Below the pieces are notes generated by a model, which was not told the DNA's origin, ran no database searches, and worked only from the letters and a program-made list of their open reading frames with translations. The position numbers and the translations under genes were made by a program. Below are positions 1-64,000 of a stretch of DNA of 64,000 nt, one piece after another. Origin of the DNA: Acidobacteriota bacterium (GTDB lineage: Bacteria > Acidobacteriota > Vicinamibacteria > Vicinamibacterales > 2-12-FULL-66-21). The stretch is taken from NCBI GenBank assembly GCA_031393955.1, contig JANMWI010000097.1, forward strand, positions 15,702 to 79,701. The letters run 5' to 3'. Within the stretch, counting starts at the first letter, position 1. Every line of letters starts with the position of its first letter.

Positions 1-1459
1 TCCCGTCGGCCGACGGCTCGACGGCCGGGTTCTGGTACTCGGGATTGGACCGCATCCACTGCGCGCCGACCTTGCCCTGCCACGCCAGCAACTGGCGCCC
101 GAGGTCGAGCACGCGCTCGGGCTGCGCCGCGGCGAGGTCGTTCGCCTCCCCCGGGTCGGCGGCCAGGTCGTAAAGCTCGTGCCGGCCGGTTTCAAAGTGC
201 TCGATTAACTTCCAGCGTTCGAGCCGGATCGCCGCGCCGGGGCCGCCGCCGGCCGGCGCCTGCGGCGAGCGCGCCTGGTTCGAGTAGTGCGGGTAATGCC
301 AGAACAGCGGTCGCGGCGCCAGTTCGCCGGTGCCGCGCAGCACCGGCTCCAGACTGACCCCGTCGACGCCGGGCAGGGCGGGGGCGCCGGTCAGCGCCAG
401 GAGCGTCGGCAGCAGGTCGATGCTGCTGACCGGCGTGCGGCTGACCACGCCCGCGGGGAGCTGTCCCGGCCAGCGGACCATCAGCGGCACGCGGATGCCC
501 CCCTCTTGCAGATAGCCCTTGCCGTTGCGCAACGGCGCGTTCGAAGTCGCGGGTGTGTTCGGCCCTTCCCGTGTCGCCAGGCCGCCATTGTCGGAGGTGA
601 AGACGACGATCGTCCGCCCGGTCAGGGCCAGCGCGTCCAGCCTGGCCAGGATCCGTCCGACGCCGGTGTCGATGCTCTCGATCATCGCCGCGTAGATCGG
701 GTTGGCCTGGGGAGCAGCGGACGCCCGCGCCTTGTGCCGCTCGATCAACGCGGCCTGGGCCTGCAGCGGAATGTGCGGCGCGTAGTGCGACAGGTAGAGG
801 AAGAACGGACGATCGCGGTTGCCGTCGATGAAGCGCAGCGCCTCGTCTGTCAGCCGGTCGGTGAGGTACTGCCCGTCCGGCGCCTGCTCCAGCCCCGGCA
901 TGACGCGGCCGTCGCGCTCGAACGGCGCGAAGTAGCTGCGGGGACTGCCCGCCTCGTCGCCGGCGACGTTCACCGCGAATCCCTGGTCGGTCGGCCCGAA
1001 GCCGGCGCCGCCCAGGTGCCACTTGCCAATGTGGGCCGAGACGTAGCCGCGGGTGCGGAGCGCCTCGGCGAGGGTCACCTCCCCCAGCGGTAACTGCATC
1101 TCGATCGCCGGCCGCGCCAGCTTCTGGTCGGGGCGGTCGGGTCGGCCGGGCAGCCAGTCGGTGATGTGCAGCCGCGCCGGGTACTTGCCCGTGAGCAGGG
1201 CAGCCCGGCTCGGCGAGCAGACCGGGGCGGCGGCGTAGGCGTCGGTGAAGCGGACGCCGTCGCGGGCCAGCGAGTCGATGTGCGGCGTCAGGTTGAACGA
1301 CGCCGCGTCGGCGCCGACGTCGGCCCAGCCGAGATCGTCGGCGAGGATCACCACGACGTTCGGCGGGCGTTCCGTCTGCGCCCATGCTGCCGCCGCCGGC
1401 AGCAGGCAGGCGGCGATCATGGTTACGGATCCGACAAGAGACCGGCAGCACCTGAACAT
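1..1459 (-). CDS. Sulfatase (arylsulfatase family), 3' end truncated by window edge
   Basis: Absent from the ORF track because it runs off the window. My translation from ATG 1459 reads MFRCCRSLVGSVTMIAACLLPAAAAWAQTERPPNVVVILADDLGWADVG...YAAAPVCSPSRAALLTGKYP. This gives a signal peptide plus the sulfatase CxPxR (CSPSR) formylglycine motif. The frame stays open to base 2 (...QWMRSNPEYQNPAVEPSADG). Confidence 0.85.
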   Translation of the reverse strand, partial: MFRCCRSLVGSVTMIAACLLPAAAAWAQTERPPNVVVILADDLGWADVGADAASFNLTPHIDSLARDGVRFTDAYAAAPVCSPSRAALLTGKYPARLHITDWLPGRPDRPDQKLARPAIEMQLPLGEVTLAEALRTRGYVSAHIGKWHLGGAGFGPTDQGFAVNVAGDEAGSPRSYFAPFERDGRVMPGLEQAPDGQYLTDRLTDEALRFIDGNRDRPFFLYLSHYAPHIPLQAQAALIERHKARASAAPQANPIYAAMIESIDTGVGRILARLDALALTGRTIVVFTSDNGGLATREGPNTPATSNAPLRNGKGYLQEGGIRVPLMVRWPGQLPAGVVSRTPVSSIDLLPTLLALTGAPALPGVDGVSLEPVLRGTGELAPRPLFWHYPHYSNQARSPQAPAGGGPGAAIRLERWKLIEHFETGRHELYDLAADPGEANDLAAAQPERVLDLGRQLLAWQGKVGAQWMRSNPEYQNPAVEPSADG

Positions 1460-1859
1460 GACCCGGCAGGATATCGGAGTCGGCGAGGGCAGCGGTGACC
1501 TTTTTCGAGAACGGGACAGGGTCCCGTGCCACCCCGATGACTCGTCATTCCGTCGGCACCGCTGGCCCCCGTGGCGTTCGCCGCCTGCCTGCGGCCCGCG
1601 CTGCGCGCGGCCGGCGCCGATCCGGCCGAGGTATTGCGATCGGAGTCACGCTGGCTGCTTCACGTACCGGCTCGTCGCGTCGCCGCGCGCGGCGGCGTGC
1701 ACGAGCGCCAGGAATAGATGCTGTCATCCCGCCCGACCGCGCCCCCGCATCGCGAGATGCGACCAGAGGAGTGCACGGCGCCCGCTCTCGGGTCGCTTCT
1801 TCATAGCTCAGCCATAATCGTGTAGTCTCTAACCCTCTCAGACAACTCAAGGGGGCTGG

Positions 1860-3257
1860 ATGAAAAAGATCGGGTTGACCCCGGCGCTTGGCTGGGTAGT
1901 CTTGTTTCTGATGTCCGCTCCGCTCAGGGCACAGCAGAATCCAGCGAAGCCCCCGGACGCCGCACCCGCCCGCCCTCCATCGGAACCCATGACAAAGGAT
2001 GACGACCAGGCTGGGATCGCGATTACCGACTCGAAGAAGTTCCGGATCCGAGTGAAGTTCATGGGTGGATATACCCACGACTCCGCGCAGGCCAGCCTCG
2101 GGTTTGAGAAACAGGGCCGGGTCGGCTACGCGACGGTGGGTTTGAGCGGCCAGCTCAACGACCGCTTCCGCTACCTGATCGAAATCAACCCGATCAACGA
2201 AACCCAGCCAGGGGTTTCCTGCGGCGAGGACGACTACTTCTACCCGAACGCGGCCCAGTCGTTCGGGCCGAGAGTGGCGTGCGACAACGACGGGCGAAAC
2301 CGTGTGGACGACTACCGGTTCGTGGCGCTGGATTCGCTGTTGCAGCAGGGACCGATCCGTCAGGCGTACGGCGAAGCTACGACGGGGCCGTTCGCGCTCA
2401 AGTTCGGCCGCTTCATCCTGCCGATCGGATTTGCCCCCGAAGAAGTCGGGTCGATGAGCGCTAAGGACGCGACCCACATTCAACGAATCAACAGCGAAGC
2501 CAACTTCGGCGTGATGTTCTCACTGACCCGGCACGGGCGCGGCCGCCGGCTCGCCACCGCGTCTCTGGCCGCCACCCTCGGCGACGGCAACAAGTATCGG
2601 GACTACGATTACTTCTACGGCATCGACGGGTCGATGGCCTCGAACTCCTGGCCGGCGCTGCTGGCGACGGGCGTCATCGAGCCGATCGACGGACTCGAAG
2701 TACGCGCGGCATTGAAGCGGGGCGACACCGGCTCGAAGGTTGAGAGACTGCCGAACTTCTACGCGTCGAAACGGAACGACAACGCGCTGATCGCGTCGGC
2801 CCGCTACCGGCCGTTCCGCCACGTCAGCGTTTTCGGTGAGACCGCCCGATACACGTGGGGACCGATGTCGTCCTCGGCGACGATGCTCGGGCTCGATCCG
2901 AAGCCGGTTTACAAGACCGGCTCTTACGTCGGTGGGGACGTCGAGTACCCGATCACCCGTACGATCCATGTCGGTTCCACGTTCACCCGCGAAGATCTCT
3001 CGCGAGATGATGCCCTGGTGAAGATGTGCGCGGAGCACAACCTGCACCGCATCCGGCGTGGGCGTCGGGAGCGCTCCACCGTGATGCGCTTCTACGCCGA
3101 CTTCGCCAGCGGGATTCGCATCGGAGCGTTCCGGAACTCGCTCTTGAACCCTTACCCGTGGCTCTCGGGAATTACGCCGGTGGCGGGACCGAGGGCCTTC
3201 ACCAAGGGCCGCGGATCGGACAAGTGGGGGTTAATCGTCAACTTCACGCTGCAATAG
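1860..3257 (+). CDS. Secreted protein, putative outer-membrane beta-barrel/porin-like
   Basis: 465-aa ORF with signal peptide MKKIGLTPALGWVVLFLMSAPLRAQQ and AAGGGGG just upstream of the ATG. The composition is G/Y/F/R-rich and strand-like. I recognise no named family. Confidence 0.55.
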   Translation: MKKIGLTPALGWVVLFLMSAPLRAQQNPAKPPDAAPARPPSEPMTKDDDQAGIAITDSKKFRIRVKFMGGYTHDSAQASLGFEKQGRVGYATVGLSGQLNDRFRYLIEINPINETQPGVSCGEDDYFYPNAAQSFGPRVACDNDGRNRVDDYRFVALDSLLQQGPIRQAYGEATTGPFALKFGRFILPIGFAPEEVGSMSAKDATHIQRINSEANFGVMFSLTRHGRGRRLATASLAATLGDGNKYRDYDYFYGIDGSMASNSWPALLATGVIEPIDGLEVRAALKRGDTGSKVERLPNFYASKRNDNALIASARYRPFRHVSVFGETARYTWGPMSSSATMLGLDPKPVYKTGSYVGGDVEYPITRTIHVGSTFTREDLSRDDALVKMCAEHNLHRIRRGRRERSTVMRFYADFASGIRIGAFRNSLLNPYPWLSGITPVAGPRAFTKGRGSDKWGLIVNFTLQ

Positions 3258-3384
3258 CGGGACAGTCGGGGCGGAGGCCCCTTGCTGAGACGGGGACGAT
3301 TGAGAGGGGCCGTCCGGGAGTGCGCATCACGACCGTTCTCTGCCCACCCCTCACCACGGAACGTTGGGGTGGCGGCTGTTCCCG

Positions 3385-5391
3385 TCAGCGCGGCAGCCGA
3401 TTCACGGGCGTGGTCTGCCACGCCCAGCCGAGCCAGGTCGGCAGCTCGCACCTGAACTTGACCGCGCGAAGGGTCAGCGTCGCGGCCAGGAAGGTGTTGA
3501 AGTCGACAATCTCGTTGGTGCCGTCGAAGCTCCTCGATGCGGCCACCACCCGTCCTTGCGGATCGACAATCTCCAAATCGATGTCGGCGCTGGGCTGACT
3601 CGGATAGTTCGAGGAGGTTGGGTCGGTGTCCCAGGAAATGACGACTCGCTGTCGAGTCCGCGGGCCGACACTCAGGGTCGCAAGCGGAAGCTGCATCGGG
3701 GTCGAGCCGTCGCACGTGTACCACAACCCGCCGGTGCGCTGCGGATCCCCGGCGACGCTCACCGCATCGCCGGCGTTGAGGCCTCCCGCGCCGTCGACGT
3801 CCGACAATCGGCTGCTGCCCTCGATGTTGTGGATGGCCGTCGCCATCAAAATGGCGCGCGTGATCTCCGGCCAGAACGAAAGCCGGCCGTTGCGCTCGAT
3901 CATCAGAGCGGCCGAAGCCGCGACCAGGGGCGAAGCGCCACTGGTCCCTGACACCGTGGTCAGGTTCGCCGGGCCGAGGGTCGTCACCGTGAGATTGACG
4001 GCCGGGGCAGACAACTCGGGCTTCTCCCGATCGCCGTGAGTCGAGATCGGGTTGGCGAAGCTCGAACAGACATAGATGGAGTCGTCTGCCCACGCCGGCG
4101 TGTCATGGTCATCGAAGCCGCCGACGGTGATCACGTTGAAGCCGAGCCCCGGAGTCGTCGTCAACCCGCTGCCGGGCCCGCTCGCCTCGTTCCCCGGCGT
4201 CATGCAGGCGCGGTTGCCGGCCGACTTGACGACCGTGCGCCAGCGGTTGAACGTCATGTCGTCATAGAAACGATCGACGCCGCCGGTCATCAGCTGCGTG
4301 TCGAGTCCCCAGCTCATGCTGATCACACGCGCGCCCCAGAGCGCGGCGCGGCTCGACGCGTCCATCAGCTCGGTGCTGTCGGTCGCGCACGACCCGCCGA
4401 CGCGCAGCATCACCTGCGGGGCCGCACCCTCGACTCCGGTCGTGGCGCCGAAGACCGAGACCCGTCGACCCTTGATGATGCTCGCCACCTCCGTCGTGTG
4501 ATCGCTCGGCGTCGGACAGACATTGGCGGCATCCTGGACAATCGTATTGAGGAGCAGGCTCGCCGGTTCGACGCGCCCCTCTGCTTCGGTCAGCGCGACC
4601 CGCACGCCGCCGCCCTTCGCACCTCCAGCCTGCAGACCCGAGATGCCCGTCGTCGCCTTGGCGGCTTCCCCGGTTTCAGGCGCGCCGCGGAGACGCAGAT
4701 AAATCCGCTCGATGTCGGGATCGCGGGCGAGGGCCCTCAAGGCCTCGGCGCCGGCGGTCATCGTAACGGCGGGGCTGGAGCTGTCGGCCCGGGCAGCCGG
4801 GTCGACGCGGCGCAGCCGCTCCAGGATGGGCGCGATCTGCCCGGCGAGGGCGGTGCCGCGGGCGTCCTCGACGCCTTTGTAAGTGGCGTCGATTTGCGCG
4901 GGCCTCAGGGGCTCGCCGTGGCTCGGCGGGCGAGAGTCGCGAACGCGCGAGCGGTCGACGATCCACACGATGACCTGCTGGCTGGCGTCCGGAACTTGGT
5001 CAAGCCGCGTCGCCAGGGCTTCATCGAGCGCGCCAATCCGCGCCGTTCGTGCGGCGCGCTCCCGCTCGACGAACTGCGCTACCGCAACCGGCTGCAACGC
5101 ATCGTCGAGCGCGATGGAATGGAGCGCCCCGGCGGCGTCGCGAATCTTGAACTCGGCGATCGTCCGCTGCAGCTCCGGAAACACAGCGCGGCCGGTAGCA
5201 ACGACCTGCACTTCCGCCGTCGGAGTACCCAGCCGGTCACGAACGGCCTGAAGCGCGATCTGCTCCGCACTCCGCGGCGGCCGAGAGGCCTCGGACGTTC
5301 GGCGATCGCCGCATGCCGCCGACGTCCCGAGCAGCAGCGCCAGCAGCCCCGGCAGGCACGCCGTGCGGTCCGTCCAGGTCTTGGCGATCAT
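3385..5391 (-). CDS. Subtilisin-like serine peptidase (S8) with C-terminal P-domain-like module
   Basis: S8 motifs are present: SDHTTEVASII (His), VISMSWG (Asn), VSGTSGASPLVAASAALMIE (Ser). I prefer the internal ATG at 5391 (MIAKTWTDRTACLPGLLALLLGTSAAC, signal/lipoprotein-like). That ATG overlaps the upstream stop as ATGA. Confidence 0.8.
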   Translation of the reverse strand: MIAKTWTDRTACLPGLLALLLGTSAACGDRRTSEASRPPRSAEQIALQAVRDRLGTPTAEVQVVATGRAVFPELQRTIAEFKIRDAAGALHSIALDDALQPVAVAQFVERERAARTARIGALDEALATRLDQVPDASQQVIVWIVDRSRVRDSRPPSHGEPLRPAQIDATYKGVEDARGTALAGQIAPILERLRRVDPAARADSSSPAVTMTAGAEALRALARDPDIERIYLRLRGAPETGEAAKATTGISGLQAGGAKGGGVRVALTEAEGRVEPASLLLNTIVQDAANVCPTPSDHTTEVASIIKGRRVSVFGATTGVEGAAPQVMLRVGGSCATDSTELMDASSRAALWGARVISMSWGLDTQLMTGGVDRFYDDMTFNRWRTVVKSAGNRACMTPGNEASGPGSGLTTTPGLGFNVITVGGFDDHDTPAWADDSIYVCSSFANPISTHGDREKPELSAPAVNLTVTTLGPANLTTVSGTSGASPLVAASAALMIERNGRLSFWPEITRAILMATAIHNIEGSSRLSDVDGAGGLNAGDAVSVAGDPQRTGGLWYTCDGSTPMQLPLATLSVGPRTRQRVVISWDTDPTSSNYPSQPSADIDLEIVDPQGRVVAASRSFDGTNEIVDFNTFLAATLTLRAVKFRCELPTWLGWAWQTTPVNRLPR

Positions 5392-7934
5392 CGGCGCGCC
5401 CGGGGCGCGGCCTGCTGACCGGCCCGGCCCTCCTCGTCGACGACCACCGGCGGCAGGTAATCGAGTCGCAGCGAGTTCTTGCCGACCACGACGCGAGGCA
5501 GGGACGGGCCGCACATCGGGCGAAGGGTCAGCTCACCCGAGAGTCCAGCCGCGGCCCGCACGCGCAGCCGCTGGAGCACGTCAGGCAAGGTCGTGACCGT
5601 GAAGAATCCCTGGGCGTCGCTGACGGTCCGCCCCGATACTCCGGCATGATCGGGCTCGACCGCGGCGAGGTCGATCCGGGCTCGAGGCAGCGGTCGGCCG
5701 GAGGCATCGACGACCTGCCCGCGCACGAGACAGGCCCGCGGCACGTAACTCTCGACCGTCACCCCTCCAAGCGGCCGCCGTTCGCCGTGGTCCGGTGTCG
5801 CATAGACGGCGACCTGGCACTGTGCCCGCTGCCCGACGGCGGCCGTCCGCGGCGCGCGCAGCGAAATAGTCACGGTGCGCGGACAGTCCGTGAACGGCTC
5901 CAAATCGAAGGCTGGCTGGTCGACGCTGCACACCCACCCCGGACGGGCCGAGGTCGCGACGACCTCGAAGTGGGCGGGCACGAACAACGGGTTGTTGACT
6001 TCCATCTGAAACGTCGACGGGGCAATCTGAAGATTGCGCTGGGTCATGTTGTTGGTGTAATCGGAGTCCTGCCCGAACGCGATCGACACCTGAGCGCAGG
6101 TGTGATCGGTCGAGGTCGGCGTCCAGGCTTGCGAAACCGGCACCGTCTGGCCGGCCGCGACCATGACCTGTTGTGAGCCGATGTAGTGAAACACGCTGTT
6201 GCCGGCGCTGAAGCGGATGACGCCGAAGCTCACCGTCGCGATGCCGGCAACGGCGCCGCGGTTGGTCACGCTGACGGCGATTGTGTTGGCGACATTCAGC
6301 CGCGGAGCGGTCGCCGTCGTGATATCCGCGTTGTTCCAGCTCGGCTGGCCGTTGGCGAGCGCGCACGGCTGACCCGACGTCGAACCCGTCGCCGCGCAGT
6401 TCGGGAACGTGAGATCCGTCGCCTGTCCGGCCGCCAGGGCGAGCGCCCTGCCGACGCGAACCAGTCCCCAGCCGAGATCGCTCGACCAGTTACCGGTCGC
6501 GGCGTTGAATGCCGTGTTGCGGGTCTGGTCCGTCGAATCGATCAGCAGCCGCTTCACGCTCTCGGCCGTCATGAGTGGATACTTCTCGAGGATCAGCGCC
6601 GCCAGCCCCGCGACGACGCCGGTCGCCGGTGACGTGCCGGCGATACCGGTGAGATGGGTCGTCCCCGACTGAATGATGTCGATGCCGCCGCCACCAGGCG
6701 TCATGGCCAGCTGCTGTCCCGGTGCCGCCAGGTCCGGCTTCAGCGCCGACAGGTTGGGATTGAGGAACGTGAAGTCCTTGCGCGGTCCGCGGGTGAAGTT
6801 CGACCAGACCACATCGTCGCTGCGATTGACGGTGCCCTGGTCCGCGCTCGCGGTAACCATCAGCGTCAACGATCCGGAGCCCGGTGCGCGGACGATGTTG
6901 TCGCCGATCGCCCCCGCCGGCGTGCAGTTGGCGGGGTTTCGCGACGATGACGCGATCACCACCAGGCCAAGTCCGACCAGAAAGTTGGCCTGCTCCGCCT
7001 GAGCGCTCGTCCCGTCGTCGTCCGGACAGCTGCTGAACGCCATGTTGACGACGCGGATCCCGAACTTCTTCGCATTGATCCCGACCCAGTCCGCGGCCTT
7101 GACGAAGCCGTCACAAGCGGTGGCACCATTTACCTTGTGGCACTGGCGCACATTGACGTACCTGGTGCCGGGCGCGATGCCGGCGCAATTCGCCGTCGCG
7201 CCGACGCCCGGGTTGCGACAGGTCTGTCCCGTGACGCCGGCGCCGACGGCAATCGTCGCCATCACCGACTCGTGAAAAGACAAAACATCCGGTGGATTCG
7301 TCGTCCCGTCGCCAGGGTCGTTGGGGTCGGTGGCATCAAAACCGGCGACTCGCTTGCCGGCGAGCGTCGTGAAGGTCCCGTCGCTGATGCCGGTACCAAT
7401 GAAAGCGATCACCACCCCGGTGCCGGTCAGCCCGAGGTCCTCCGCCGTCCCTGAGTACTGACTCGACCGGTGGGCTTCGACCGCTCGTGAGACGACGTCG
7501 ATCTCGGGATTCATCAGTGGGCGCGCTTCGATCATCGCCACCTCCGGCCGGGCCGCGAGTCTCGGCAGATCCGCCGGCGTCACATTGTCGACGAGCACCG
7601 TCGTGATCAGTCGGCCGACGTATTCGATGCGTCCGAAGGGAGAGAGGGCCTGCTCGATCTCGGCCGGCGTGAGACATCGATTGAGATCGACGATGACGTC
7701 GAGGGTGGTCGCGGAGCGCGCCGTGATTTCCAGACGATCGTCGATGAAGTTGCGATTCTGGTCGCCAATCCAGGTGAGATGCTTTCGCTGACCGACGAAC
7801 ACCGGCTGGGCATGCTGCTCGACGCGTGTCTGCCACGCGAGGGGCGTGTAGGGAGCCGCTGCCGCCTCCGGGCAGATGAAGACACCGAGCAGCAACACCA
7901 CCACGGATGCGGCGCTGACCGTGCAACATTTCAT
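5388..7934 (-). CDS. Subtilisin-like serine peptidase (S8) with C-terminal carboxypeptidase-regulatory-like domain
   Basis: Signal peptide MKCCTVSAASVVVLLLGVFICPEAAAA. S8 motifs SFHESVMATIAVG (His), VVNMAFS (Asn), IAGTSPATGVVAGLAALILE (Ser). The C-terminus contains CLVRGQVVDASGRPL...DAQGFFTVTTLP. Confidence 0.8.
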   Translation of the reverse strand: MKCCTVSAASVVVLLLGVFICPEAAAAPYTPLAWQTRVEQHAQPVFVGQRKHLTWIGDQNRNFIDDRLEITARSATTLDVIVDLNRCLTPAEIEQALSPFGRIEYVGRLITTVLVDNVTPADLPRLAARPEVAMIEARPLMNPEIDVVSRAVEAHRSSQYSGTAEDLGLTGTGVVIAFIGTGISDGTFTTLAGKRVAGFDATDPNDPGDGTTNPPDVLSFHESVMATIAVGAGVTGQTCRNPGVGATANCAGIAPGTRYVNVRQCHKVNGATACDGFVKAADWVGINAKKFGIRVVNMAFSSCPDDDGTSAQAEQANFLVGLGLVVIASSSRNPANCTPAGAIGDNIVRAPGSGSLTLMVTASADQGTVNRSDDVVWSNFTRGPRKDFTFLNPNLSALKPDLAAPGQQLAMTPGGGGIDIIQSGTTHLTGIAGTSPATGVVAGLAALILEKYPLMTAESVKRLLIDSTDQTRNTAFNAATGNWSSDLGWGLVRVGRALALAAGQATDLTFPNCAATGSTSGQPCALANGQPSWNNADITTATAPRLNVANTIAVSVTNRGAVAGIATVSFGVIRFSAGNSVFHYIGSQQVMVAAGQTVPVSQAWTPTSTDHTCAQVSIAFGQDSDYTNNMTQRNLQIAPSTFQMEVNNPLFVPAHFEVVATSARPGWVCSVDQPAFDLEPFTDCPRTVTISLRAPRTAAVGQRAQCQVAVYATPDHGERRPLGGVTVESYVPRACLVRGQVVDASGRPLPRARIDLAAVEPDHAGVSGRTVSDAQGFFTVTTLPDVLQRLRVRAAAGLSGELTLRPMCGPSLPRVVVGKNSLRLDYLPPVVVDEEGRAGQQAAPRARR

Positions 7935-8465
7935 AGGTCACCTCACTCTGTTCGGCGCCTCGCAGAGGTCTGGATCGACGCCGGGTGTGGACTGTGCCCG
8001 CCCAGGGAGGTCGTGGCAAGTATCGCAGCGAATGCCGAGATCCGGAAGCGTCTTCTGACATGTTTTAGGAGTGTCGATTCGTACCGGGAACTTGGTTCCC
8101 CTGATCCGGCGCGGGAGCGGGCACGACGGAGTCGCCCGCGCAAGTGACTCTTGTCTTTCATCGAAAAACACTGCGGTCCACCGAGCACCTGAAATCCAGA
8201 CTCGACACGCGGATGAGCAAACCGTGCGACCGTGACCGTTGTCACGGTTGCCCCAGCGATTCCGGTGCAGCAGCAATCAGTCGTCATCCCGTGCACGCCG
8301 GGGAAATCCCCAGTGCCGTGCTGGGCGACCTGCGAGCCCCCTGTGAGCTAAGCTGGTCAAAGCGGCTGGGGACGACCCAACCCTGGGAGCAGGCGTCGGA
8401 TGGGATTCGAGTCCCGTCGGCGGTACGAGCCACTTGTCGCCCCGCGGTTCGCTCCGCGCACCGAC

Positions 8466-9644
8466 ATGCACAGCACTCTCTGCAGACTCACGCACGGCGT
8501 CGCCGTCTGTGTCCTGACCGTGGCGACGCTGTCCGGGGGTTCCGCCGCGGCGCCGGCCTCACCGCGCCGGTCGATTGAACCGATCCGCACCGACGGACGG
8601 TTATTCGTCGCCGGCGGCGCCACCTTCCGGCCGGTGTTCGCTTCAGCGCTGTCAATCCTGACCAAGCCTCCGGCCGAGCGGACCCGCGTGCTCGACGAAC
8701 TGCGCACGCTCGGCTTCAACGGCGTCCGCGTCTTCGCCGGCGCGCTGACGTGGGCGCACCAGACGCCGGCCACAGCCATCGCGGCATTACCCACCCTCCT
8801 GGACGAGGCCGCGGCGCGCGGCCTGTACGTCTACGTTGTCGCCATCACCGACAGCGGCACGGGCTACGACGTCGAAACGCACCTCCGCCGCGTCGCCGCC
8901 ATCGTCTCGCGCCACGACAATGCGCTGCTCGAGGTCGCCAACGAGATCGGTCACCCGACGCAGAGCGCGCGCGTCAACGACGCGGCGGCGCTGCTCGCCC
9001 TGGCTCGCCGGACGGTGCCAGACGGCACTCTGTGGTCGCTCGGCGCCTCGCTGGGCGTCGACGCGGTCGGCAGCAGCGGCCGATACCCCACCGCCGGGGG
9101 CATGTTCAACGACGCGCACCTCGACCGCGGCGGCGGGAAGTGGCGGCAGGTCGGCCGCCTGCGTGAGATCTCCGGAATCAGCGCGGCGACCGGTCAACCG
9201 GTCATAAGCGGCGAGCCGATTGGCGCCGCCGAGATCGCGGTTCGTGGCCGCCGCGAATCGGACCCGTCGTTCTTCTTCGCCATGGGCGCGCTCTGCCGCG
9301 GCTTCGAGATGGGCTGCGTCTGGCACTCGGACGCCGGTCTGCACGCCGAGCGGCCCGGCCCGGTCCAGCGCCGCGGCGCCGAGGCGTTCATCGCCGGCTG
9401 GCGCGCGCTCGACACCGACGCGCGGCTCTCGTTCGTCGATGCTGCCGCCGACCGGGCGCCGATTGCCGGCGCCACTCACGTCGCTCACGCCTATGCGTTC
9501 GTCGCCGGCGATCGCGGCTTCCTCGTGCTGTTGGGAGTGACGGGAGATCCGGCCCTGCGATTCGGCAACGGATGGACGGACCGCGGCACGCTCGCGGAGC
9601 GGCCGGGGGTTCAGGTGCGGCGGATTGGACGAAGCAACTCGTAG
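8466..9644 (+). CDS. Secreted TIM-barrel glycoside-hydrolase-like protein (GH5/cellulase-like)
   Basis: I prefer the internal ATG at 8466 (MHSTLCRLTHGVAVCVLTVATLSGGSAAA, a signal peptide). GFNGVRVF and LLEVANEIGHP (an NE acid/base-like motif) and ISGEPIG are consistent with a clan GH-A fold. The family call is tentative. Confidence 0.5.
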   Translation: MHSTLCRLTHGVAVCVLTVATLSGGSAAAPASPRRSIEPIRTDGRLFVAGGATFRPVFASALSILTKPPAERTRVLDELRTLGFNGVRVFAGALTWAHQTPATAIAALPTLLDEAAARGLYVYVVAITDSGTGYDVETHLRRVAAIVSRHDNALLEVANEIGHPTQSARVNDAAALLALARRTVPDGTLWSLGASLGVDAVGSSGRYPTAGGMFNDAHLDRGGGKWRQVGRLREISGISAATGQPVISGEPIGAAEIAVRGRRESDPSFFFAMGALCRGFEMGCVWHSDAGLHAERPGPVQRRGAEAFIAGWRALDTDARLSFVDAAADRAPIAGATHVAHAYAFVAGDRGFLVLLGVTGDPALRFGNGWTDRGTLAERPGVQVRRIGRSNS

Positions 9645-9785
9645 CTTCCCGCTCCCTGCTTCCCGCTCTCAGCCGGTAGCCAGTCACCAGTCGCCAGCCA
9701 CCCGTATCCACTACACCGGGAAACCTGGCCTGGCGACTGGGAACTGGAACTCGTGACTGAAGCGGGGAGCTGGAAGCGGGAAGCT
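9643..9785. repeat. Long imperfect palindrome filling the gap between convergent stop codons
   Basis: AGCTTCCCGCT...GCCAGTCACCAGTCGCCAG // CTGGCGACTGGGAACTGGAAC...AGCGGGAAGCT. The outer 11 nt are perfect reverse complements (9643-9653 versus 9775-9785). The inner arms are degenerate and the central loop is about 27 nt. Confidence 0.7.
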
Positions 9786-9786
9786 G

Positions 9787-10716
9787 TCAGCCTTCCCTCT
9801 CCACCCGCGTTCCCCCCGAATAGATATTGAACCGGCCGTCGCGGACGAAGCCGAGCAGCGTCAGATCGAAGCGCTGCGCCAGTTCGACCGCCAGGCTCGA
9901 CGGCGCGCCGACCGCCGCGAGGACGGCGATGCCACCCATCAGCGCCTTCTGGACGAGCTCGAAGCTGGCCCGTCCGCTGACCAGCATGACGACATCGTGC
10001 CGAGGCAGAAGGCCGGCGAGGAACTGCGAGCCGATGACCTTGTCGACGGCGTTGTGACGGCCGACGTCCTCGCGGAGCGCCACCAGCCGGCCGTCCGGCG
10101 TGAACAGCGCGGCGGCGTGCAGGCCGCCAGTCGACTCGAAGACGCGCTGCGCATCGCGCAGCACCGCCGGCAGACGGCCGACCACGCCCGGGTCGATGGC
10201 CGGCTGTCCGGAGGGCAGGGGCCGGGTGCAGGAGAACTCGAGCGCCTCGATGGACGTCTTGCCGCAGACTCCGCAGCTTGACGAGGTGTACGAGTGACGC
10301 TCGATACGCGGCAGGTCGAGCCTGACCGACGGATGGAGCTCGACGCGGATGACGTTCCGCAGCCCCGGCGCGGCCGGCCGGCCACAGGGGGCGATCGACA
10401 GGATGTCGGCCGGATCGCGGACGATCCCTTCGGCAAGGAGAAATCCCGCGGCGAGATCGCCGTCGTCTCCCGGCGTCCGCATCGTGATGGCCAGGCTGCG
10501 CCGCGCCCGCTGGCCGTCCAGCTCGTAGTCGAGGCGAATCTCGAGCGGCTCCTCGATCGCGACCGCGTCGAGCGCATCGGTGCGTGCGGCGGCGCTGACC
10601 CGCTCTACCGCCAGTCGCGCGATTCCTTCGCCGCGCGATTCAGCGAGAGGGGCGCTCCCGGCGTTCGCATCCCCCGCCCGCGCACTGACGATCGGGATGA
10701 GCCGCGGCTCGCTCAC
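9787..10716 (-). CDS. fdhD: Formate dehydrogenase accessory sulfurtransferase FdhD
   Basis: Contains ...HSYTSSSCGVCGKTSIEALE...GGLHAAALF...EDVGRHNAVDKVIG...GRASFELVQKA, the typical FdhD sequence. I prefer GTG 10716 (VSEPRLIP), which overlaps the upstream stop as GTGA. The N-terminal extension in the 533-aa track ORF is Arg/Gly junk. Confidence 0.85.
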   Translation of the reverse strand: MSEPRLIPIVSARAGDANAGSAPLAESRGEGIARLAVERVSAAARTDALDAVAIEEPLEIRLDYELDGQRARRSLAITMRTPGDDGDLAAGFLLAEGIVRDPADILSIAPCGRPAAPGLRNVIRVELHPSVRLDLPRIERHSYTSSSCGVCGKTSIEALEFSCTRPLPSGQPAIDPGVVGRLPAVLRDAQRVFESTGGLHAAALFTPDGRLVALREDVGRHNAVDKVIGSQFLAGLLPRHDVVMLVSGRASFELVQKALMGGIAVLAAVGAPSSLAVELAQRFDLTLLGFVRDGRFNIYSGGTRVEREG

Positions 10717-11711
10717 GCGGACGGCGCCCACCCCGCGCCCGGTTCCGTCGCCCGCGCCGCGTCGTGCCCCGCGACCGGATTCCTCGCCGAGATCGGCCCG
10801 GCGTGCACCAGCGCCCACTTGAGCGCCAATCCACCCGCGACAGTACACACCGCTCCCGCCATCGTCGCGGCCCGCCGCGGGCCATGGCGCCTGGATGCGA
10901 GCGCCCGTGCGATCGTTCCGCCGGCCAGCCCGATCGCGACCGCGCCGCCCCAGAAGACGCGCGCGTACTTGCCGGTCGTGACTGGTTCGGCGGCGTCCCC
11001 GGCCGACACCAGGTACGCCGCCAGCGCCGCGGTCTCGGCGCCCGCCGCCAGCTGCTCGATGCGATGCATCCGCCGCAGGCCGCGCCCGCCTCGTCTCCCG
11101 CCCGCCGCGAGCACGAACGACACGACCGCCGCCGCTGCGCTCATCGAGCTGCAGGCGAGCAGCGCCCCGAGCATGCGCGTCCTCGACCACACGGGTGTGC
11201 TGGTGGTCGAGAGCAGCACGCCCGGATAACTGAGCATCGTCAGTGCCGCCGGAAGCCCAACCAGGGCGAGCGGCGTGACGGGGAGCAGGCGGGTGGCGCG
11301 CGCCATGGACGACGACTCCGCGGTTGGCGCCGCCCATTGCTTCAGTGCCAGCAGCCCGACCGGGACCGAGTAGGCGCTCAGTGCCCACGCGCCGGTGTTC
11401 ATCGGCGAGGACGGCTTGAAGACGCGGAGCATGTGGTGGAACCGCTCCGGACGACCGAGGTCCGCGACGAGCAGCGGCGGACAGGGGATCAGCGCCGCGA
11501 GCGCGATGTAGTCGGCCGCCGCGATCGTCTCGGCGTCGCGCTCATCGCCGGTCAGCCGCGCCATCGCGCCGAGAATGAACGCGCCGGCGCTGATGCCCTC
11601 GAGGAGGAAGTACCAGGCGATCTCCCAACCCCAGACCGGCTCCTTCAGCAGCGGCAGGCCGTAGTAGCCCGGTCCGCCGGCCGGCGGCGACGAGGGCATC
11701 ACTTCGTCCAC
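10713..11711 (-). CDS. NrfD/PsrC-type polytopic membrane subunit (FDH membrane anchor)
   Basis: GYYGLPLLKEPVWGWEIAWYFLLEGISAGAF...LIPCPPLLVADLGRPERFHHMLRVFKPSSPMNTGAW is typical of the NrfD family. The gene lies in the operon between the Fe-S subunit and fdhD. Confidence 0.8.
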   Translation of the reverse strand: MDEVMPSSPPAGGPGYYGLPLLKEPVWGWEIAWYFLLEGISAGAFILGAMARLTGDERDAETIAAADYIALAALIPCPPLLVADLGRPERFHHMLRVFKPSSPMNTGAWALSAYSVPVGLLALKQWAAPTAESSSMARATRLLPVTPLALVGLPAALTMLSYPGVLLSTTSTPVWSRTRMLGALLACSSMSAAAAVVSFVLAAGGRRGGRGLRRMHRIEQLAAGAETAALAAYLVSAGDAAEPVTTGKYARVFWGGAVAIGLAGGTIARALASRRHGPRRAATMAGAVCTVAGGLALKWALVHAGPISARNPVAGHDAARATEPGAGWAPSA

Positions 11712-11712
11712 G

Positions 11713-12537
11713 TTACCGTCCTTTCCTGAAGATCAATGCCGAGGCGACGGTGAGCGCAATCGAAGCCCCGAAACTCAGCAGGTAGTTAGTACGCAGATGG
11801 GCGCCGGGACGCTGCGGCGCCTCCGGCAGGTTGTAGACGCCGGGCGCGTCCTTGAGCAGGAAGAACGCGTTCAGCGCGCTGTACTCCGTCGTCGGCTCGG
11901 CACCGTAGAGGTACGCGTCGGTCTCGCCGCGGCCGTGGAGCTGCTCGACGCGGGCTCGCGCCGTCTCGCGGAGCTGGCTGATCGGACCGAACTGAATGGA
12001 TTCGGTCGGACACGCCTTGGCGCATGCCGGCGTCATGCCGTCCTTCTGCCGGTCGTAACAGAGCGTGCACTTGTGGGCGCGGCCGTCCTCTTTATCGCGG
12101 CCGATGACGCCGAACGGACAAGCGGCGACGCAGTAGCCGCAGCCGTTGCAGACCTCTTCCTGGACGTAGACGTTGCCGAACTCGTTGTAGATCAGCGATC
12201 CGGTCGGACAGGCTTCCTGGCAGGGCGCCTCGACGCAGTGCTTGCAGACGTCGCTCATCATCAGCCAGCGCGGCGGCGCGCCGGCGTCGCGGTCCATCTG
12301 CTCGACGAAGGCGACATGGCGCCAGGTCGTGCCCGACAGCGCCGAGGTGTTGTCGTAGCTGTGCCCGGTCCACTTGAAGCCGTCCGACGGCAGCTGATTC
12401 CACTGCTTGCAGGCGACCTCGCAGGCCTTGCAGCCGATGCACACGGTCGTGTCGGTGAAGAAGCCCATCTCCTCCTGCGCCGCCGGCGGCTCGGGGAGCT
12501 TCCACACGTCAGCGAGCTTGCCGAGCTGGTCGATCAT
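11713..12537 (-). CDS. Formate dehydrogenase iron-sulfur (4x[4Fe-4S]) subunit with C-terminal TM anchor
   Basis: From ATG 12537 (MIDQLGKLADVW). Cys clusters: CIGCKACEVACKQWN, CKHCVEAPCQEACP, CNGCGYCVAACP, CTLCYDR...PACAKACP. C-terminal helix LLSFGASIALTVASALIF. ATGA overlap with the alpha-subunit stop. Confidence 0.88.
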   Translation of the reverse strand: MIDQLGKLADVWKLPEPPAAQEEMGFFTDTTVCIGCKACEVACKQWNQLPSDGFKWTGHSYDNTSALSGTTWRHVAFVEQMDRDAGAPPRWLMMSDVCKHCVEAPCQEACPTGSLIYNEFGNVYVQEEVCNGCGYCVAACPFGVIGRDKEDGRAHKCTLCYDRQKDGMTPACAKACPTESIQFGPISQLRETARARVEQLHGRGETDAYLYGAEPTTEYSALNAFFLLKDAPGVYNLPEAPQRPGAHLRTNYLLSFGASIALTVASALIFRKGR

Positions 12538-15500
12538 CTGAACTGTCCCTCGGGCTGGTCGGACTCGGGCGTCTCGGGCGCCCGCTCGCGCGTCGGCCGC
12601 GGCGCCACCGCGACCGGCTGCGACGGCGCTGACGCCGGCAGCCGCCCGGCCCGGACGTTGCAGGTGAACGCTTTCGCCTCGTGCATGCTGACGTTCGGAT
12701 CGGCGACGATCAGCGTCAGGTCGTTGGCGATCGAGCCGACGGTTTCGCCGGCGAATCCCCAGTGGAACGGGATGCCGATCTGGTGCAGCGTCCGGCCGGC
12801 GACGGTCAGCGGCCGCATCCGGCGCGTCACCATCGCGCGCGCTTCGATTGCGCCGCGCCGGTTGACGACCACCAGCCAGCCGCCATGGACGATGCCGCGA
12901 TCGGCGGCGAGCTCGGGGCTGATCTCGACGAACATTTCCGGCTGCAGTTCGTTCAGCCACGAGTTGAAACGGCTCATCGGCCCGCTCAGGTAATGCTCGG
13001 TGAGCCGGTAGGTGGTCGCGACGATCGGGTACGCCGGGTCGAGCGGCGGGGCGCACTCGTTCAGCGCGGTGTCGTAGCGTTCGACCACCGGGTTGGCCTG
13101 CTGCCGGTAGAGCGGATTGGCAACCGGCGATTCGACCGGCTCGTAGTGCGTCGGCAGCGGGCCGTCCTTGGTGCCGGCCGGTGCGTACAGCCAGCCCTTG
13201 CCATCCGGCTTCATGATAAACGGGGAGTTCCCGGCAATCGACGCCATGCCGTGCGCACCCTTGGCGGGGCGGTAGGTTGGCGCCTTGTCCGGCTCGAAGT
13301 CAGGTTCGTCGAAGCCGGTCCAAGTGCTCCGCGCCTCGTCCCACCAGACATATTTCTTACGATCCGACCATGGCCGGCCGTCGGGATCGGCAGAGGCCCG
13401 GTTGTAGAGCATCCGGCGATTGTGCGGCCAGGCGAAGCCCCAGTTCGGGTCGACATAGTTCCCGGGTGTGCGCCGGCGATCGGCGGCGCGGTTGTGATCG
13501 ACTGAAGGAAACACGCCGCTGTAGATCCAGCAGCCGCACGCGGTCGAGCCGTCGGCTTCGAGATCGGAGAAGCCACTGACCTGCGTGCGATCGGCAACGC
13601 GATAGCCGTTGATCTCCATCAGGACCTTGCGGGTATCGGGCTCGTCCGTGATCCGACTGGTCTGGCCGTCGGCGAGCACGAACGGTCCGTCCGGGTCGTA
13701 GTTCCACGTCAGATTCAGCAGTCCCTGGTCGCGCGTCTCGGTCGAGCCGGCGTAGAGCGCCTTCAGGCGCTTGCCGAGGTGATACACGAACCACAGGTCC
13801 GAGCGGCAGTCGCCCTGCGGATCGACGGCGCGGTCGTGCCACTGCAGCAGCCGCTGGGTATTCGTGAAGCAGCCTTCCTTCTCGGGCGACGAGGCTGCCG
13901 GCATGAAGAACACCTCGGTGCCGATGGTTGCTGGATCGGGGTGCTCGGGGCCGTCCTTCCAGAACGACGCGCTCTCGATCTCGAACCAGTCGCGCACCAC
14001 CAGCCAGTCGAGCCGCCGCAGCGCCGCGCGGTTGAGCGCGCCATTGGGCGCGCCGGCAGCAGGGTTCTGTCCGAACAGGAAGAAGCCCTTGACCTTGCCG
14101 TCGGCCATCCGCATCGCCGTCGCCAGCTGCGAGTAGTTGTCGTCGATGCGCGGAATCCAGCCGAAGCCGAAGTCGTTGTCTTTCGTGGCCGCGTCGCCGT
14201 ACCACGCCTTGAGCAGGCTGATCATGAACTTCGGGAAGTTCGACCAGTAGCCGTGCGGGACGTGTTCCTGATCGAGATAGCTGTGCAGCGAGGTGTGGTT
14301 GCGCAGGCTGGACGGCTGCGGGAGGTAGCCGGGGAGCAGGTCGTAGAGCGTCGGGATGTCGGTCGAACCCTGGATGCTGGCGTGGCCGCGCATCGCCATG
14401 ATGCCGCCGCCGGGGCGGCCCATGTTGCCGAGCAGCAGCTGCAGGATGCCGGCGGCCCGGATCGTCTGCACCCCGGTGGTGTGCTGCGTCCAGCCGACCG
14501 CATAGACGATGGCGGACGTGCGTTCGCGGCCCGAGTTCTCGCACAGCGATTCGGCGACCTGGAGGAAATCCGCAGCGCTGCAGCCGGTCACCGAGGCGAC
14601 CATCTCCGGCGTGTATCGGGCGTAGTGGCGGCGCAGGATGTTCAGGACGCAGCGCGGATGCTGCAGTGTCGGGTCGGTCGGCGGCGGGACGTTTTCGATG
14701 AAGCCCAACCGCTCGCTGAACGATTCCGCCTTTACCTCCTTCGGGGTGTGGGTTTTCGAGGTCTCGGGCTCGCCGGCATAGTTCCACGCCGCCAGGCCCG
14801 GCTCGTAGCTCTTGGTGTCCGGATGGAAGCCGTTGAAGACGCCGTCGTTGTCCTCGGCGTCTACGAACGTGTCCGCGACGATCGTCGCGGCGTTGGTGTA
14901 GGCGAGGACGTAGTCGCGGAACCAGCGGTCGTGGGTCAGCACGTAGTTGATGAGGCCGCCGAGGAAGGCGATATCCGTCCCGGTCCGGACGGCGACGTAC
15001 TGTGTGGACATCGCCGACGTGCGCGAGAAATGCGGATCGACGTGGATGAGCTTGGCGCCGCGCTCCTTGGCGAGCATCGGGAAGCGGAAGCCCACGGGAT
15101 GCGCCTCCGCCATGTTCGACCCCATGATCAGGATGCAGTCGCTGTGCTGCAGATCCTGCTGGAAGCCGGTCGCCGCGCCCCGCCCGAACGAGGTGCCCAG
15201 ACCGGGCACCGACGCGCTGTGTCATATGCGGGCCTGGTTTTCGATCGAGACGACGCCGAGGCCACCGTTGAGGAGCTTCTTGATGAGGTAATTCTCCTCA
15301 TTGTCGAGCGTCGCACCGCCGAGCGCCGCGATGTTCGTGACGTGGTTGAGCACCGTCTCGCCGCGCCGCTCGACGAAGCCCGCGTCGCGCGTCTCCTTGA
15401 CCCGCTCGGCGATCCGCGCCATCGCCCAGTCCAGGGAGCGGTCCTCCCAGTGATCGGAGTAGGGCGGCCGGTATCTGACGGTCGTCACGCGGTGAGGATT

Positions 15501-15791
15501 CACCGACAGCTGGAAGGTGTTCGCCCCCTTCGGGCAGAGCGTGCCGGCATTGATCGGGCTGTCGGGGTTGCCCTCGATGTCGATGATCTTTCCGGCCTTG
15601 GTGTAGATCAGCTGGCCGCAGCCGACCGCGCAATAGGGGCAGACGCTGGGCGTCACGTGCGCCCCGCGCAGCCTCGACCCTTTGCCGGCGGTCGCCGGGG
15701 TGAAGGGCTGCCGATCGACCTCCCGCGCCGCCGCCGAGGGCTCGATCTCCGTGGACGTTCGCTGCCGGCTGAATCGATGTTGATCGCTCAT
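12534..15791 (-). CDS. Formate dehydrogenase catalytic (molybdopterin) subunit, selenocysteine-containing
   Basis: Track ORFs 15222..15791 and 12534..15209 are in the same frame, separated by UGA at 15224..15222. The context ...VSIENQARI-U-HSASVPGLGTSFGRGAATG... parallels E. coli FdnG ...DNQARV-U-HGPTV...FGRGAM. N-terminal Fe-S motif CPYCAVGCG. GGGAGG lies upstream of ATG 15791. Confidence 0.9.
15192..15210 (-). promoter_or_regulatory. Bacterial SECIS hairpin
   Basis: On the mRNA, 11 nt after the UGA, the sequence is GGUGCCC-GGUCU-GGGCACC. This is a perfect 7-bp stem with an apical GGUCU loop like the E. coli fdhF SECIS loop. Confidence 0.8.
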
Positions 15792-15861
15792 GCGCCTCCC
15801 GGTCTCGTGGACAGTACACCAACCTTCAGCAAGCCGCGGGCCAGCAGCGGCGAAGCCTCGG

Positions 15862-16683
15862 TCAGGCCGGTTTACCTTTCGTCACGATAGTCGCGAGCAA
15901 GTACCCGTGCCGGCGAACCGACGGGACGTGGCGATCGAGCCAGACGAATGGCCGGACCGCCGCCCCGGTGACGACCGACAGCGGCCGGCACCACGCGTGG
16001 CACGCCAGGTCGAGCATCCGGAGCCAGCCGGGAATGAACAGAATCGCGGTCTCGGAGACGACCGTGAGGCCCGATCGCTGCAGCATCGCCCGCAGCGCCG
16101 GCCGGCTATACGACTTCTCGAAGCCGTAGGCATACAGCCCGAGCGCCTGGAGCGCCGCGGCGAGCAGCGGCCTGAGGAACGGGTCGCGGCGGTTCGGCAC
16201 GCCGACGATCGCCCGCCCGCCCGGCTTCAGGACGCGCGCGATTTCCCGCACCGCCTGTTCCGTTTCGTCGAAGTGTTCGATCGTCCCCATCGAATAGACG
16301 ATGTCGAAGGCGTCGTCGAGAAAGGGAATGTCGCGCACGTCGGCGACGGCGCCGTGCAGCGGGGTGGTGCGGCTGAACGCGCCGCGCGCCTGACGGACCG
16401 TCGGTGGTGAGATGTCGATCCCGTAGACCGTGGCGCCGCGCTCGCCCGCCCACGCGAGAATACGGGTGTTGCGCGCTTCATCCCAGAGGTCGGTTTTGAA
16501 GACGCGCAATCCGGAAAGGGCCGGGCAGTGGTCCGTGAAGAGGCGGCGCTCGTTCTCGGCGTAGTAGCGGGTCGAGGCCGCGCCGCCGAGGTCCGGGAAC
16601 GTCGCCCCGACGCGGGCCCAGAACCGCCGGTAGGCGGATCCTTCGGCGTCGGGCGGCGCGGCGGACGTCGCGGCCGGATTCAT
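15862..16683 (-). CDS. Class I SAM-dependent methyltransferase
   Basis: From ATG 16683 (MNPAATS...), which overlaps the upstream stop as ATGA. ATVYGIDISPPTVRQA...DDAFDIVYSMGTIEHFDE...VLKPGGRAIVGVPN is a Methyltransf_11/25-like core. Confidence 0.75.
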   Translation of the reverse strand: MNPAATSAAPPDAEGSAYRRFWARVGATFPDLGGAASTRYYAENERRLFTDHCPALSGLRVFKTDLWDEARNTRILAWAGERGATVYGIDISPPTVRQARGAFSRTTPLHGAVADVRDIPFLDDAFDIVYSMGTIEHFDETEQAVREIARVLKPGGRAIVGVPNRRDPFLRPLLAAALQALGLYAYGFEKSYSRPALRAMLQRSGLTVVSETAILFIPGWLRMLDLACHAWCRPLSVVTGAAVRPFVWLDRHVPSVRRHGYLLATIVTKGKPA

Positions 16684-18644
16684 GGATGCGCGCCCTCGAC
16701 GCTCCAGTGCCATTCGCCGATCCGGAACGAGAGCGCCCGCGGATCGCCGTTGTGCAGCAGGGCGCCGGCCGATTCCGCCGGAGCCCCCGGGGCGAAGGCC
16801 AGCTCGTGGTCGCCTGGCAGCAGGAGGAACGGCCCCACCTGTTCGATGTGGCGGGCCTCGGCAACTGCGAGCGTTTGCAGATCGCGGCCGTCGAGCGTCA
16901 GCCGCAACCGACGAGTGCCGCGGAGCGTCGCCATCTCGATGCTGACGGCCGCGGCCACTGTCCGCCGGCTGGTGTTGCGGACGCGCCACGACGCTGTCTC
17001 CGTCATCCATCGCCACGTCCACGCCTGGTCGTATTCGCGCGGATAGAAACCGTTCATCTGCAGCGTATAAACCACCGGACGCGCCGCGATGACGGGAAAG
17101 ATGTCGGCCGTCGCAAATCGTACCGCAGGGCTGAAGCCGGCGATGGCGGACTGTCGGGCCAGCCAGCGCCCTTCCGGCGAGGTCCGCCGCATCAGCAGGT
17201 GCGTGTAACCGGCCGCCGCCAGTTTGCCGGCCAGCTCAGGCTCTGCGCAATCCTCGATTTGCGCCGCGACGAGCGACACGCGGCCGCCGCTCAGCCAGGG
17301 AACCGAGGCGGACTCCGGAGTAATCGGCGAGCAGTCAGCGGCCTGTACGGAACCCGGCTGCCGCACGACCCAGCGATGCGCCTCGGTCGGAAGAACGTCG
17401 CGCCACAGGTTTGATGGCCAGACCGCGTACTCCGCCGCCGCCAGCGCCACGAGCATCAGGCACGCCACCTGCCCGCGCCGTCCGCCTGACCGCCAGAGCA
17501 GCTCGGCGCCCATGCCCGCCAGCAGCGCCGCCATCAGCTGCACGACAATGCCAAACCGGGCGTAGGAACGGAACATTGGCACGAGCGCGAAGAGCGCGGC
17601 GGAGGGGCGGACCATCCTGATCGGCCCGATGCTGCGCTCCGGCGAGAGGGAGCAGAGGAGCGCCACAAGCGCGACCGCTGCGAGGACCGGCGCGGCGAGC
17701 AGGATTGGATCGCGGCGGCGACGCGCCGCTCCGGCCAGGGACACGAGGCCGAGCGCCACGATGCTCCAGCCGAGGCTGACCTGCTGCTCGAGCAGTCCGT
17801 CCTGCACGCCGGCCGACCGCCATAAATCCTGGACCCGTGACCCAATCCACGGGTGCGCGGCCGGCGGCATGAGGTAGCTCCACCACTTGGCGCTGTACAG
17901 GAACAGCTCCTCGCGCGCGATGGCGTAGCCGCCCGGCGGAAGCGCGCCGACGTGCGTCGCGTGCCACGCCCAGGCGCCGCCCAGCCCGGCGACCGCGACG
18001 AGGCAGGCCACAGTGATCAGCAACCGCCCGACGGGGCGCGGGCGGGTGGCTCGCGTACACCACCAGTAGCCGCCAAGCGCCCACGGCGTGATGACCGCCG
18101 CCATCAGCCCGCCGTAGAAATTCGACAGCGCGACCGCCGCTGCCGCGCCGGCGAGCAGCGCGAGCGCCCGCGCTGTCGGATTGTCCGCCGCTCGGAACAG
18201 GGCGAGCAGATAGAGCGGCAGCCACTGTGTCTGCGCGATGTGCGGATGATAGGCGGCCTGCGCGAGATGAAACGGGCAGAAGGCGAACGCCAGGGCGGCC
18301 AGCGCCGAGCCGGCCCGTGGCACGCCCAGATGACGTCCGAGCAGGAAAGCGGCGCCGGCCGCAAGCGGGAACGTCAGGAGGACGATCGCGTTGTAGGCGG
18401 CCACCGGACCGGCGACCCGTGCGATGAGCGCACCGGGCACGTCCGTGACCGGCTGGAAATATGGACCCGGGGTCAGCGGCCGTGCGAACTGCGCGATGAC
18501 GGTAAAGGGATCGTGGTGCCGGCCCACCAGCTCCCCGCCGAAGATGCGCTCCGCCGGCGCGCGCAGCACCGGTACGGCCAGGACGACGGTAATCGCGAGC
18601 GCGATCGCGACGATGCCGGCGGTCTCAGCGGCGCGCGCGGGCAT
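16680..18644 (-). CDS. Large polytopic membrane protein with extracytoplasmic C-terminal domain (GT-C/YfhO-like, function unknown)
   Basis: 654-aa ORF with many hydrophobic helices in the first ~420 aa (IVAIALAITVVLAVPVL..., AYNAIVLLTFPLAAGAAFLLG..., WLPLYLLALF...). The C-terminal ~200 aa are soluble-looking. The start overlaps the upstream gene by 20 nt. Confidence 0.7.
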   Translation of the reverse strand: MPARAAETAGIVAIALAITVVLAVPVLRAPAERIFGGELVGRHHDPFTVIAQFARPLTPGPYFQPVTDVPGALIARVAGPVAAYNAIVLLTFPLAAGAAFLLGRHLGVPRAGSALAALAFAFCPFHLAQAAYHPHIAQTQWLPLYLLALFRAADNPTARALALLAGAAAAVALSNFYGGLMAAVITPWALGGYWWCTRATRPRPVGRLLITVACLVAVAGLGGAWAWHATHVGALPPGGYAIAREELFLYSAKWWSYLMPPAAHPWIGSRVQDLWRSAGVQDGLLEQQVSLGWSIVALGLVSLAGAARRRRDPILLAAPVLAAVALVALLCSLSPERSIGPIRMVRPSAALFALVPMFRSYARFGIVVQLMAALLAGMGAELLWRSGGRRGQVACLMLVALAAAEYAVWPSNLWRDVLPTEAHRWVVRQPGSVQAADCSPITPESASVPWLSGGRVSLVAAQIEDCAEPELAGKLAAAGYTHLLMRRTSPEGRWLARQSAIAGFSPAVRFATADIFPVIAARPVVYTLQMNGFYPREYDQAWTWRWMTETASWRVRNTSRRTVAAAVSIEMATLRGTRRLRLTLDGRDLQTLAVAEARHIEQVGPFLLLPGDHELAFAPGAPAESAGALLHNGDPRALSFRIGEWHWSVEGAHP

Positions 18645-20052
18645 ACGTCATCATCGCGGCGACGAGCAGGATCGGCGCCGTCACGGCCCACGCCCGCACG
18701 TCCCGGACCTGCGGCGCGAAGACGACAGCGCGCGCCGCGATTCCCAGTCCCTGGAATACCGCGATCTGAGTGAGCGCGAGCACGGCGGTGCCCGCCGCAA
18801 CCACTGCCCAGCAGTCGATCGTGAAGAGCACGACGCACAGCGCGAAGTACAACCCGATCTGGAAACCCGGCAGGAGGGCGAGGGCCCCCTGCGGGTCCGG
18901 GAGCGCCGGACTGGCGCCAGCAGCGGCGGCAATCGCCTCGCCGTACGGAAATCCGAACAGGTAGACGAACGCTCCGCCGAGCGCCATGCCGGCGACGGCG
19001 CGGCGAACGGCGTTCGCCGATCGGCCGTGACGCCACAGAGCGGCAGCCGTCACGACGACCGCTGCCAGCAGCAGCTGGTAGAACGCGTGAATCAGAAAGA
19101 GCGGGGAGGCGACGATGGTCGCGGGCAGCGCGACGACGAGCAGCCGCAGGGCGCCGAGTGCGATGAAGAGCGGCAGCGCCGCGGCGAGGGCGGCGGCTCG
19201 CAGCTTCCAGGTTCCCGCGTAGCCGAGCGCCGTCGCTACGTAGACAGGAATGAGCGGCGTCGTCAGGCACTCCTGGGTGACGACGAATGCCCCCCGGCTC
19301 GTCGACAGCACGTTGCCGGTTGCGGTCGCGGCGACGCCGACGAGCGCCAGCGACCCTGCCGCCAGCCGCGCCGCCAGCCCCGCCGCGGCGAGGACGCCGG
19401 CGCTGTCGCCGTACAGCGGAACGGCGATGCTGAAGAGCACGACGCACAGCGCCGTCAGCAGCACGAAGCGGGTCGTGATGCCACGGGGCTCGAACCGGCG
19501 GGCGCGCCGCGATGGTCGCGCCGCCGCGGGCGGGGCGAAGTCGCTGTTCGCGGCGTGCATCCATCCGAAGACATAGGCGGAAACCACGAGCGCGAGCAGA
19601 GCCGGCCAGGCGTAAAGGTGAAGGATGTCGAACCAATACGGGGACCCGGCGGCGCGCCCGAGCGTGCCAATCCGAATCGTGTTCAGCGCGAGGATGAGGA
19701 GGATGCCGCCGGCGGCTCCCTGGAGCCGTCTGCGCCAGGCGGCCGGGTAGGCCAGAATCGCCGCGGCGCAGAGGGCGAGGACGTCGGCGCCGCTGCACGC
19801 CAGGGTGACCTCGACCGGCAGCGCCGCCGCGCCGAACAGGCCGCGCGCGAGGCGTCCCTGTGCCTCTGTCAGCGGGAGGATGACGTGGCTCTCGACCCAG
19901 CCGAGGCGCAGCAGCCCGAACAGGCACAGGCTCCAGGCGACGCCCCGGAGCACGAAGTCACGCGCTGATCTGAGCGCGGCTCCGTCCGTCGGCACGAGGG
20001 ATCTCCTGTACCGCAACCTTGCGCGCCCCGAGCAGCCGGCCGAGCTCCGCAA
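18625..20052 (-). CDS. Exosortase-family protein with two tandem exosortase-like halves
   Basis: The first half has VTLACSGADVL (Cys86), LNTIRIGTLG (Arg127) and ILHLYAWP (His145), the exosortase/archaeosortase signature. The second half has FVVTQECLTTPL (Cys262), GALRLLVVAL (Arg303) and LIHAFYQ (His322). The start is uncertain: the longest ORF overlaps the upstream gene by 95 nt, and GTG 19995 or GTG 19953 (4 nt after the upstream stop) are alternatives. Confidence 0.7.
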   Translation of the reverse strand: MRSSAGCSGRARLRYRRSLVPTDGAALRSARDFVLRGVAWSLCLFGLLRLGWVESHVILPLTEAQGRLARGLFGAAALPVEVTLACSGADVLALCAAAILAYPAAWRRRLQGAAGGILLILALNTIRIGTLGRAAGSPYWFDILHLYAWPALLALVVSAYVFGWMHAANSDFAPPAAARPSRRARRFEPRGITTRFVLLTALCVVLFSIAVPLYGDSAGVLAAAGLAARLAAGSLALVGVAATATGNVLSTSRGAFVVTQECLTTPLIPVYVATALGYAGTWKLRAAALAAALPLFIALGALRLLVVALPATIVASPLFLIHAFYQLLLAAVVVTAAALWRHGRSANAVRRAVAGMALGGAFVYLFGFPYGEAIAAAAGASPALPDPQGALALLPGFQIGLYFALCVVLFTIDCWAVVAAGTAVLALTQIAVFQGLGIAARAVVFAPQVRDVRAWAVTAPILLVAAMMTYARARR

Positions 20053-20437
20053 TCGCGGCCAGGCTCTTCAGCCTGGTCGAGCAGGAGAAAATGTCGATGT
20101 TGACGGTGTTGGTCTCCGGCCACGTATGAAGCACGGCATGTGACTCGCGCAGCACGAGCACGCAGGTCAGGCCGTGACCCGGGTAGGCATGCGTGACCTC
20201 GTGGACGATGGTGGCGCCGGCCGCGCGCAGCGCCGCCGCGAACCCGGCCGCCAGCGCCGCGCCGTCGAATCCTGCCAGCGCCTCACAGTTCCCGAAATCG
20301 GCCGAGTACAGCACCGGCTGCTCTTGCTGCTGAGCGATCACGTCACGCGTACTATACGCCCTGCCGGGAGCATGCCCGTGTGCAATAGAGAACAGCGGCC
20401 GGCCATTCTTCTCGATTAAAGTGCCCCGGACCGTCAT
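19958..20437 (-). CDS. S-adenosylmethionine decarboxylase-like pyruvoyl proenzyme (SpeH/SpeD class 1 family)
   Basis: YSADFGNCE...GLTCVLVLRESHAVLHTWPETNTVNIDIFSCS matches the AdoMetDC core (ESH self-cleavage site, HTWPE, FxC). There is a ~35-aa N-terminal extension, and GTG 20341 is an alternative start. Confidence 0.7.
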   Translation of the reverse strand: MTVRGTLIEKNGRPLFSIAHGHAPGRAYSTRDVIAQQQEQPVLYSADFGNCEALAGFDGAALAAGFAAALRAAGATIVHEVTHAYPGHGLTCVLVLRESHAVLHTWPETNTVNIDIFSCSTRLKSLAAIAELGRLLGARKVAVQEIPRADGRSRAQISA

Positions 20438-20450
20438 CTAGGAGAGAAGA

Positions 20451-21545
20451 GTGCTCATGCCCAGGAGAAGTCTCAGCAGCGTTGCAGCGGCTGTATGCGT
20501 CGCGGTCTGTCTCGCGCCGGCTGCCGCCGTGGCCCAGACGGCTCCGTCCCTCGGCACCGCCCAGAGCTTCGCGGTGCTTGGCGGCTCGACCGTGACCAAC
20601 ACGGGGGCCAGCCTGGTGACCGGAGACCTCGGTGTCAGTCCGGGGTCGGCGGTCACCGGCTTTCCGCCCGGCCTGGTGGCCGGCGGCGCGATCCATGCCG
20701 CCGATGCCGTCGCGCTGCAGGCGCAGAACGACGTCACGACGGCGTACAACGCCCTCGTCTCGCAGGCCTGCACCGCAGATCTGACCGGGCAGGATCTCGG
20801 CGGAAAAACCCTGACGCCCGGTGTCTACTGCTTCACATCGTCCGCGCAGCTGACCGGCACCCTCACGCTCAACGCGCTGGGCAACGCCAATGCCGTGTTC
20901 ATCTTCAAAATCGGCAGCACGCTGACGACGGCGAGCAATGCCTCGGTGGTCGTCACCAACGGCGGCCTCAACTGCAATACCTACTGGCAGGTGGGCTCGT
21001 CGGCGACGATCGGCACCGGGACGACATTCGCCGGCAACATTCTGGCGCTGACCAGCATCAGCCTGACGACCGGCGCGCGGGTGTTCGGCCGGACGCTGGC
21101 CCGCAACGGCGCCGTGACGCTCGACACCAACACCGTCGACCGCTCCGCCTGTGTGACGCTGGCGGGTCCCGGTGCCTGCCCGGCGATCACGATCGCGCCC
21201 GCGACGCTGCCGGCCGCGACGGTCGGACTGGCCTTCTCGCAGACCTTCACCGCGTCCGGCGGCACCGGGCCCTACACGTTCGCGGTTGTGGCCGGCGCAC
21301 CGCCGACCGGCCTGACGCTCAGCCCGGCCGGCGTGCTGGCGGGAACGCCGGCGGCTGCGGGCACGCCGACGTTCTCCATCCGTGCGCTGGATGCGGCGGG
21401 ATGCTCCCAGACGTCCGCCTTCACCGCCACGGTCGCCTCGCCGGTGCCGACGCTCCCGGAGTGGGCGATGATGACGCTGTCGCTGCTGGTCGTGGCGGCG
21501 GGTGTGCTCGCCTTGCGGGGCCGCCGCCGCGGGACGGCTCGTTAG
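20451..21545 (+). CDS. Secreted DUF3494/ice-binding-like protein with Ig-like module and IPTL/PEP-CTERM-type sorting tail
   Basis: Signal peptide ...AAAVCVAVCLAPAAAVAQT. LGTAQSFAVLGGSTVTNTGASLVTGDLGVSPGSAVTGF and repeated T/N/G beta-helix turns fit DUF3494. ITIAPATLPAATVGLAFSQTFTASGGTGPYTFAV is an Ig-like module. GGAGA lies upstream, and the start is GTG 20451 or ATG 20457. Confidence 0.8.
   Translation: MLMPRRSLSSVAAAVCVAVCLAPAAAVAQTAPSLGTAQSFAVLGGSTVTNTGASLVTGDLGVSPGSAVTGFPPGLVAGGAIHAADAVALQAQNDVTTAYNALVSQACTADLTGQDLGGKTLTPGVYCFTSSAQLTGTLTLNALGNANAVFIFKIGSTLTTASNASVVVTNGGLNCNTYWQVGSSATIGTGTTFAGNILALTSISLTTGARVFGRTLARNGAVTLDTNTVDRSACVTLAGPGACPAITIAPATLPAATVGLAFSQTFTASGGTGPYTFAVVAGAPPTGLTLSPAGVLAGTPAAAGTPTFSIRALDAAGCSQTSAFTATVASPVPTLPEWAMMTLSLLVVAAGVLALRGRRRGTAR
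21444..21542 (+). other. C-terminal sorting signal (motif + TM helix + Arg cluster)
   Basis: VPTLPEWAMMTLSLLVVAAGVLALRGRRRGTAR. This compares with the IPTLxxWG-type variant of PEP-CTERM. Confidence 0.7.
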
Positions 21546-21595
21546 GGGTCAGTGGCGTGGGGCGGCGGGCGCGTCACGCGCCTGCCGGGTCGGCC

Positions 21596-22249
21596 TCAGT
21601 CGTGGACAACGACCGTCAGCAGTGACGGATTGATCGTCAGCCCGTCCGCGTCGTACTCGATGAAGCCCATCTTCCTGAACTTGTTCAGGAAGAAGTTGAC
21701 CCGCGAGCGGGTGGTGCCGATCATCTCCGCCAGGGTCTCCTGCGAGACGGCCGGAACGACGCGCTGCGGCTTGTTGCCGCGGCCGTAGTGCCCGAGCAGC
21801 AGCAGCGTCCGCGCCAGGCGCTTCTCGCTCGAGTTGAACAGCTGATCGACCAGATCCGCTTCCAGCCGCGCGTTCCTGACCAGCATGTAGGTGCGGAAGT
21901 AATCCGAGAATTCGAGATCGCTGCGCAGCAGGCGGACCATCTGCCGCTTGCGAATGCTCAGCAGCGTCGTCGCCATCGTCGCGCAGGCCGTGGCCAACCG
22001 CACCGATTGGCCCGCGAGCGCGCCTTCGCCGACGAAGTCCCGCGGACCCAGCATCGCGATGACCGCTTCCTTGCCGGCATGCGAAATCACCGACAGCTGT
22101 ACACCCCCCTCGCGCAGGTACATGACGCTGTCGCACGCATCCCCCTGCACGAAGACCGTGGCGCCGCGATCGTACTCGCGCCGCTGCCCGAGCCCCGCGC
22201 CCTCGAGGAACGCCTGGACGTCGAACGCCGCAGTCTTTTTCGCTGGCAT
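21596..22249 (-). CDS. Crp/Fnr family transcriptional regulator
   Basis: cNMP-binding-like region (VFVQGDACDSVMYLREGGVQLSV...GPRDFVGEGAL) plus a C-terminal HTH (SQETLAEMIGTTRSRVNFFLNKFRKMGFI). There is no FNR-type N-terminal Cys cluster. Confidence 0.85.
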   Translation of the reverse strand: MPAKKTAAFDVQAFLEGAGLGQRREYDRGATVFVQGDACDSVMYLREGGVQLSVISHAGKEAVIAMLGPRDFVGEGALAGQSVRLATACATMATTLLSIRKRQMVRLLRSDLEFSDYFRTYMLVRNARLEADLVDQLFNSSEKRLARTLLLLGHYGRGNKPQRVVPAVSQETLAEMIGTTRSRVNFFLNKFRKMGFIEYDADGLTINPSLLTVVVHD

Positions 22250-22408
22250 GGGGAAAGGAACACTTCCACCCTACCGCAGTCGGCAGCCCTGAGTAAGCGA
22301 CTGTAAATGACATAGGCTGACATAGGAGAGCATTTCTGGTATGTCTTTGATTCAGAACGCCGATAAGACGTCCCAGCGCACTACGCGCTACGGAGGAGCC
22401 CACCGCAC

Positions 22409-22528
22409 TTTGGCACCCCGGCACCTTGAACTTTGGCACCCCGGCATCTTGGCACCCCGGCACCTTTACACCTTGGCACCCCGGCACCTTTGACTTTGGC
22501 ACCCCCGGTACCTTGGCACCCCGGCACC
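22409..22528. repeat. Tandem direct-repeat array, 6 copies of TTGGCACCCCGGCAC(C)
   Basis: TGGCACC starts at 22411, 22434, 22450, 22474, 22497 and 22514, giving spacings of 23, 16, 24, 23 and 17 nt. The array abuts the arsR-like stop codon (22529-22531) and lies ~160 nt upstream of the crp-family start. Confidence 0.9.
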
Positions 22529-22813
22529 CTAAGTAATCTTCCGACACATGATGTCGCACAGCTTGAAGACGCTGTCGTCGGCGAGCTGGTAGTAGACGAA
22601 CAGCCCGTGCTTGCGCCGCGACACGAACCCTAAGCTGTGGAGCAGTTGCAGGTGCTTCGAGAGGTTGGCCTGGTTGAGTCCGCTCTTCTGGACGAGATCG
22701 CCGACCGTCAGTTCGCCGTCGCGCAACGCATCGAGGATGCGGAGTCGCCCCGACTCGCCAAGCACCTTGAATCGTTCGGCGACGCCGTCGAACAGCTTCT
22801 CGTTCATCTTCAT
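22529..22813 (-). CDS. ArsR/SmtB family transcriptional regulator (BigR-like context)
   Basis: From ATG 22813 (MKMNEKLFDGVAERFKVLGESGRLRILDALRDGELTVGDLVQKSGLNQANLSKHLQLLHSLGFV). ATGA overlap with the upstream stop. C-terminal CDIMC. Confidence 0.85.
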   Translation of the reverse strand: MKMNEKLFDGVAERFKVLGESGRLRILDALRDGELTVGDLVQKSGLNQANLSKHLQLLHSLGFVSRRKHGLFVYYQLADDSVFKLCDIMCRKIT

Positions 22814-24234
22814 CTTGGCGACTGCACTTTCCCGGCGGCGGTGGCGGACTCGGCGGGATGTCCCCCCGAGGTCCACTCGCCGAATCCTCCCGCGAGGTTG
22901 ATCACCATCGCGTCGGACGAAGTCTGCAGCAGGCTGGCCGCGATCGCCGAGCGGGTGCCCCCCTGACAATGGACCACCACCGGGCGATCGGTCGGAATCT
23001 CCGCCAGGCGCTCCGGCAGCGCGCCGAGCGGGATGTTCATCGCGCCGGCGATGTGTCCGGCTTCCCATTCCCCTGCCGAGCGGACGTCGAGGACGGCAAG
23101 CGCGCCGCTCTCGATGCCGGCGGCCAGCGAGTCGGCGTCGATGCGTGGAACCCGCGCGACGGCTCGGCCAGCTGCCTCCCAGGCGTCGACGATCTCCGGA
23201 GGGAAGGACGCGACGATGTGGTCGAGTCCGATCAGGGACAGGTCGCGTCTCGCTTGCGCGGCGGCGGCCTCGTCGCTGGCAATCAGCGCGAGGTCGTGGT
23301 CGTAAGGCAGAAGAGAGCCCGCCCAGGTCGGAAAGCTCTGGTTGAGCGGGATGTTGAGCGTCCCGGGGATGTGTCCGGCCGCGTAGGCCTCCGCTGGACG
23401 CGTGTCGACGACGACCGCGCCCGCGGCGACGGTCGCATCGAAGCGGGTAATCGGCAGCGGCGGTCCCACTTTGTTGACGCGTTTCATCACGGCAAAATAC
23501 CGCGGCGCATCCGGCTGCCCGGCGAGCACGCGCCGCACGAACTCGTTTTCGTCGGCGATCAGGAAGGCCCAGCTGGTCCGGCGCTCGTATCCGAGCGTGC
23601 TCTGCGGCACCGCGCCGATGTTCTTGCCGCAGGCGGAACCGGCACCGTGGCCTGGCCAGATCTGGAGCGAGTCCGGAAAATGGCGAAACTGCTGCAGGCT
23701 GCGGAAGAGCGCTCTCGCCGAACTCTCCATTGTCCCTTCGAGGCGTGCGGCGCGTTCGAGCAGGTCCGGCCGGCCGACGTCGCCGACGAAAATGAAGTCG
23801 CCAGTGACGGCGCCGATCGGCTCAGCGGTCGCCGCAGTGTCGGTGACCAGGAACGTCAGGTGCTCGGGTGTATGGCCGGGGGTATGGACCGCGTCGATCC
23901 GCAGGCTGCCGACGTCGAAGCCGTCGCCGTCCTTCAGCAGTACCGCGCCCGCGTCCGCAGCGAACGCGTACTTCCAGTTCGCGTCTCCCTCGTCGCTGAG
24001 ATACAGCGCCGCGCCGGTGCGGGCCGCCAGTTCGCGGCTTCCCGAGACGAAGTCGGCGTGGATGTGCGTTTCGGTGACATGGGTGATCGACAGGCCCTCG
24101 TGCGCCGCCGCTTCGAGATACTGATCGATGTCGCGGTTCGGGTCGATGACGACCGCCTGCTTCGTCTCGGCCGATCCAATCAGGTAGCTGGCCTGGGCGA
24201 GCTTGGCGTCGTAGAGCCGTCTGAAAACCATCAT
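22810..24234 (-). CDS. MBL-fold persulfide-dioxygenase-like hydrolase fused to two rhodanese domains
   Basis: From ATG 24234 (MMVFRRLYD...). MBL motifs HVTETHIHADFVSG and HTPGHTPEH. The C-terminal rhodanese has active-site loop VVHCQGGTRS. ATGA overlap with the TauE stop. Confidence 0.8.
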   Translation of the reverse strand: MMVFRRLYDAKLAQASYLIGSAETKQAVVIDPNRDIDQYLEAAAHEGLSITHVTETHIHADFVSGSRELAARTGAALYLSDEGDANWKYAFAADAGAVLLKDGDGFDVGSLRIDAVHTPGHTPEHLTFLVTDTAATAEPIGAVTGDFIFVGDVGRPDLLERAARLEGTMESSARALFRSLQQFRHFPDSLQIWPGHGAGSACGKNIGAVPQSTLGYERRTSWAFLIADENEFVRRVLAGQPDAPRYFAVMKRVNKVGPPLPITRFDATVAAGAVVVDTRPAEAYAAGHIPGTLNIPLNQSFPTWAGSLLPYDHDLALIASDEAAAAQARRDLSLIGLDHIVASFPPEIVDAWEAAGRAVARVPRIDADSLAAGIESGALAVLDVRSAGEWEAGHIAGAMNIPLGALPERLAEIPTDRPVVVHCQGGTRSAIAASLLQTSSDAMVINLAGGFGEWTSGGHPAESATAAGKVQSPR

Positions 24235-25037
24235 GCGCGGATCTCCTCGATGCCGGCGCGCCCCGAACGGTGCGGCGCCGGTCGTAATGCCGGCAGGTTC
24301 TGATAGAGCATCCACGCCGCTACGATCAGCAGGAACACGCCGAACGCCCGCTGCAGCGCGCGGTGCGGCACGAATCGAACCACGTAGACGCCGGCGACGA
24401 TGCCGCCGATCGCGGCGGCCGTGAAGCGGATGACGATGCCCCAGTCAATCGCCACGCGGCCGAGGTAGCCGAGCGAACCGGCCGCGGCGCTCATCGCGAT
24501 GACCAGCAGCGACGTGCCGATCGCCTGCTTCATCGGCAGTCCGCCGAACAGGACCAGCGCTGGCACGAACAGGAAGCCGCCGCCGACGCCGAGCAGTCCG
24601 GTCAAAATGCCGATGCCGACGCCGGTGACGATGCTGATGATGCGGGTTCGCGTCACGGAGGCGGCGTCCGCCGTGAGCACCGGACGCTTCCTCCGCAGCA
24701 TCGACACGGCGGCCGCGGCCATCACGATCGCGAGCGCCGTCAACTGCACGCCGCCCGGCACCCATGAGGCGATGCGCGCCCCGAGGTAGGCGCCGGCCAT
24801 CGCGGCGGCGCCGAACAGCAGCGCCGGCTTGAGCTCGAGGTGGCCTTCGCGCCAATGGCCTGCGGCGCCGGCCAGACTGGTCATGCCGACGACCGGCAGG
24901 CTCATCGCGATCGCCGCCTTCGGATCGGCGCCGAGCGCGTACACGAACACCGGCACCGCGAGGATTGACCCGCCGCCGCCGAGCGCGCCGAGGACGATGC
25001 CGATGCCGACGGCGAGGACGTAGGCGAGCGGCGTCAT
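24231..25037 (-). CDS. TauE/SafE family sulfite/anion exporter
   Basis: From ATG 25037 (MTPLAYVLAVGIGIVLGALGGGGSILAVPVFVYAL...). Polytopic, with the typical TauE N-terminus. Confidence 0.85.
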   Translation of the reverse strand: MTPLAYVLAVGIGIVLGALGGGGSILAVPVFVYALGADPKAAIAMSLPVVGMTSLAGAAGHWREGHLELKPALLFGAAAMAGAYLGARIASWVPGGVQLTALAIVMAAAAVSMLRRKRPVLTADAASVTRTRIISIVTGVGIGILTGLLGVGGGFLFVPALVLFGGLPMKQAIGTSLLVIAMSAAAGSLGYLGRVAIDWGIVIRFTAAAIGGIVAGVYVVRFVPHRALQRAFGVFLLIVAAWMLYQNLPALRPAPHRSGRAGIEEIRA

Positions 25038-25147
25038 GCGGTCACGCCGTCGCACAGCGCGAGCCGGCACCCGACGCTGGCCATGGCGCACGTTTCGGCG
25101 AGCGGCGGCGGCGTCAACACGGCGGATCTCGCGGGCATCGCGTCCAT
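25034..25147 (-). CDS. Candidate 37-codon leader ORF (3 Cys) translationally coupled to tauE
   Basis: AAAGGAG lies 8 nt upstream of ATG 25147. Translation: MDAMPARSAVLTPPPLAETCAMASVGCRLALCDGVTA. The stop TGA overlaps the tauE ATG as ATGA, and 34 of 37 codons end in G or C. It is below the ORF-track size cutoff. Confidence 0.45.
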   Translation of the reverse strand: MDAMPARSAVLTPPPLAETCAMASVGCRLALCDGVTA

Positions 25148-25175
25148 TCAGCGGGCTCCTTTAATCAACTAATCA

Positions 25176-25204
25176 ACTATACGGTGATATAAAGATGACG
25201 TCAA
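25176..25204 (-). promoter_or_regulatory. Sigma-70-type promoter of the sulfur operon
   Basis: Minus strand reads TTGACG-17 nt-TATAGT (25204..25199 and 25181..25176). It is followed by a tandem AGTTGATT x2 (25178..25163) and then the SD of the leader ORF. Confidence 0.6.
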
Positions 25205-25303
25205 CCCTGTGGTACCCTGCTGGCCCCGAGGCGCCGCCGCGGCCGCGCGCGTCGCACGGTGTGTGCAGTGGTGGGATCATGGCCTCGGCCGAGGAGATCG
25301 TGG

Positions 25304-26029
25304 GTGTCCGACAGGCAACCGGTGGATGAAGAGCGGGCCGCACGGGTGCCGGGCGGACCGGTTGCGCCGCTGAACGTCGTGCTGGTGGGATTGCCGGGCT
25401 CGGGCAAGGGGACGCAGGGGTCGCAGTTTGCGCGGCGGCATCGGATCCCGAAGATTTCAACCGGCGACATGCTGCGCGATGCGGTCGCGCGCGGCTCGGC
25501 GCTCGGGCGTGAAGTCGCATCCATCCTGGCCTCCGGCGGGCTCGTCTCCGACGCGCTGATCATCCGCGTCGTCGAGGCGCGGTTGGCGGAGGCGGATACC
25601 CGGCATGGCTTCGTCCTCGACGGCTTCCCGCGGACGCTGCCGCAGGCGGCGGCGCTCGACAGCCTGGTCGAAGGGCGAGGGCCGCTCGTGATCGTCTACC
25701 TCGACGTCAATCCGGAGGTCATCCTCCGGCGGATTCTTTCCCGGCGCATCTGCGAGAGCTGCGGCCAGCCCGACACCGGTGCGCCGACGACCGAATACTG
25801 CGCGTCGTGCGGCGGCGCATTCGTTACCAGAGCGGACGACCACGAAGATGTCGTCCGGCGCCGGGTGGCGGCGTATGCGGAGCATACCGCGCCGCTCATC
25901 GAGTGGTACCGCCAGCGTCCGACTTTCCGGGTGATTGACGGGGATCGGCCCCTCGCCGAGGTCGCTCAGGCCTTCGACGGTGTCGTCCTCGCCATCCCTC
26001 AGGGCCCCGATGGGGACACTCACCTTTAG
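25304..26029 (+). CDS. adk: Adenylate kinase (Zn-lid type)
   Basis: VVLVGLPGSGKGTQ P-loop, ISTGDMLR, GFVLDGFPRT, and a lid with CESCG...CASCGG. The start is uncertain (GTG 25304 or GTG 25346). The last 8 codons and the stop lie inside the 32-bp inverted repeat. Confidence 0.85.
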   Translation: MSDRQPVDEERAARVPGGPVAPLNVVLVGLPGSGKGTQGSQFARRHRIPKISTGDMLRDAVARGSALGREVASILASGGLVSDALIIRVVEARLAEADTRHGFVLDGFPRTLPQAAALDSLVEGRGPLVIVYLDVNPEVILRRILSRRICESCGQPDTGAPTTEYCASCGGAFVTRADDHEDVVRRRVAAYAEHTAPLIEWYRQRPTFRVIDGDRPLAEVAQAFDGVVLAIPQGPDGDTHL

Positions 26030-26036
26030 CGTAAGT
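26005..26036. repeat. Inverted repeat, left copy (32 bp perfect)
   Basis: CCCCGATGGGGACACTCACCTTTAGCGTAAGT. It is the exact reverse complement of 27189..27220. Confidence 0.95.
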
Positions 26037-26112
26037 TGTTGCATCTACTGGTCGATCGCGATTTGACCCCCTGATCGAAAATCAGGGACAGAATCGGCTG
26101 GCGGCTCGTCCT

Positions 26113-27123
26113 ATGACCATGCCCGACACCGTGCCGTTTTCCGTCCTCGACCTGTCGCCCATCGTTGAGGGGGGATCCGCGGCCGAGGCCCTGGCGCACT
26201 CGCTCGATCTGGCGCAGCACGCCGAGCGCTGGGGCTTCCATCGCTTCTGGCTGGCCGAGCATCACAACATGCCGGGCATCGCCAGCGCCGCCACCGCCGT
26301 CGTCATTGGCCACGTCGCCGCGGGGACCCGGACGATCCGCGTCGGCTCGGGCGGCGTGATGCTGCCGAATCATGCCCCGCTCGTCATTGCCGAGCAGTTC
26401 GGCACGCTCGAGTCGCTGTTCCCCGGCCGGATTGACCTCGGCATCGGCCGCGCGCCCGGGACCGACCCCGCGACCGCGCGAGCGCTGCGGCGCGATCCAT
26501 CCGGCACCGAGGACGGCTTCGTCCGCGACGTCCAGGAACTGCAGGCCTACCTCGCCCCCCTCCAGGCCGGTCAGACCATCCGCGCCATCCCAGGCATGGG
26601 ACTCGAGGTGCCGATCTGGCTCCTCGGGTCCAGTCTCTTCAGCGCGCAGCTGGCTGCCGCGCTGGGGATGCCGTTCGCGTTTGCCTCGCACTTCGCCCCG
26701 GACTATCTGATTCAGGCGCTCGACGTCTATCGGCGGCAGTTCAGGCCGTCGCCGCGCCTCGCCCGCCCGCATGTGATGGTGGGCGTCAGCACGGTGGCGG
26801 CGGACACCGACGCCGAGGCGCAGCGGCTCGCCACGTCGCTGCAGCAGCAGTGGGTCAGCCTCCGTCGCGGCACGCCCGGGCCCCTGCAGCCGCCGGTCGA
26901 TTCGATGGATGGACGCTGGACGGCGTTCGAGGAGGCCGGGGTCGATCATGCGCTGGCGTACGCGGCGATTGGGTCGCCGCAGACGGTGGCGGCACGACTG
27001 ACGGCGATCGTCGAGCTCACCCAGGCCGACGAAGTCATCCTGACCGCCCAGGTCTTCGACCACGCGGCACGGTTGAGGACGTTCGAAATCGTCGCGGATA
27101 TCCGCCGTGGAACCGCCGCCTGA
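26113..27123 (+). CDS. LLM-class (luciferase-like) flavin-dependent oxidoreductase
   Basis: FSVLDLSPI...[46 protein letters not shown]...[42 protein letters not shown] is the typical LLM/YhbW-like sequence. Confidence 0.85.
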
Positions 27124-27188
27124 CCGGTTGACGGCCAGGCGGCGCGGCGATCGGGGGGTTCTTCGACAGTCGGCCTTTAGAGTCAACG

Positions 27189-27220
27189 ACTTACGCTAAA
27201 GGTGAGTGTCCCCATCGGGG
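27189..27220. repeat. Inverted repeat, right copy (32 bp perfect)
   Basis: ACTTACGCTAAAGGTGAGTGTCCCCATCGGGG. It ends immediately before the TAA stop (27221-27223) of the DUF1080 gene. Confidence 0.95.
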
Positions 27221-27853
27221 TTAGTCGAGCGGCTTGATCCGGATGTTCTTGTAGTACACCGTGGACCCGGGGTCATGCGCCTGGAGCGCGATCGTGCCGG
27301 GGCCGCCGATCGCCCGGCCGGCGCCTTCTCGTCCGCCGTTCCAGTCACCCGGCTGGCTCCAGTCGACCAACTGCTTGTCGTTCACCTTCACGGTGATGGT
27401 GTTGCCCTTGACGATGATGTGCTCGGTGAACCACTCGTCGTCTTTTGCCGGGGCTTCGGTGACGTCCTGGACGTGATACAGGCTGCCGGTCTTGACAGGG
27501 TCCTTCACGTAGGTGTTGTTGACCTGGATCTCGAAGCCCTTCTTCGGGAACCCGGCCTCCTGATATTCCGTCAGGACGTAGACGCCGCCGTTGGAATTGG
27601 CGCGCGCCATCACGTCGACCTTGAGCTCGAAGTTGCGGAACATGTGGTTCCGGAACTCGCCGTCGTAGTAGACGTGGCCGGCGGTGCCATTGGCGACGAT
27701 GGCGCCGTCCTTGACGCTCCAGGACGCCGGATTGACGACTTTCCAGCCGGTCAGATCCTTCCCGTTGAACAGGCTCGTCCAGCCCGGTTCGATGGCGCCG
27801 GACTGGAAGGTGAGGGCAAGCAGCAGCGGCGCGAGGCGCAAAAGGGTGCTCAT
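27221..27853 (-). CDS. Secreted DUF1080 (3-keto-disaccharide hydrolase-like) protein
   Basis: Signal peptide MSTLLRLAPLLLALTF. GWTSLFNGKDLTGWK...FRNFELKVDV...NSGVY...GFEIQV...ALQAHDPGSTVYYKNIRIKPL is the typical DUF1080 sequence. Confidence 0.85.
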   Translation of the reverse strand: MSTLLRLAPLLLALTFQSGAIEPGWTSLFNGKDLTGWKVVNPASWSVKDGAIVANGTAGHVYYDGEFRNHMFRNFELKVDVMARANSNGGVYVLTEYQEAGFPKKGFEIQVNNTYVKDPVKTGSLYHVQDVTEAPAKDDEWFTEHIIVKGNTITVKVNDKQLVDWSQPGDWNGGREGAGRAIGGPGTIALQAHDPGSTVYYKNIRIKPLD

Positions 27854-28030
27854 AATGCGCCGGAGTGTAGCAGACCTTCAACGCGGCGGCGGGGCTCTTT
27901 CGCCACGCCCGCGGACCGAAACGGTGTTTTTCGGCGCGGTTCCGGCCGGAATCCTGCGACTTTGGACTCGGGCCCGCCGGTGGCGGGCATGCTCGGCCGC
28001 AGGCCTTTCTTTTGCGTGTGACAGACCCTG

Positions 28031-30406
28031 ATGCGACTCCGCGTTCCGCGCCTCCAGTTCATCCATACGGCATTGGCCGGCCGCCCACGCCGCGTCACGG
28101 CGGTCGTCGCCGCGATGGCCATTCTGCTGTTCTTCACGGCGGGCTGGACGGTCTGGTTCAGCCACGACCTGACCGCGGGGCTCCCGGATCGCACGGCGCT
28201 GCGCGGCATCGGCGATATGGCGCAGTCGACCACCCTCCTCGATGCCGCCGACAGCCCGGTCTTCACCATCTACAAAGAGCAGCGCATCGACGTGCCGCTC
28301 GAGCGGATTTCTCCGAACCTGATCAAGGCGGTGATCTCGGTCGAGGACCAGCGCTTCTACGAGCATGGCGGCGTCGACGCCATCCGCGTGATCGCGGCGG
28401 CGGTCAAGAACCTCGAGACCGGCCGCCGCTCCGAGGGGGGCAGCACCATCACGCAGCAGCTCGCGCGGCAGAGCTTCCTGAACCGCGACAAGACCTACCG
28501 CCGCAAGCTCAAGGAAGTGATCCTCGCGGCGTACATCGAGAAGATGTACAGCAAGAACGAGATTCTCGAGCTGTATCTCAACAAGGTGTATCTCGGCGAC
28601 GGCCTCTACGGGTTCGAAGCGGCGGCCCGCGGATATTTCGGCAAGTCGGCCAAGGACCTGACGGTCGACGAGGCGGCGCTGCTCGCCGGGCTGATTCAAT
28701 CGCCGTCGAGCTATGCGCCGACCGTGAATCTCGACCGCGCGGTGGCGCGGCGAAGCGTCGTGCTGCAGACGATGGTCGGCTCCGGCGCCGTTGACCAGGC
28801 GACCGCGGATCGCGCGAAGCGCGCCCCGGTCCGGCTCAAGAACGCCCTCGAAATCAAGGAGACCTTCGGCCTTTACTTCAAGGAGCAGGTGCGGCGCGAA
28901 CTGGTCGAGCGCTTCGGCTGGCAGCGTGTCTACCGCGGCGGACTGCGGGTCTACACCACGCTTGACGCCGGCATGCAGCAGGCGGCGGAAAAGCTCGTCG
29001 AGAAGGCGCTCGTCGAGATCGAGGCCCGGCCGCGCTACCCGCACGTCGCCCGGGCGAAGCAGCCGGCGCAGAAAGAAGGCGAGCTCGCCACCTACCTGCA
29101 GGGGGCGCTGGTCGCGATCGACCCCGGCAGCGGCGAAGTCCGGGCGATGGTGGGCGGCCGCGACTTCGACGAGAGCCACTTCAACCGCGCGGTCCAGGCG
29201 AAACGGCAGGCGGGCTCCGCCTTCAAGCCGTTCGTCTACGCCGCCGCGCTCGAAGCGGGCTACTCGCCGGCGTCGGTCATCTCGAATCTCAACGATCCGA
29301 TCCCGACGCCTCAGGGGGGATGGATTCCCGAGGATGAACACTCGACCGCCAGTTCGATGACCGTCCGGACGGCGCTCCGGACGTCGAGCAACCGCGCTGC
29401 CGTGCAGATGCTCAACACCGTCGGGATCAAGAACGCGGTGTTCTACGCGCAGAAGCTCAACGTCGGTACACCGCCGAGCGTGCCGTCGCTGGCGCTCGGC
29501 GCGAGCGAAGTGACGCTGGTGTCGATGACCGCCGCCTACGGCGCCTTTGCGGACGGTGGGATCGTCCGGCAGCCGGTGCTCATCCGCAAGGTCGAGGACA
29601 GCGACGGCAAGGTCCTCTACACGGACGAAGGCACGTCGCACCGCGCCGTCAGCGAAGCCACCGCCTTCCTGATGTCGAGCATGCTCGCCGATGTCGTCAA
29701 CGCCGGCACCGCTTACCGCGCGCGCCAGGTCGGCTTCACGCTGCCGGCGGCCGGCAAGACCGGCACGACCAACGACTACGTCGATGCCTGGTTCATCGGC
29801 TACACGCCGCATCTCGTCACCGGCGTGTGGGTGGGCTTCGACCAGCCGGCGACGATCACCTCGAATGGCTATGCCGGCGACCTCGCCGTGCCGCTGTGGG
29901 CGAACTTCATGAAGGTCGCCACCAAGGGGGACAAGCCGGACTGGTTCGATCGGCCGTCGAACGTCATCGGCGTCAACGTCTGCCGCGTCTCCGGCAAGCT
30001 GCCGAACGACGGCTGCGCCAGCGTCGAGGTCGTCAACCGCGACGGCGGCACCGAGTCCCGCTCGATGATCTACACCGAGTACTTCGTCGGCGGCACCCAG
30101 CCGACGACGGTGTGCCCGCTGCATCCGGCGCCGTCGCTGATGGACCGGCTGGCGGGCCTGTTCGGCGGCGGCAAGCCGGAGGTCCCGCTGCCACCCGAGC
30201 AGGCCGGGCTGCCGCCGGGGCGTGCCGGCACGAGCGGGGTGTCGCCGCGGTCACCCGACTCCGGCCGACCGGCCACGGAGGTGCACGGCGGCACGGTCGA
30301 AGAGGCGCCCGCCAAAAAGCGGGGCTTCTGGTCCAAAGTCTTCGGACGGAAAGACAAGGACGAGGACAGGAAGAAAGACGACGAGAAGAACAATTCCGAC
30401 CGGTAG
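28031..30406 (+). CDS. mrcA: Class A penicillin-binding protein 1A (transglycosylase/transpeptidase)
   Basis: GT51 motifs SVEDQRFYEHGGVD, GGSTITQQLAR and RKLKE. Transpeptidase motifs SAFKP, SSN and KTGTT. N-terminal TM anchor and a low-complexity K/D-rich tail. Confidence 0.9.
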   Translation: MRLRVPRLQFIHTALAGRPRRVTAVVAAMAILLFFTAGWTVWFSHDLTAGLPDRTALRGIGDMAQSTTLLDAADSPVFTIYKEQRIDVPLERISPNLIKAVISVEDQRFYEHGGVDAIRVIAAAVKNLETGRRSEGGSTITQQLARQSFLNRDKTYRRKLKEVILAAYIEKMYSKNEILELYLNKVYLGDGLYGFEAAARGYFGKSAKDLTVDEAALLAGLIQSPSSYAPTVNLDRAVARRSVVLQTMVGSGAVDQATADRAKRAPVRLKNALEIKETFGLYFKEQVRRELVERFGWQRVYRGGLRVYTTLDAGMQQAAEKLVEKALVEIEARPRYPHVARAKQPAQKEGELATYLQGALVAIDPGSGEVRAMVGGRDFDESHFNRAVQAKRQAGSAFKPFVYAAALEAGYSPASVISNLNDPIPTPQGGWIPEDEHSTASSMTVRTALRTSSNRAAVQMLNTVGIKNAVFYAQKLNVGTPPSVPSLALGASEVTLVSMTAAYGAFADGGIVRQPVLIRKVEDSDGKVLYTDEGTSHRAVSEATAFLMSSMLADVVNAGTAYRARQVGFTLPAAGKTGTTNDYVDAWFIGYTPHLVTGVWVGFDQPATITSNGYAGDLAVPLWANFMKVATKGDKPDWFDRPSNVIGVNVCRVSGKLPNDGCASVEVVNRDGGTESRSMIYTEYFVGGTQPTTVCPLHPAPSLMDRLAGLFGGGKPEVPLPPEQAGLPPGRAGTSGVSPRSPDSGRPATEVHGGTVEEAPAKKRGFWSKVFGRKDKDEDRKKDDEKNNSDR

Positions 30407-30466
30407 CCGAACGGCAGAGCCGGTGCGGCTCAGCCGCGCGTGATAGGCTCTGGTCGATCGCCCCTC

Positions 30467-31477
30467 ATGCCTTTCACAGCGATAACGGGCCACCCTCACA
30501 TTCACGAACTCCTGGCTCGCGCCGCCTCCCGGGGGACGCTGCCGCCCAGTCTGATTTTCGCGGGACCGGAGGGGGTCGGGAAGCGCAAGACCGCGATCGC
30601 GCTCGCGCAGCTGTTGAACTGCCTCGCGCTGCCGCAGGACGGGACGCCCGCTGCCGATGCCTGCGGGGCCTGCGCCTCGTGCCGCCGGATCGAGCGCGGC
30701 GTGCACGCCGACGTCCTGGTCGTCGCGCCGGGCGAGACCGGCGCAATCAAGCTCGAACAGGTCCGTGAGGCGATCGACAGGACCGCTTACCGCCCGTTTG
30801 AAGGCCGCCGCCGCGTCGTCATCATCGACGATGCCGACGCGCTGGCCTCTCCGGCGCAGGACGCGCTGCTGAAGACGCTCGAGGAGCCGCCGCCGGCGTC
30901 GGTCTTCGTGCTGGTCACGGCGCGCCCCGACGTGCTGCTGCCGACGGTGCGTTCCCGCTGCCAGCGGCTGCGGTTCGGCCGGCTCTCGCCGGCGGAGGTC
31001 GCGGCGGTGTTGATCGCCGACCATGACTACAGCGAGGCGGACGCCTTCGCCGCGGCGTCGTTGTCGGATGGCAGCGTCGGCGCCGCCCTCGAGGGCAGCG
31101 CCGACGGCTTCGTCGATGCGCGCGACGCGGCGGTCGGGCTCCTCCAGACCGTGGCGGCGTCGAGCGACCCGCGGCGCCGCCTGCAGGGCGCCAAGGCGCT
31201 CGGCGGCACGGCCGGCGGCAGCAGCGAGCGCGAGGCGCTGGCGCGCCGGCTGCAGGCGCTGTCGTCGATCCTGCGTGATCTTGGAGTTCTGCTTTCCCGT
31301 GCGGACGACCGTGCGCTGGCCAATGCCGATCTCAGGACCGTCCTCGACGGGCTCTCGGGATCGTTCGATGGCGAGCGGACGATCCGTGCGTTTTCAGCGG
31401 TCGACCGGGCGCAGAACGCGCTCGAGCGCAATGCCAGTCCCAAAATCGTCGCGGACTGGCTCGCGTTTCAGATCTAG
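30467..31477 (+). CDS. holB: DNA polymerase III delta-prime subunit
   Basis: From ATG 30467 (MPFTAITGH...). LIFAGPEGVGKRKTAIALAQLLNC, CGACASCRRI, VVIIDDAD...AQDALLKTLEEPP, SRCQRLRF. Confidence 0.85.
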   Translation: MPFTAITGHPHIHELLARAASRGTLPPSLIFAGPEGVGKRKTAIALAQLLNCLALPQDGTPAADACGACASCRRIERGVHADVLVVAPGETGAIKLEQVREAIDRTAYRPFEGRRRVVIIDDADALASPAQDALLKTLEEPPPASVFVLVTARPDVLLPTVRSRCQRLRFGRLSPAEVAAVLIADHDYSEADAFAAASLSDGSVGAALEGSADGFVDARDAAVGLLQTVAASSDPRRRLQGAKALGGTAGGSSEREALARRLQALSSILRDLGVLLSRADDRALANADLRTVLDGLSGSFDGERTIRAFSAVDRAQNALERNASPKIVADWLAFQI

Positions 31478-31519
31478 CGGCGCCGCCGCCCGGGTCACCG
31501 CGATATTAGAGGCCGAGAG

Positions 31520-32359
31520 ATGAGTTCCGGGGCCGAGCGCCCGTTCGTCAGCGTCAAGTTCTCTCCGGTGGGGAGGACCCATTCCTTCCTGCTGCCGGAG
31601 CTGGCGCTCGATGACCCGGCGCCGGCGGCGCCGGACGGCGCGGCTTCGCGGCTGCTGCCCGGAGACGCGGTCGTCGTCAATACCGCCGAAGGACCGGCGC
31701 TCGCCACGGTCACGCGCCGGGTGCCGGCGCTCGACGCGCGGCGGACCCCGGCCGCCGACTCGGCCCTCCGCGTCGTGCGGCGCGCCAGCCACGACGACAT
31801 CGTCACGCGGTTGAAGCACCGGCAGCGCGAGCAGCAGGCGCAGCAGATCTGCCTGATGAAGATCCGCGAGCGCGGTCTGGGGATGAAGCTCGCCCGGGTC
31901 GAGCAGCTGTTCGACGGGTCGCGGTTGATTTTCTACTACACCGCTGAGGGGCGCGTCGACTTCCGCGAGCTGGTCCGCGATCTGGCGGCGCATTTCCGGA
32001 TCCGGATCGAGATGCGCCAGATCGGCGTGCGCGACGAGGCCAAGATGCTCGGCGGCTACGGGTCGTGCGGCCGGCCGCTGTGCTGCACGACCTTCCTGAC
32101 GACTTTTGAGCCGGTTTCGATCCGGATGGCCAAGCAGCAGAACCTCAGCCTGAACCCGTCGAAGCTGTCGGGAATGTGCGGACGGCTGAAGTGCTGCCTG
32201 CGCTACGAGCTGCCGAATGGCAAGGGAGTCACGCACGGCGGCTGCGCCGACGAAGGGGGCTGCGGGTCGTGCAGCAACCCGACCGGTCCGGGCGGCGCCA
32301 GCGCCGCCAGCGGCGGCTGCGGCTCATGCGCCTCGGGCAGCTGCGGGACATGCCGGTGA
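31520..32359 (+). CDS. PSP1 domain protein (YaaT/RicT-like)
   Basis: RLIFYYTAEGRVDFRELVRDLAAHFRIRIEMRQIGVRDEAKMLGGYGSCGRPLCCTTFL...MAKQQNLSLNPSKLSGMCGRLKCCLRYE. Classic post-holB position. Cys/Gly-rich tail. Confidence 0.85.
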   Translation: MSSGAERPFVSVKFSPVGRTHSFLLPELALDDPAPAAPDGAASRLLPGDAVVVNTAEGPALATVTRRVPALDARRTPAADSALRVVRRASHDDIVTRLKHRQREQQAQQICLMKIRERGLGMKLARVEQLFDGSRLIFYYTAEGRVDFRELVRDLAAHFRIRIEMRQIGVRDEAKMLGGYGSCGRPLCCTTFLTTFEPVSIRMAKQQNLSLNPSKLSGMCGRLKCCLRYELPNGKGVTHGGCADEGGCGSCSNPTGPGGASAASGGCGSCASGSCGTCR

Positions 32360-33270
32360 TTCCGCGGATTGGCGTGACGGTGGGGGATCCGGCCGGCATC
32401 GGCCCCGAGATCGCGCTCAAGGCTGCCGCTGATCCCCGGCTCGCCGGTGTCTGCGAGCTGGTCCTCTACGGGCCCCGCGGCGACGGGGAGATCGCGGCGT
32501 TCCGCCGCGGCGAGGTGTCGGCCGCCGCCGGCCAGGCCGCCTACGAGGCGGTGGTCGAGGCCGTCCGCGATGCCCAGGCCGGGCGGATCGACGCGATCGC
32601 GACGGCGCCAATCAACAAGGAAGCCTTTGCCGCCGCGGGCCTGCCGTGGCGCGGGCACACCGACCTGCTCGCCCATCTCACCGGTGCCGCACGCGTGGCG
32701 ATGATGTTTCACGCCGAGGCGCTGAAAGTGATTCTGGCGACGGTCCACATTCCGCTCGCCGCCGTGCCGGCGGCGTTGACGCGCGGCACCCTGGACGATG
32801 TCATCGATCTCGCGGCAACCGAGTTGCCGCGCTTCGGCATTCCGGCCCCGCGTCTGGCGCTGGCGGCCCTCAACCCGCACGCCGGAGAGCACGGGCTGAT
32901 GGGCAGCGAGGAGGAGGCGGTGCTCGGCCCGGCGGTGGCGGCGGCCCGGGCCCGCGGGGTGACGATCAGCGGTCCGCACCCGGCCGACACGGTGTTCGTC
33001 CGCGCCGTCCGCGGCGAGTTCGACGCCGTCATCGCCTGCTACCACGACCAGGGATTGATACCGGTCAAGCTGGTGGCGTTCGGCACGGCGGTGAACGTCA
33101 CCCTCGGCCTGCCGATCGTCAGGACCTCGGTCGACCACGGCACCGCGTTCGACATTGCCGGCCGCGGCACGGCCGATCCGTCGAGCCTGATCGCCGCGAT
33201 CCGGCTCGCCGCGCGATTGGCCGGCGGCGCGCCGTATGATGACGCCATTCCGGGAGCCGCACGAGCGTGA
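32350..33270 (+). CDS. pdxA: 4-hydroxythreonine-4-phosphate dehydrogenase
   Basis: From ATG 32350 (MPVIPRIGVTVGDPAGIGPEI...). ATAPINKEA, GHTDLLA, LNPHAGEHG, CYHDQGLIP, VRTSVDHGTAFD. It overlaps the PSP1 3' end by 10 nt. Confidence 0.88.
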   Translation: MPVIPRIGVTVGDPAGIGPEIALKAAADPRLAGVCELVLYGPRGDGEIAAFRRGEVSAAAGQAAYEAVVEAVRDAQAGRIDAIATAPINKEAFAAAGLPWRGHTDLLAHLTGAARVAMMFHAEALKVILATVHIPLAAVPAALTRGTLDDVIDLAATELPRFGIPAPRLALAALNPHAGEHGLMGSEEEAVLGPAVAAARARGVTISGPHPADTVFVRAVRGEFDAVIACYHDQGLIPVKLVAFGTAVNVTLGLPIVRTSVDHGTAFDIAGRGTADPSSLIAAIRLAARLAGGAPYDDAIPGAARA

Positions 33271-33740
33271 AGAGCGAACGCGAGCAGGCACAGAAGAGCA
33301 TTGCGGAGAACCGCAAGGCCTTCCACGATTACCACATCCTCGAGACCTACGAAGCGGGCCTGGCGCTGCTCGGCACCGAGGTGAAGGCGATCCGCGAGGG
33401 CAGCGTCAACCTCCGGGACAGCTACGCCTCGCTCGAGGATGGAGAGGTCTGGCTGTTCAACGTCCACATCAATCCCTACAGCCACCGCGGTTACGCCGAC
33501 CATGAACCGACGCGGCGGCGCAAGCTGCTGCTGCACCGCCAGGAGATCCGCAAGCTGATCGGCCGGACCGTCGAGCGCGGGCTGACGCTGGTGCCGACGC
33601 GGCTCTATTTCAAGAACGGCCACGTCAAGGTCTCGCTCGCGCTGGCGCGCGGCAAGCAGGCGCACGACAAGCGCGAAACGGTCAAGAAGCGCGATGCCGA
33701 CCGCGAGACCCGGGCCGCGGTCAAGGAGCGCGTCCGCTGA
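33267..33740 (+). CDS. smpB: SsrA-binding protein
   Basis: IAENRKAFHDYHILETYEAGLALLGTEVKAIREG...LFNVHINPY...HEPTRRRKLLLHRQEI..L.PTRLYFKNGHVKVSLALARGK. GTGA overlap with the pdxA stop. Confidence 0.92.
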   Translation: MKSEREQAQKSIAENRKAFHDYHILETYEAGLALLGTEVKAIREGSVNLRDSYASLEDGEVWLFNVHINPYSHRGYADHEPTRRRKLLLHRQEIRKLIGRTVERGLTLVPTRLYFKNGHVKVSLALARGKQAHDKRETVKKRDADRETRAAVKERVR

Positions 33741-33788
33741 CGGCGGCGTGGTAAATTTAGTCGTTTGGTCCCCGGAGGCAGGTCAGTC

Positions 33789-34343
33789 ATGAAAGCCAAT
33801 CGCACCGCCCTCACGATCGTCGTCCTCGTTGTCCTGGTTGTCGCGGGGGTGTGGCTGTTCCGGCGCGGCGGCGGCGGTCAGACGATCGATCTCGTCGCCC
33901 AGTTCGCCGCCGCCAAGAAGCAGCCGAACGCCGAAATCTTCACCGTCGGCGACGTCGAGCTGAAGGGGGAGAAGAAGCGCGCCATCGCGGTCGCGCCGAC
34001 AAGCGGCACCCGGCTCACCTGGAACGTCACGGTGCCGGAAGACGGCTGGCTGTGGGTGTCGGTCGGCCTCAAGCCGGAGGCGTGGGAAAAACCGGGCGAC
34101 GGCGTCAAGTTCCATGTCGGCGTCTCGGACGGCCGGGCCTACGAACAGCTGTTCACGCAGCACGTCGATCCCTACGGCAACCAATCGGATCGGCGCTGGA
34201 TCCCGGTCAAGATCGACCTGTCGGCCTACGCCGGCGAGCAGGTCGCGCTGATCTTCAACACCAACAGCAGCGAACCGGGCAAGGGCGACAACCAGGACAA
34301 CGACCTGGCGGTCTGGGGCGCACCGGAGATCGTGGTCCGATGA
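33789..34343 (+). CDS. Membrane-anchored hypothetical protein
   Basis: From ATG 33789 ([24 protein letters not shown], a single N-terminal TM helix). No recognisable family. Its stop overlaps the next start as ATGA. Confidence 0.6.
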
Positions 34344-35473
34344 CCGGCGCCACCCGCGCCGCGGTTCCGCTCCTCGATCTCGAGGCGCAGTACCGCCCGC
34401 TGCGGGAGGAGATCCTGGCGGCCGTGACCCGGGTGTGCGACAGCCAGCGCTACATCATGGGGCCGGACGTCGAGGCGCTCGAGCACGAGCTGGCCGGGCA
34501 GCTCGAGGTCGAGCACGCGATCGCGGTGTCGTCGGGGACCGACGCGCTGCTGGCGGTGCTGATGGCGCTCGGCATCGGCGCCGGCGACGAGGTCATCACC
34601 AGCACCTACTCCTTCTTCGCCACCGCCGGCTGCATCGTCCGGGTCGGCGCGACTCCGGTGCTGGTCGATATCGATCCCGAGACCTGCAATCTCGACCCCG
34701 CGCTGGTGGAGGCGGCGGTGACGCCGCGGACTCGGGCGATCATGCCGGTGCACCTCTACGGACTGTGCGCGGAGATGGACCCGCTGCGGGCGACCGCCGC
34801 GCGCGCCGGCGCGGCGCTGATCGAGGATGCCTGCCAGGCGATCGGCGCGACTTATCACGGACGGCAGGCCGGTTCGATCGGGACGGCGGGATGTTTCTCC
34901 TTCTTCCCGAGCAAGAACCTGGGCGCGTTCGGCGACGCCGGGATGGTCACGACCGGCGACGCGGCGCTGGCGCGGGAAGTGCGCCTGCTGCGCAACCACG
35001 GCGCCGATCCGAAATACATCCATAGCCGGATTGGCGGCAACTTCCGGATGGATACGCTGCAGGCGGCGGTGCTGCGCGTCAAGCGCCCGCACCTCGACAC
35101 CTGGACCGCGCGTCGCCGGGAGAATGCGGCGCGTTACCAGTCGCTCTTCGCGGCGGCCGGCCTGGTTGGCCGCGTCGGTCTTCCGGTCGTCCCGACCGGA
35201 CGCCGCCACGTCTTCAACCAGTACGTCGTCCGGGTGCCCGAGCGCGACCGCGTGCGCGCGTATCTGACGGCGCACGGCATCGGCACCGAGATCTATTATC
35301 CGGTCCCGTTCCACCTCCAGGCCTGCTTCGCGGACCTCGGCCACACGCGCGGTGACTTTCCCCAGGCCGAAGCCGCCGCCGACGCCAGCCTCGCGCTGCC
35401 CATCTACGGAGAGCTGACCGCCGGTCAGCAGGAGGCGGTCGTGGCGGTGCTGCGCGACGCGCTCGCGGTGTGA
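34340..35473 (+). CDS. DegT/DnrJ/EryC1/StrS family sugar aminotransferase
   Basis: [17 protein letters not shown]..., [20 protein letters not shown], and [18 protein letters not shown] (the PLP Lys region). Translated from the internal ATG of track ORF 33851..35473. Confidence 0.88.
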
Positions 35474-36312
35474 CGCGCATCCTGGTGGCCGGCGCCGCCG
35501 GTCAGCTCGGCGGGACGATCCTGCGGCATTTCGCCGGCGCCGCCGAGGTGATCGGGCTGACCCGCCGCGACCTCGACATCAGCGTCGAGGCGGATGTCCG
35601 GCGCGCCGTGCGGGAGGCGTCGCCCGACGTCATCGTCAACTGTTCCGCCTATAACGCCGTCGACCAGGCCGAGGTCGAGCCGCTCGCGGCGCTCGAGGCC
35701 AACGCCTTCGGTGTGCTCGCGCTGGCGCGTGCGGCCAGGGATACCGGCGCGCTGCTCGTCCACTACGGCACCGACTTCGTCTTCGACGGCGCCGCCGCAA
35801 CCCCGTACCGCGAGAGCGACGAGCCGTTGCCGGCCAGCAACTACGGCCTGTCCAAGCTGCTCGGGGAATGGTTCGCCGCCGACGCTCCGGCGCACTACGT
35901 GCTGCGGGTCGAGAGCCTGTTCGGCGGCGAGCGCGCCAAGAGCAGCGTCGATCGCATCCTCGAGGCCATCCGCCGCGGCGAGGCCGTGCGGGTCTTCGTC
36001 GACCGCACCGTGACGCCGAGCTACGTCGACGACGTCGCGGACGCGACGCGGCGGCTGATCGAGCAGCGGCCGGCCTACGGCCTGTATCACTGCGTCAACA
36101 GCGGCGTCACGACCTGGCTGGGCATCGCGGAGGAGGCGGCGCGGCTGCTGGGGCGTGAGCCGTCGTTCGAGCGGGTCAGCGTCGATGCGGTGCAGCTGCG
36201 CGCGCGGCGGCCGAAATACTGCGCGCTGTCGAACGACAAGCTAAGGGACGCCGGAGTCGACATGCCGCCGTGGCAGGAGGCCCTGGCGCGGTACATCGCG
36301 CGCGTCGGCTGA
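35470..36312 (+). CDS. rmlD: dTDP-4-dehydrorhamnose reductase
   Basis: [15 protein letters not shown]..., [27 protein letters not shown], and YGLSKLLGE (YxxxK). GTGA overlap with the DegT stop. Confidence 0.85.
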
Positions 36313-36330
36313 ACGCTCGATCCGCGACCG

Positions 36331-36546
36331 CTAGCGGCCGAAGGCGCGGTGGTTCTGGTGAAGGCGGATCCAGTTTTCGAGGTCGGCCTTCTTGAACCGC
36401 CAGGTCGAACCCCAACGGACGGCCGGCAGGACGCACGTCGCCGCGGCGCGACGCAGCTCGGCGTCGACGAGCAGCGCGTTGATCACCTGCTCCGCCGTCA
36501 GGAACTCGGACGGCGCGTCTGCGACAGCCTCGGAGTTGTCTGCCAT
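36331..36546 (-). CDS. Small helix-turn-helix (excisionase/AlpA-like HTH_17) DNA-binding protein
   Basis: 71 aa. FLTAEQVINALLVDAELRRAAATCVLPAVRWGSTWRFKKADLENWI resembles the MerR-superfamily excisionase-type HTH. Confidence 0.55.
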   Translation of the reverse strand: MADNSEAVADAPSEFLTAEQVINALLVDAELRRAAATCVLPAVRWGSTWRFKKADLENWIRLHQNHRAFGR

Positions 36547-36680
36547 TGCCTGAGTCGATCGTAGGACGAACCCGCCGGCAATGGAATATGCGCGCCGGTA
36601 GCTTGTCGCTACCCCTTTCGGTATACGGACGGCCAGCCGCCGCAGATCGACGCGGCAGAGAAGGGGGATCTGACCGTGAT

Positions 36681-36722
36681 GAGAGCTGAGAGCTGTGAGC
36701 TGAGAGCTGTGAGCTGTAAGCT
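36681..36722. repeat. 14-nt tandem repeat (GAGCTGAGAGCTGT x ~3)
   Basis: gaGAGCTGAGAGCTGTGAGCTGAGAGCTGTGAGCTGTAAGCT. It ends 8 nt before the response-regulator ATG (36731). Confidence 0.85.
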
Positions 36723-36730
36723 ATGGCACT

Positions 36731-37366
36731 ATGCCGATTCGCCTTGTTCTTGCCGACGACCACCAGATTGTGCTTCACGGGCTGCAGCAGCTGTTCGACC
36801 GGCAGGAGGACTGCGAGGTCGTCCGCTGCTGCCACGACGCCGCTTCCGCGATTGAGGCGGTCGAGACGCTCTCTCCGGACGTCCTGGTACTGGACCTGCG
36901 GATGCCGCAGCAGGGGGGGCTCGACATCCTCAAGGCGCTTGCCGGCCGGCACGAGCAGTGCCGGCGGGTGCTGCTGACCGCCGCGATTCGCGATGAGGAG
37001 GTCATGGAGGCGGTCAAGCTGGGCGCCACCGGGCTGGTGCTGAAGGAATCGCCGCCGGAGGCGCTGCTCGAATGCGTCCGCACGGTCCACGCCGGGCGGC
37101 AGTGGATCGAGCGCGACACGCTGGCCCGGGCGTTCCGCGCCGCCGTCGACCGCGAGTCGGCGCTCAAGGCCGGCGACGCGCTGACACCGCGTGAGGCGGA
37201 GATCGTCAAGATGGTCTCCCAGGGACTGCGCAACAAGGTCATCGCCGAGCGGCTGTCGATTTCGGAAGGCACCGTCAAGGTGCACCTGCACAATACCTAC
37301 GAGAAGCTTGGCGTCGACGGACGACTCGAGCTCGTGCTCATCGCCCAGCAGAAGGGGTTGATCTAG
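36731..37366 (+). CDS. NarL/FixJ (LuxR-type) response regulator
   Basis: REC domain (LVLADDH...VLVLDLRMP...) plus a LuxR HTH (LTPREAEIVKMVSQGLRNKVIAERLSISEGTVKVHLHNTYEKLGV). Confidence 0.9.
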   Translation: MPIRLVLADDHQIVLHGLQQLFDRQEDCEVVRCCHDAASAIEAVETLSPDVLVLDLRMPQQGGLDILKALAGRHEQCRRVLLTAAIRDEEVMEAVKLGATGLVLKESPPEALLECVRTVHAGRQWIERDTLARAFRAAVDRESALKAGDALTPREAEIVKMVSQGLRNKVIAERLSISEGTVKVHLHNTYEKLGVDGRLELVLIAQQKGLI

Positions 37367-38931
37367 ATCGGCACGATCAGTTCGATGCGCGAGCCGATGG
37401 CCGCCGATTCGACCGCCATCGAGCCGCCGATCGACATGATCCGCTCCCGCAGGCTGACCGGCCCGACGCCGGCGGCGAGCAAGTCATGGTGGCTGAGACG
37501 GCCGCTGAATGGAAACCCGCGCCCGTCATTCGTCACCACCAGACGGAGTGTCCCTGGAGCGGGCTGATCCGCCTCCACCGAGACCCTCGACGGCTGTGCG
37601 TGTTTGAGCGCGTTGATGACCGCCTCCTGGACGAGCAGCCGGATGGTCAACTCGGCCTCCGGCGGCGCCCTGAGGTCGTCCGGAGTCACCCGTACCAGGA
37701 TTGGCGTCTTCCACTCCGGAGCGAGCCGGTCGCTCAGCTGCCGCAGCAGGTGCAGCACCGAATCGCTTGCTCCCGACCGCCGCGAGGTGGGCTTCAGGTC
37801 GTCGATGAACAGACGTAGTTCCCGCTGTTCAATGGCGATCGCGCGCTCGATCGCCAGCAGCCCGTCCCGGGCGGCCGCGGTCGCGTCCGCCGCGTCCGCG
37901 AGAATCTGCAGCCGCAGCCGGATCCCGGTGAGCGACTGGAGCACGCCGTCATGGAGATCGCGCGCCAGGCGGATCCGCTCCTCACGCACCGCCACCTGCT
38001 GCAGGCGGTCGTGCAGGTAGAGCCGCTCGAGCGACGTCCCCACTTCGTGAGCAACGACGTTGACGAGCGGCATGATCTCCTGGGCCTGGCCGGGGGCGCT
38101 CCCGCTGCAGTACAACCGCCCGACGAGGTGTTCGAGCTCGAAGGGCGCCGACGCGATCCCCTGACCCGTCAGCCGCGCCGAGATTTCCGCCGCCAGCCGC
38201 GCGTCCTGCCAGTCGCTGAGCGGAGCGGCGCCGCCCGCGGCGGTGCCATGCCGGTCGCCGGCCGCGTCGCCCGGCACGAACCAGCTCCGGCCGAGTCTCT
38301 TGGGTGATCCGCTGGCGGCGACCGACGGCGGCAGCTTGACGATGCCCTCCCGCTCGCCTGCAGACGAGGCCACGTAAATCCACGGTTCATCGTCCGACTC
38401 CCAGGCGGCAATGACCCGCTCGCAGCCGACCACTGAAGCGGCGTGTGCCAACAGTTGACAGGCCGCCCCGGCAAAGCTGACGTCGACGAACACCGGCCAG
38501 CCGCTGACCTTCTGCAGCGTGCCGAGCGCGCCGCGCAGCTCGATCACGGCCTGCCGCTGCGCCGCGTCCGCCTCCTTCCGGGCGGCGCTGATCGAGGCCG
38601 CGACGATCGCGATGACCGCAAATACCGCCAGCCGGATGCCGTCGTCCGCGCCGATGTTGAACGAGTAATAGGGGGGAATGAAGAAGTAGCTGAGCGCCAC
38701 GGTCGACAGGATCGTCGCGACGATCGCCGGACCGTAGCCGAAGTAGACCGCGGTGAACAGGACCGCCGGGAAGAAAAGAATCGAGACGCTCGTGCCCATG
38801 ATGCCGTGGAGCGCCGCGGTGCCGGCGATCGCGAGCACCACCGCCGCGACCGCCGCCGCGTAGGGCAGTGCGCTCTCGACCGCGCGCGGAACGCGGCCGG
38901 GCGGTGGCACGTCGAAGGGGTCCGGGCCCAT
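37363..38931 (-). CDS. Sensor histidine kinase (DUF4118-like TM region, GAF-like, HisKA_3, HATPase_c)
   Basis: H-box LARDLHDGVLQSLTGIRL. ATPase region LLVQEAVINALKHA...VVTNDGRGF. N-terminal helices as in the KdpD-type DUF4118. The start is uncertain (ATG 38931 preferred; the longest ORF reaches 39003). Confidence 0.85.
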   Translation of the reverse strand: MGPDPFDVPPPGRVPRAVESALPYAAAVAAVVLAIAGTAALHGIMGTSVSILFFPAVLFTAVYFGYGPAIVATILSTVALSYFFIPPYYSFNIGADDGIRLAVFAVIAIVAASISAARKEADAAQRQAVIELRGALGTLQKVSGWPVFVDVSFAGAACQLLAHAASVVGCERVIAAWESDDEPWIYVASSAGEREGIVKLPPSVAASGSPKRLGRSWFVPGDAAGDRHGTAAGGAAPLSDWQDARLAAEISARLTGQGIASAPFELEHLVGRLYCSGSAPGQAQEIMPLVNVVAHEVGTSLERLYLHDRLQQVAVREERIRLARDLHDGVLQSLTGIRLRLQILADAADATAAARDGLLAIERAIAIEQRELRLFIDDLKPTSRRSGASDSVLHLLRQLSDRLAPEWKTPILVRVTPDDLRAPPEAELTIRLLVQEAVINALKHAQPSRVSVEADQPAPGTLRLVVTNDGRGFPFSGRLSHHDLLAAGVGPVSLRERIMSIGGSMAVESAAIGSRIELIVPI

Positions 38932-39210
38932 CGTCACCACGTTACGACGTGGACCCTTGGACGGCATGGGTTGGGACGCGGCGCCAGCGCGGAGCGTGAG
39001 CAAAGCTCTGCCGGAAAGTCTCCTGGCGGCGCCAGCCTTTGACCTGAGCCGTTCCTATTCCCTTTGATAGATGCATTCTTCCTCCGCCAGAATCTCACAG
39101 TTTGTTCAGCAAAAATCAGCTTTCTAAGCGTCCGCGCGACGGTCCGGCTGGCATGATGACCGCAGTATGGCTCAGTACGAAACGGAGCGTTTCCCGGAGT
39201 CGAGGGGATT

Positions 39211-42200
39211 ATGGCAGGGCGAATCAGATTCAACGCGGCGTTGGCGGCCCTGGTGGCCGGACTGGTCACGGCGGCCCCGGCGCGCGCCCAGGAGTGGCTA
39301 TGCGATGCGTCGTTCGAGAACTGCCGCACGCCGCTCATCAATCTGATCCGGCAGGAGACGGTCGGCCTCGACGTCGCCTTCTGGTTCATGGAAGACGGCC
39401 GCATCTCGGCGGAAATCGTCAAGCGCTGGCAGGCCGGCGTGCCGGTGCGCGTGATCATGGATCAGCGGGCGCTCCCGGCTTTCGGCGGCACCCACCCGGC
39501 CCAGGTGCCGATCCTTCAGCAGCTCGCCGATGCCGGCATCCCGATCAGGCAGCGGGCGCTCACCGCCTCGGACATCCTGCACTGGAAGATGATGCTCTTC
39601 TCGGGGCAGAACATCGTCGAGTTCAGCGGCGCCAACTACAGTCCGACCGCGTTCGTGCCCGAAGCGCCGTACGTCAACTTCGAAGACGAGGCGATCTTCT
39701 TCACCGACGACGCGAAAGTGGTGAACAGCTTCCGGACCAAGTACGACGACCTGTGGGTCGATACGGCCATTTACAAGGACTACGCGAACATCCTCAATCC
39801 GCCGGCCCGCGTCTACCCGATCTTTCCGAAGGACCCGGAGCTGAACTTTCCGCAGCAGGAGAGCTACGCCAACCGCCTGCTCGGCAAGTATCCCAGGGAG
39901 ACCAAGGGTATCGACGTCATCATGTTCCGGCTCACCGACGAGCGCGAGACCAACGCCGTCCTCGCCGCCATCCAGCGTGGCATACCGGTGCGGCTGATCA
40001 CCGATCTCGACGAATACCGCGTCCCGAAGCGCCAATGGGTGTCGTATAACCTCGACCGGCTCTGGGCCGCCGGCGTCAAGTTCCGGGTCCGGGCTCACCT
40101 CGGATTGAATCACCAGAAGCTCGTCCTCTTCCAGAGCCAGCGCCTGTCGGTGTTCGGCTCGTCGAACTGGACGACGCCCTCGGACAACAAGCAGCAGGAG
40201 CACAACTACTTCACGCTCAAGCCGTGGATCTTCGACTACTTCTCGAACCAGTTCCAGCGGAAGTGGTGCTCGGGTTCGTGGACCGCCGGAGTGCCGGATG
40301 ATTGTGTCGGGCGTCAGAACCCTGTCGGCTCGGTCGAGACTGCCGATTTCACGCCGCTGCCGGCCGACAAACCGACCAACACCAGTCCCGCGAACCTGGC
40401 GGCGACGATCGCGACCACCGGGATCAAGCTGAAGTGGGACGGCGGCTACTACGCGCACTACTACGACGTCTACTTCGGGCTCGACCCGAATCCGCCGCTC
40501 TATAAACCCAACCTCCGCCTCGGACCGAAGGATTTCGGCACGGGGGCAACGCAGTCGCTGGTGCTGCCGACGCTGCAGCCTGGCACGACCTACTACTGGC
40601 GCGTGGCGTCGAGAACCATGGCCGGGCTGCAGACAGTCGGCCCGATCTGGTCCTTCACGACCAAGGGGGTGCCGCCGCCTCCGCCGCCGCCGCCCGCTGG
40701 CGCGGTGACGCAGGTCATCTGGGCCTCCGACGTCCAGCCCGCCAACATCGTCGGGCGATGGAGCGCGATCGCGGATCCAACCGCCGCGGGTGGCATCGGG
40801 CTGTGGAACCCGGACAAGGCCAACGCGAAGATCGCCCCAGCGCTGGCCGCGCCGGCCACTTATTTCGAGGCGACGTTCGATGCGATGAGCGGCGTGCCGT
40901 ATCACATCTGGATCCGGCTGCGCGCGCAGGCCAACTCGCTGTCGAACAACTCCGTCCACGTCCAGTTCAGCGACTCGGTGGATCCGTTCGGGACACTGAG
41001 CTACCGCATCGGGACGACGGCGAGCCAGGAAATCGTGCTCCAGGGGGCGACAATTGCCGGGTGGGGCTGGGCCGACAACTCGACGGCCACCAGGTTTGGC
41101 TCGGATCTCTATTTCGCCTCCACCGGACCGCACACCATCCGCGTCCAGCAGCGCACCGACGGTCCGGTGATTGACCAGATCGTGCTCAGCCCAGACACCT
41201 ATATCCGGAGCGCGCCGGGCACGGCCTGGCTGGATGCAACCGTTCTGGCGAGCACGGTCAGCGGCGCCCCGGGGCCGCCCCGTCCGACGCTGTCGGATCC
41301 ATGGCGCGGATCGGACATCGGCGTGGTCGGGATCAACGGCCTGGCGGGGAACGATCCTGTCTCCGGCAGCGTGACGGTCGTGGCCGGCGGCGGGGATGTG
41401 TGGGGCACGGCCGACGGGATGTACTTCGCCTGGCAGCCGCTCTCCGGCGACGGCTCGATCGTCGCACGGCTGTCGGGCGTGCAGAAGGCGGTCAGCTGGT
41501 CGCGCGCCGGCGTCATGATCCGCGAGACGCTCGCGCCCGGCTCGCCGAACGCGTTCATGTATCTGTCGGCCGGCACGGTGACCGGTTTCCAGCGGCGGCG
41601 GACCGGGGGGGGCGCAACGTTCGCGACGATCGTGTCCTCGACCTCATCGGCGCCTGGCTGGGTCCGGCTCGACCGCGCCGGCGACACAGTCACCGGCTAC
41701 ACGTCGCCTGACGGTTTCGCATGGCGATTCATCGGCACCGACACCGTGCCGATGACCGGCCCGGTCTACGTCGGTCTGGCCGGAACGAGCGCGAGCGTGA
41801 CGGCGACGTCAACCAGCGCCTTCGACAACGTCGTGCTGACGCCCGGAACACCGGTGGGCCCGGTGCCGCCGCCGACGCCGTCCTTGCTTCCCGACGGCTG
41901 GTCGCGCGGGGATGTCGGCAATGTCGGCATTACCGGCGACGTCTCCTTCGACGTCCCCACCGCCGCGTTCACCATGAAGGGGGCGGGGAGCGATACCTGG
42001 GGCAGCGCGGACTCATTCGCGTTCGCCTGGCGGACGATGACGGGCGACGGCGTCGTCACAGCGCGGGTGATCAAAATCCAGAACATCAATGTCGGGTCAA
42101 AGGCCGGCGTGATGATCCGTCAGTCGCTCGACCCCGCCGCGCCGAACGTCTTCATGGGAGTGACGGCCGCTAAAGGGTCGATCTTCCAGCGCCGCCTGTC

Positions 42201-42438
42201 GGCCGGCGCGGCGACGGTGGCCGCCATGGATGCGGTCGTGAAGGCTCCCTACTGGATCAAGCTGGAACGGATTGGGGACCTCTTCAACGCCTACGAGTCG
42301 GTCGACGGGTTGAACTGGGTGCTCGTCGGCTCGGACACGGTGGCCATGGACGCCACGGTCTTCGTCGGCCTCGCCACGGTCAGCAAAGACCCGATGAATA
42401 CGACGACGGCGGTGTTCGACGACGTGCACGTTCCCTGA
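39211..42438 (+). CDS. Secreted PLD-superfamily (two HxK motifs) protein with FN3 and two DUF1349/ConA-like lectin-type domains
   Basis: Signal peptide ...LVAGLVTAAPARAQE. ILHWKMMLFSG...FSGANY and LNHQKLVLFQSQ..VFGSSNW are the two HxK motifs. FN3-like GTTYYWRVASRT. There are two ~190-aa repeats (W.G.D.G..G..G......G.G.D.WG.AD...FAW..). Confidence 0.75.
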   Translation: MAGRIRFNAALAALVAGLVTAAPARAQEWLCDASFENCRTPLINLIRQETVGLDVAFWFMEDGRISAEIVKRWQAGVPVRVIMDQRALPAFGGTHPAQVPILQQLADAGIPIRQRALTASDILHWKMMLFSGQNIVEFSGANYSPTAFVPEAPYVNFEDEAIFFTDDAKVVNSFRTKYDDLWVDTAIYKDYANILNPPARVYPIFPKDPELNFPQQESYANRLLGKYPRETKGIDVIMFRLTDERETNAVLAAIQRGIPVRLITDLDEYRVPKRQWVSYNLDRLWAAGVKFRVRAHLGLNHQKLVLFQSQRLSVFGSSNWTTPSDNKQQEHNYFTLKPWIFDYFSNQFQRKWCSGSWTAGVPDDCVGRQNPVGSVETADFTPLPADKPTNTSPANLAATIATTGIKLKWDGGYYAHYYDVYFGLDPNPPLYKPNLRLGPKDFGTGATQSLVLPTLQPGTTYYWRVASRTMAGLQTVGPIWSFTTKGVPPPPPPPPAGAVTQVIWASDVQPANIVGRWSAIADPTAAGGIGLWNPDKANAKIAPALAAPATYFEATFDAMSGVPYHIWIRLRAQANSLSNNSVHVQFSDSVDPFGTLSYRIGTTASQEIVLQGATIAGWGWADNSTATRFGSDLYFASTGPHTIRVQQRTDGPVIDQIVLSPDTYIRSAPGTAWLDATVLASTVSGAPGPPRPTLSDPWRGSDIGVVGINGLAGNDPVSGSVTVVAGGGDVWGTADGMYFAWQPLSGDGSIVARLSGVQKAVSWSRAGVMIRETLAPGSPNAFMYLSAGTVTGFQRRRTGGGATFATIVSSTSSAPGWVRLDRAGDTVTGYTSPDGFAWRFIGTDTVPMTGPVYVGLAGTSASVTATSTSAFDNVVLTPGTPVGPVPPPTPSLLPDGWSRGDVGNVGITGDVSFDVPTAAFTMKGAGSDTWGSADSFAFAWRTMTGDGVVTARVIKIQNINVGSKAGVMIRQSLDPAAPNVFMGVTAAKGSIFQRRLSAGAATVAAMDAVVKAPYWIKLERIGDLFNAYESVDGLNWVLVGSDTVAMDATVFVGLATVSKDPMNTTTAVFDDVHVP

Positions 42439-42453
42439 GCGGTACAAACGAAA

Positions 42454-42480
42454 GTCCGGGAGGCGCGGAGCCTCCCGGAC
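42454..42480. terminator. Bidirectional hairpin terminator between convergent genes
   Basis: GTCCGGGAGGC-GCGGA-GCCTCCCGGAC is an 11-bp perfect stem, flanked by AAA upstream and TGCTT downstream. Confidence 0.6.
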
Positions 42481-42500
42481 TGCTTGCATCGAATCCGCGT

Positions 42501-44336
42501 CTAGCGGACCGAGACCGGCGCGGTCGCGGCGGCGGCGAAGTCCTGGAGCACCGTGCTCCAGGCGAAGACGTTCAGGTCGTAGTCGCCGGCCGCGAGGCCG
42601 CCGGCGGTCAGCCCGTAACCGCTGGCCTTGAAGCGATCGCCGTAGACCGCCGCGACATCGGAGCGTGAGCCGCCGAGCGTCGCCTGGCCGAGGAAGATGG
42701 GCTCGCCGCCGTCGCGCGGCCGTGCCCAGACATGCACGGCTTCGACGCCGGTGCCGCCCCACTGGTCGTCGAGATCCGCCGCCCAGCCGGCGACCGTGAA
42801 GGCCTGACCGGCGGCGAGCGTGACCCCGTCGGCGGTGCGCGCCGGCGTGTCGACGACGACCTGCGGTCCGACCCGGCCGCTGCCCTTCGGATTCAGCACG
42901 ATGCGGACCATGCGGTCGCCCGCCGGGCCGTTGAAGACGAGGTCGTAGGTGCCGGCGTAAGCGACGCCGGGCTGCCAGGTGAAGACCCCGCCGTCGAGGC
43001 CGGCGCCGGCCGGCAGCGGCGCCAGCCCGTTCGCCGAGACCATGCCGGCGCTGGTCGCGCCGGTGTTGAGCTCGATGCGGTCCAGTTCCTCAGCCTGCAC
43101 CACGAACAAGCCTGAGCGGTTGATGCGCCACGTCCGGGTCGGCGCGTTGAGGTCGTAGCCACGGCGTCCGACCAGCGGGGTGACGTCGTGCGCCGGCTCC
43201 GCGACCGTGGCCGCCGCCATTGCGGTTGCCGTCGATGCGGCGGTCGCGCTCGACGCTGACGTCGAGGCCGCGGTCGAGGCCGAGCCGTTCGCGACCGTGA
43301 AGTAGCGGCTGCCGACGCCCGCTGTGCCACCCATGTTGTCGGTGACCGCCCAGGCGATCGTATGGACGCCGTTGGTCAGCGTGCGCGTGTCGAAGGTGAA
43401 AACGCCCAGGGCGGTATTGATGCCCGTGTACTGCGCGACCGGGAAGTAGCCGGTCAGGTCGGACCGTGACGTCCAGCCGCCCGGGCTGCCGACCGGCACG
43501 CCGTCGATGACGACCCGGACGGTGCCGCCGCCGGTCGGATCCGCGCGGCGCGTCCCCGGGGCGAGCACCCAGCCGAAATTGTTGATGACGCCGGTGACGG
43601 TCTGGCCCTGCGTCGGCGTGTCGATGGCGCCGAACGGGGTGATCGAGCTGGCGTTGGCGCAGGTGATCGTCTTCGTCCCGAGCAGGGTCGAATGGCCGTC
43701 CCCGTCGTCTGCATACGCGTAGAGCGTGACAGTGCCGTTGCCCAGATTCGGCAGGAAGTTCGTCAGCAACAGGTAACCCCAGCCAGCGCGATCGCGCCCG
43801 GGAGTCGTGGGGAAAATCGCGGCGATATCCGGACGCGCGCCGCTCACCAGGGTGGCGTCGCCGATCGGCACGAGCACGCCCGGCGTCTCGCCGGCGACTG
43901 GCGCGCGCAGGACGCGCACCTTGGTGATGCCATTGTCGTCGAGCGCCCAGCCGGTCACCGCGACCGAGCCGGTCAGGCCCGCCGAGTTGTCGGACGGCGT
44001 GTCGAAGCTGCCGAAGGGCGGCACTGTCGTTGCCGCCGGCGCGATGCCGGAGACCTCGTTCGAAGGCAGGCTCTTGACGCCCGCCGCGGTATAGGCCTGG
44101 ACCCGGAAGTAATAGGTCTTGCCGGGGGTCGCTGTCGAGAAGGTGAAAGACGTCTGCGCGCCGACGTCGAACGTCTGGTCGGTACCCCCTGGCGCGCTGC
44201 CGACCAGCACCAGGTAGCCGCTGACCTCGGGCTCGACGTTCGGGTCCCAGGCTATCGTGATCGAGGCGGCCGAAGCGACCGTCCCGAACAGCAACAGCAT
44301 CAGCACGGCGGTGACGAACAGGCGTAATCTCGACAT
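42501..44336 (-). CDS. Secreted FN3 + repeated Ig-like-module protein (paralog family member 1)
   Basis: From ATG 44336 (MSRLRLFVTAVLMLLLFGTVASAA). FN3 (ITIAWDPN...YYFRVQAY). Two FG(S/A)(F/I)DTP...GW(A/V)L modules. C-terminal GWA module (FTVAGWAADL...GTGVEAVHVWARP). Confidence 0.75.
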   Translation of the reverse strand: MSRLRLFVTAVLMLLLFGTVASAASITIAWDPNVEPEVSGYLVLVGSAPGGTDQTFDVGAQTSFTFSTATPGKTYYFRVQAYTAAGVKSLPSNEVSGIAPAATTVPPFGSFDTPSDNSAGLTGSVAVTGWALDDNGITKVRVLRAPVAGETPGVLVPIGDATLVSGARPDIAAIFPTTPGRDRAGWGYLLLTNFLPNLGNGTVTLYAYADDGDGHSTLLGTKTITCANASSITPFGAIDTPTQGQTVTGVINNFGWVLAPGTRRADPTGGGTVRVVIDGVPVGSPGGWTSRSDLTGYFPVAQYTGINTALGVFTFDTRTLTNGVHTIAWAVTDNMGGTAGVGSRYFTVANGSASTAASTSASSATAASTATAMAAATVAEPAHDVTPLVGRRGYDLNAPTRTWRINRSGLFVVQAEELDRIELNTGATSAGMVSANGLAPLPAGAGLDGGVFTWQPGVAYAGTYDLVFNGPAGDRMVRIVLNPKGSGRVGPQVVVDTPARTADGVTLAAGQAFTVAGWAADLDDQWGGTGVEAVHVWARPRDGGEPIFLGQATLGGSRSDVAAVYGDRFKASGYGLTAGGLAAGDYDLNVFAWSTVLQDFAAAATAPVSVR

Positions 44337-44522
44337 AAAGCTCCTTGAACCCGATGGGTATCGGAGCAGGGGCAACAGCCGTGCCGGCCCGGACGAGCCT
44401 AAAAGGGCCAAGAACAGGCCAGATTTTATTGAATTGTGCCGGCGCTCGGTGGCTGGGCGGGCAGAAGGCCTTACAGAACTGAGGTCTGGATCTCAGATGC
44501 AGCCTGGCTCGACAGTACAAGG

Positions 44523-44548
44523 AAAAGGGGCCGCTTGGAGGCGGCCCC
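44523..44548 (-). terminator. Rho-independent terminator of 44593..46560
   Basis: Minus strand reads GGGGCCGC-CUCCAA-GCGGCCCC followed by UUUUCC, 45 nt after the stop. Confidence 0.7.
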
Positions 44549-44592
44549 CTCTTGAGTAGGAAGCAGCGGGACAGCCGATTTAGCGCACCGGT

Positions 44593-46560
44593 TTACAGCA
44601 CCCGGATCCGGACCAGGACGGAGTTGTTGAACGAACCAATCACGCTGCTCCTGGCGAAGACGACCAGGTTGTAGTCTCCCCGCGGCAGGGCGCCGTTGAC
44701 GTTCAGGTCGAAGCCGCTGCTCGAATACCTGGCCGAGCCGAACGCGGCGCCGACGTCCGGACGATAGACCCCGATAGTCGCCGAACCAACCCAGAGCGGA
44801 TCGCCGCCTGCCACCGGGTACGCCCACACGTCTACAGCGTCCACCCCGGTCCCAGCGGAGGAAGCGGCGTCCAGCGCCCAGCCGGCTACGCGAAAGTTCT
44901 GCGAAATCGCCTGGCCGGGGCCTGGCAGGTCGACCGCCATCTGCGGCAGCGACTGCGGCGCCAGCACCGTGATTCGCACCGACTGCGAGTTATTGAATGA
45001 GTAGGTGACGGTGCTGTGGGCATAGACAATCAGATCGTAGGTGCCGCCCGGCAGCGTACCGGCGAGCGAGTAGCCGCTGACCCCGAACCGGCTGCTGCCG
45101 AACGCCGCCCCGACGTCGGGACGCGATACCCCCAGCGCCGCCACGCCGACGAAGGTCGGGGCCGCGCCCGTCGTCGGATACGCCCACACCTGCACCGAAT
45201 CGATGCCGGTGCCCGACGGCGAGCCGAGATCGAGTGCCCAGCCCGCGACTGAAAAGGTGTTCGCGACGGTCGAACCGGTCCGCGGCACGTCGATCGACAT
45301 CCGCGGCGCCGAGACCGGGGCGGTCGGCGGCGGCGCTGTCGTGCCGCCCCCGGCGGCACCACCGCCCGCACCCGCGCCGCCGCTGCCGGCGAACTGCGCC
45401 GCCGTTGACGCAAATCCGCTCGAGGTCACGGCCAGCCATTTCTTCTCGCTCTTGCTGGCGGCCATGCGCGGGTTGAAATTCCCGTCGCCGTTCTTGACGG
45501 CGCGGAAGTCGGGCGTGTTGGTCAGCACGAAGCCGTTGTCCATCGGATCGCCGGTGCTTCGCAGGCTGACCGCGGCATCTTCCCAGTTGCGGCCGTGGGT
45601 GACGAGGAGGAATTCGCCGGAGGGCTCGTTGTAATCGACATCGAGCGCGTCGTAGGCCACGTAGTAGGAAGAAATGACCTTCACGCCGCCGACCGGCGAG
45701 GCGTCGGGCCCGTTGAGCACCTGTCCGTAGAAGGCCACACCCCCGCTGGACTGATGCCACCAGACCAGCAGGTATTGCGCGGTGGCGGTGTTGTAGCTGA
45801 TCGACGGAATGCGTGACGCGATGTTGGTCGCGAACTGCTGGATGCCGCCGACGAACGCGCCGGTACCGGCCTGGATGCGCCGGCCCGAGACGTAGCCGTA
45901 ATTGCTCCGGCTGTACGAAGCGTAAGCAACGTAGTACTGGTCGGTGTCGGGGTTGTAGGCGATCGCCGGCTCGCGGTCCCAGTCGGCTGAACCGCTTGAG
46001 ATCAGAATCAGGCCGCCCACCAATGTCCCTGTCGAGCTCAGCCGCTGCGCGTGGATGTCGTCGGTCACGCCGAAATTTCCAACCCACGCGACGATGAATT
46101 CCCGGCTCGCCGTCGAATAGCCGATCGCCACGCCTGCCAGCCACGAACTGCCGCCGCCGCTGATCGCGATGTCGCCCCCCTGCGGGACGCCGTCGGTGCT
46201 GACAATCCGGCCCCGGACGTAGGCCAGATTGCCAATCGTCTCGTGCCAGGTCACGAGGTAACCGTCGCCGCCATACTCGACTCGCGGATTCTGCACGTAG
46301 CCGGCCGTGGCATTGATGCGAAACGCCCCGACCGTGCCTCCGGTCGAGTTCAGCAGGTGCCCCTCGATGAACCCGTTACCTGAGACCTGCAGCCACCGGT
46401 TGTTCACGGGGTCGTGCGCGACGTCAGGCAGGAGAGCCGGGTTGGTCGTGCCGCCGAGATTGAACGTCGGGCCCAGCCGGCTCGCCTGGGCGGCCGCCGG
46501 TGCGGGGGCAAGAAGGGCACAGGCGCACGCCACCCCGAGCACAAAGAGCTTCGTCTTCAT
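44593..46560 (-). CDS. Secreted beta-propeller-like repeat protein with two C-terminal GWA Ig-like modules (paralog family member 2)
   Basis: Signal peptide MKTKLFVLGVACACALLAPAPAAAQA. Repeated blades with (Y/F)x(V/L)(V/A)W signatures (YLVTWHE, FIVAWVG, YYVAYAS, YLLVWWH). Gly/Ala linker. Two ~117-aa modules (FSVAGWALDLG..GTGIDSVQVWAYP and FRVAGWALDAA..GTGVDAVDVWAYP). Confidence 0.75.
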   Translation of the reverse strand: MKTKLFVLGVACACALLAPAPAAAQASRLGPTFNLGGTTNPALLPDVAHDPVNNRWLQVSGNGFIEGHLLNSTGGTVGAFRINATAGYVQNPRVEYGGDGYLVTWHETIGNLAYVRGRIVSTDGVPQGGDIAISGGGSSWLAGVAIGYSTASREFIVAWVGNFGVTDDIHAQRLSSTGTLVGGLILISSGSADWDREPAIAYNPDTDQYYVAYASYSRSNYGYVSGRRIQAGTGAFVGGIQQFATNIASRIPSISYNTATAQYLLVWWHQSSGGVAFYGQVLNGPDASPVGGVKVISSYYVAYDALDVDYNEPSGEFLLVTHGRNWEDAAVSLRSTGDPMDNGFVLTNTPDFRAVKNGDGNFNPRMAASKSEKKWLAVTSSGFASTAAQFAGSGGAGAGGGAAGGGTTAPPPTAPVSAPRMSIDVPRTGSTVANTFSVAGWALDLGSPSGTGIDSVQVWAYPTTGAAPTFVGVAALGVSRPDVGAAFGSSRFGVSGYSLAGTLPGGTYDLIVYAHSTVTYSFNNSQSVRITVLAPQSLPQMAVDLPGPGQAISQNFRVAGWALDAASSAGTGVDAVDVWAYPVAGGDPLWVGSATIGVYRPDVGAAFGSARYSSSGFDLNVNGALPRGDYNLVVFARSSVIGSFNNSVLVRIRVL

Positions 46561-46641
46561 ATTTTGTATATCGACACGAGGGGAGCGGACATTAGAGTAC
46601 GGCCTGCGCGACTGGCAGACAAGCGAATTTTTGACGACTGA

Positions 46642-47820
46642 CTATACCCCGCCAGCGAGCGTCAGTAAAGCCCCCGCCGCCAGAATCCGTACCCGCGGGT
46701 CGGGATCGCGCAGCAGCCGGCGCAGAGTCGGGACGTCATTCCCGAGGATTTCCCTCGGAAATGTCTCGACCGCGCGCACCGCCGCCAGCCGCAGCGCCGG
46801 ATTCGGATCCGCCAGGGCCGCATTCAGCACCGCCAGCCCCGCCGCGGGGTCCGCGGCGTGCGCGACCAGCAGCCGGGCCGCACTGAGCCGGGCGAGGGGA
46901 TCAACGTCGTTCAGCACCCCGGTCGCGGTCCCGACCCATGCGCCCGCCGGATTTCCCGGCGCGGCGACCTCCGCCGCCATCAGCCGGATGTCGGCAACCG
47001 GGCTGTTCTCCATCTCGCGGACGAGGTCGGCGCCGCTCGCGTCCCCGAGCCGGGCCAGCGCCGCCGCCGCCGTCATGCGCACCGGCGGATCGGGATCCTG
47101 CAGCGCGCGCCTGAGCTGGGGGATCGCGTCGGTCGCCCCGATCTTCGCCAGCGCCCGCGCCGCCGCCATCTTCGTCGGCATCGCCCGCGCCGGATCGAGC
47201 GCGGCCGCAAACGTTGCCGCCGCTCCCGGGGCATTGACCGCGGCCAGCGTGTCGATCGCCCCGCTCATGTCGGCGCGCGGATTCGGCGCGGCGACGCGCC
47301 GCGACAGCCGCGCGATCGCCTCGGGATTATTGGCGCGGGCGAGCGCCTCGTCTGCGATCCCGGGACGCTCGGCCGCGATGCTGCCGAGCCGTGCCGCGGC
47401 CGTCGCATCCCCCGCCTCGGCCAGTGCCTGCAGCGCATCGACCCGCACCCCGACATCGGCGGCCCTCGTCAGCGCCTCGACCACGCCGACGGCAATCGGC
47501 TGCAGCAGGAAGACATCCTCATGCGGCGCCCCCTTCACCCACTGCTCGTAGTCATCGAGCGCCGTGTCGGGATGCCCGGCCTGCACGCGGGCGGCAATCT
47601 TCAGGGACAACGCCTCGTGGCGCCGCGGTCCGGCCTGCAGCAGCCGATCGGCGACCGCTTCCGCCGCCTCCGTGTGTCCGGCGGCCAGCGCCCCCCATCC
47701 GGCCGACAGTTCCTGCGCCGCGGCGGCTGCCGGCGCTACCGTCGCGGGGCGCGCCCGCTGCGCGCCCGCCGGTGCCGTCAACGCCGCCAGCAGCACGATC
47801 GTCAGCCCCGCGGATTTCAT
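46642..47820 (-). CDS. Secreted HEAT-repeat protein
   Basis: I prefer ATG 47820 (MKSAGLTIVLLAALTAPAGAQ), preceded by GGAGGA. The longest ORF starts at 47838. HEAT-like repeats: LQDPDPPVRMTAAAALARLGD, LADPNPALRLAAVRAVE, LRDPDPRVRILAAGALLTL. Confidence 0.75.
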   Translation of the reverse strand: MKSAGLTIVLLAALTAPAGAQRARPATVAPAAAAAQELSAGWGALAAGHTEAAEAVADRLLQAGPRRHEALSLKIAARVQAGHPDTALDDYEQWVKGAPHEDVFLLQPIAVGVVEALTRAADVGVRVDALQALAEAGDATAAARLGSIAAERPGIADEALARANNPEAIARLSRRVAAPNPRADMSGAIDTLAAVNAPGAAATFAAALDPARAMPTKMAAARALAKIGATDAIPQLRRALQDPDPPVRMTAAAALARLGDASGADLVREMENSPVADIRLMAAEVAAPGNPAGAWVGTATGVLNDVDPLARLSAARLLVAHAADPAAGLAVLNAALADPNPALRLAAVRAVETFPREILGNDVPTLRRLLRDPDPRVRILAAGALLTLAGGV

Positions 47821-47863
47821 GCGCAACGCTTCCTCCATTCGTATTCAGTATCATGAACACCCT

Positions 47864-50275
47864 GTGACACCAGAACACCTCCCGGCCCGCGGCACGTACA
47901 TCGGCCTCTTCATGGTCGCGCTCGCCACCCTGATGTACGAGATCCTCCTCACCCGCATCTTCAGCGTGACGATGCTGTATCACTTCGCGTTCGTCGCCTT
48001 GTCGGTGGCGATGTTCGGGATGACGGTCGGCGCGCTCATCGTCTACCTGTCGCCGCGCGTCTTCACCGCGGCCCGGCTGGACCGGTGGCTGGCACTCGCG
48101 GCGCTGCTGTTTCCGATCGCCATGGTGTTCAGCTTCCTCACCCAGCTGAGCGTGCCGTTCCGGGTCCATCCCTCGATCGTCGCGCTCTACGCCATCGGCT
48201 TCACCTACGCGGTGATCGCCATCCCCTTCGTCGTCAGCGGCATCGTCGTCTGCCTGTCGCTGACCGGGTTTCCGGCGCGGGTCAGCCGGCTCTACGCCGC
48301 CGACCTGGCCGGGGCCGCTGTCGGATGCGTGCTGCTCATCCCTGTATTGGACTACTCGGACGGCCCGACGGCCGTGCTCTGGGTGTGCGTTCTCGCCAGC
48401 CTCGGTGCGATTGCATTCGCCGGGCCCGCCGGCGGCGGGCTGCGGCGTGCCGCGGTGGCGGTCTCGGTCGTGCTTGCGGTGGCGGCGGGGGTGAACACGG
48501 CGCTGGTCTGGAAGCACTTCCCGGTGTTCCGCATTCTCTATATCAAGGGCAGCTTCGAGGCGCGGCCGCTCTACGAGAAATGGAACTCCTACTCGCGCGT
48601 CCGGGTCAATGGCAACCGCGAGACCCTGGTCGAGCCCCAGGGCTGGGGGCTCAGCCGCGCGCTGCCGCCGGACATCCGCGTTCGCCAACTCCAGATGGAC
48701 ATCGACGTCGTCGCCGGAACCGTCATGACCGGCTACGATGGCCGCGCCGCCTCCGTGCCGCACCTCGCCTACGACGTCACGAATCTCGGCTACCGCGTCC
48801 GTCCGCCGGACAAAGCATTGGTCATCGGCGCCGGCGGCGGCCGGGACGTCCTGTCGGCGCTGACCCTCGGCGCCCGTTCGGTCGTGGCGGTCGAGATCAA
48901 CAAGGACATCCTGCGCACCGTCAACGGCCGCTTCGGTGATTTCACCGGCCACCTCGACCGCGACCCGCGCGTCACGTTCGTGAACGACGAAGCGCGGAGC
49001 TACGTGGCGCGCAGCCGCGACCACTACGGCCTGATCCAGATCTCGCTGATCGATACCTGGGCCGCCACCGCCGCCGGGGCGTTCGTGCTCAGCGAGAACG
49101 CGATTTACACGACCGAGGCGTGGACTACTTTTCTCGAACACCTGACGCCGGATGGCCTGCTGAGCGTCTCGCGCTGGTACTACGGCGAGCGTCCCGACGA
49201 GATGTACCGGACGACGACGCTGGCGGTCGAGGCGCTGCGCCGGGTCGGCGTCACCAATCCCCGCTCGCACCTGCTGATCGTCCGGAACATGACAATGGCG
49301 AACCGGCCGGAGACGCCCGACGGCGTCGGCACGCTGCTGGTCAGCCGGCGGCCGTTCACCGACGCTGAGCTGGCGGCCGCCGAGCGAGCCAGCGCCGACC
49401 TCGGCTTCGAAGTGATGTTCAGCCCGCGGGTGGCGCGCGACGATGTCTTCGCGCGACTGACCGCCGCCGATGCGGACGCCTTCGTCGCGGCCTACCCGCT
49501 GCGGATCAACGCGCCGACCGACAACAGCCCGTTCTTCTTCAACATGCTGCGGCTGCGCGACATCTTCCGCCTCGATCGGCTCGAGTCCGGGAAGCAGAGC
49601 AACAACCTGAAAGCGGTAGCGACGCTCGCGGTGCTCCTCGGCGTCGTCTCGATCCTCACGGCCCTCTGTATCGTCCTGCCGCTCTGGACGTCGCGGGCCG
49701 ACCTTACCGGCAGTCACGCGCTGCTGGTGTTCTTCGGCGCGATCGGGATCGGCTTCATGCTGGTCGAAACGTCGCAGATGCAGCGGCTGATCATCACCCT
49801 CGGCCATCCGACCTACGCGCTGAGCGTCGTCCTGTTCGCGTTGCTGCTGTCGAGCGGGATCGGCAGTTACCTGACGTCCGGTGTGGCAGGGGAGACGGTC
49901 GCGACCGGCGGCGAGCGGCGGATTGTGGCGCTGGTCATCGTCCTCGTCGTGACCGGCCTCGTCACGCCGGCGGCGGTGCGGGCGACGATGGCGGCGTCGA
50001 CGCCGATCCGGATCGCCACCGCGGTGGCGCTGCTGTTTCCGGCCGGGCTGATGATGGGCATGGCCTTTCCGCTCGGCATGAAGGTGGCGTCGCGACGGTC
50101 GGCGGCGCTGACGCCGTGGCTGTGGGGCGTCAACGGCGCGGCGTCGGTACTGGCGTCGGTGCTGAGCGTCTGCATCGCGCTGGCGTGGTCGATTTCGGCG
50201 GCGTTCTACACCGGCTGCGCCGCCTACGCGGTCGCCGCGATCGCCTTTCGGCGGGCATCGCGTAGGGCGGACTGA
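47864..50275 (+). CDS. Polytopic membrane protein with central spermidine-synthase-like (class I MTase fold) domain
   Basis: N-terminal TM block (LFMVALATLMYEILLTRIFSV...). Central LVIGAGGGRDVLSAL..VVAVEIN...LIQISLIDTW resembles the SpeE fold. There is a C-terminal TM block. The start is uncertain (GTG 47864, ATG 47819 or ATG 47912), and the track ORF start 47564 is shadow sequence over the HEAT gene. Confidence 0.7.
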   Translation: MTPEHLPARGTYIGLFMVALATLMYEILLTRIFSVTMLYHFAFVALSVAMFGMTVGALIVYLSPRVFTAARLDRWLALAALLFPIAMVFSFLTQLSVPFRVHPSIVALYAIGFTYAVIAIPFVVSGIVVCLSLTGFPARVSRLYAADLAGAAVGCVLLIPVLDYSDGPTAVLWVCVLASLGAIAFAGPAGGGLRRAAVAVSVVLAVAAGVNTALVWKHFPVFRILYIKGSFEARPLYEKWNSYSRVRVNGNRETLVEPQGWGLSRALPPDIRVRQLQMDIDVVAGTVMTGYDGRAASVPHLAYDVTNLGYRVRPPDKALVIGAGGGRDVLSALTLGARSVVAVEINKDILRTVNGRFGDFTGHLDRDPRVTFVNDEARSYVARSRDHYGLIQISLIDTWAATAAGAFVLSENAIYTTEAWTTFLEHLTPDGLLSVSRWYYGERPDEMYRTTTLAVEALRRVGVTNPRSHLLIVRNMTMANRPETPDGVGTLLVSRRPFTDAELAAAERASADLGFEVMFSPRVARDDVFARLTAADADAFVAAYPLRINAPTDNSPFFFNMLRLRDIFRLDRLESGKQSNNLKAVATLAVLLGVVSILTALCIVLPLWTSRADLTGSHALLVFFGAIGIGFMLVETSQMQRLIITLGHPTYALSVVLFALLLSSGIGSYLTSGVAGETVATGGERRIVALVIVLVVTGLVTPAAVRATMAASTPIRIATAVALLFPAGLMMGMAFPLGMKVASRRSAALTPWLWGVNGAASVLASVLSVCIALAWSISAAFYTGCAAYAVAAIAFRRASRRAD

Positions 50276-50314
50276 GCCGTTGCAGAAGTGGTCGCCTCAG
50301 GGTACAAGTGCAGC

Positions 50315-51193
50315 ATGACGGCAAAGGGCATCATTCTGGCGGGCGGGTCGGGGTCGCGGCTTCATCCCGTAACGCGCGGGGTCAGCAAACAATTGATCCC
50401 GATCTATAACAAGCCGCTCGTTTACTATCCATTATCGACGCTGATGCTGGCCGGTATCCGGGAAGTGCTGGTGATTACAACTCCGCACGAGCAGGACGGA
50501 TTCAAGCGTCTGCTGGGCGACGGCCAGGACTTTGGAATTTCGATCCAGTACGCGGTCCAACCGACTCCCGACGGCCTTGCCCAGGCGTTTCTGATAGGGC
50601 GCGACTTCATCGGTTCGGACGGCGTCGCGCTGGCGCTCGGCGATAACATCTTCTACGGCGCCCATCTCAGCGACTATCTCCGCAACGCTGCGGCGCGGGA
50701 GCAGGGTGCGACGGTCTTTGGTTACCGTGTCCGCGACCCGGAACGATATGGTGTCGTCGAGTTCGATAAAGCCGGACGTGCGGTGGGGCTGGAGGAAAAA
50801 CCGGCCCGAGCGAAGTCATCCTTCGCTGTCACGGGTCTTTATTTCTACGACAACCAGGTGGTGGATATTGCGGCGGCGCTGCGCCCGTCGGCGCGAGGCG
50901 AGCTTGAGATTACCGATCTCAATCGCGTCTACCTGACGCGACAGCAGCTGTGTGTCGAGCGGCTGCCGCGCGGGGTGGCTTGGCTGGATACCGGCACTCA
51001 TGAGGCGCTCGCACAGGCGACGAATTTCGTCCAGGCAGTTGAAGAGCGGCAGGGCCAGATGATCGGCTGCCCTGAGGAGGTCGCCTACCGCCTGCGCTAT
51101 ATCACGAGCGCCGACCTCGGTCGTCTGTCGCACGCGATGAGGGGCAGCCCGTACGGACAGTATCTCGCGAGCCTGCTGGAAGACGAACTGTAA
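50315..51193 (+). CDS. rmlA: Glucose-1-phosphate thymidylyltransferase
   Basis: From ATG 50315 ([50 protein letters not shown]...). Near-canonical RmlA sequence throughout. Confidence 0.92.
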
Positions 51194-51197
51194 CGCA

Positions 51198-52761
<1,564 letters not shown>

Positions 52762-52836
52762 ACTGGAGTCCGCCGGCCGCCGCCGGATCCGCGGCGTGAC
52801 CTGCCCGGTTCCCGCAAACAGCATCTCCGTACAGAC

Positions 52837-52865
52837 GAAGGGGCCGCCCAGTGGACGGCCCCTTC
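52837..52865. terminator. Bidirectional hairpin between gmd and the FG-GAP gene
   Basis: GAAGGGGCCG-CCCAGTGGA-CGGCCCCTTC is a 10-bp perfect stem. Confidence 0.55.
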
Positions 52866-52892
52866 GCGTTGTACCCGTGTCTCCGCCGCCCG

Positions 52893-55800
52893 CTAACGGG
52901 CGGTGATTCGGACCTCGACCGGGATGCGTTCCCGCGTCTCGCCGGAGACCTTCACGAACACCAGCTCGTAGGTGCCCATGAACCCGACCCCTGGCTGCCA
53001 GAAGAACTCGCCCGCCTGGCCGTCGAGGAACGCGCCGGACGGCAGCGCTTCGAGGCGGCCGTTCGCCACTACATACCCTTCGTAGTGGTCGCCTTCGCCG
53101 CTGGCCGGCGAGCCGAGCGTCAGCTGGAACCGGGTGAGCTCGGCGACGTTCACCGTGCTCACGCCGTCGGCCGTCCGGTCGATGACGTCGAGCGGCGCGG
53201 TCTGGTCGAATCCGGTCCGCAGGTAGACCGGCGTCTCGCTGAGCGGCAGCGCGCCGACCGCCGTCGCCGGCTGGCCGGTGGCGCCGCCGGCGGCGGCCGC
53301 GACCCGGACCTCGAGTGCCTGGCCCATCGCCGACTGCGTGCTCGAGCTGCGCTCGACGGTGATGGCCGACGCCGCGGAGCCGTTCAGGACGGTGAAGTAA
53401 CGGCTGCCGATGCCCTCGGCATTGGCGGCGTTGTCGGTGACGCCCCACGCGATCGTGTGGACGCCGTTCGACAGCGTCGTCGTGTTGATGGTGTAGAAGC
53501 CGACCGCGCCGTTGCTGTTGTTGCGGCCGGGGAACAGCGTCGCGATGTCGCTGCGGTACTGGTTGTAGGTCGGATGGCCGACCGGCACGCCGTCGATGTA
53601 GACCATGATCGTCGAGCCGTCGAACGGCACGGTGTTCGGCTGCGGCGTCAGCACCCAGCCGAAGTTCACATAGGCCGTGCCCGAGACCGTGCCGCCCTGG
53701 GTCGGCGTGTCGATCGCCCCGAACGGCTTGGTCGCGTGGGCGTTGTCGACGGTGATCGTCCGTGCGCCGAGCAGCACGCGGTGCCCTTCAACATCGTCCG
53801 CATACGCGAAGATCTTGAAGGTGCCGTTGCCCTGGTTCGGCAGCATGTTGGTCAGCATCAGGTAGCCCCAGCCGGCCTGGTAGTCGAACGGCTGCGAATA
53901 GGCGGCGTCGACGTCCGGCCGCGCGCCGTCGACCTGGACGGCGTTGCCGATGAAGACCTTGCCGTTTGACGACGCGGTTTCACCCGGCATCGGATCGCGC
54001 CAGATGGTGACCTGCGAGACGGCGATGTCGTCGAGCGCCCAGCCGGTGACGCCGATCGAGCCGACGATGCCGGTGGCGTTGTCGGCCGGCGTATCGACCG
54101 CGCCGAACGGATCGAGCGTCGTGGCGTAGGCGCGCAACTGCAGCGGAATCGTGATTGGCGAGTTCGCCACGCCCGGCGCGGTGACGGTGAGCGTGTTCGA
54201 GAAGAACGTGCCCGCCGGGTAGGTCCCGGGCTTGACCGAGACCGTGAAGGTGCCGGGACCGGAACCGGAGGGGGTCGTGATATCGACCCAGGTCGCGGTC
54301 GTGCTGACCGACCAGGAGCCGCACCCGGCCGTGAAGGTCACGGTCGCGGACTGCGCGCCGGACTTCAGCGCGCCGTTGTTGGTCGCGCCGAAGAACAGGC
54401 CGGTCCGGTTGAGTGCCACGTTGGTGCTGGGACCGGGCACCGAGCCGGCGCTGCACGTGCCGCCACCGTTAGGATTGGGCGGCGGTGTGGGGTTCGGGTC
54501 GGTCGGCGTCGGGCCGGGTGCGGGACTCGTGCTCGCTACCGTGACGTCGAACGACTTTGAGGTTGCGAAGGTGCCGGTGACGGTGCTCTTCGCGAACACC
54601 GAAATCTGGTAGCTGGCGCCGGGTGTCAGGTTGCCGACCGTCATCGAAAACCCGGAGTTCGTGAACCGCGAGCCGTAGCTCGCGCCAACGTCGGAGCGGG
54701 CGCTGCCGTAGGCGGCGGTGCCGAGGAAGATCGGCGAGCCGGTCGCCGGGTAGGCGTAGGCCTGGACCTGGCTGACGCCGGTACCGGTTGGCGCCGCGGT
54801 GTCGATCGCCCAGCCGGCGATGGTGAAGCCGTTGTTAACGGTCGCACCGGCGGCCGGCGTGTCGACCGCGACGGTCGCGCCCGTCACCGTCAGCGTGACC
54901 GTGATCGGCAGCGTCATCGTCAGATCCGCGGTCGTCGACGTGACGTTGAGCGTCGCGGTGTGCACACCGGGCGTCAGCCCGGCGCCTGACGCCACCACGT
55001 AGAAGCTGTTCGAGTGCGTCGCGTCGACCGTGCCGGCCGACGGGCTCGCCGACACCCAGCGTTCGTCCGCCGGCGCGCTGGACGGATACGCGGCGCTCCA
55101 CCCAATCGAGACGATGCTCGGGTTGGTGACGTTGATCGGCGCCGAGGACGATGCGGTGCTGCCCTGGTTGACGGTCATCGACACGCTCGACGACGAGATG
55201 CGCAGCTTCGGCGAGATCGTGAAGTAGAGCTTGCCGGTGTTGCTGTCGAAGGCCGGCACGCCGACGATGATGTCGCGGGCGCCCTCACCGGTGACCTCGA
55301 AGACCTGGACGGCGCGGATGCCGCCGGTGGCGGGGTCGCCGAAGATCCGGCGGTTGGCCTGACCGGTGACCGCGAAGTCGACGACGCGCTGGCCGCCCGA
55401 CAAGGTGCCGATCGTGCTGCGGCTGCGGCCGTAGTAAATCTCGAGGACGCCCGCGCCGCTGGCCGCCTCTGACTCGTTGATGACGAGGTCGTTCGGCGTG
55501 TCGCGGTTGATGTCACCAGTGGCCATGCGCGCGCCGGCACGGTAGCCGGCGGAAGAGCCGTAGAAGACGACGTTAGCGGAGGAAAGCGGAATCGCTCCGG
55601 CAGTCGTGATCGGTCCGAGGAACAGGAAGACCTCGCCGGCAGCGGACCGCCCGGCCGGGTTCGCGCCGGGGGCACCAATCGCCAGGTCACTCTTGCCGTC
55701 GTCGTCGATATCCAGGATTCGGATGGAGGTGCCCGCCTGGTCCCCGGCGCTGACGCCGCTGAACGAAGTGGTCGCCGCTGGCGGCATCTTGCCGCTGACG

Positions 55801-56618
55801 CCCGGGAACAGGAAGACGACGTTGTTCGAAGGGGACCCGATCAGCAGGTCGTAGATGCCGTCGCCGGTAACGTCGCCGGCGATCAGCGCCCCCGGCAGGC
55901 CGATGCCGCCAGCCTGGATGTAGCAGTTGACGTCGGCATTCGCCGAACAGGCGGGGAGCGAGGTGGTGCTCAGGTCAAGCGTGCCGCTGAGCGAGGGGCC
56001 GCCCTTGATGACATACACCTTGTTGCTGCCCGGAGCTCCGATGATCAGCTCGCGGTAGGTATCGTTATCGAGGTCACCGGTCGCGAGCGCTGATCCGAGC
56101 TGGTCGCCCGCCGCCCCAAGGACGGTAAAGGCCGCCGACGTGTGCGCGACGGTGGCGCCGTTGGCGAAGCCGGCATTGAAGAGGTAGACAGCGCCGCGGT
56201 TGGAGAGCGCGCCGGGGGCGCCGACCGCGAGATTCCGCGGCGTCGTGCCCTCGACGTTGCGGATGTTGCCCGCCGCTGTCGTGGCCCCGAAGCGGTTGCC
56301 GGCTTCCGTGCTCGAAATAATGGCGTCGGCGTTCGCCAGACTGAGGTCGCCGCTGCGGTCGGGACCTCCGAAGATGACATACACTGTGCCGGCGGTCCCG
56401 CTGGTGCCGGGCGCCCCGACGACGAGATCGCGGCGGGTGTCATTGCTGACGGCGCCGATGTCCATCCAGACGCCCGCCTGCTGTCCGGTCGCCGTCCCGT
56501 GCCAGGTGAGGTCGGCACCGCCGGATGCGAGATAAATGTCCTGGGCACTGCCCAATGTAGGTATTGCCAGTAACACGGCCATCGCCAGTGTTGAGGGCTT
56601 GAGGAAATTCTTTACCAT
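52893..56618 (-). CDS. Giant secreted FG-GAP/VCBS-repeat protein with Ig-like modules (paralog family member 3)
   Basis: I prefer ATG 56618 (MVKNFLKPSTLAMAVLLAIPTLGSAQD); ATG 56639 is the alternative. Repeated G.D..GDGY.DL..GAPG FG-GAP units. Then one GWA module (FTIAGWAIDTAAPTGTGVSQVQAYAYP), two FGA(V/I)DTP modules, and a tail homologous to 42501..44336. Confidence 0.8.
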   Translation of the reverse strand: MVKNFLKPSTLAMAVLLAIPTLGSAQDIYLASGGADLTWHGTATGQQAGVWMDIGAVSNDTRRDLVVGAPGTSGTAGTVYVIFGGPDRSGDLSLANADAIISSTEAGNRFGATTAAGNIRNVEGTTPRNLAVGAPGALSNRGAVYLFNAGFANGATVAHTSAAFTVLGAAGDQLGSALATGDLDNDTYRELIIGAPGSNKVYVIKGGPSLSGTLDLSTTSLPACSANADVNCYIQAGGIGLPGALIAGDVTGDGIYDLLIGSPSNNVVFLFPGVSGKMPPAATTSFSGVSAGDQAGTSIRILDIDDDGKSDLAIGAPGANPAGRSAAGEVFLFLGPITTAGAIPLSSANVVFYGSSAGYRAGARMATGDINRDTPNDLVINESEAASGAGVLEIYYGRSRSTIGTLSGGQRVVDFAVTGQANRRIFGDPATGGIRAVQVFEVTGEGARDIIVGVPAFDSNTGKLYFTISPKLRISSSSVSMTVNQGSTASSSAPINVTNPSIVSIGWSAAYPSSAPADERWVSASPSAGTVDATHSNSFYVVASGAGLTPGVHTATLNVTSTTADLTMTLPITVTLTVTGATVAVDTPAAGATVNNGFTIAGWAIDTAAPTGTGVSQVQAYAYPATGSPIFLGTAAYGSARSDVGASYGSRFTNSGFSMTVGNLTPGASYQISVFAKSTVTGTFATSKSFDVTVASTSPAPGPTPTDPNPTPPPNPNGGGTCSAGSVPGPSTNVALNRTGLFFGATNNGALKSGAQSATVTFTAGCGSWSVSTTATWVDITTPSGSGPGTFTVSVKPGTYPAGTFFSNTLTVTAPGVANSPITIPLQLRAYATTLDPFGAVDTPADNATGIVGSIGVTGWALDDIAVSQVTIWRDPMPGETASSNGKVFIGNAVQVDGARPDVDAAYSQPFDYQAGWGYLMLTNMLPNQGNGTFKIFAYADDVEGHRVLLGARTITVDNAHATKPFGAIDTPTQGGTVSGTAYVNFGWVLTPQPNTVPFDGSTIMVYIDGVPVGHPTYNQYRSDIATLFPGRNNSNGAVGFYTINTTTLSNGVHTIAWGVTDNAANAEGIGSRYFTVLNGSAASAITVERSSSTQSAMGQALEVRVAAAAGGATGQPATAVGALPLSETPVYLRTGFDQTAPLDVIDRTADGVSTVNVAELTRFQLTLGSPASGEGDHYEGYVVANGRLEALPSGAFLDGQAGEFFWQPGVGFMGTYELVFVKVSGETRERIPVEVRITAR

Positions 56619-56794
56619 TTTTTGCCGAGCCTCCTGCATGACCCAGCTCCTCAGGCAAGGGTTGTGCCTGAGGTGGTGCCAGCTGGTCAGTGAGGCTGCA
56701 AGTTGACTTGCCCGCCGCCGGCGTCGAGAATCGGCAATCGAGGCGCCCGCCCGCGGTCGCTTCCGTCGCATTCCCAGGAATTCAGGAAGGCTTG

Positions 56795-58669
<1,875 letters not shown>

Positions 58670-58685
58670 CCGCTGCCGCTGGAGT

Positions 58686-59648
58686 GTGGGGGTGAAGGAT
58701 GTGCTGGTCACGGGCGGCTCCGGTTTCCTCGGCCGGCCGATCGTCGACGAGCTGGTGGCGGCCGGCAACCATGTCCGGACGCTGCAGCGCGGCCCGTCGC
58801 AGGCCGGCCCGGCCACGGCACGGTCAGGGGATGTCCGCGACGCCGCGGCGGTGGCGGCCGCGATGGACGGAGTGGATGTGGTCATCCACGCGGCCGGACT
58901 GGCCCACGTGTTCGATGGCGCCGCCACCGCCCCGTTCGAAGACATCAATGCCCGCGGCGCGGCGGTGGTGGCCGGCGCGGCGGTGACGGCTGGTGTCCGC
59001 CACTTCGTGCACGTCAGTTCGGTGGCCGTCTACGGTGCCGGATCGGATGGCCGCGAGGAGGCGATCTGTCGCCCGAATGGACCGTACGCCGCCAGCAAAG
59101 CGGCGGCGGAGACCCGCGTCATCGCGGCGGCCGCGAACTCCGCGATGCGCGTGACGATCCTGCGCCTGGCGACGCTCTACGGCGAAGGGGATCGCGGCAA
59201 CGTCCAGCGGCTGCTGCGGCTCATCGCCGCCGGCCGCTTCATCTGGCTGGGCAGCGGCTCGAACCGCAAGAGCCTGATTCACGTGCGTGATGCGGCCCGG
59301 GCGTGTGCGATCGTCGCCGCGGCCGATGACCGCGGCGAACGCGTCGAAACCTACAACGTCAGCGCCCCTGCCGTGTCGATGCGGGAAGTCGTCGACGAGC
59401 TCGCGCGGGCGGTCGCGAGACCGGTGCCGCGCTGGCACGTGCCGGACGCCGCCGCGAGGGCGCTCGCCGCCGCCGCTGGCTGGGTGCTGCCGTCGAGGGC
59501 CCAGTCCATCGCCAAGTGGCTTGGCGACGACGTCTACCCCGGCGAACGGTTTGCGCGGCGGTTCCGCTTTGAGACGCGGATCCTCCTGCGGGAAGGCATC
59601 GAGCGTCAGGTCGCGGAGTGGCGGGCGAGCGGCGGTGTGGTGTCGTGA
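58686..59648 (+). CDS. NAD-dependent epimerase/dehydratase family protein
   Basis: VLVTGGSGFLGRPIVDELV..G, HAAGLAHV, and YAASKAAAE (YxxxK). GTG 58692 is an alternative start. Confidence 0.8.
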   Translation: MGVKDVLVTGGSGFLGRPIVDELVAAGNHVRTLQRGPSQAGPATARSGDVRDAAAVAAAMDGVDVVIHAAGLAHVFDGAATAPFEDINARGAAVVAGAAVTAGVRHFVHVSSVAVYGAGSDGREEAICRPNGPYAASKAAAETRVIAAAANSAMRVTILRLATLYGEGDRGNVQRLLRLIAAGRFIWLGSGSNRKSLIHVRDAARACAIVAAADDRGERVETYNVSAPAVSMREVVDELARAVARPVPRWHVPDAAARALAAAAGWVLPSRAQSIAKWLGDDVYPGERFARRFRFETRILLREGIERQVAEWRASGGVVS

Positions 59649-60643
59649 CCGCCGGCTTCCTGGTGTCGTTCCTGACGACGTTGATCGCGATCCCGGTGCT
59701 GGCGCGATGGGCCAGGTCGCGCAACCTGCTCGACGTGCCGAACGCCCGCAGCTCGCACACCCGGCCGACGCCGCGGGTCGGCGGTGTCGGGCTGGTCGCC
59801 GGCGTCGCCGCCGGTCAGGCGGCCGCCTCGGCCCTCGGATCGCCGACGCTCGAGCATGCCGTCGTGCTCGCCTCTGGCGCGCTGATCCTGGTCGCGACCA
59901 GTGTCGTGGACGATCTGCGGTCGCTGCCGGCGCTGGTCAGGCTGGCGGCGCAAACCGGGATCGCCGGGGTCGTGGTCTGGCAGGCGGCGCCGGCGGCCGG
60001 CGCCGGCGGACAGTGGCCGATCTGGATCGCGCTGCTGACCGGCGGATGGATTGTCGGGCTCGTCAACGCCTACAACTTCATGGACGGGATCGACGGCATC
60101 GCCGGCGGCCAGGCGATCGTTGCGGCGGCGGCGTGGTCGGCCGTCGGCGTCGCGACCGGCGACGCGGCTGTTGCCGTCGCGGCGTTGACGATCGGCGCGG
60201 GGTGCGCGGCGTTCCTGGTCTTCAACGCCCCCCCCGCCACGGTGTTCATGGGCGACGGTGGCAGCGCTTTCCTCGGCTTCGTGTTCGCTGTCCTGCCGCT
60301 GGGCGGCTCGCGACCGTTCTGGTCGATCGCGGCGGCCGCCTGCTTCGTGTGGCCGTTCCTGTTCGATACCGCGGTCACCCTGCTGCGGCGGCTCGGCCGG
60401 GGCGAGAACGTGCTGCAGGCGCACCGCTCGCATCTCTATCAGCGGCTGACATCGACCGGCCTCAGTCACGCGCGCGTAACCTGGCTCTATGTCGGGCTCG
60501 CGGTGCTGGGACTGCCGGCCGGGATCCCGCTGGCGCTGGGGCGCGGCATGCCGGCGCCGAACGGTCTGCTCATCGCGGCGGCTGCGGCCGGGCTGTGGTG
60601 GTGGGTGGCGCGCCGCGAGCGCCGGAGCGCAGCCACCACCTGA
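59645..60643 (+). CDS. Polyprenyl-phosphate N-acetylhexosamine-1-phosphate transferase (GT4 WecA/WbpL/MraY family)
   Basis: From GTG 59645 (GTGA overlap with the upstream stop). LLDVPNARSSHTRPTPRVGG, VNAYNFMDGIDGIAGG, FLVFNAPPATVFMGDGGSAFLGF. Confidence 0.85.
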   Translation: MTAGFLVSFLTTLIAIPVLARWARSRNLLDVPNARSSHTRPTPRVGGVGLVAGVAAGQAAASALGSPTLEHAVVLASGALILVATSVVDDLRSLPALVRLAAQTGIAGVVVWQAAPAAGAGGQWPIWIALLTGGWIVGLVNAYNFMDGIDGIAGGQAIVAAAAWSAVGVATGDAAVAVAALTIGAGCAAFLVFNAPPATVFMGDGGSAFLGFVFAVLPLGGSRPFWSIAAAACFVWPFLFDTAVTLLRRLGRGENVLQAHRSHLYQRLTSTGLSHARVTWLYVGLAVLGLPAGIPLALGRGMPAPNGLLIAAAAAGLWWWVARRERRSAATT

Positions 60644-61772
60644 CCGCCAGCGCGGCGGGAGCGAACAGCAGCACGCCGAGCGTCAGGAAGTAGTTGAAGA
60701 AGAAGCTGAGGACCAGGGCCGCGAACAGTGGCCCATAGATGACCTGGAAGAATTCGTCGCCGCGCCTTCCCTTGACGTGCACGTATGAAACCGCCAGCTG
60801 GATCAGGCAGACCAGCAGTCCCGCCGCCGCGACGCCGAAGTCGGCGACGAACGGCGAGTAGAACGTGGTGGCGTTGTGGCTGTCGCGCCTGAGCGCGATC
60901 GGGTATTGGTGGGCGACGTAGATTCGATCCCGCACCACCGTCGGCACGATCAGCTGCGTCGAGAAATACGGGAACCCCAACGGCGTAATGCCGTGTGCCT
61001 CCGAGTAATACAGATTGCTGACTGGAGTGGTGAGGTAGAGGTAGACACTGGTCACGCCGTAGGGCAGACCGTTCAGGATCGACGGATATTTCAGGATCGC
61101 TTCGCCGCCGGAGCCGCCCGGGCTGCGGTTCTTCTCGGTCCATCCGAACGCCAGGATGAACAGCACGGCGGCGAGCGCCAGCGCGGCGATGGCTTTCGCG
61201 CGGATCCGCCGGCGCATCAGATAGACGCCCAGCCCGCAGAGCAGGAGGTAGGTCGTGTTGGCGCGTGCCATCTCCAGCACCGAGGAGACGATGAGCAGGG
61301 CGGCGATGACGAGCGCGGTCGCGTTGCGCCGCCGGGTGGCGAGCAGGACGCAGAGCGCAAAAATCAAGGCGCGCAGCATGTTCGCGAAGCCGGAAAGCGT
61401 CGCGACACCGAAGTCGACATACGACTTCGGCTGATGGCGGAGCCGCCACCACAGCGGAATCCCGCCGCTGCGGATGACGATGACAATGAAGAGGACAGTC
61501 CATCCGGCCAGCAGCCACAGGGTCAGCCGCTGCAGCGCCGCCGACTGTTCGTCGTCGAGCGGCGGGGTGGGCAGGGTGGAGCGGCCGGATCGCCACATCC
61601 ACGCGTAGATCACGAAGAACGAGACAATGTTGAAGCCAATCAGCAGCGTGATCGGCGTCGATCGGTCAAAGGTCATCAGGTAGAGGTCCTGGTAGGCCAG
61701 CCACGTCGTTCCTGCCCAGATCAGCAGGAACAGCAGGTCCGGACGACCGAGGTCGAGGCCTCTTTTCAGCAC
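60570..61772 (-). CDS. Oligosaccharide repeat-unit polymerase (Wzy-like)
   Basis: 400-aa polytopic protein with low sequence complexity typical of Wzy (LLFLLIWAGTTWLAY..., ...YYSEAHGITPLGFPYFSTQL...). Its 3' end overlaps the convergent GT4 gene by 74 nt. Confidence 0.6.
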   Translation of the reverse strand: MLKRGLDLGRPDLLFLLIWAGTTWLAYQDLYLMTFDRSTPITLLIGFNIVSFFVIYAWMWRSGRSTLPTPPLDDEQSAALQRLTLWLLAGWTVLFIVIVIRSGGIPLWWRLRHQPKSYVDFGVATLSGFANMLRALIFALCVLLATRRRNATALVIAALLIVSSVLEMARANTTYLLLCGLGVYLMRRRIRAKAIAALALAAVLFILAFGWTEKNRSPGGSGGEAILKYPSILNGLPYGVTSVYLYLTTPVSNLYYSEAHGITPLGFPYFSTQLIVPTVVRDRIYVAHQYPIALRRDSHNATTFYSPFVADFGVAAAGLLVCLIQLAVSYVHVKGRRGDEFFQVIYGPLFAALVLSFFFNYFLTLGVLLFAPAALAVRWWLRSGARGAPPTTTARPQPPR

Positions 61773-63535
61773 GCAGCCGCCCCGTTCCGGACTTGAGGCG
61801 GTCTGAGCCAGTAAAGAACGATGGCATGGAGGGTGACCGTGACCGGGCTCATCAGCATCGGGTTGCCGAACCCCATGATCAGTCCCGACACCAGCGCCGT
61901 GGAGGCGAGCACCCGATGCCGCGTCCGGAATCCTGATGCGAGTCGGACCATCCGTGCCAGCGTCACGGCATAGACGGAGAAGATCACCAGCGCGAAGACC
62001 CCGAACTTGTGAAGCAGGTTGAGGTAATTGTGCTCGAAACCGTAGCTGCCGGGGTCCCGCCGGTCACCGCGCACCGGCGCGCCGAGCCCTCTGCCGAGTA
62101 GATGTAAGTCGGCGATGATCGCGGCGGCCTGCTCACGTCGTAGGCGCTTCGACTCCACGACGGCGTCGGGAAGCCGGCCGATCAGCGAGGGGCGGCGGCA
62201 GCCGTCGACTGCGTACAGCTCGAACGCATAGCGCGACTGCGCCGTGACGGTGATCACATCTGAGCGCACCAGCGGCCGGTCGAAACGGCACGCCGCGAAC
62301 AAGTGCAGCGGCGGCTGAGCGGTCTGGACGATGAGGTAGCGGATGCCGAGCCGATCGACGGCCGCCTTGATATCGCTTCGGCTGCCCTGCTCAATAGCTA
62401 CGATGTCACCCGCGTGCCCGTTACTGGCGCCGGGATAGAGCAGCCCGACCACCGATCCTGCGAACAGCGCGGCGTTGTCGGCGCCGATCCAGATGCGGCC
62501 GTCGGCTGCCACTGTCGACTGGACGGCGGCGATGAAATCAAGGAGCGCCGCCGGGGCAGCGCGGGTCTGGGGCTTCGCGGCTGCGCCCGCGTCGGCCGCA
62601 AACCCCGCCGGCGCTGTGGGACTGGTGGCGGCCGTCGGAGCCTCGGTCGCGGCAGCCATTTCGGAAACGGCCGCCGGCGGCACCGGTTCGGCGACGTAGG
62701 CGAGCAGATGGGCCAGCGGATAGAGACTGAGCGCGATGGTGCCGGCGGCCGCGGCGAGCCGCAGGAGGCCGCCGTGCGTCGCCAGTCGGAGGATGCTTCG
62801 GTTCATGGCAAGAACCGTGACAGCCGCACCCAGCAGGTAGGCGAGCAAAGTGGCCTTGGAGAGACTGATCTGCAGGAATGCGAACAGGTAGGCGTAGAGC
62901 AGCAGCGCGGAGGAGAGGGTGCCGGTGCGCCACGGCCGCCGCGCCGGCGGACTCAGCAGCTGATGGACCAGCAGCGCCGCCGGCGCCAGCAGCAGCATCT
63001 GCGTTTCGGAGTAGTAGTCCCGCACCGCGAAGAAGCGGAAGTACGTGGGATGGGCGGCGACGCGGCCCCACGCTTTGTCGAAGAGAAAGAAGCCGAACAT
63101 GATGACGGCGGTCACGCCGGCTGCGAGGACGACGCAGCGAACCAGGTCGGACCGCCGCACGCCCCTTCCCAGCAACACGTAATAGACCGCGTAGAGCGTC
63201 ATCCCAAAGAAATTGTGGAGGACGTGGAGCGGCGGGTTCTGGGCGGCGAAGCCGCGCACGATCCCGTAGAGCCACACCGCGATCAGGGCGACGGGCATCA
63301 GGTCGTAGGCGAGGAGCGGCCGGGGCAGCCGGAGCAGGTTCGCTTGCCGCCGCACTCCCCGGACGGACGCGAGGACGAGCAGCAGGGCGAACCCCGCGTA
63401 ACTGACCCGGTTATCGGGCGAGGTGACGCTCGTCGCGCCGACCGTTCCGCCGAGGATCAACAGCAGCGAGAACAGGATTGGCCGCTCTGCGGAATGGCTC
63501 AGTCGCGCAAATGTGGAGCGCCTGATCGTGGTCAC
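61766..63535 (-). CDS. O-antigen ligase/Wzy_C-family membrane protein with large soluble insertion
   Basis: Polytopic. GSYGFEHNYLNLLHKFGVFAL resembles the O-antigen-ligase HN.(Y/F)L..L.E.G loop motif. A ~200-aa Ala/Pro-rich plus globular insert precedes it. Confidence 0.65.
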   Translation of the reverse strand: MTTIRRSTFARLSHSAERPILFSLLLILGGTVGATSVTSPDNRVSYAGFALLLVLASVRGVRRQANLLRLPRPLLAYDLMPVALIAVWLYGIVRGFAAQNPPLHVLHNFFGMTLYAVYYVLLGRGVRRSDLVRCVVLAAGVTAVIMFGFFLFDKAWGRVAAHPTYFRFFAVRDYYSETQMLLLAPAALLVHQLLSPPARRPWRTGTLSSALLLYAYLFAFLQISLSKATLLAYLLGAAVTVLAMNRSILRLATHGGLLRLAAAAGTIALSLYPLAHLLAYVAEPVPPAAVSEMAAATEAPTAATSPTAPAGFAADAGAAAKPQTRAAPAALLDFIAAVQSTVAADGRIWIGADNAALFAGSVVGLLYPGASNGHAGDIVAIEQGSRSDIKAAVDRLGIRYLIVQTAQPPLHLFAACRFDRPLVRSDVITVTAQSRYAFELYAVDGCRRPSLIGRLPDAVVESKRLRREQAAAIIADLHLLGRGLGAPVRGDRRDPGSYGFEHNYLNLLHKFGVFALVIFSVYAVTLARMVRLASGFRTRHRVLASTALVSGLIMGFGNPMLMSPVTVTLHAIVLYWLRPPQVRNGAAAC

Positions 63536-63582
63536 GTCGGACCGACAGTCTACCTCCAGTCCCGGATGCTATACTCCCCGCC

Positions 63583-64000
63583 GTGCTGTTGTTTGCCAGC
63601 GTTCTGGCGGCGTTGCTCGCCGGTCCCGAGCCCGCCGCGCTACACGTCCGCTTTCAGCAGCGCTGCGTCAGCGTGACGGCCGACAACGCGCCGCTGCGGG
63701 CGCTGCTCGCGGAATGGGCCCATGCCGGCCAGCTGAAACTGTCTGGTCTCGATCACGTCGCCGATCGCCCTGTCACCCTGCATCTCGCCTGCGTCGATGA
63801 GCGCCAGGCGCTCGAGGCTCTGCTGGTCGATGAGGATCCGCTGCTGGTGCCGCGCGACATCCCCCTCGACGGTGTGTCGTCATTCGTCGCGGTGGCAATC
63901 CTCGGCCGGGATGCGTCGCTGCCGCGCCGGACGGCGCTGCCGGATGTCATCCCCGAACACGCCTATCCGGATCCGATGCCCGGGCGGGACTGGTCGGCGG
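63583..64000 (+). CDS. Hypothetical exported protein, 3' end truncated by window edge
   Basis: Absent from the track because it is open to the edge. From GTG 63583: VLLFASVLAALLAGPEPAALHVRFQQRCVSVTADNAPLRALLAEWAHAGQLKLSGLDHVADRPVTLHLACVDERQALEALL... The third positions are G/C-rich, and the sequence weakly resembles an STN-type short domain. Confidence 0.45.
   Translation, partial: MLLFASVLAALLAGPEPAALHVRFQQRCVSVTADNAPLRALLAEWAHAGQLKLSGLDHVADRPVTLHLACVDERQALEALLVDEDPLLVPRDIPLDGVSSFVAVAILGRDASLPRRTALPDVIPEHAYPDPMPGRDWSA

What the first reader, a model, noticed from the sequence alone, without database searches (positions are those of the whole stretch)
15862..21545. Self-contained exosortase cassette: one IPTL-type substrate head-to-head with an AdoMetDC-like / double-exosortase / polytopic-membrane / methyltransferase operon
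Seen in sequence: 20451..21545 encodes a signal-peptide protein. It has a DUF3494/ice-binding-like region, one Ig-like module, and the tail VPTLPEWAMMTLSLLVVAAGVLALRGRRRG (motif, TM helix, Arg cluster). Only 13 nt away on the other strand, four genes run in series with overlapping or near-abutting boundaries (19958/19953-20052; 18625/18644; ATGA at 16680-16683). They encode an AdoMetDC-like proenzyme, an exosortase-like protein (ACSG Cys, NTIRIG Arg, conserved His), a 654-aa polytopic protein with an external C-domain, and a class I methyltransferase. Established knowledge, recalled rather than searched: exosortases process PEP-CTERM-type tails, and TIGRFAMs/NCBIfam name an IPTL-CTERM signal and an exosortase H annotated as IPTLxxWG-CTERM-specific. 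Inference: this is a dedicated one-substrate sorting and modification module. I do not know this accessory enzyme set (decarboxylase, methyltransferase, GT-C-like protein) from any described exosortase system.
Basis: partly seen in the sequence, partly recalled or inferred. Interest (0 to 1): 0.75.

Follow-up and report, generated by a model that had tools for sequence, protein, structure and literature searches.

The report
Tandem exosortase cassette with SAM-decarboxylase-like partners
A soil acidobacterium carries a compact, widely conserved gene set in which a doubled membrane "sorting" protease sits next to its single surface-protein target. Three unexpected helper enzymes accompany it, and in other genomes these are often fused to the protease, which offers a rare clue to what exosortases attach their proteins to.

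Summary
20451..21545(+) encodes a signal-peptide DUF3494/ice-binding-like protein with a He_PIG Ig domain and a tail that passes both IPTL-CTERM models. Divergent from it run four genes:
- an AdoMetDC-like pyruvoyl proenzyme;
- a 456-aa exosortase (true start GTG 19995);
- a 654-aa GT-C-fold membrane protein;
- a class I methyltransferase.

The exosortase is a tandem duplication, and both halves keep an invariant Cys/Arg/His triad. It is XrtH-like but scores below the XrtH cutoff.

In 68 related loci, nearly all Vicinamibacterales/Acidobacteriota MAGs, partner genes sit in the same order:
- decarboxylase 60/63;
- DUF3494 substrate 53/58;
- GT-C 57/61;
- methyltransferase 42/45.

Elsewhere the parts are fused: exosortase–methyltransferase (about 20 cluster representatives), exosortase–methyltransferase–AdoMetDC, AdoMetDC–exosortase and methyltransferase–AdoMetDC. 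A canonical single-domain XrtH locus, whose substrate belongs to the same protein family, lacks all three accessories.

Best reading: a dedicated sorting and modification module. I infer, but have not shown, that the cytoplasmic decarboxylase/methyltransferase pair and the periplasmic GT-C build or decorate the acceptor or anchor.

No NCBIfam model or paper I could find describes it. I rate it a new variant of a known kind.

The parts
20451..21545 (+). Substrate: a secreted DUF3494/ice-binding-like beta-solenoid protein of 364 aa. It has a signal peptide (~aa 1-28, ...AAAVA|QT). Ice_binding covers aa 42-229 (nt 20574-21137) and He_PIG Ig-like covers aa 246-329 (nt 21186-21437).
   Evidence: The public gene call of 364 aa is identical. 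There are more than 8000 homologues, some named by NCBI 'IPTL-CTERM sorting domain-containing protein'.
21441..21530 (+). IPTL-type C-terminal sorting signal, VPTLPEW | AMMTLSLLVVAAGVLAL | RGRRRG: motif, TM helix, basic cluster.
   Evidence: PF18203 24.6>20.8 and TIGR04174 26.3>20.5. The same tail type sits on the neighbouring gene in about 59 related loci.
20342..20450 (.). Probable divergent intergenic/promoter region between the substrate and the operon. Its extent depends on the true decarboxylase start.
   Evidence: The homologue N-termini align downstream of 20341. No consensus sigma-70 site was found.
19958..20437 (-). AdoMetDC-like (class 1b SpeD-like) pyruvoyl proenzyme. This is the maximal ORF of 159 aa; the likely start is GTG 20341 or 20314. 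It keeps the ESH self-cleavage serine, HTWPE and DIFSC.
   Evidence: PF02675 80.6 bits. TIGR03330 72.0, just under its cutoff of 75.65. Alignment to T. maritima AdoMetDC 1tlu. Motifs invariant in 61 orthologues.
18625..19995 (-). Tandem (double) exosortase of 456 aa, about 12 TM helices. The N domain covers aa 1-155 (nt 19531-19995) with Cys67 (ACSG), Arg108 (NTIRIG) and His126. The C domain covers aa 172-456 (nt 18628-19482) with Cys243 (QEC), Arg284 and His303.
   Evidence: 939+ homologues of the same length. Public gene call of 456 aa.
16680..18644 (-). GT-C-fold polytopic membrane protein of 654 aa (DUF6311 by orthologues). It has an invariant GRHHDPF in the first loop after TM1 and a C-terminal CBM6/35-like beta-sandwich (aa ~510-654).
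   Evidence: AF2 model pLDDT 75. Foldseek PDB: AftD 2e-7, STT3, AftA, ArnT, EmbA/B, plus CBM6/35 for the C-domain. Invariant columns. Weak YfhO/PTPS_related hits.
15862..16683 (-). Class I SAM methyltransferase of 273 aa, belonging to a distinct clade in which motif I (GxGxG) is replaced by the invariant LKTDLWDEA.NTRI. Its start overlaps the upstream stop (ATGA).
   Evidence: Methyltransf_11 7e-22. Motif conservation. Frequent fusion to the tandem exosortase and/or AdoMetDC.

Best explanation
This is a dedicated exosortase sorting-and-modification cassette, typical of Vicinamibacterales (Acidobacteriota).

Proposed steps:
1. The DUF3494/He_PIG protein is exported by Sec and held in the inner membrane by its C-terminal helix. 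This is inferred from the signal peptide and the tail.
2. The adjacent XrtH-like tandem exosortase has two Cys/Arg/His sites, predicted at the outer face of the membrane. It recognises the VPTLxxW motif and cleaves it through a thioester intermediate. This is inferred by homology to exosortases and archaeosortases.
3. The acyl-enzyme is resolved onto an acceptor instead of water.

Three co-operonic enzymes belong to the same machine. The AdoMetDC-like pyruvoyl decarboxylase and the KTDLWDE-clade methyltransferase work on the cytoplasmic side; in other genomes they are fused to the cytoplasmic N- or C-terminus of the exosortase. The GT-C enzyme, with its CBM-like domain, works on the periplasmic side.

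My most likely mechanism is speculative. The decarboxylase makes a primary amine (decarboxylated SAM, or agmatine/putrescine if it is a neofunctionalised SpeD). That amine, possibly after methylation or transfer to a lipid or glycan carrier, supplies or tunes the nucleophile or anchor used by the exosortase. The GT-C glycosylates the protein or its anchor.

Shown here: domain identities, catalytic-residue conservation, gene order, co-occurrence and fusions. Inferred: substrate-enzyme pairing, topology and all chemistry.
For: Both catalytic triads are invariant across 60 homologues of 53-74% identity.

Conserved order across 68 loci:
- decarboxylase 60/63;
- DUF3494 53/58, of which 51 are divergent;
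- GT-C 57/61;
- methyltransferase 42/45;
- all four together 32/42.

VPTL-type tails lie almost exclusively on the gene(s) abutting the operon in 1.24 Mb of flanks.

A distant subgroup (38-42% identity) keeps exosortase, methyltransferase (10/11), usually the decarboxylase, and a big GT-C-like protein. It has a different substrate and a different tail, (T/V)PALPLxG. The accessories therefore track the exosortase, not DUF3494.

Fusions:
- exosortase-MTase: P0021/L003 and about 20 representatives of 50%-identity clusters;
- exosortase-MTase-AdoMetDC: L075, L080, P0249, P0255;
- AdoMetDC-exosortase: L084;
- MTase-AdoMetDC: P0247, P0250.

Contrast cases: a substrate of the same protein family with a classic IPTLDWLG tail sits next to a true 167-aa XrtH with none of the accessories (L089). 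A homologue with another tail has no cassette (L087).

Precedent: ArtA-dependent lipid anchoring needs PssA and the decarboxylase PssD, which are syntenic with artA in Methanosarcina. There the ethanolamine amine is proposed as the nucleophile (PMC7157517). An IPTL-CTERM protein is an experimentally localised S-layer protein in Methylomirabilis (PMC8671808).
Against: There is no experimental datum for any member.
- The decarboxylase substrate is unknown. SpeD homologues can be SAM, Arg or Orn decarboxylases (PMC10407285).
- The amine would be made in the cytoplasm while the exosortase sites are predicted to be periplasmic, so a carrier or flippase step is needed and none is identified.
- The methyltransferase clade motif also occurs in members unlinked to AdoMetDC, so it gives no hint of dcSAM use.
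- Methylating an amine would reduce, not create, nucleophilicity.
- Some loci lack the MTase or GT-C (L005, L008, L068, L084).
- The whole-genome number of tail-bearing proteins is unknown, so 'dedicated' is supported only locally.
- The AF2 inter-domain geometry of the exosortase is uncertain (pTM 0.50).
Confidence: 0.7

Rival explanations
1. It is simply an ordinary, already catalogued XrtH/IPTL-CTERM system, and the neighbouring enzymes are incidental metabolic genes (polyamine synthesis plus a generic methyltransferase).
For: - The tail passes the IPTL-CTERM models, and XrtH is the best subfamily hit of the N-half.
- One family member, the L084 fusion, reaches 87.1 bits against the cutoff of 86.
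- The AdoMetDC-like protein scores 72 against the 75.65 SpeD equivalog cutoff and keeps all catalytic motifs.
Against: - The window enzyme scores 63.4, below 86. It is a 456-aa tandem protein, not a protein of about 160 aa.
- A true XrtH locus for the same substrate family has no decarboxylase, MTase or GT-C. It has an XrtH-associated membrane protein instead, which is unrelated to the C-half.
- Conservation in about 90% of loci and repeated fusions rule out incidental adjacency.
- No speE was seen in any locus.
Confidence: 0.08
2. The cassette is mainly a glycoconjugate or lipid biosynthesis and export module. The MTase, decarboxylase and GT-C make a modified surface glycan or lipid. The tandem 'exosortase' acts on that product or as a scaffold, and the DUF3494 protein is an accessory such as a glycan-binding or anchoring partner rather than the central substrate.
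For: - The membrane protein has the GT-C fold with a CBM6/35-like domain.
- More distant relatives of the MTase are fused to an LpxL-like acyltransferase and to NAD-dependent sugar epimerase/dehydratases.
- In L003, a Wzy_C/O-antigen-ligase-like gene replaces the GT-C.
- Exosortases are classically embedded in EPS loci (PMC1569441, listed; the EPS link itself is quoted from Haft's preprint).
Against: - Both exosortase halves retain the protease-type Cys/Arg/His triad.
- A tail-bearing protein is adjacent in about 90% of loci, and the tail type changes together with the exosortase subgroup. That pattern is the signature of an enzyme-substrate pair.
- No glycan polymerase, flippase or exporter is conserved in the cassette.
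Confidence: 0.15
3. The C-terminal exosortase-like half is a degenerate, non-catalytic duplicate that serves only for substrate docking or as a scaffold. Functionally the enzyme would then be a single XrtH-like protease with extra helices.
For: - The C-half is only weakly similar to exosortase models (E 1e-5 to 1e-4).
- It is weakly similar to a true XrtH (hhalign probability 8%).
- It carries four additional helices.
Against: - Cys243, Arg284 and His303 are invariant in 60 sequences and align with the N-half triad.
- The tandem architecture is retained down to 33-38% identity.
Confidence: 0.25

Closest known systems
Exosortase H (XrtH, TIGR04177) / IPTL-CTERM (TIGR04174, PF18203) / XrtH-associated membrane protein (NF041730)
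   Same: - The cognate tail is IPTL-type.
- The N-half is most similar to XrtH.
- A member of the same DUF3494/He_PIG protein family is served by a true XrtH in another lineage (L089).
- The gene arrangement is the adjacent, 'dedicated' type.
   Different: - The window enzyme is below the XrtH cutoff (63.4 vs 86).
- It is a tandem duplication with two triads and about 12 TM helices.
- No XrtH-associated membrane protein is present, and the C-half is not that protein.
- The cassette adds an AdoMetDC-like enzyme, a methyltransferase and a GT-C, often fused.
- The tail usually reads VPTL(P/S)(E/Q)(W/A/F), without the WG of IPTLxxWG.
Archaeosortase A with PssA/PssD (Haloferax volcanii; syntenic in Methanosarcina), PMC7157517
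   Same: A Cys/Arg/His sortase-like membrane enzyme is genetically linked to a decarboxylase. That decarboxylase is proposed to generate the amine acceptor for C-terminal anchoring.
   Different: - The decarboxylase there is a phosphatidylserine-decarboxylase-type lipid enzyme, whereas here it is a soluble AdoMetDC-fold enzyme.
- There is no methyltransferase or GT-C partner and there are no fusions.
- The signal is PGF-CTERM and the system is archaeal.
PEP-CTERM/XrtA systems in EPS loci (PMC1569441)
   Same: The exosortase superfamily is paired with a tripartite C-terminal signal and associated with glycan-handling membrane enzymes.
   Different: - XrtA is one-to-many, with many substrates, and sits in large EPS clusters.
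- It has a single catalytic domain.
- No decarboxylase or methyltransferase partner is described.
SpeD/SpeE (AdoMetDC + aminopropyltransferase) and neofunctionalised SpeD homologues (PMC10407285)
   Same: It has the class 1b AdoMetDC fold with the self-processing ESH serine, and is paired with a class-I-MTase-fold enzyme.
   Different: - The partner is a Methyltransf_11-type enzyme, not a spermidine-synthase family member.
- The context is an exosortase operon or fusion, not polyamine genes.
- The substrate is untested.

Membership tests
Exosortase/archaeosortase superfamily (TIGR04178 signature) | Signature HMM above the curated cutoff | tested here: met
   44.0 bits against a cutoff of 23.
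Exosortase/archaeosortase superfamily (TIGR04178 signature) | Conserved Cys, Arg, His in a polytopic membrane protein | tested here: met
   C67/R108/H126 and C243/R284/H303 are invariant in 60 sequences. The AF2 model is all-helical with about 12 TM helices.
Exosortase/archaeosortase superfamily (TIGR04178 signature) | Co-occurrence with a tripartite C-terminal sorting signal | tested here: met
   An adjacent tail-bearing gene is present in 53/58 loci, and the tail type co-varies with the enzyme subgroup.
Exosortase H (TIGR04177) | HMM score at or above 86 bits | tested here: not met
   The window protein scores 63.4 bits. For comparison, the true XrtH in L089 scores 115.6 and the L084 fusion 87.1.
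Exosortase H (TIGR04177) | Single-domain protein of about 160 aa, accompanied by an XrtH-associated membrane protein (NF041730) | tested here: not met
   The protein is a 456-aa tandem. None of the five cassette proteins hits NF041730, and the C-half is unrelated to the L089 associated protein.
Exosortase H (TIGR04177) | Cognate IPTL-CTERM substrates | tested here: met
   The tail passes TIGR04174 and PF18203.
IPTL-CTERM sorting domain (TIGR04174 / PF18203) | HMMs above cutoff, at the extreme C-terminus, with motif, TM helix and basic cluster, on a protein with a signal peptide | tested here: met
   26.3>20.5 and 24.6>20.8 over residues 331-360 of 364. The signal-peptide-like N-terminus is read directly from the sequence.
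Class 1b AdoMetDC / SpeD (PF02675, TIGR03330) | Domain HMM and equivalog HMM | tested here: inconclusive
   PF02675 is met (80.6 against 25). The TIGR03330 equivalog scores 72.0, below its cutoff of 75.65.
Class 1b AdoMetDC / SpeD (PF02675, TIGR03330) | Self-processing Ser (ES), catalytic His and Cys | tested here: met
   ESH, HTWPE and DIFSC align to T. maritima 1tlu and are invariant in 61 orthologues.
Class 1b AdoMetDC / SpeD (PF02675, TIGR03330) | Decarboxylates S-adenosylmethionine rather than Arg or Orn | not testable with these tools
   SpeD homologues include Arg and Orn decarboxylases (PMC10407285). An enzyme assay is needed.
GT-C glycosyltransferases | GT-C membrane fold | tested here: met
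   Foldseek probability is 1.0 to AftD (2e-7), STT3, AftA, ArnT and EmbA/B. TM-scores are only about 0.35 and model pLDDT is 75.
GT-C glycosyltransferases | Conserved acidic residue in the first extracytoplasmic loop | tested here: met
   GRHHDPF (D45) directly after TM1 is invariant in 34 sequences. Its placement in the loop is inferred, because that segment of the model has low pLDDT.
GT-C glycosyltransferases | Use of a polyprenyl-phosphate-linked sugar donor | not testable with these tools
   No donor-synthesis gene is present in the cassette.
Class I SAM methyltransferase (Methyltransf_11) | Domain HMM above cutoff | tested here: met
   78.3 bits against a cutoff of 21.2.
Class I SAM methyltransferase (Methyltransf_11) | Glycine-rich motif I (GxGxG) | tested here: not met
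   It is replaced by the invariant LKTDLWDEA, and the Pfam match starts at profile position 10.
Ice-binding protein (NF045625 equivalog) | Equivalog HMM at or above 400 bits | tested here: not met
   89.6 bits. Only the DUF3494 fold family PF11999 is met, so no ice-binding function is claimed.

The most novel reading that the evidence does not exclude
The tandem exosortase, methyltransferase and AdoMetDC-like decarboxylase form one physical machine, as shown by the double and triple fusions. On this reading the machine performs a previously unknown C-terminal protein modification. A cytoplasmically made, SAM- or amino-acid-derived amine, possibly carried on a lipid or glycan and methylated, is the nucleophile that resolves the exosortase thioester. 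That would give the first chemical identity for an exosortase acceptor. The two active sites would divide the labour, for example cleavage versus transfer, or two tail flavours.
Probability: 0.2. Interest if true: 0.85.

Novelty: new variant of a known kind. Interest (0 to 1): 0.66.

Why it matters
Exosortases are very widespread in environmental bacteria. Yet their reaction is still unresolved, even whether they are transpeptidases at all (Haft preprint). The bacterial acceptor, so far as I know, is also unidentified.

This cassette is small and self-contained, and has one obvious substrate. In many genomes it literally fuses the exosortase to a pyruvoyl decarboxylase and a methyltransferase. 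That narrows the search for the acceptor or modification chemistry to a few testable candidates.

The cassette could be reconstituted heterologously with five genes. It also defines an uncatalogued tandem exosortase subfamily, an uncatalogued methyltransferase clade, and a role for DUF6311 GT-C proteins in an abundant but mostly uncultured soil lineage (Vicinamibacterales).

Tried and rejected
1. **dcSAM use by the MTase.** I asked whether the odd motif I (KTDLWDEA) marks a dcSAM-using aminopropyltransferase. I rejected this as evidence, because the motif is shared by clade members with no AdoMetDC link, whether stand-alone or fused to an epimerase or an LpxL-like enzyme.
2. **C-half as the XrtH-associated protein.** I asked whether the tandem enzyme is a fusion of XrtH with the XrtH-associated membrane protein. 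hhalign probability was about 1%, so I rejected it.
3. **Solved structures for the exosortase.** A PDB sequence search and a fold search gave no meaningful match, only noise from MFS transporters.
4. **Named families for the MTase or the distant exosortases.** NCBIfam has nothing above cutoff for either.
5. **Literature.** Nothing links exosortase with AdoMetDC or with DUF3494. 'XrtH/XrtM' searches returned only noise plus one epsSMASH mention, which I did not read. Haft 2012 (PMC3256604) is not held.
6. **Whole-genome count of IPTL tails.** This was not possible.
7. **Promoter and terminator scan of the locus.** It found nothing above shuffled expectation.
8. **Self-BLAST of the two exosortase halves.** On its own it was not significant (E 0.66). 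Profile methods were needed.

Full report
**Observation.** The five ORFs are present as described.

The + strand gene 20451..21545 encodes a 364-aa protein. Its N-terminus looks like a signal peptide (MPRRSLSSVAAAVCVAVCLAPAAAVA|QT). It carries a Pfam Ice_binding/DUF3494 domain (1.3e-64) and one He_PIG Ig-like domain (1.1e-11). Its C-terminal tail, VPTLPEWAMMTLSLLVVAAGVLALRGRRRG, passes both curated IPTL-CTERM models: PF18203 at 24.6 against 20.8, and TIGR04174 at 26.3 against 20.5. It does not reach the ice-binding equivalog (89.6 against 400), so only the fold family is claimed.

On the other strand lie four genes:
- An AdoMet_dc domain protein: PF02675 at 80.6 bits; TIGR03330 at 72.0, just under its cutoff of 75.65.
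- An exosortase: TIGR04178 signature at 44 against 23; best subfamily XrtH at 63.4, below its cutoff of 86.
- A 654-aa polytopic protein.
- A Methyltransf_11 protein (7e-22).

The exosortase stop at 18625 overlaps the next ATG at 18644. The last two genes share ATGA at 16680-16683. Only one IPTL-like tail occurs in the 64-kb window.

**Two corrections.**
1. Homologues of the exosortase begin MPTD(T/A)A..., which matches the window's VPTDGAAL at GTG 19995. The public gene call on the same 114,294-bp contig is also 456 aa. The gene is therefore 18625..19995 and overlaps the decarboxylase stop (19958) by 38 nt.
2. The decarboxylase ORF from ATG 20437 (159 aa) is probably too long. Orthologues are 120-127 aa, and their N-termini align to window residues ~40 onward. 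The start is likely GTG 20341 or 20314, and the divergent intergenic region about 110-137 nt rather than 13 nt.

**The exosortase is a tandem duplication.**
- The C-terminal 285 residues alone match the ArtB (1e-5) and XrtH (1e-4) profiles over nearly their full length.
- A profile-profile comparison of the N-half and C-half alignments gives 85% probability (E 6e-6). It aligns VTLACSG with VTQEC, AYPxxWRxR with AYxxTWRRR, NTxRIG with GIARLL, and the SP motif.
- In an alignment of 60 homologues (53-74% identity), C67, R108, H126 and C243, R284, H303 are all invariant.
- The AF2 model (pLDDT 78.6, pTM 0.50) is all-helical with about 12 membrane helices.
- By the positive-inside rule, the Arg-rich inter-domain linker and both termini are cytoplasmic and the two triads lie at the outer face. 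This topology is my inference. It is consistent with the fusions described below.
- No solved structure resembles the protein by sequence or fold.
- The C-half is not the NCBIfam 'XrtH-associated membrane protein' (hhalign probability ~1%).

**The other parts.**

*Decarboxylase.* It aligns to T. maritima AdoMetDC (1tlu) and keeps the self-cleavage Glu-Ser, His and Cys motifs: ESH, HTWPE and DIFSC. These are invariant in 61 orthologues. It is therefore probably an active pyruvoyl enzyme. Its substrate is open, because SpeD homologues include Arg and Orn decarboxylases (PMC10407285).

*Membrane protein.* It has no significant Pfam hit itself (weak YfhO/PTPS_related hits). Its orthologues carry precomputed DUF6311. 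Its AF2 model (pLDDT 75) matches GT-C enzymes: AftD 2e-7, STT3 of OST, AftA, ArnT and EmbA/B, all at probability 1.0, though TM-scores are only about 0.35. The C-terminal beta-sandwich matches CBM6/CBM35 modules. An invariant GRHHDPF follows TM1, where GT-C enzymes carry their catalytic acidic residue.

*Methyltransferase.* It belongs to a distinct clade in which the glycine-rich motif I is replaced by LK(T/L)DLW(D/N)EA.NT. Its best PDB relatives are generic class I enzymes, including a phosphatidylethanolamine N-methyltransferase. No NCBIfam model names this clade.

**Conservation.** The tandem exosortase has more than 939 full-length homologues in the protein collection, several labelled Acidobacteria or Vicinamibacterales. 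A scan of GTDB species representatives found 140 relatives. The 80 fetched loci are almost all Acidobacteriota/Vicinamibacterales MAGs.

Among 68 loci whose exosortase is at least 45% identical:
- the decarboxylase is immediately upstream in 60/63;
- a DUF3494 gene lies within 3.5 kb upstream in 53/58, divergent in 51;
- the GT-C gene follows in 57/61;
- the methyltransferase follows in 42/45;
- all four are present in 32/42 loci that have both flanks.

The DUF3494 neighbours end in VPTL-type tails of two flavours: VPTLSEWAMI... and VPTLPQxFVLxLALGL..GY.RLRRR. A tail scan over 1.24 Mb of fetched DNA found 64 hits. About 59 are the gene or genes abutting the operon.

Four further contexts, reached from substrate homologues, agree:
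- three VPTL-tail proteins have the exosortase nearby (L084, L085, L086);
- one homologue with a different tail has none (L087).

**A distant subgroup shows what the core is.** This subgroup has 38-42% exosortase identity. In L073 the order is:
1. an unrelated 250-aa protein with the tail TPALPLVGVGILGLLLAGRGAWLRRRR;
2. AdoMet_dc;
3. the methyltransferase;
4. the tandem exosortase;
5. an 814-aa PMT_2-like membrane protein.

Other members carry (T/V)PALPLxG tails. The methyltransferase is adjacent in 10/11 of these loci. The accessory enzymes therefore follow the exosortase, not DUF3494, and the tail motif changes with the exosortase subgroup.

**Fusions.**
- P0021/L003 is exosortase-methyltransferase.
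- L075 and L080 encode single ORFs of exosortase-methyltransferase-AdoMetDC, next to a GT-C-like gene.
- L084 encodes AdoMetDC-exosortase.

I also ran an exhaustive search with the methyltransferase against 50%-identity cluster representatives. It gave 112 representatives at or below 1e-30. Of the 49 with a full-length match:
- 20 are tandem-exosortase-methyltransferase fusions;
- 2 are triple fusions (P0249, P0255);
- 3 are methyltransferase-AdoMetDC fusions;
- the remainder are stand-alone.

Both soluble domains are attached only to the predicted cytoplasmic termini. More distant clade members are fused to an LpxL-like acyltransferase, to NAD-dependent epimerase/dehydratases, or to a PLP-dependent Orn/Arg/DAP decarboxylase. 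This hints at lipid or sugar substrates and at a recurrent decarboxylase-methyltransferase pairing.

**Comparison with the known system.** In L089, a DUF3494/He_PIG homologue with the classic IPTLDWLG tail is followed by a 167-aa single-domain XrtH (115.6 against 86). Next comes a weak XrtH-associated membrane protein. There is no decarboxylase, methyltransferase or GT-C.

The window enzyme is thus XrtH-like in its N-half (hhalign 95.5% to that XrtH). It fails the XrtH cutoff, has a different architecture, and has different partners. None of the tandem exosortases, their methyltransferases or their GT-C partners has a dedicated NCBIfam model.

The literature I could search contains nothing on exosortase with AdoMetDC or DUF3494. 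Haft's concept of 'dedicated' one-to-one sorting systems fits the arrangement.

**Mechanism.**

*Shown:* domain identities, intact catalytic motifs, operon structure, co-occurrence and fusions.

*Inferred by homology:* the substrate is exported by Sec and held by its tail helix, and the exosortase cleaves at the VPTL motif via a Cys thioester.

*Speculative:* the decarboxylase supplies a primary amine (dcSAM, agmatine or putrescine). That amine, perhaps on a lipid or glycan carrier and modified by the methyltransferase, provides or tunes the acceptor that resolves the thioester. The GT-C glycosylates the protein or its anchor on the outer face.

The closest precedent is ArtA. Its lipid anchoring of PGF-CTERM proteins requires PssA and the decarboxylase PssD, which are syntenic with artA in Methanosarcina, and the ethanolamine amine is proposed as the nucleophile (PMC7157517). 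An IPTL-CTERM protein is an experimentally localised S-layer protein in Methylomirabilis (PMC8671808).

*Weak points:* the amine is made on the wrong side of the membrane, and no carrier is identified. Methylation would blunt a nucleophile. A few loci lack the MTase or GT-C.

**Verdict.** It is a new variant of a known kind: an XrtH-related but uncatalogued tandem exosortase subfamily with a conserved, frequently fused accessory set. The chemistry is unknown but now sharply testable.

Noticed in passing
window 12534..15791 (-): A formate dehydrogenase alpha subunit is split by an in-frame TGA at about 15219-15221, in the context ENQARI-TGA-HSASVPG. This is the typical selenocysteine position (ARx-U-H), so it is a probable selenoprotein, not a pseudogene. 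An Fe-S subunit ORF follows at 11713..13056.
   Followed up: partly
window 21596..22249 (-); L001 5747-6400; L084 7543-8247: A Crp/Fnr-type regulator (cNMP_binding + HTH_Crp_2) lies next to the substrate gene in the window and in two related loci. It may regulate the cassette, or this may be plain synteny among close relatives.
   Followed up: no
proteins P0439, P0462, P0467, P0482, P0488, P0492 and others: Many DUF3494/He_PIG homologues end in a third, different conserved tail...ALIALSANPVDILGALTSGLVVAFILHLLIGGARRR. I did not recognise it, and it may be another C-terminal sorting signal with its own processing enzyme.
   Followed up: no
L073 7929-8681; L079 3-1694; L081 3-3284; L082 5998-7446: The distant tandem-exosortase subgroup is paired with proteins ending in (T/V)PALPLxG + TM + RRR. 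This tail differs from IPTL and sits on unrelated proteins, one with CARDB/matrixin-like neighbours.
   Followed up: partly
P0267, P0291, P0311, P0376: The LK(T/L)DLW(D/N)E methyltransferase clade has no GxGxG motif I. Members also occur fused to an LpxL-like lipid A acyltransferase, to NAD-dependent epimerase/dehydratases, and to a PLP-dependent Orn/Arg/DAP decarboxylase. This is an unnamed methyltransferase family, probably acting on lipid- or sugar-linked amines.
   Followed up: partly
L086 5464-9666: One locus has the divergent decarboxylase|substrate pair twice: a second AdoMet_dc at 7617-8009 (-), head-to-head with a second DUF3494 gene at 8200-9666 (+). The pair looks to have been duplicated as a unit.
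   Followed up: no
L002/L005 (L002 3068-5848): In one MAG a classical sortase (PF04203), together with transglycosylase and transpeptidase genes, lies about 1-2 kb from the cassette's DUF3494 gene. That gene appears degraded or frameshifted there.
   Followed up: no
L001/L004 around 7537-8035: In the closest long-read MAG (74% exosortase identity) the decarboxylase is not called as a gene. Only 58 residues match in one frame. This is probably a Nanopore indel rather than real loss.
   Followed up: no

Follow-up and report, generated by a model that had tools for sequence, protein, structure and literature searches.

A three-module XrtH-like exosortase with two conserved Cys-Arg-His sets in an acidobacterial gene cassette

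Described exosortases and the acidobacterial locus

Members of the exosortase/archaeosortase superfamily (signature TIGR04178; Pfam PF09721) share near-invariant Cys, Arg and His residues, placed where three successive helices end on the extracytoplasmic side. Bacterial exosortases have been defined almost wholly by comparative genomics; we know of no biochemical characterisation of XrtH-type enzymes nor of an identified acceptor for their cargo, and, to our knowledge, neither the structure nor the oligomeric state of a bacterial exosortase is known. The superfamily also includes archaeosortase A (ArtA; MEROPS C106) of Haloferax volcanii, which has the conserved Cys and Arg at the outer face of the membrane. 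Its critical residues are Cys173, Arg214 and Arg253 (PMC9263693), so that a role of the His in the exosortase triad is assumed. The mechanism proposed for ArtA involves a thioester intermediate that is resolved by an amine acceptor, which is in turn made by the pyruvoyl decarboxylase PssD (PMC7157517, PMC9263693). A pyruvoyl decarboxylase (AdoMetDC-like) is also present in the cassette described here, and we liken it to PssD by analogy. Unlike the exosortase of this study, ArtA is archaeal, has a single catalytic domain and recognises PGF-CTERM signals.

Among bacterial enzymes, the short XrtH/ArtB/XrtX type, with XrtH represented by TIGR04177, is the nearest to both catalytic-type modules found here. 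Canonical XrtH has ~160-200 aa and one catalytic unit, and its gene is overlapped by a separate partner gene (loci L094-L102). Two canonical loci (L099 and L101) share with our cassette the dedicated pairing with an adjacent cargo, and the cargo found here carries a bona fide IPTL-CTERM tail (TIGR04174/PF18203), the cognate signal of XrtH. In contrast to the short, single-unit canonical enzyme and its separate partner, the present exosortase joins two catalytic-type units and a partner-like module in one ~456-aa chain. With 63 and 24 bits, both modules stay below the TIGR04177 cut-off of 86, and the cassette adds genes for an AdoMetDC-like enzyme, a methyltransferase and a 654-aa membrane protein. 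As the preliminary description supposed, no published account of a two-site exosortase was found, nor does the literature appear to describe a tandem architecture of two catalytic modules.

Two related modules in one chain

All coordinates are positions in the 64-kb window, that is, the whole stretch of DNA analysed, and residue numbers are counted from the longest ORF of the exosortase gene (18625..20052, minus strand), whose translation has 475 aa. The host is a soil acidobacterium. Orthologues of 446-490 aa cover 96% of this ORF and have their first residue at the position of V20; since the corresponding GTG at 19995 also has an AGGAG 9 nt upstream, the longest ORF probably overcalls the start, the true product then having 456 aa. 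The hmmscan search of the whole protein against Pfam gave no family at E ≤ 1, and its homology to exosortases thus rests on NCBIfam models and hhalign. A six-frame search of the genome with TIGR04178 gave 48.7 bits. As the whole protein scores 63.4 bits against TIGR04177, under the curated cut-off of 86, it is, judged by these profiles, XrtH-like and not a curated XrtH member.

Module 1 (residues 30-168; 19549..19965, minus strand) is a canonical XrtH-type exosortase domain according to TIGR04178, TIGR04177 and hhalign. It contains, on the same strand, C86 (TGC, 19797..19795) in VTLACSG, R127 (19674..19672) in NTIRIG and H145 (19620..19618) in LHLYAWP, with the canonical motifs CSG, NxxRI and LHxYxWP. 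Residues 80-165 align to positions 1-94 of the 97 of the superfamily signature TIGR04178, with 44-47 bits for a cut-off of 23. Of all families, XrtH scores highest for the module taken alone (58.9 bits; cut-off 86), and the comparison with a profile of nine canonical XrtH proteins gave a hhalign probability of 99.6% (E 9e-25).

An Arg-rich linker (residues 169-193; 19474..19548, minus strand), poorly conserved (column entropy 3.4 bits; mean of 3.2 K+R per sequence; pLDDT 58-68) and predicted to be cytoplasmic, leads to module 2 (residues 194-342; 19027..19473, minus strand), a diverged XrtH-type domain by its profile matches. Here C262 (TGC, 19269..19267) lies in VTQECLT, R303 (19146..19144) in GALRLLV and H322 (19089..19087) in LIHAFYQ, all on the minus strand, and the motifs of the module are VTQEC(I/L)(S/T)TPLIPVY, GxxRLLVVALP and SPLFLIHAFYQ. 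The preliminary description had given these residues and codons for both sets, with spacings of 41 and 18 residues in the first half and of 41 and 19 in the second, and translation of 18625..20052 on the minus strand reproduced every one of them.

The second half taken alone (residues 186-345) matched exosortase/archaeosortase models, as the preliminary description had led us to expect. In the case of module 2, the match to ArtB (E 3.6e-6) spans positions 3-149 of 156, and XrtH is the second-best family (E 2.7e-5; 24.2 bits for a cut-off of 86). With TIGR04178 it gives 15.8 bits, under the cut-off of 23, residues 258-339 falling in register on profile positions 3-92. Each of 14 orthologous module 2 segments matches ArtB, XrtH and XrtX (best E 6e-10), the families listed for them being exosortase/archaeosortase only, and 12 of the 14 match TIGR04178 at E ≤ 0.01. 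The hhalign comparison with the nine canonical XrtH proteins extends over 146 columns, with a probability of 97.2% (E 3e-11). By these profile matches, module 2 is a member of the exosortase family.

Modules 1 and 2 are also homologous to each other and constitute an internal tandem duplication. The hhalign comparison of the two halves gave a probability of 95.6% (E 1.3e-8) and a score of 54.7; the controls gave at most 18.0 in 60 column shuffles, 13.8 with a reversed half, and 11-12 when module 3, of the same composition, was compared with modules 1 and 2. The alignment pairs C86 with C262 and R127 with R303, while H145 and H322, at the start of the next helix, are at most two positions apart. 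Direct BLASTP between the halves was not significant (E 0.52), and profiles are therefore needed to see the homology. The tandem duplication, suspected in the preliminary description from motif spacing, is thus borne out by a comparison well above its shuffles and by a canonical XrtH profile that matches both halves.

Conservation was evaluated in 102 cluster representatives with 32-74% identity. Six of the 19 columns conserved at ≥95% in the exosortase are the two triads, with C86 in 98/99, R127 in 100/100 and H145 in 98/99 of the diverse representatives, and C262 in 100/100, R303 in 101/102 and H322 in 98/100. Both sets are thus preserved, as had been proposed, at 98-100%; non-conservation of C262, R303 and H322 in orthologues, which had been named beforehand as an observation that would speak against the proposal, is not what the family displays. 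The two modules are equally constrained: module 2 has a mean majority frequency of 0.52 versus 0.56 in module 1, and nine versus eight near-invariant columns.

Clustering at 50% identity divides the family into at least 263 clusters, most of them from Vicinamibacterales, and most full-length cluster representatives give one full-length match. Matches within a single reading frame were obtained in 18 of 61 relatives and, across the phylum, in 12 of 301 genomes. Among the family members surveyed none was truly split: only the fused form occurs, the sole apparent split that was inspected being a frameshifted assembly. Many ~270-aa proteins, consisting of half 2 and the C-terminus, were considered as stand-alone partners and rejected as artefacts, since for one of them (P0128, locus L001) half 1 is present in other frames of an error-rich long-read contig and the remaining ones likewise start inside the first helix of module 2.

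Regarding the membrane topology, loops rich in K/R (104-111, 167-193, 280-286 and 343-349) alternate with others poor in K/R, which bear the triads, a pattern that agrees with the helix map of the AlphaFold2 model (pLDDT 80). In this model both triads are located at helix ends, beside the K/R-poor loops, and both modules have their Cys, Arg and His at the ends of consecutive helices, as is characteristic of the superfamily. The charge of the loops suggests that both sites face the periplasm. Neither a PDB search with the exosortase sequence nor a Foldseek search of the PDB with the AlphaFold2 model found any match.

The third module and the XrtH-associated protein

The C-terminal module 3 (residues 343-475; 18628..19026, minus strand) has four helices, lacks a Cys-Arg-His set and is marked by a conserved DxQGA loop (D386, Q388) and by R453. 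It was considered as a degenerate third exosortase repeat and rejected, hhalign giving a probability of 0.2% with either catalytic-type module and with canonical XrtH. Its residues ~343-471 align to ~100 columns of a 129-sequence profile of the XrtH-associated membrane protein XrtH_assoc (NF041730/PF28117), with a probability of 60% (E 8.4e-5) and a score of 33.6, compared with at most 13.9 in 100 shuffles. This likeness is borderline and weak, and makes the identity of module 3 putative. It is seen at the profile-profile level and does not extend to curated membership, as none of 22 module 3 segments matched NF041730 or PF28117 by hmmscan against NCBIfam and Pfam, and residues 186-475 and 346-475 gave no match to NF041730 at E ≤ 10. 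A search of the organism's own genome found no separate NF041730 gene at E ≤ 0.001 (model cut-off 35 bits).

Module 3 and XrtH_assoc are both Cys-less polytopic proteins placed after the catalytic unit or units: the gene of the latter sits immediately after that of XrtH, and module 3 holds the same position within one chain. They differ in size (~130 versus ~205 aa) and in the periplasmic PRVT.. beta region, which module 3 does not have. Module 3 is probably the equivalent of the XrtH-associated partner that is otherwise encoded separately.

The gene cassette and possible roles of the two sites

The presumed cargo is a secreted Ice_binding-like and He_PIG protein (PF11999 at 1.3e-64; PF05345), encoded at 20451..21545 on the plus strand, divergently from the exosortase. 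Its IPTL-CTERM signal (residues 332-358; ~21444..21524, plus strand) consists of VPTLPEW, a TM segment and RGRRR, the tail reading …VPTLPEWAMMTLSLLVVAAGVLALRGRRR, and scores 24.6 bits with PF18203 (cut-off 20.8) and 26.3 bits with TIGR04174 (cut-off 20.5). The 4.4-Mb genome contains no other IPTL-CTERM match, and the cognate signal of XrtH is thereby present; since the one protein that carries it adjoins the exosortase, we regard the pairing as dedicated. The first gene of the operon (19958..20437, minus strand) overlaps the exosortase start and encodes the AdoMetDC-like pyruvoyl enzyme (PF02675 at 1.3e-22; TIGR03330 at 72 bits, under its cut-off of 75.65). The exosortase stop is overlapped by the gene of the 654-aa polytopic membrane protein (16680..18644, minus strand), which has weak YfhO/PTPS_related similarity. 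A class I SAM methyltransferase (15862..16683, minus strand; PF08241 at 1.3e-21) is the last gene of the cassette and probably starts at the ATG at 16683, although its longest ORF extends to 17022.

The reading that we favour, and consider reasonably probable, is a three-module exosortase in which the sites of both modules are catalytic in sorting the neighbouring IPTL-CTERM cargo. It builds on the homology of the modules to exosortases and to each other, on the conservation of the triads, on the fused state and on the conserved cassette. The single chain, of ~12 helices, would consist of two diverged copies of the short XrtH type, each with four membrane helices plus an interfacial helix and with its own triad residues where helices 2, 3 and 4 end on the periplasmic side, followed by the triad-free four-helix module in place of the separate partner whose gene canonical XrtH overlaps. 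Such a protein would act as the dedicated sorting transpeptidase for the adjoining IPTL-CTERM protein. Given its canonical CSG, NxxRI and LHxYxWP motifs, module 1 would most likely cleave the sorting signal through a Cys thioester. A competent second site would share the labour, module 2 most likely carrying out a second specialised catalytic step in the same pathway, for example acceptor handling or a second cleavage.

In module 2 the canonical CSG and NxxRI surroundings are missing, which leaves room for its Cys, Arg and His to act in binding or structure instead of catalysis; likewise, with one recognisable cargo in the genome there is no obvious second substrate for a second active site. 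These points are consistent with a pseudo-enzyme, that is, one half of an obligate pseudo-dimer that would serve as a scaffold or bind the substrate and would retain its triad in order to fold or to grip the signal peptide, a doubtful explanation to which we nevertheless give some weight. The off-consensus motifs (QEC(I/L)(S/T)TP for CSG, GxxRLL for NxxRI), the scores of 24-27 bits on exosortase models versus 52-63 for module 1, the single cargo and the pairing of canonical XrtH with a membrane partner that is not catalytic would all fit it. Inactive duplicates, however, usually lose their catalytic residues, whereas the triad of module 2 is kept at 98-100% over 32-74% identity and ranks with the best-conserved columns anywhere in the protein; moreover, the Cys-less module 3 is already available for a scaffold role. 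We think that a catalytic role of module 2 is more likely than that of an inert scaffold.

A different origin for the second half was raised in the preliminary description, namely a fusion of XrtH with the exosortase-H-associated protein, which might itself be a cryptic exosortase paralogue. That family does exist (NF041730/PF28117), its gene overlaps XrtH in nine acidobacterial loci, and a separate partner gene is absent from the genome; yet its 129-sequence profile gives 0.3% with module 2 and 1% with module 1, while canonical XrtH gives 97.2% with module 2, and NF041730 is absent among the hmmscan matches of residues 186-475, even with E up to 10. The partner-like signal comes from module 3, so that the partner, if fused anywhere, would correspond to the C-terminal third (~343-471; weakly, at 60%) and not to half 2. 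Its supposed paralogy to exosortases is not supported here either: tested as a dead exosortase paralogue, XrtH_assoc gave a profile probability of 4% with XrtH, a test that so old a kinship could escape. Overall, we regard this origin of the second half as very improbable and, as far as module 2 is concerned, as contradicted by these comparisons. Scarcely credible, finally, is that the resemblance of the halves is a chance or compositional artefact of hydrophobic helices, or that assembly or gene calling joined two adjacent exosortase genes into the ORF. Transmembrane proteins often yield spurious profile matches, and BLASTP of the halves is indeed not significant, but the shuffled and reversed controls, at or below 18 versus 54.7, together with the 11-12 of module 3 and the unbroken frame seen in hundreds of independent assemblies, refute this explanation.

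Within the favoured reading of two catalytic sites, an unlikely but specific version is that they share the exosortase reaction: at site 1 the IPTL-CTERM signal would be cut off and the cargo kept bound as a thioester, and site 2 would transfer it to, or activate, an amine acceptor made by the cytoplasmic AdoMetDC-like enzyme and the methyltransferase and presented by the 654-aa protein. If this were true, the fused chain would preserve, as in a snapshot, an exosortase machine that otherwise has several subunits, and would point to the long-unknown acceptor chemistry of bacterial exosortases. More generally, two fused units that each conserve Cys-Arg-His suggest that small exosortases work as pairs or larger assemblies. 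As both sites are in one gene, each can be mutated separately in a clean genetic test, and the self-contained cassette (cargo, exosortase, two SAM-related enzymes and a membrane protein) is a compact system for reconstitution. The three-module protein thus offers a handle on how the poorly understood exosortases work.

Related loci retain much of this arrangement. The gene of the 654-aa membrane protein directly follows the exosortase in six of eight of them; it precedes it, in a rearranged order, in L011 and L012, and was not detected in L014. The AdoMetDC-like gene is kept beside the exosortase in relatives, and is fused to it in L011. The methyltransferase is also conserved in the cassette and is fused to the exosortase in P0028, in L011 and in many representatives of 680-850 aa; in one relative (L011), exosortase, methyltransferase and AdoMetDC are found in a single ORF.

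Two exosortase modules in one protein

The minus-strand open reading frame at 18625..20052 translates into 475 residues, in which the six Cys, Arg and His residues named in the preliminary description were all verified, together with their quoted motifs and codons: C86 (TGC, 19797..19795), R127 and H145 in module 1 (residues 30-168), and C262 (TGC, 19269..19267), R303 and H322 in module 2 (residues 194-342), with spacings of 41 and 18 residues in the former and 41 and 19 in the latter. The start is probably overcalled in this longest frame, and the true product would have 456 aa, from GTG 19995 (V20): the equivalent of V20 is the first residue in orthologues, and an AGGAG lies 9 nt upstream of this GTG. 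Residue numbering is kept from the 475-aa frame.

Comparison of profiles supports the proposed internal tandem duplication. BLASTP of half 1 against half 2 gave no significant match (E 0.52); hhalign returned a probability of 86.8% with 59 close orthologues, and of 95.6% (E 1.3e-8, score 54.7) with 102 cluster representatives. Scores reached at most 18.0 with shuffled columns (n=60) and 13.8 with a reversed half; the C-terminal third, of similar composition, scored 11-12. In the alignment, four features of the two halves fall opposite each other: the RF motif of helix 1, the Cys residues (C86 and C262), the (T)W(R/K)xR cytoplasmic turn and the Arg residues (R127 and R303). Extending the alignment leaves the His residues no more than two positions apart and sets WM(H/R) opposite WRH where helix 4 ends. 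In module 2 there is a 14-residue insertion (helix and beta hairpin, ~218-257), which is also present in canonical exosortase H (XrtH) and is shortened in module 1.

The exosortase character of the second half, for which a profile comparison had been suggested, is borne out. An NCBIfam scan of the whole protein matched exosortase and archaeosortase families only, over two or three stretches. Residues 186-345 alone matched archaeosortase B (ArtB; E 3.6e-6, positions 3-149 of 156), XrtH (2.7e-5) and then XrtY and XrtX, and the register of their match to the exosortase core signature, TIGR04178, sets C262 at the profile's Cys position. The equivalent segment matched ArtB, XrtH and XrtX in all 14 orthologues compared (best E 6e-10 and 9e-10) and TIGR04178 in 12 of them, and the ten families listed for these segments were all exosortases or archaeosortases. 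A canonical XrtH profile, built from nine proteins of Acidobacteriota loci located via the partner model NF041730, aligned by hhalign with module 1 (99.6%, E 9e-25, 142 columns) and module 2 (97.2%, E 3e-11, 146 columns), and found exactly two matches in the full-length alignment, one in each module.

An AF2 model (pLDDT 80, pTM 0.62) shows one helix pattern twice, followed by four further helices. Lys and Arg are concentrated at the N-terminus, in loops 104-111, 167-193, 280-286, 343-349 and at the C-terminus, and are scarce in the loops bearing or flanking the triads. Applied to this pattern, the positive-inside rule predicts four spanning helices and one interfacial helix for each catalytic module; both triads would be periplasmic, and the C-terminus would be cytoplasmic, consistent with the cytoplasmic enzymes fused to it in relatives. 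Neither a PDB sequence search nor Foldseek of the model against the PDB returned a solved relative.

Conservation, fusion and distribution

The family is large: scoring of candidates from a 90%-identity collection gave at least 918 matches, and a representative library holds 263 clusters at 50% identity with E <= 1e-30. Among 102 representatives with a length of 420 aa or more and 32-74% identity to the query, C86 is present in 98/99, R127 in 100/100, H145 in 98/99, C262 in 100/100, R303 in 101/102 and H322 in 98/100, so that both sets are indeed preserved, each residue in at least 98%. They make up six of the 19 columns of the whole protein conserved at 95% or more. The constraint on module 2 equals that on module 1 (mean majority frequency 0.52 vs 0.56; 9 vs 8 near-invariant columns), and the linker between them varies freely. 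Two functional sites would be expected to leave such a pattern, a decaying duplicate would not. Overall, a catalytic role of site 2 is judged slightly more likely than not.

As far as could be seen, the modules are always fused. The survey of split and fused versions found matches in 18 of the 61 relatives searched and in 12 of 301 genomes drawn from across the phylum, all in one open frame except at contig ends and for one single-domain exosortase; most cluster representatives are likewise single full-length matches. A search limited to short proteins returned many of ~270 aa spanning modules 2 and 3, which we reject as artefacts: they start inside helix 1 of module 2, and in the one inspected (locus L001), on an error-rich long-read contig, module 1 lies upstream in two other frames. 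In this 685-kb MAG contig the exosortase gene (5100..6900) is broken by several frameshifts, as its neighbours apparently are too, and these breaks give rise to spurious 'half' proteins in public collections.

The records are mainly MAGs labelled Vicinamibacterales or Acidobacteriota, and the few labelled otherwise may be mis-binned. The distribution is patchy, with the gene in about half of the other species sampled from the window's genus (13/25) and in 11 of the 185 genera sampled across the phylum. One Vicinamibacterales MAG (CBDHFM01; L079, L080, L082, L084-L086) holds at least six copies at ~40% identity to the query, which points to a number of paralogous cassettes, each perhaps with a cargo of its own. 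A literature search found no paper on XrtH-type enzymes or on a two-site form, the latter in agreement with the earlier statement that such a form was not known to have been described, and no curated family was found to cover the two-site, three-module architecture. The original observation is confirmed, and both the tandem duplication and the retention of the two triads are supported.

The C-terminal module and the XrtH-associated partner

The exosortase-H-associated membrane family mentioned in the preliminary description exists (NF041730/PF28117, NCBI name 'exosortase H-associated membrane protein'), and in nine acidobacterial loci the gene for it shares an overlap with a short gene for XrtH. 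The suggestions that the second half is this partner, fused, and that the partner is a cryptic exosortase paralogue were not upheld: a partner profile of 129 sequences gave a probability of 0.3% against module 2, 1% against module 1 and 4% against canonical XrtH. The partner-like piece would instead be module 3 (residues 343-475; 60%, E 8.4e-5, 102 columns), with a score of 33.6 where none of 100 shuffles exceeded 13.9, and it is placed after the catalytic units, the order expected of the partner. We hold this resemblance with moderate confidence, because no curated HMM of NCBIfam or Pfam matches module 3 in this protein or in 22 members. An NF041730 search found no separate partner gene in the window's genome, consistent with a partner role supplied in cis. 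In two other Acidobacteriota genomes the canonical XrtH-associated protein (L098 520..2796, L102 1177..2757) has a long C-terminal extension, TPR-like by eye, and that of L099 and L101 ends in a SEC-C-like CPCGSGRKYKRCCGR motif, so the cytoplasmic tails of the partner family seem to be variable.

Cassette, cargo and fused relatives

The exosortase gene is part of a conserved cassette. The cargo, encoded divergently (20451..21545, plus strand; Ice_binding, He_PIG and IPTL-CTERM), is the sole IPTL-CTERM protein of the 4.4-Mb genome, and the exosortase strand encodes an AdoMetDC-like pyruvoyl enzyme (19958..20437), the exosortase, a 654-aa membrane protein (16680..18644) and a class I methyltransferase (15862..16683). 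All eight related loci examined keep most of the cassette; gene order is altered in two, where no ice-binding cargo homologue was detected, and no homologue of the 654-aa protein was detected in L014. Two neighbouring Ice_binding/IPTL-type cargo genes, rather than one, occur at L013 7728..9605 and L014 4021..5559.

In a related genome from the same order (G039, L011 6154..8754, G039:C1), a single 866-aa frame joins the double exosortase to Methyltransf_11 and AdoMet_dc domains. The methyltransferase is fused to the exosortase in P0028 too, and many cluster representatives of 680-850 aa have similar C-terminal extensions. Such a Rosetta-stone fusion links the function of the SAM enzymes to that of the exosortase. 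Upstream of the fused cassette, a different cargo (L011 3324..4121) with no Pfam domain ends in VPTMGTLW, a hydrophobic transmembrane helix and basic residues; here the sorting tail is retained and the passenger domain exchanged.

The AdoMetDC-like gene opens the exosortase operon, with no aminopropyltransferase adjacent; its product retains the ES self-cleavage motif (LRESHAVLHTWPE) and scores 72 bits, just below the SpeH-type equivalog cut-off of 75.65. In H. volcanii, ArtA-dependent anchoring requires the pyruvoyl decarboxylase PssD, the presumed producer of the amine acceptor (PMC7157517), and we speculate that the AdoMetDC-like enzyme may play an analogous role. The sole other exosortase-family gene of the genome lies outside the window (G000:C36:33168-33455), in an open frame of 290 aa with a TIGR04178 score of 78.6 bits.
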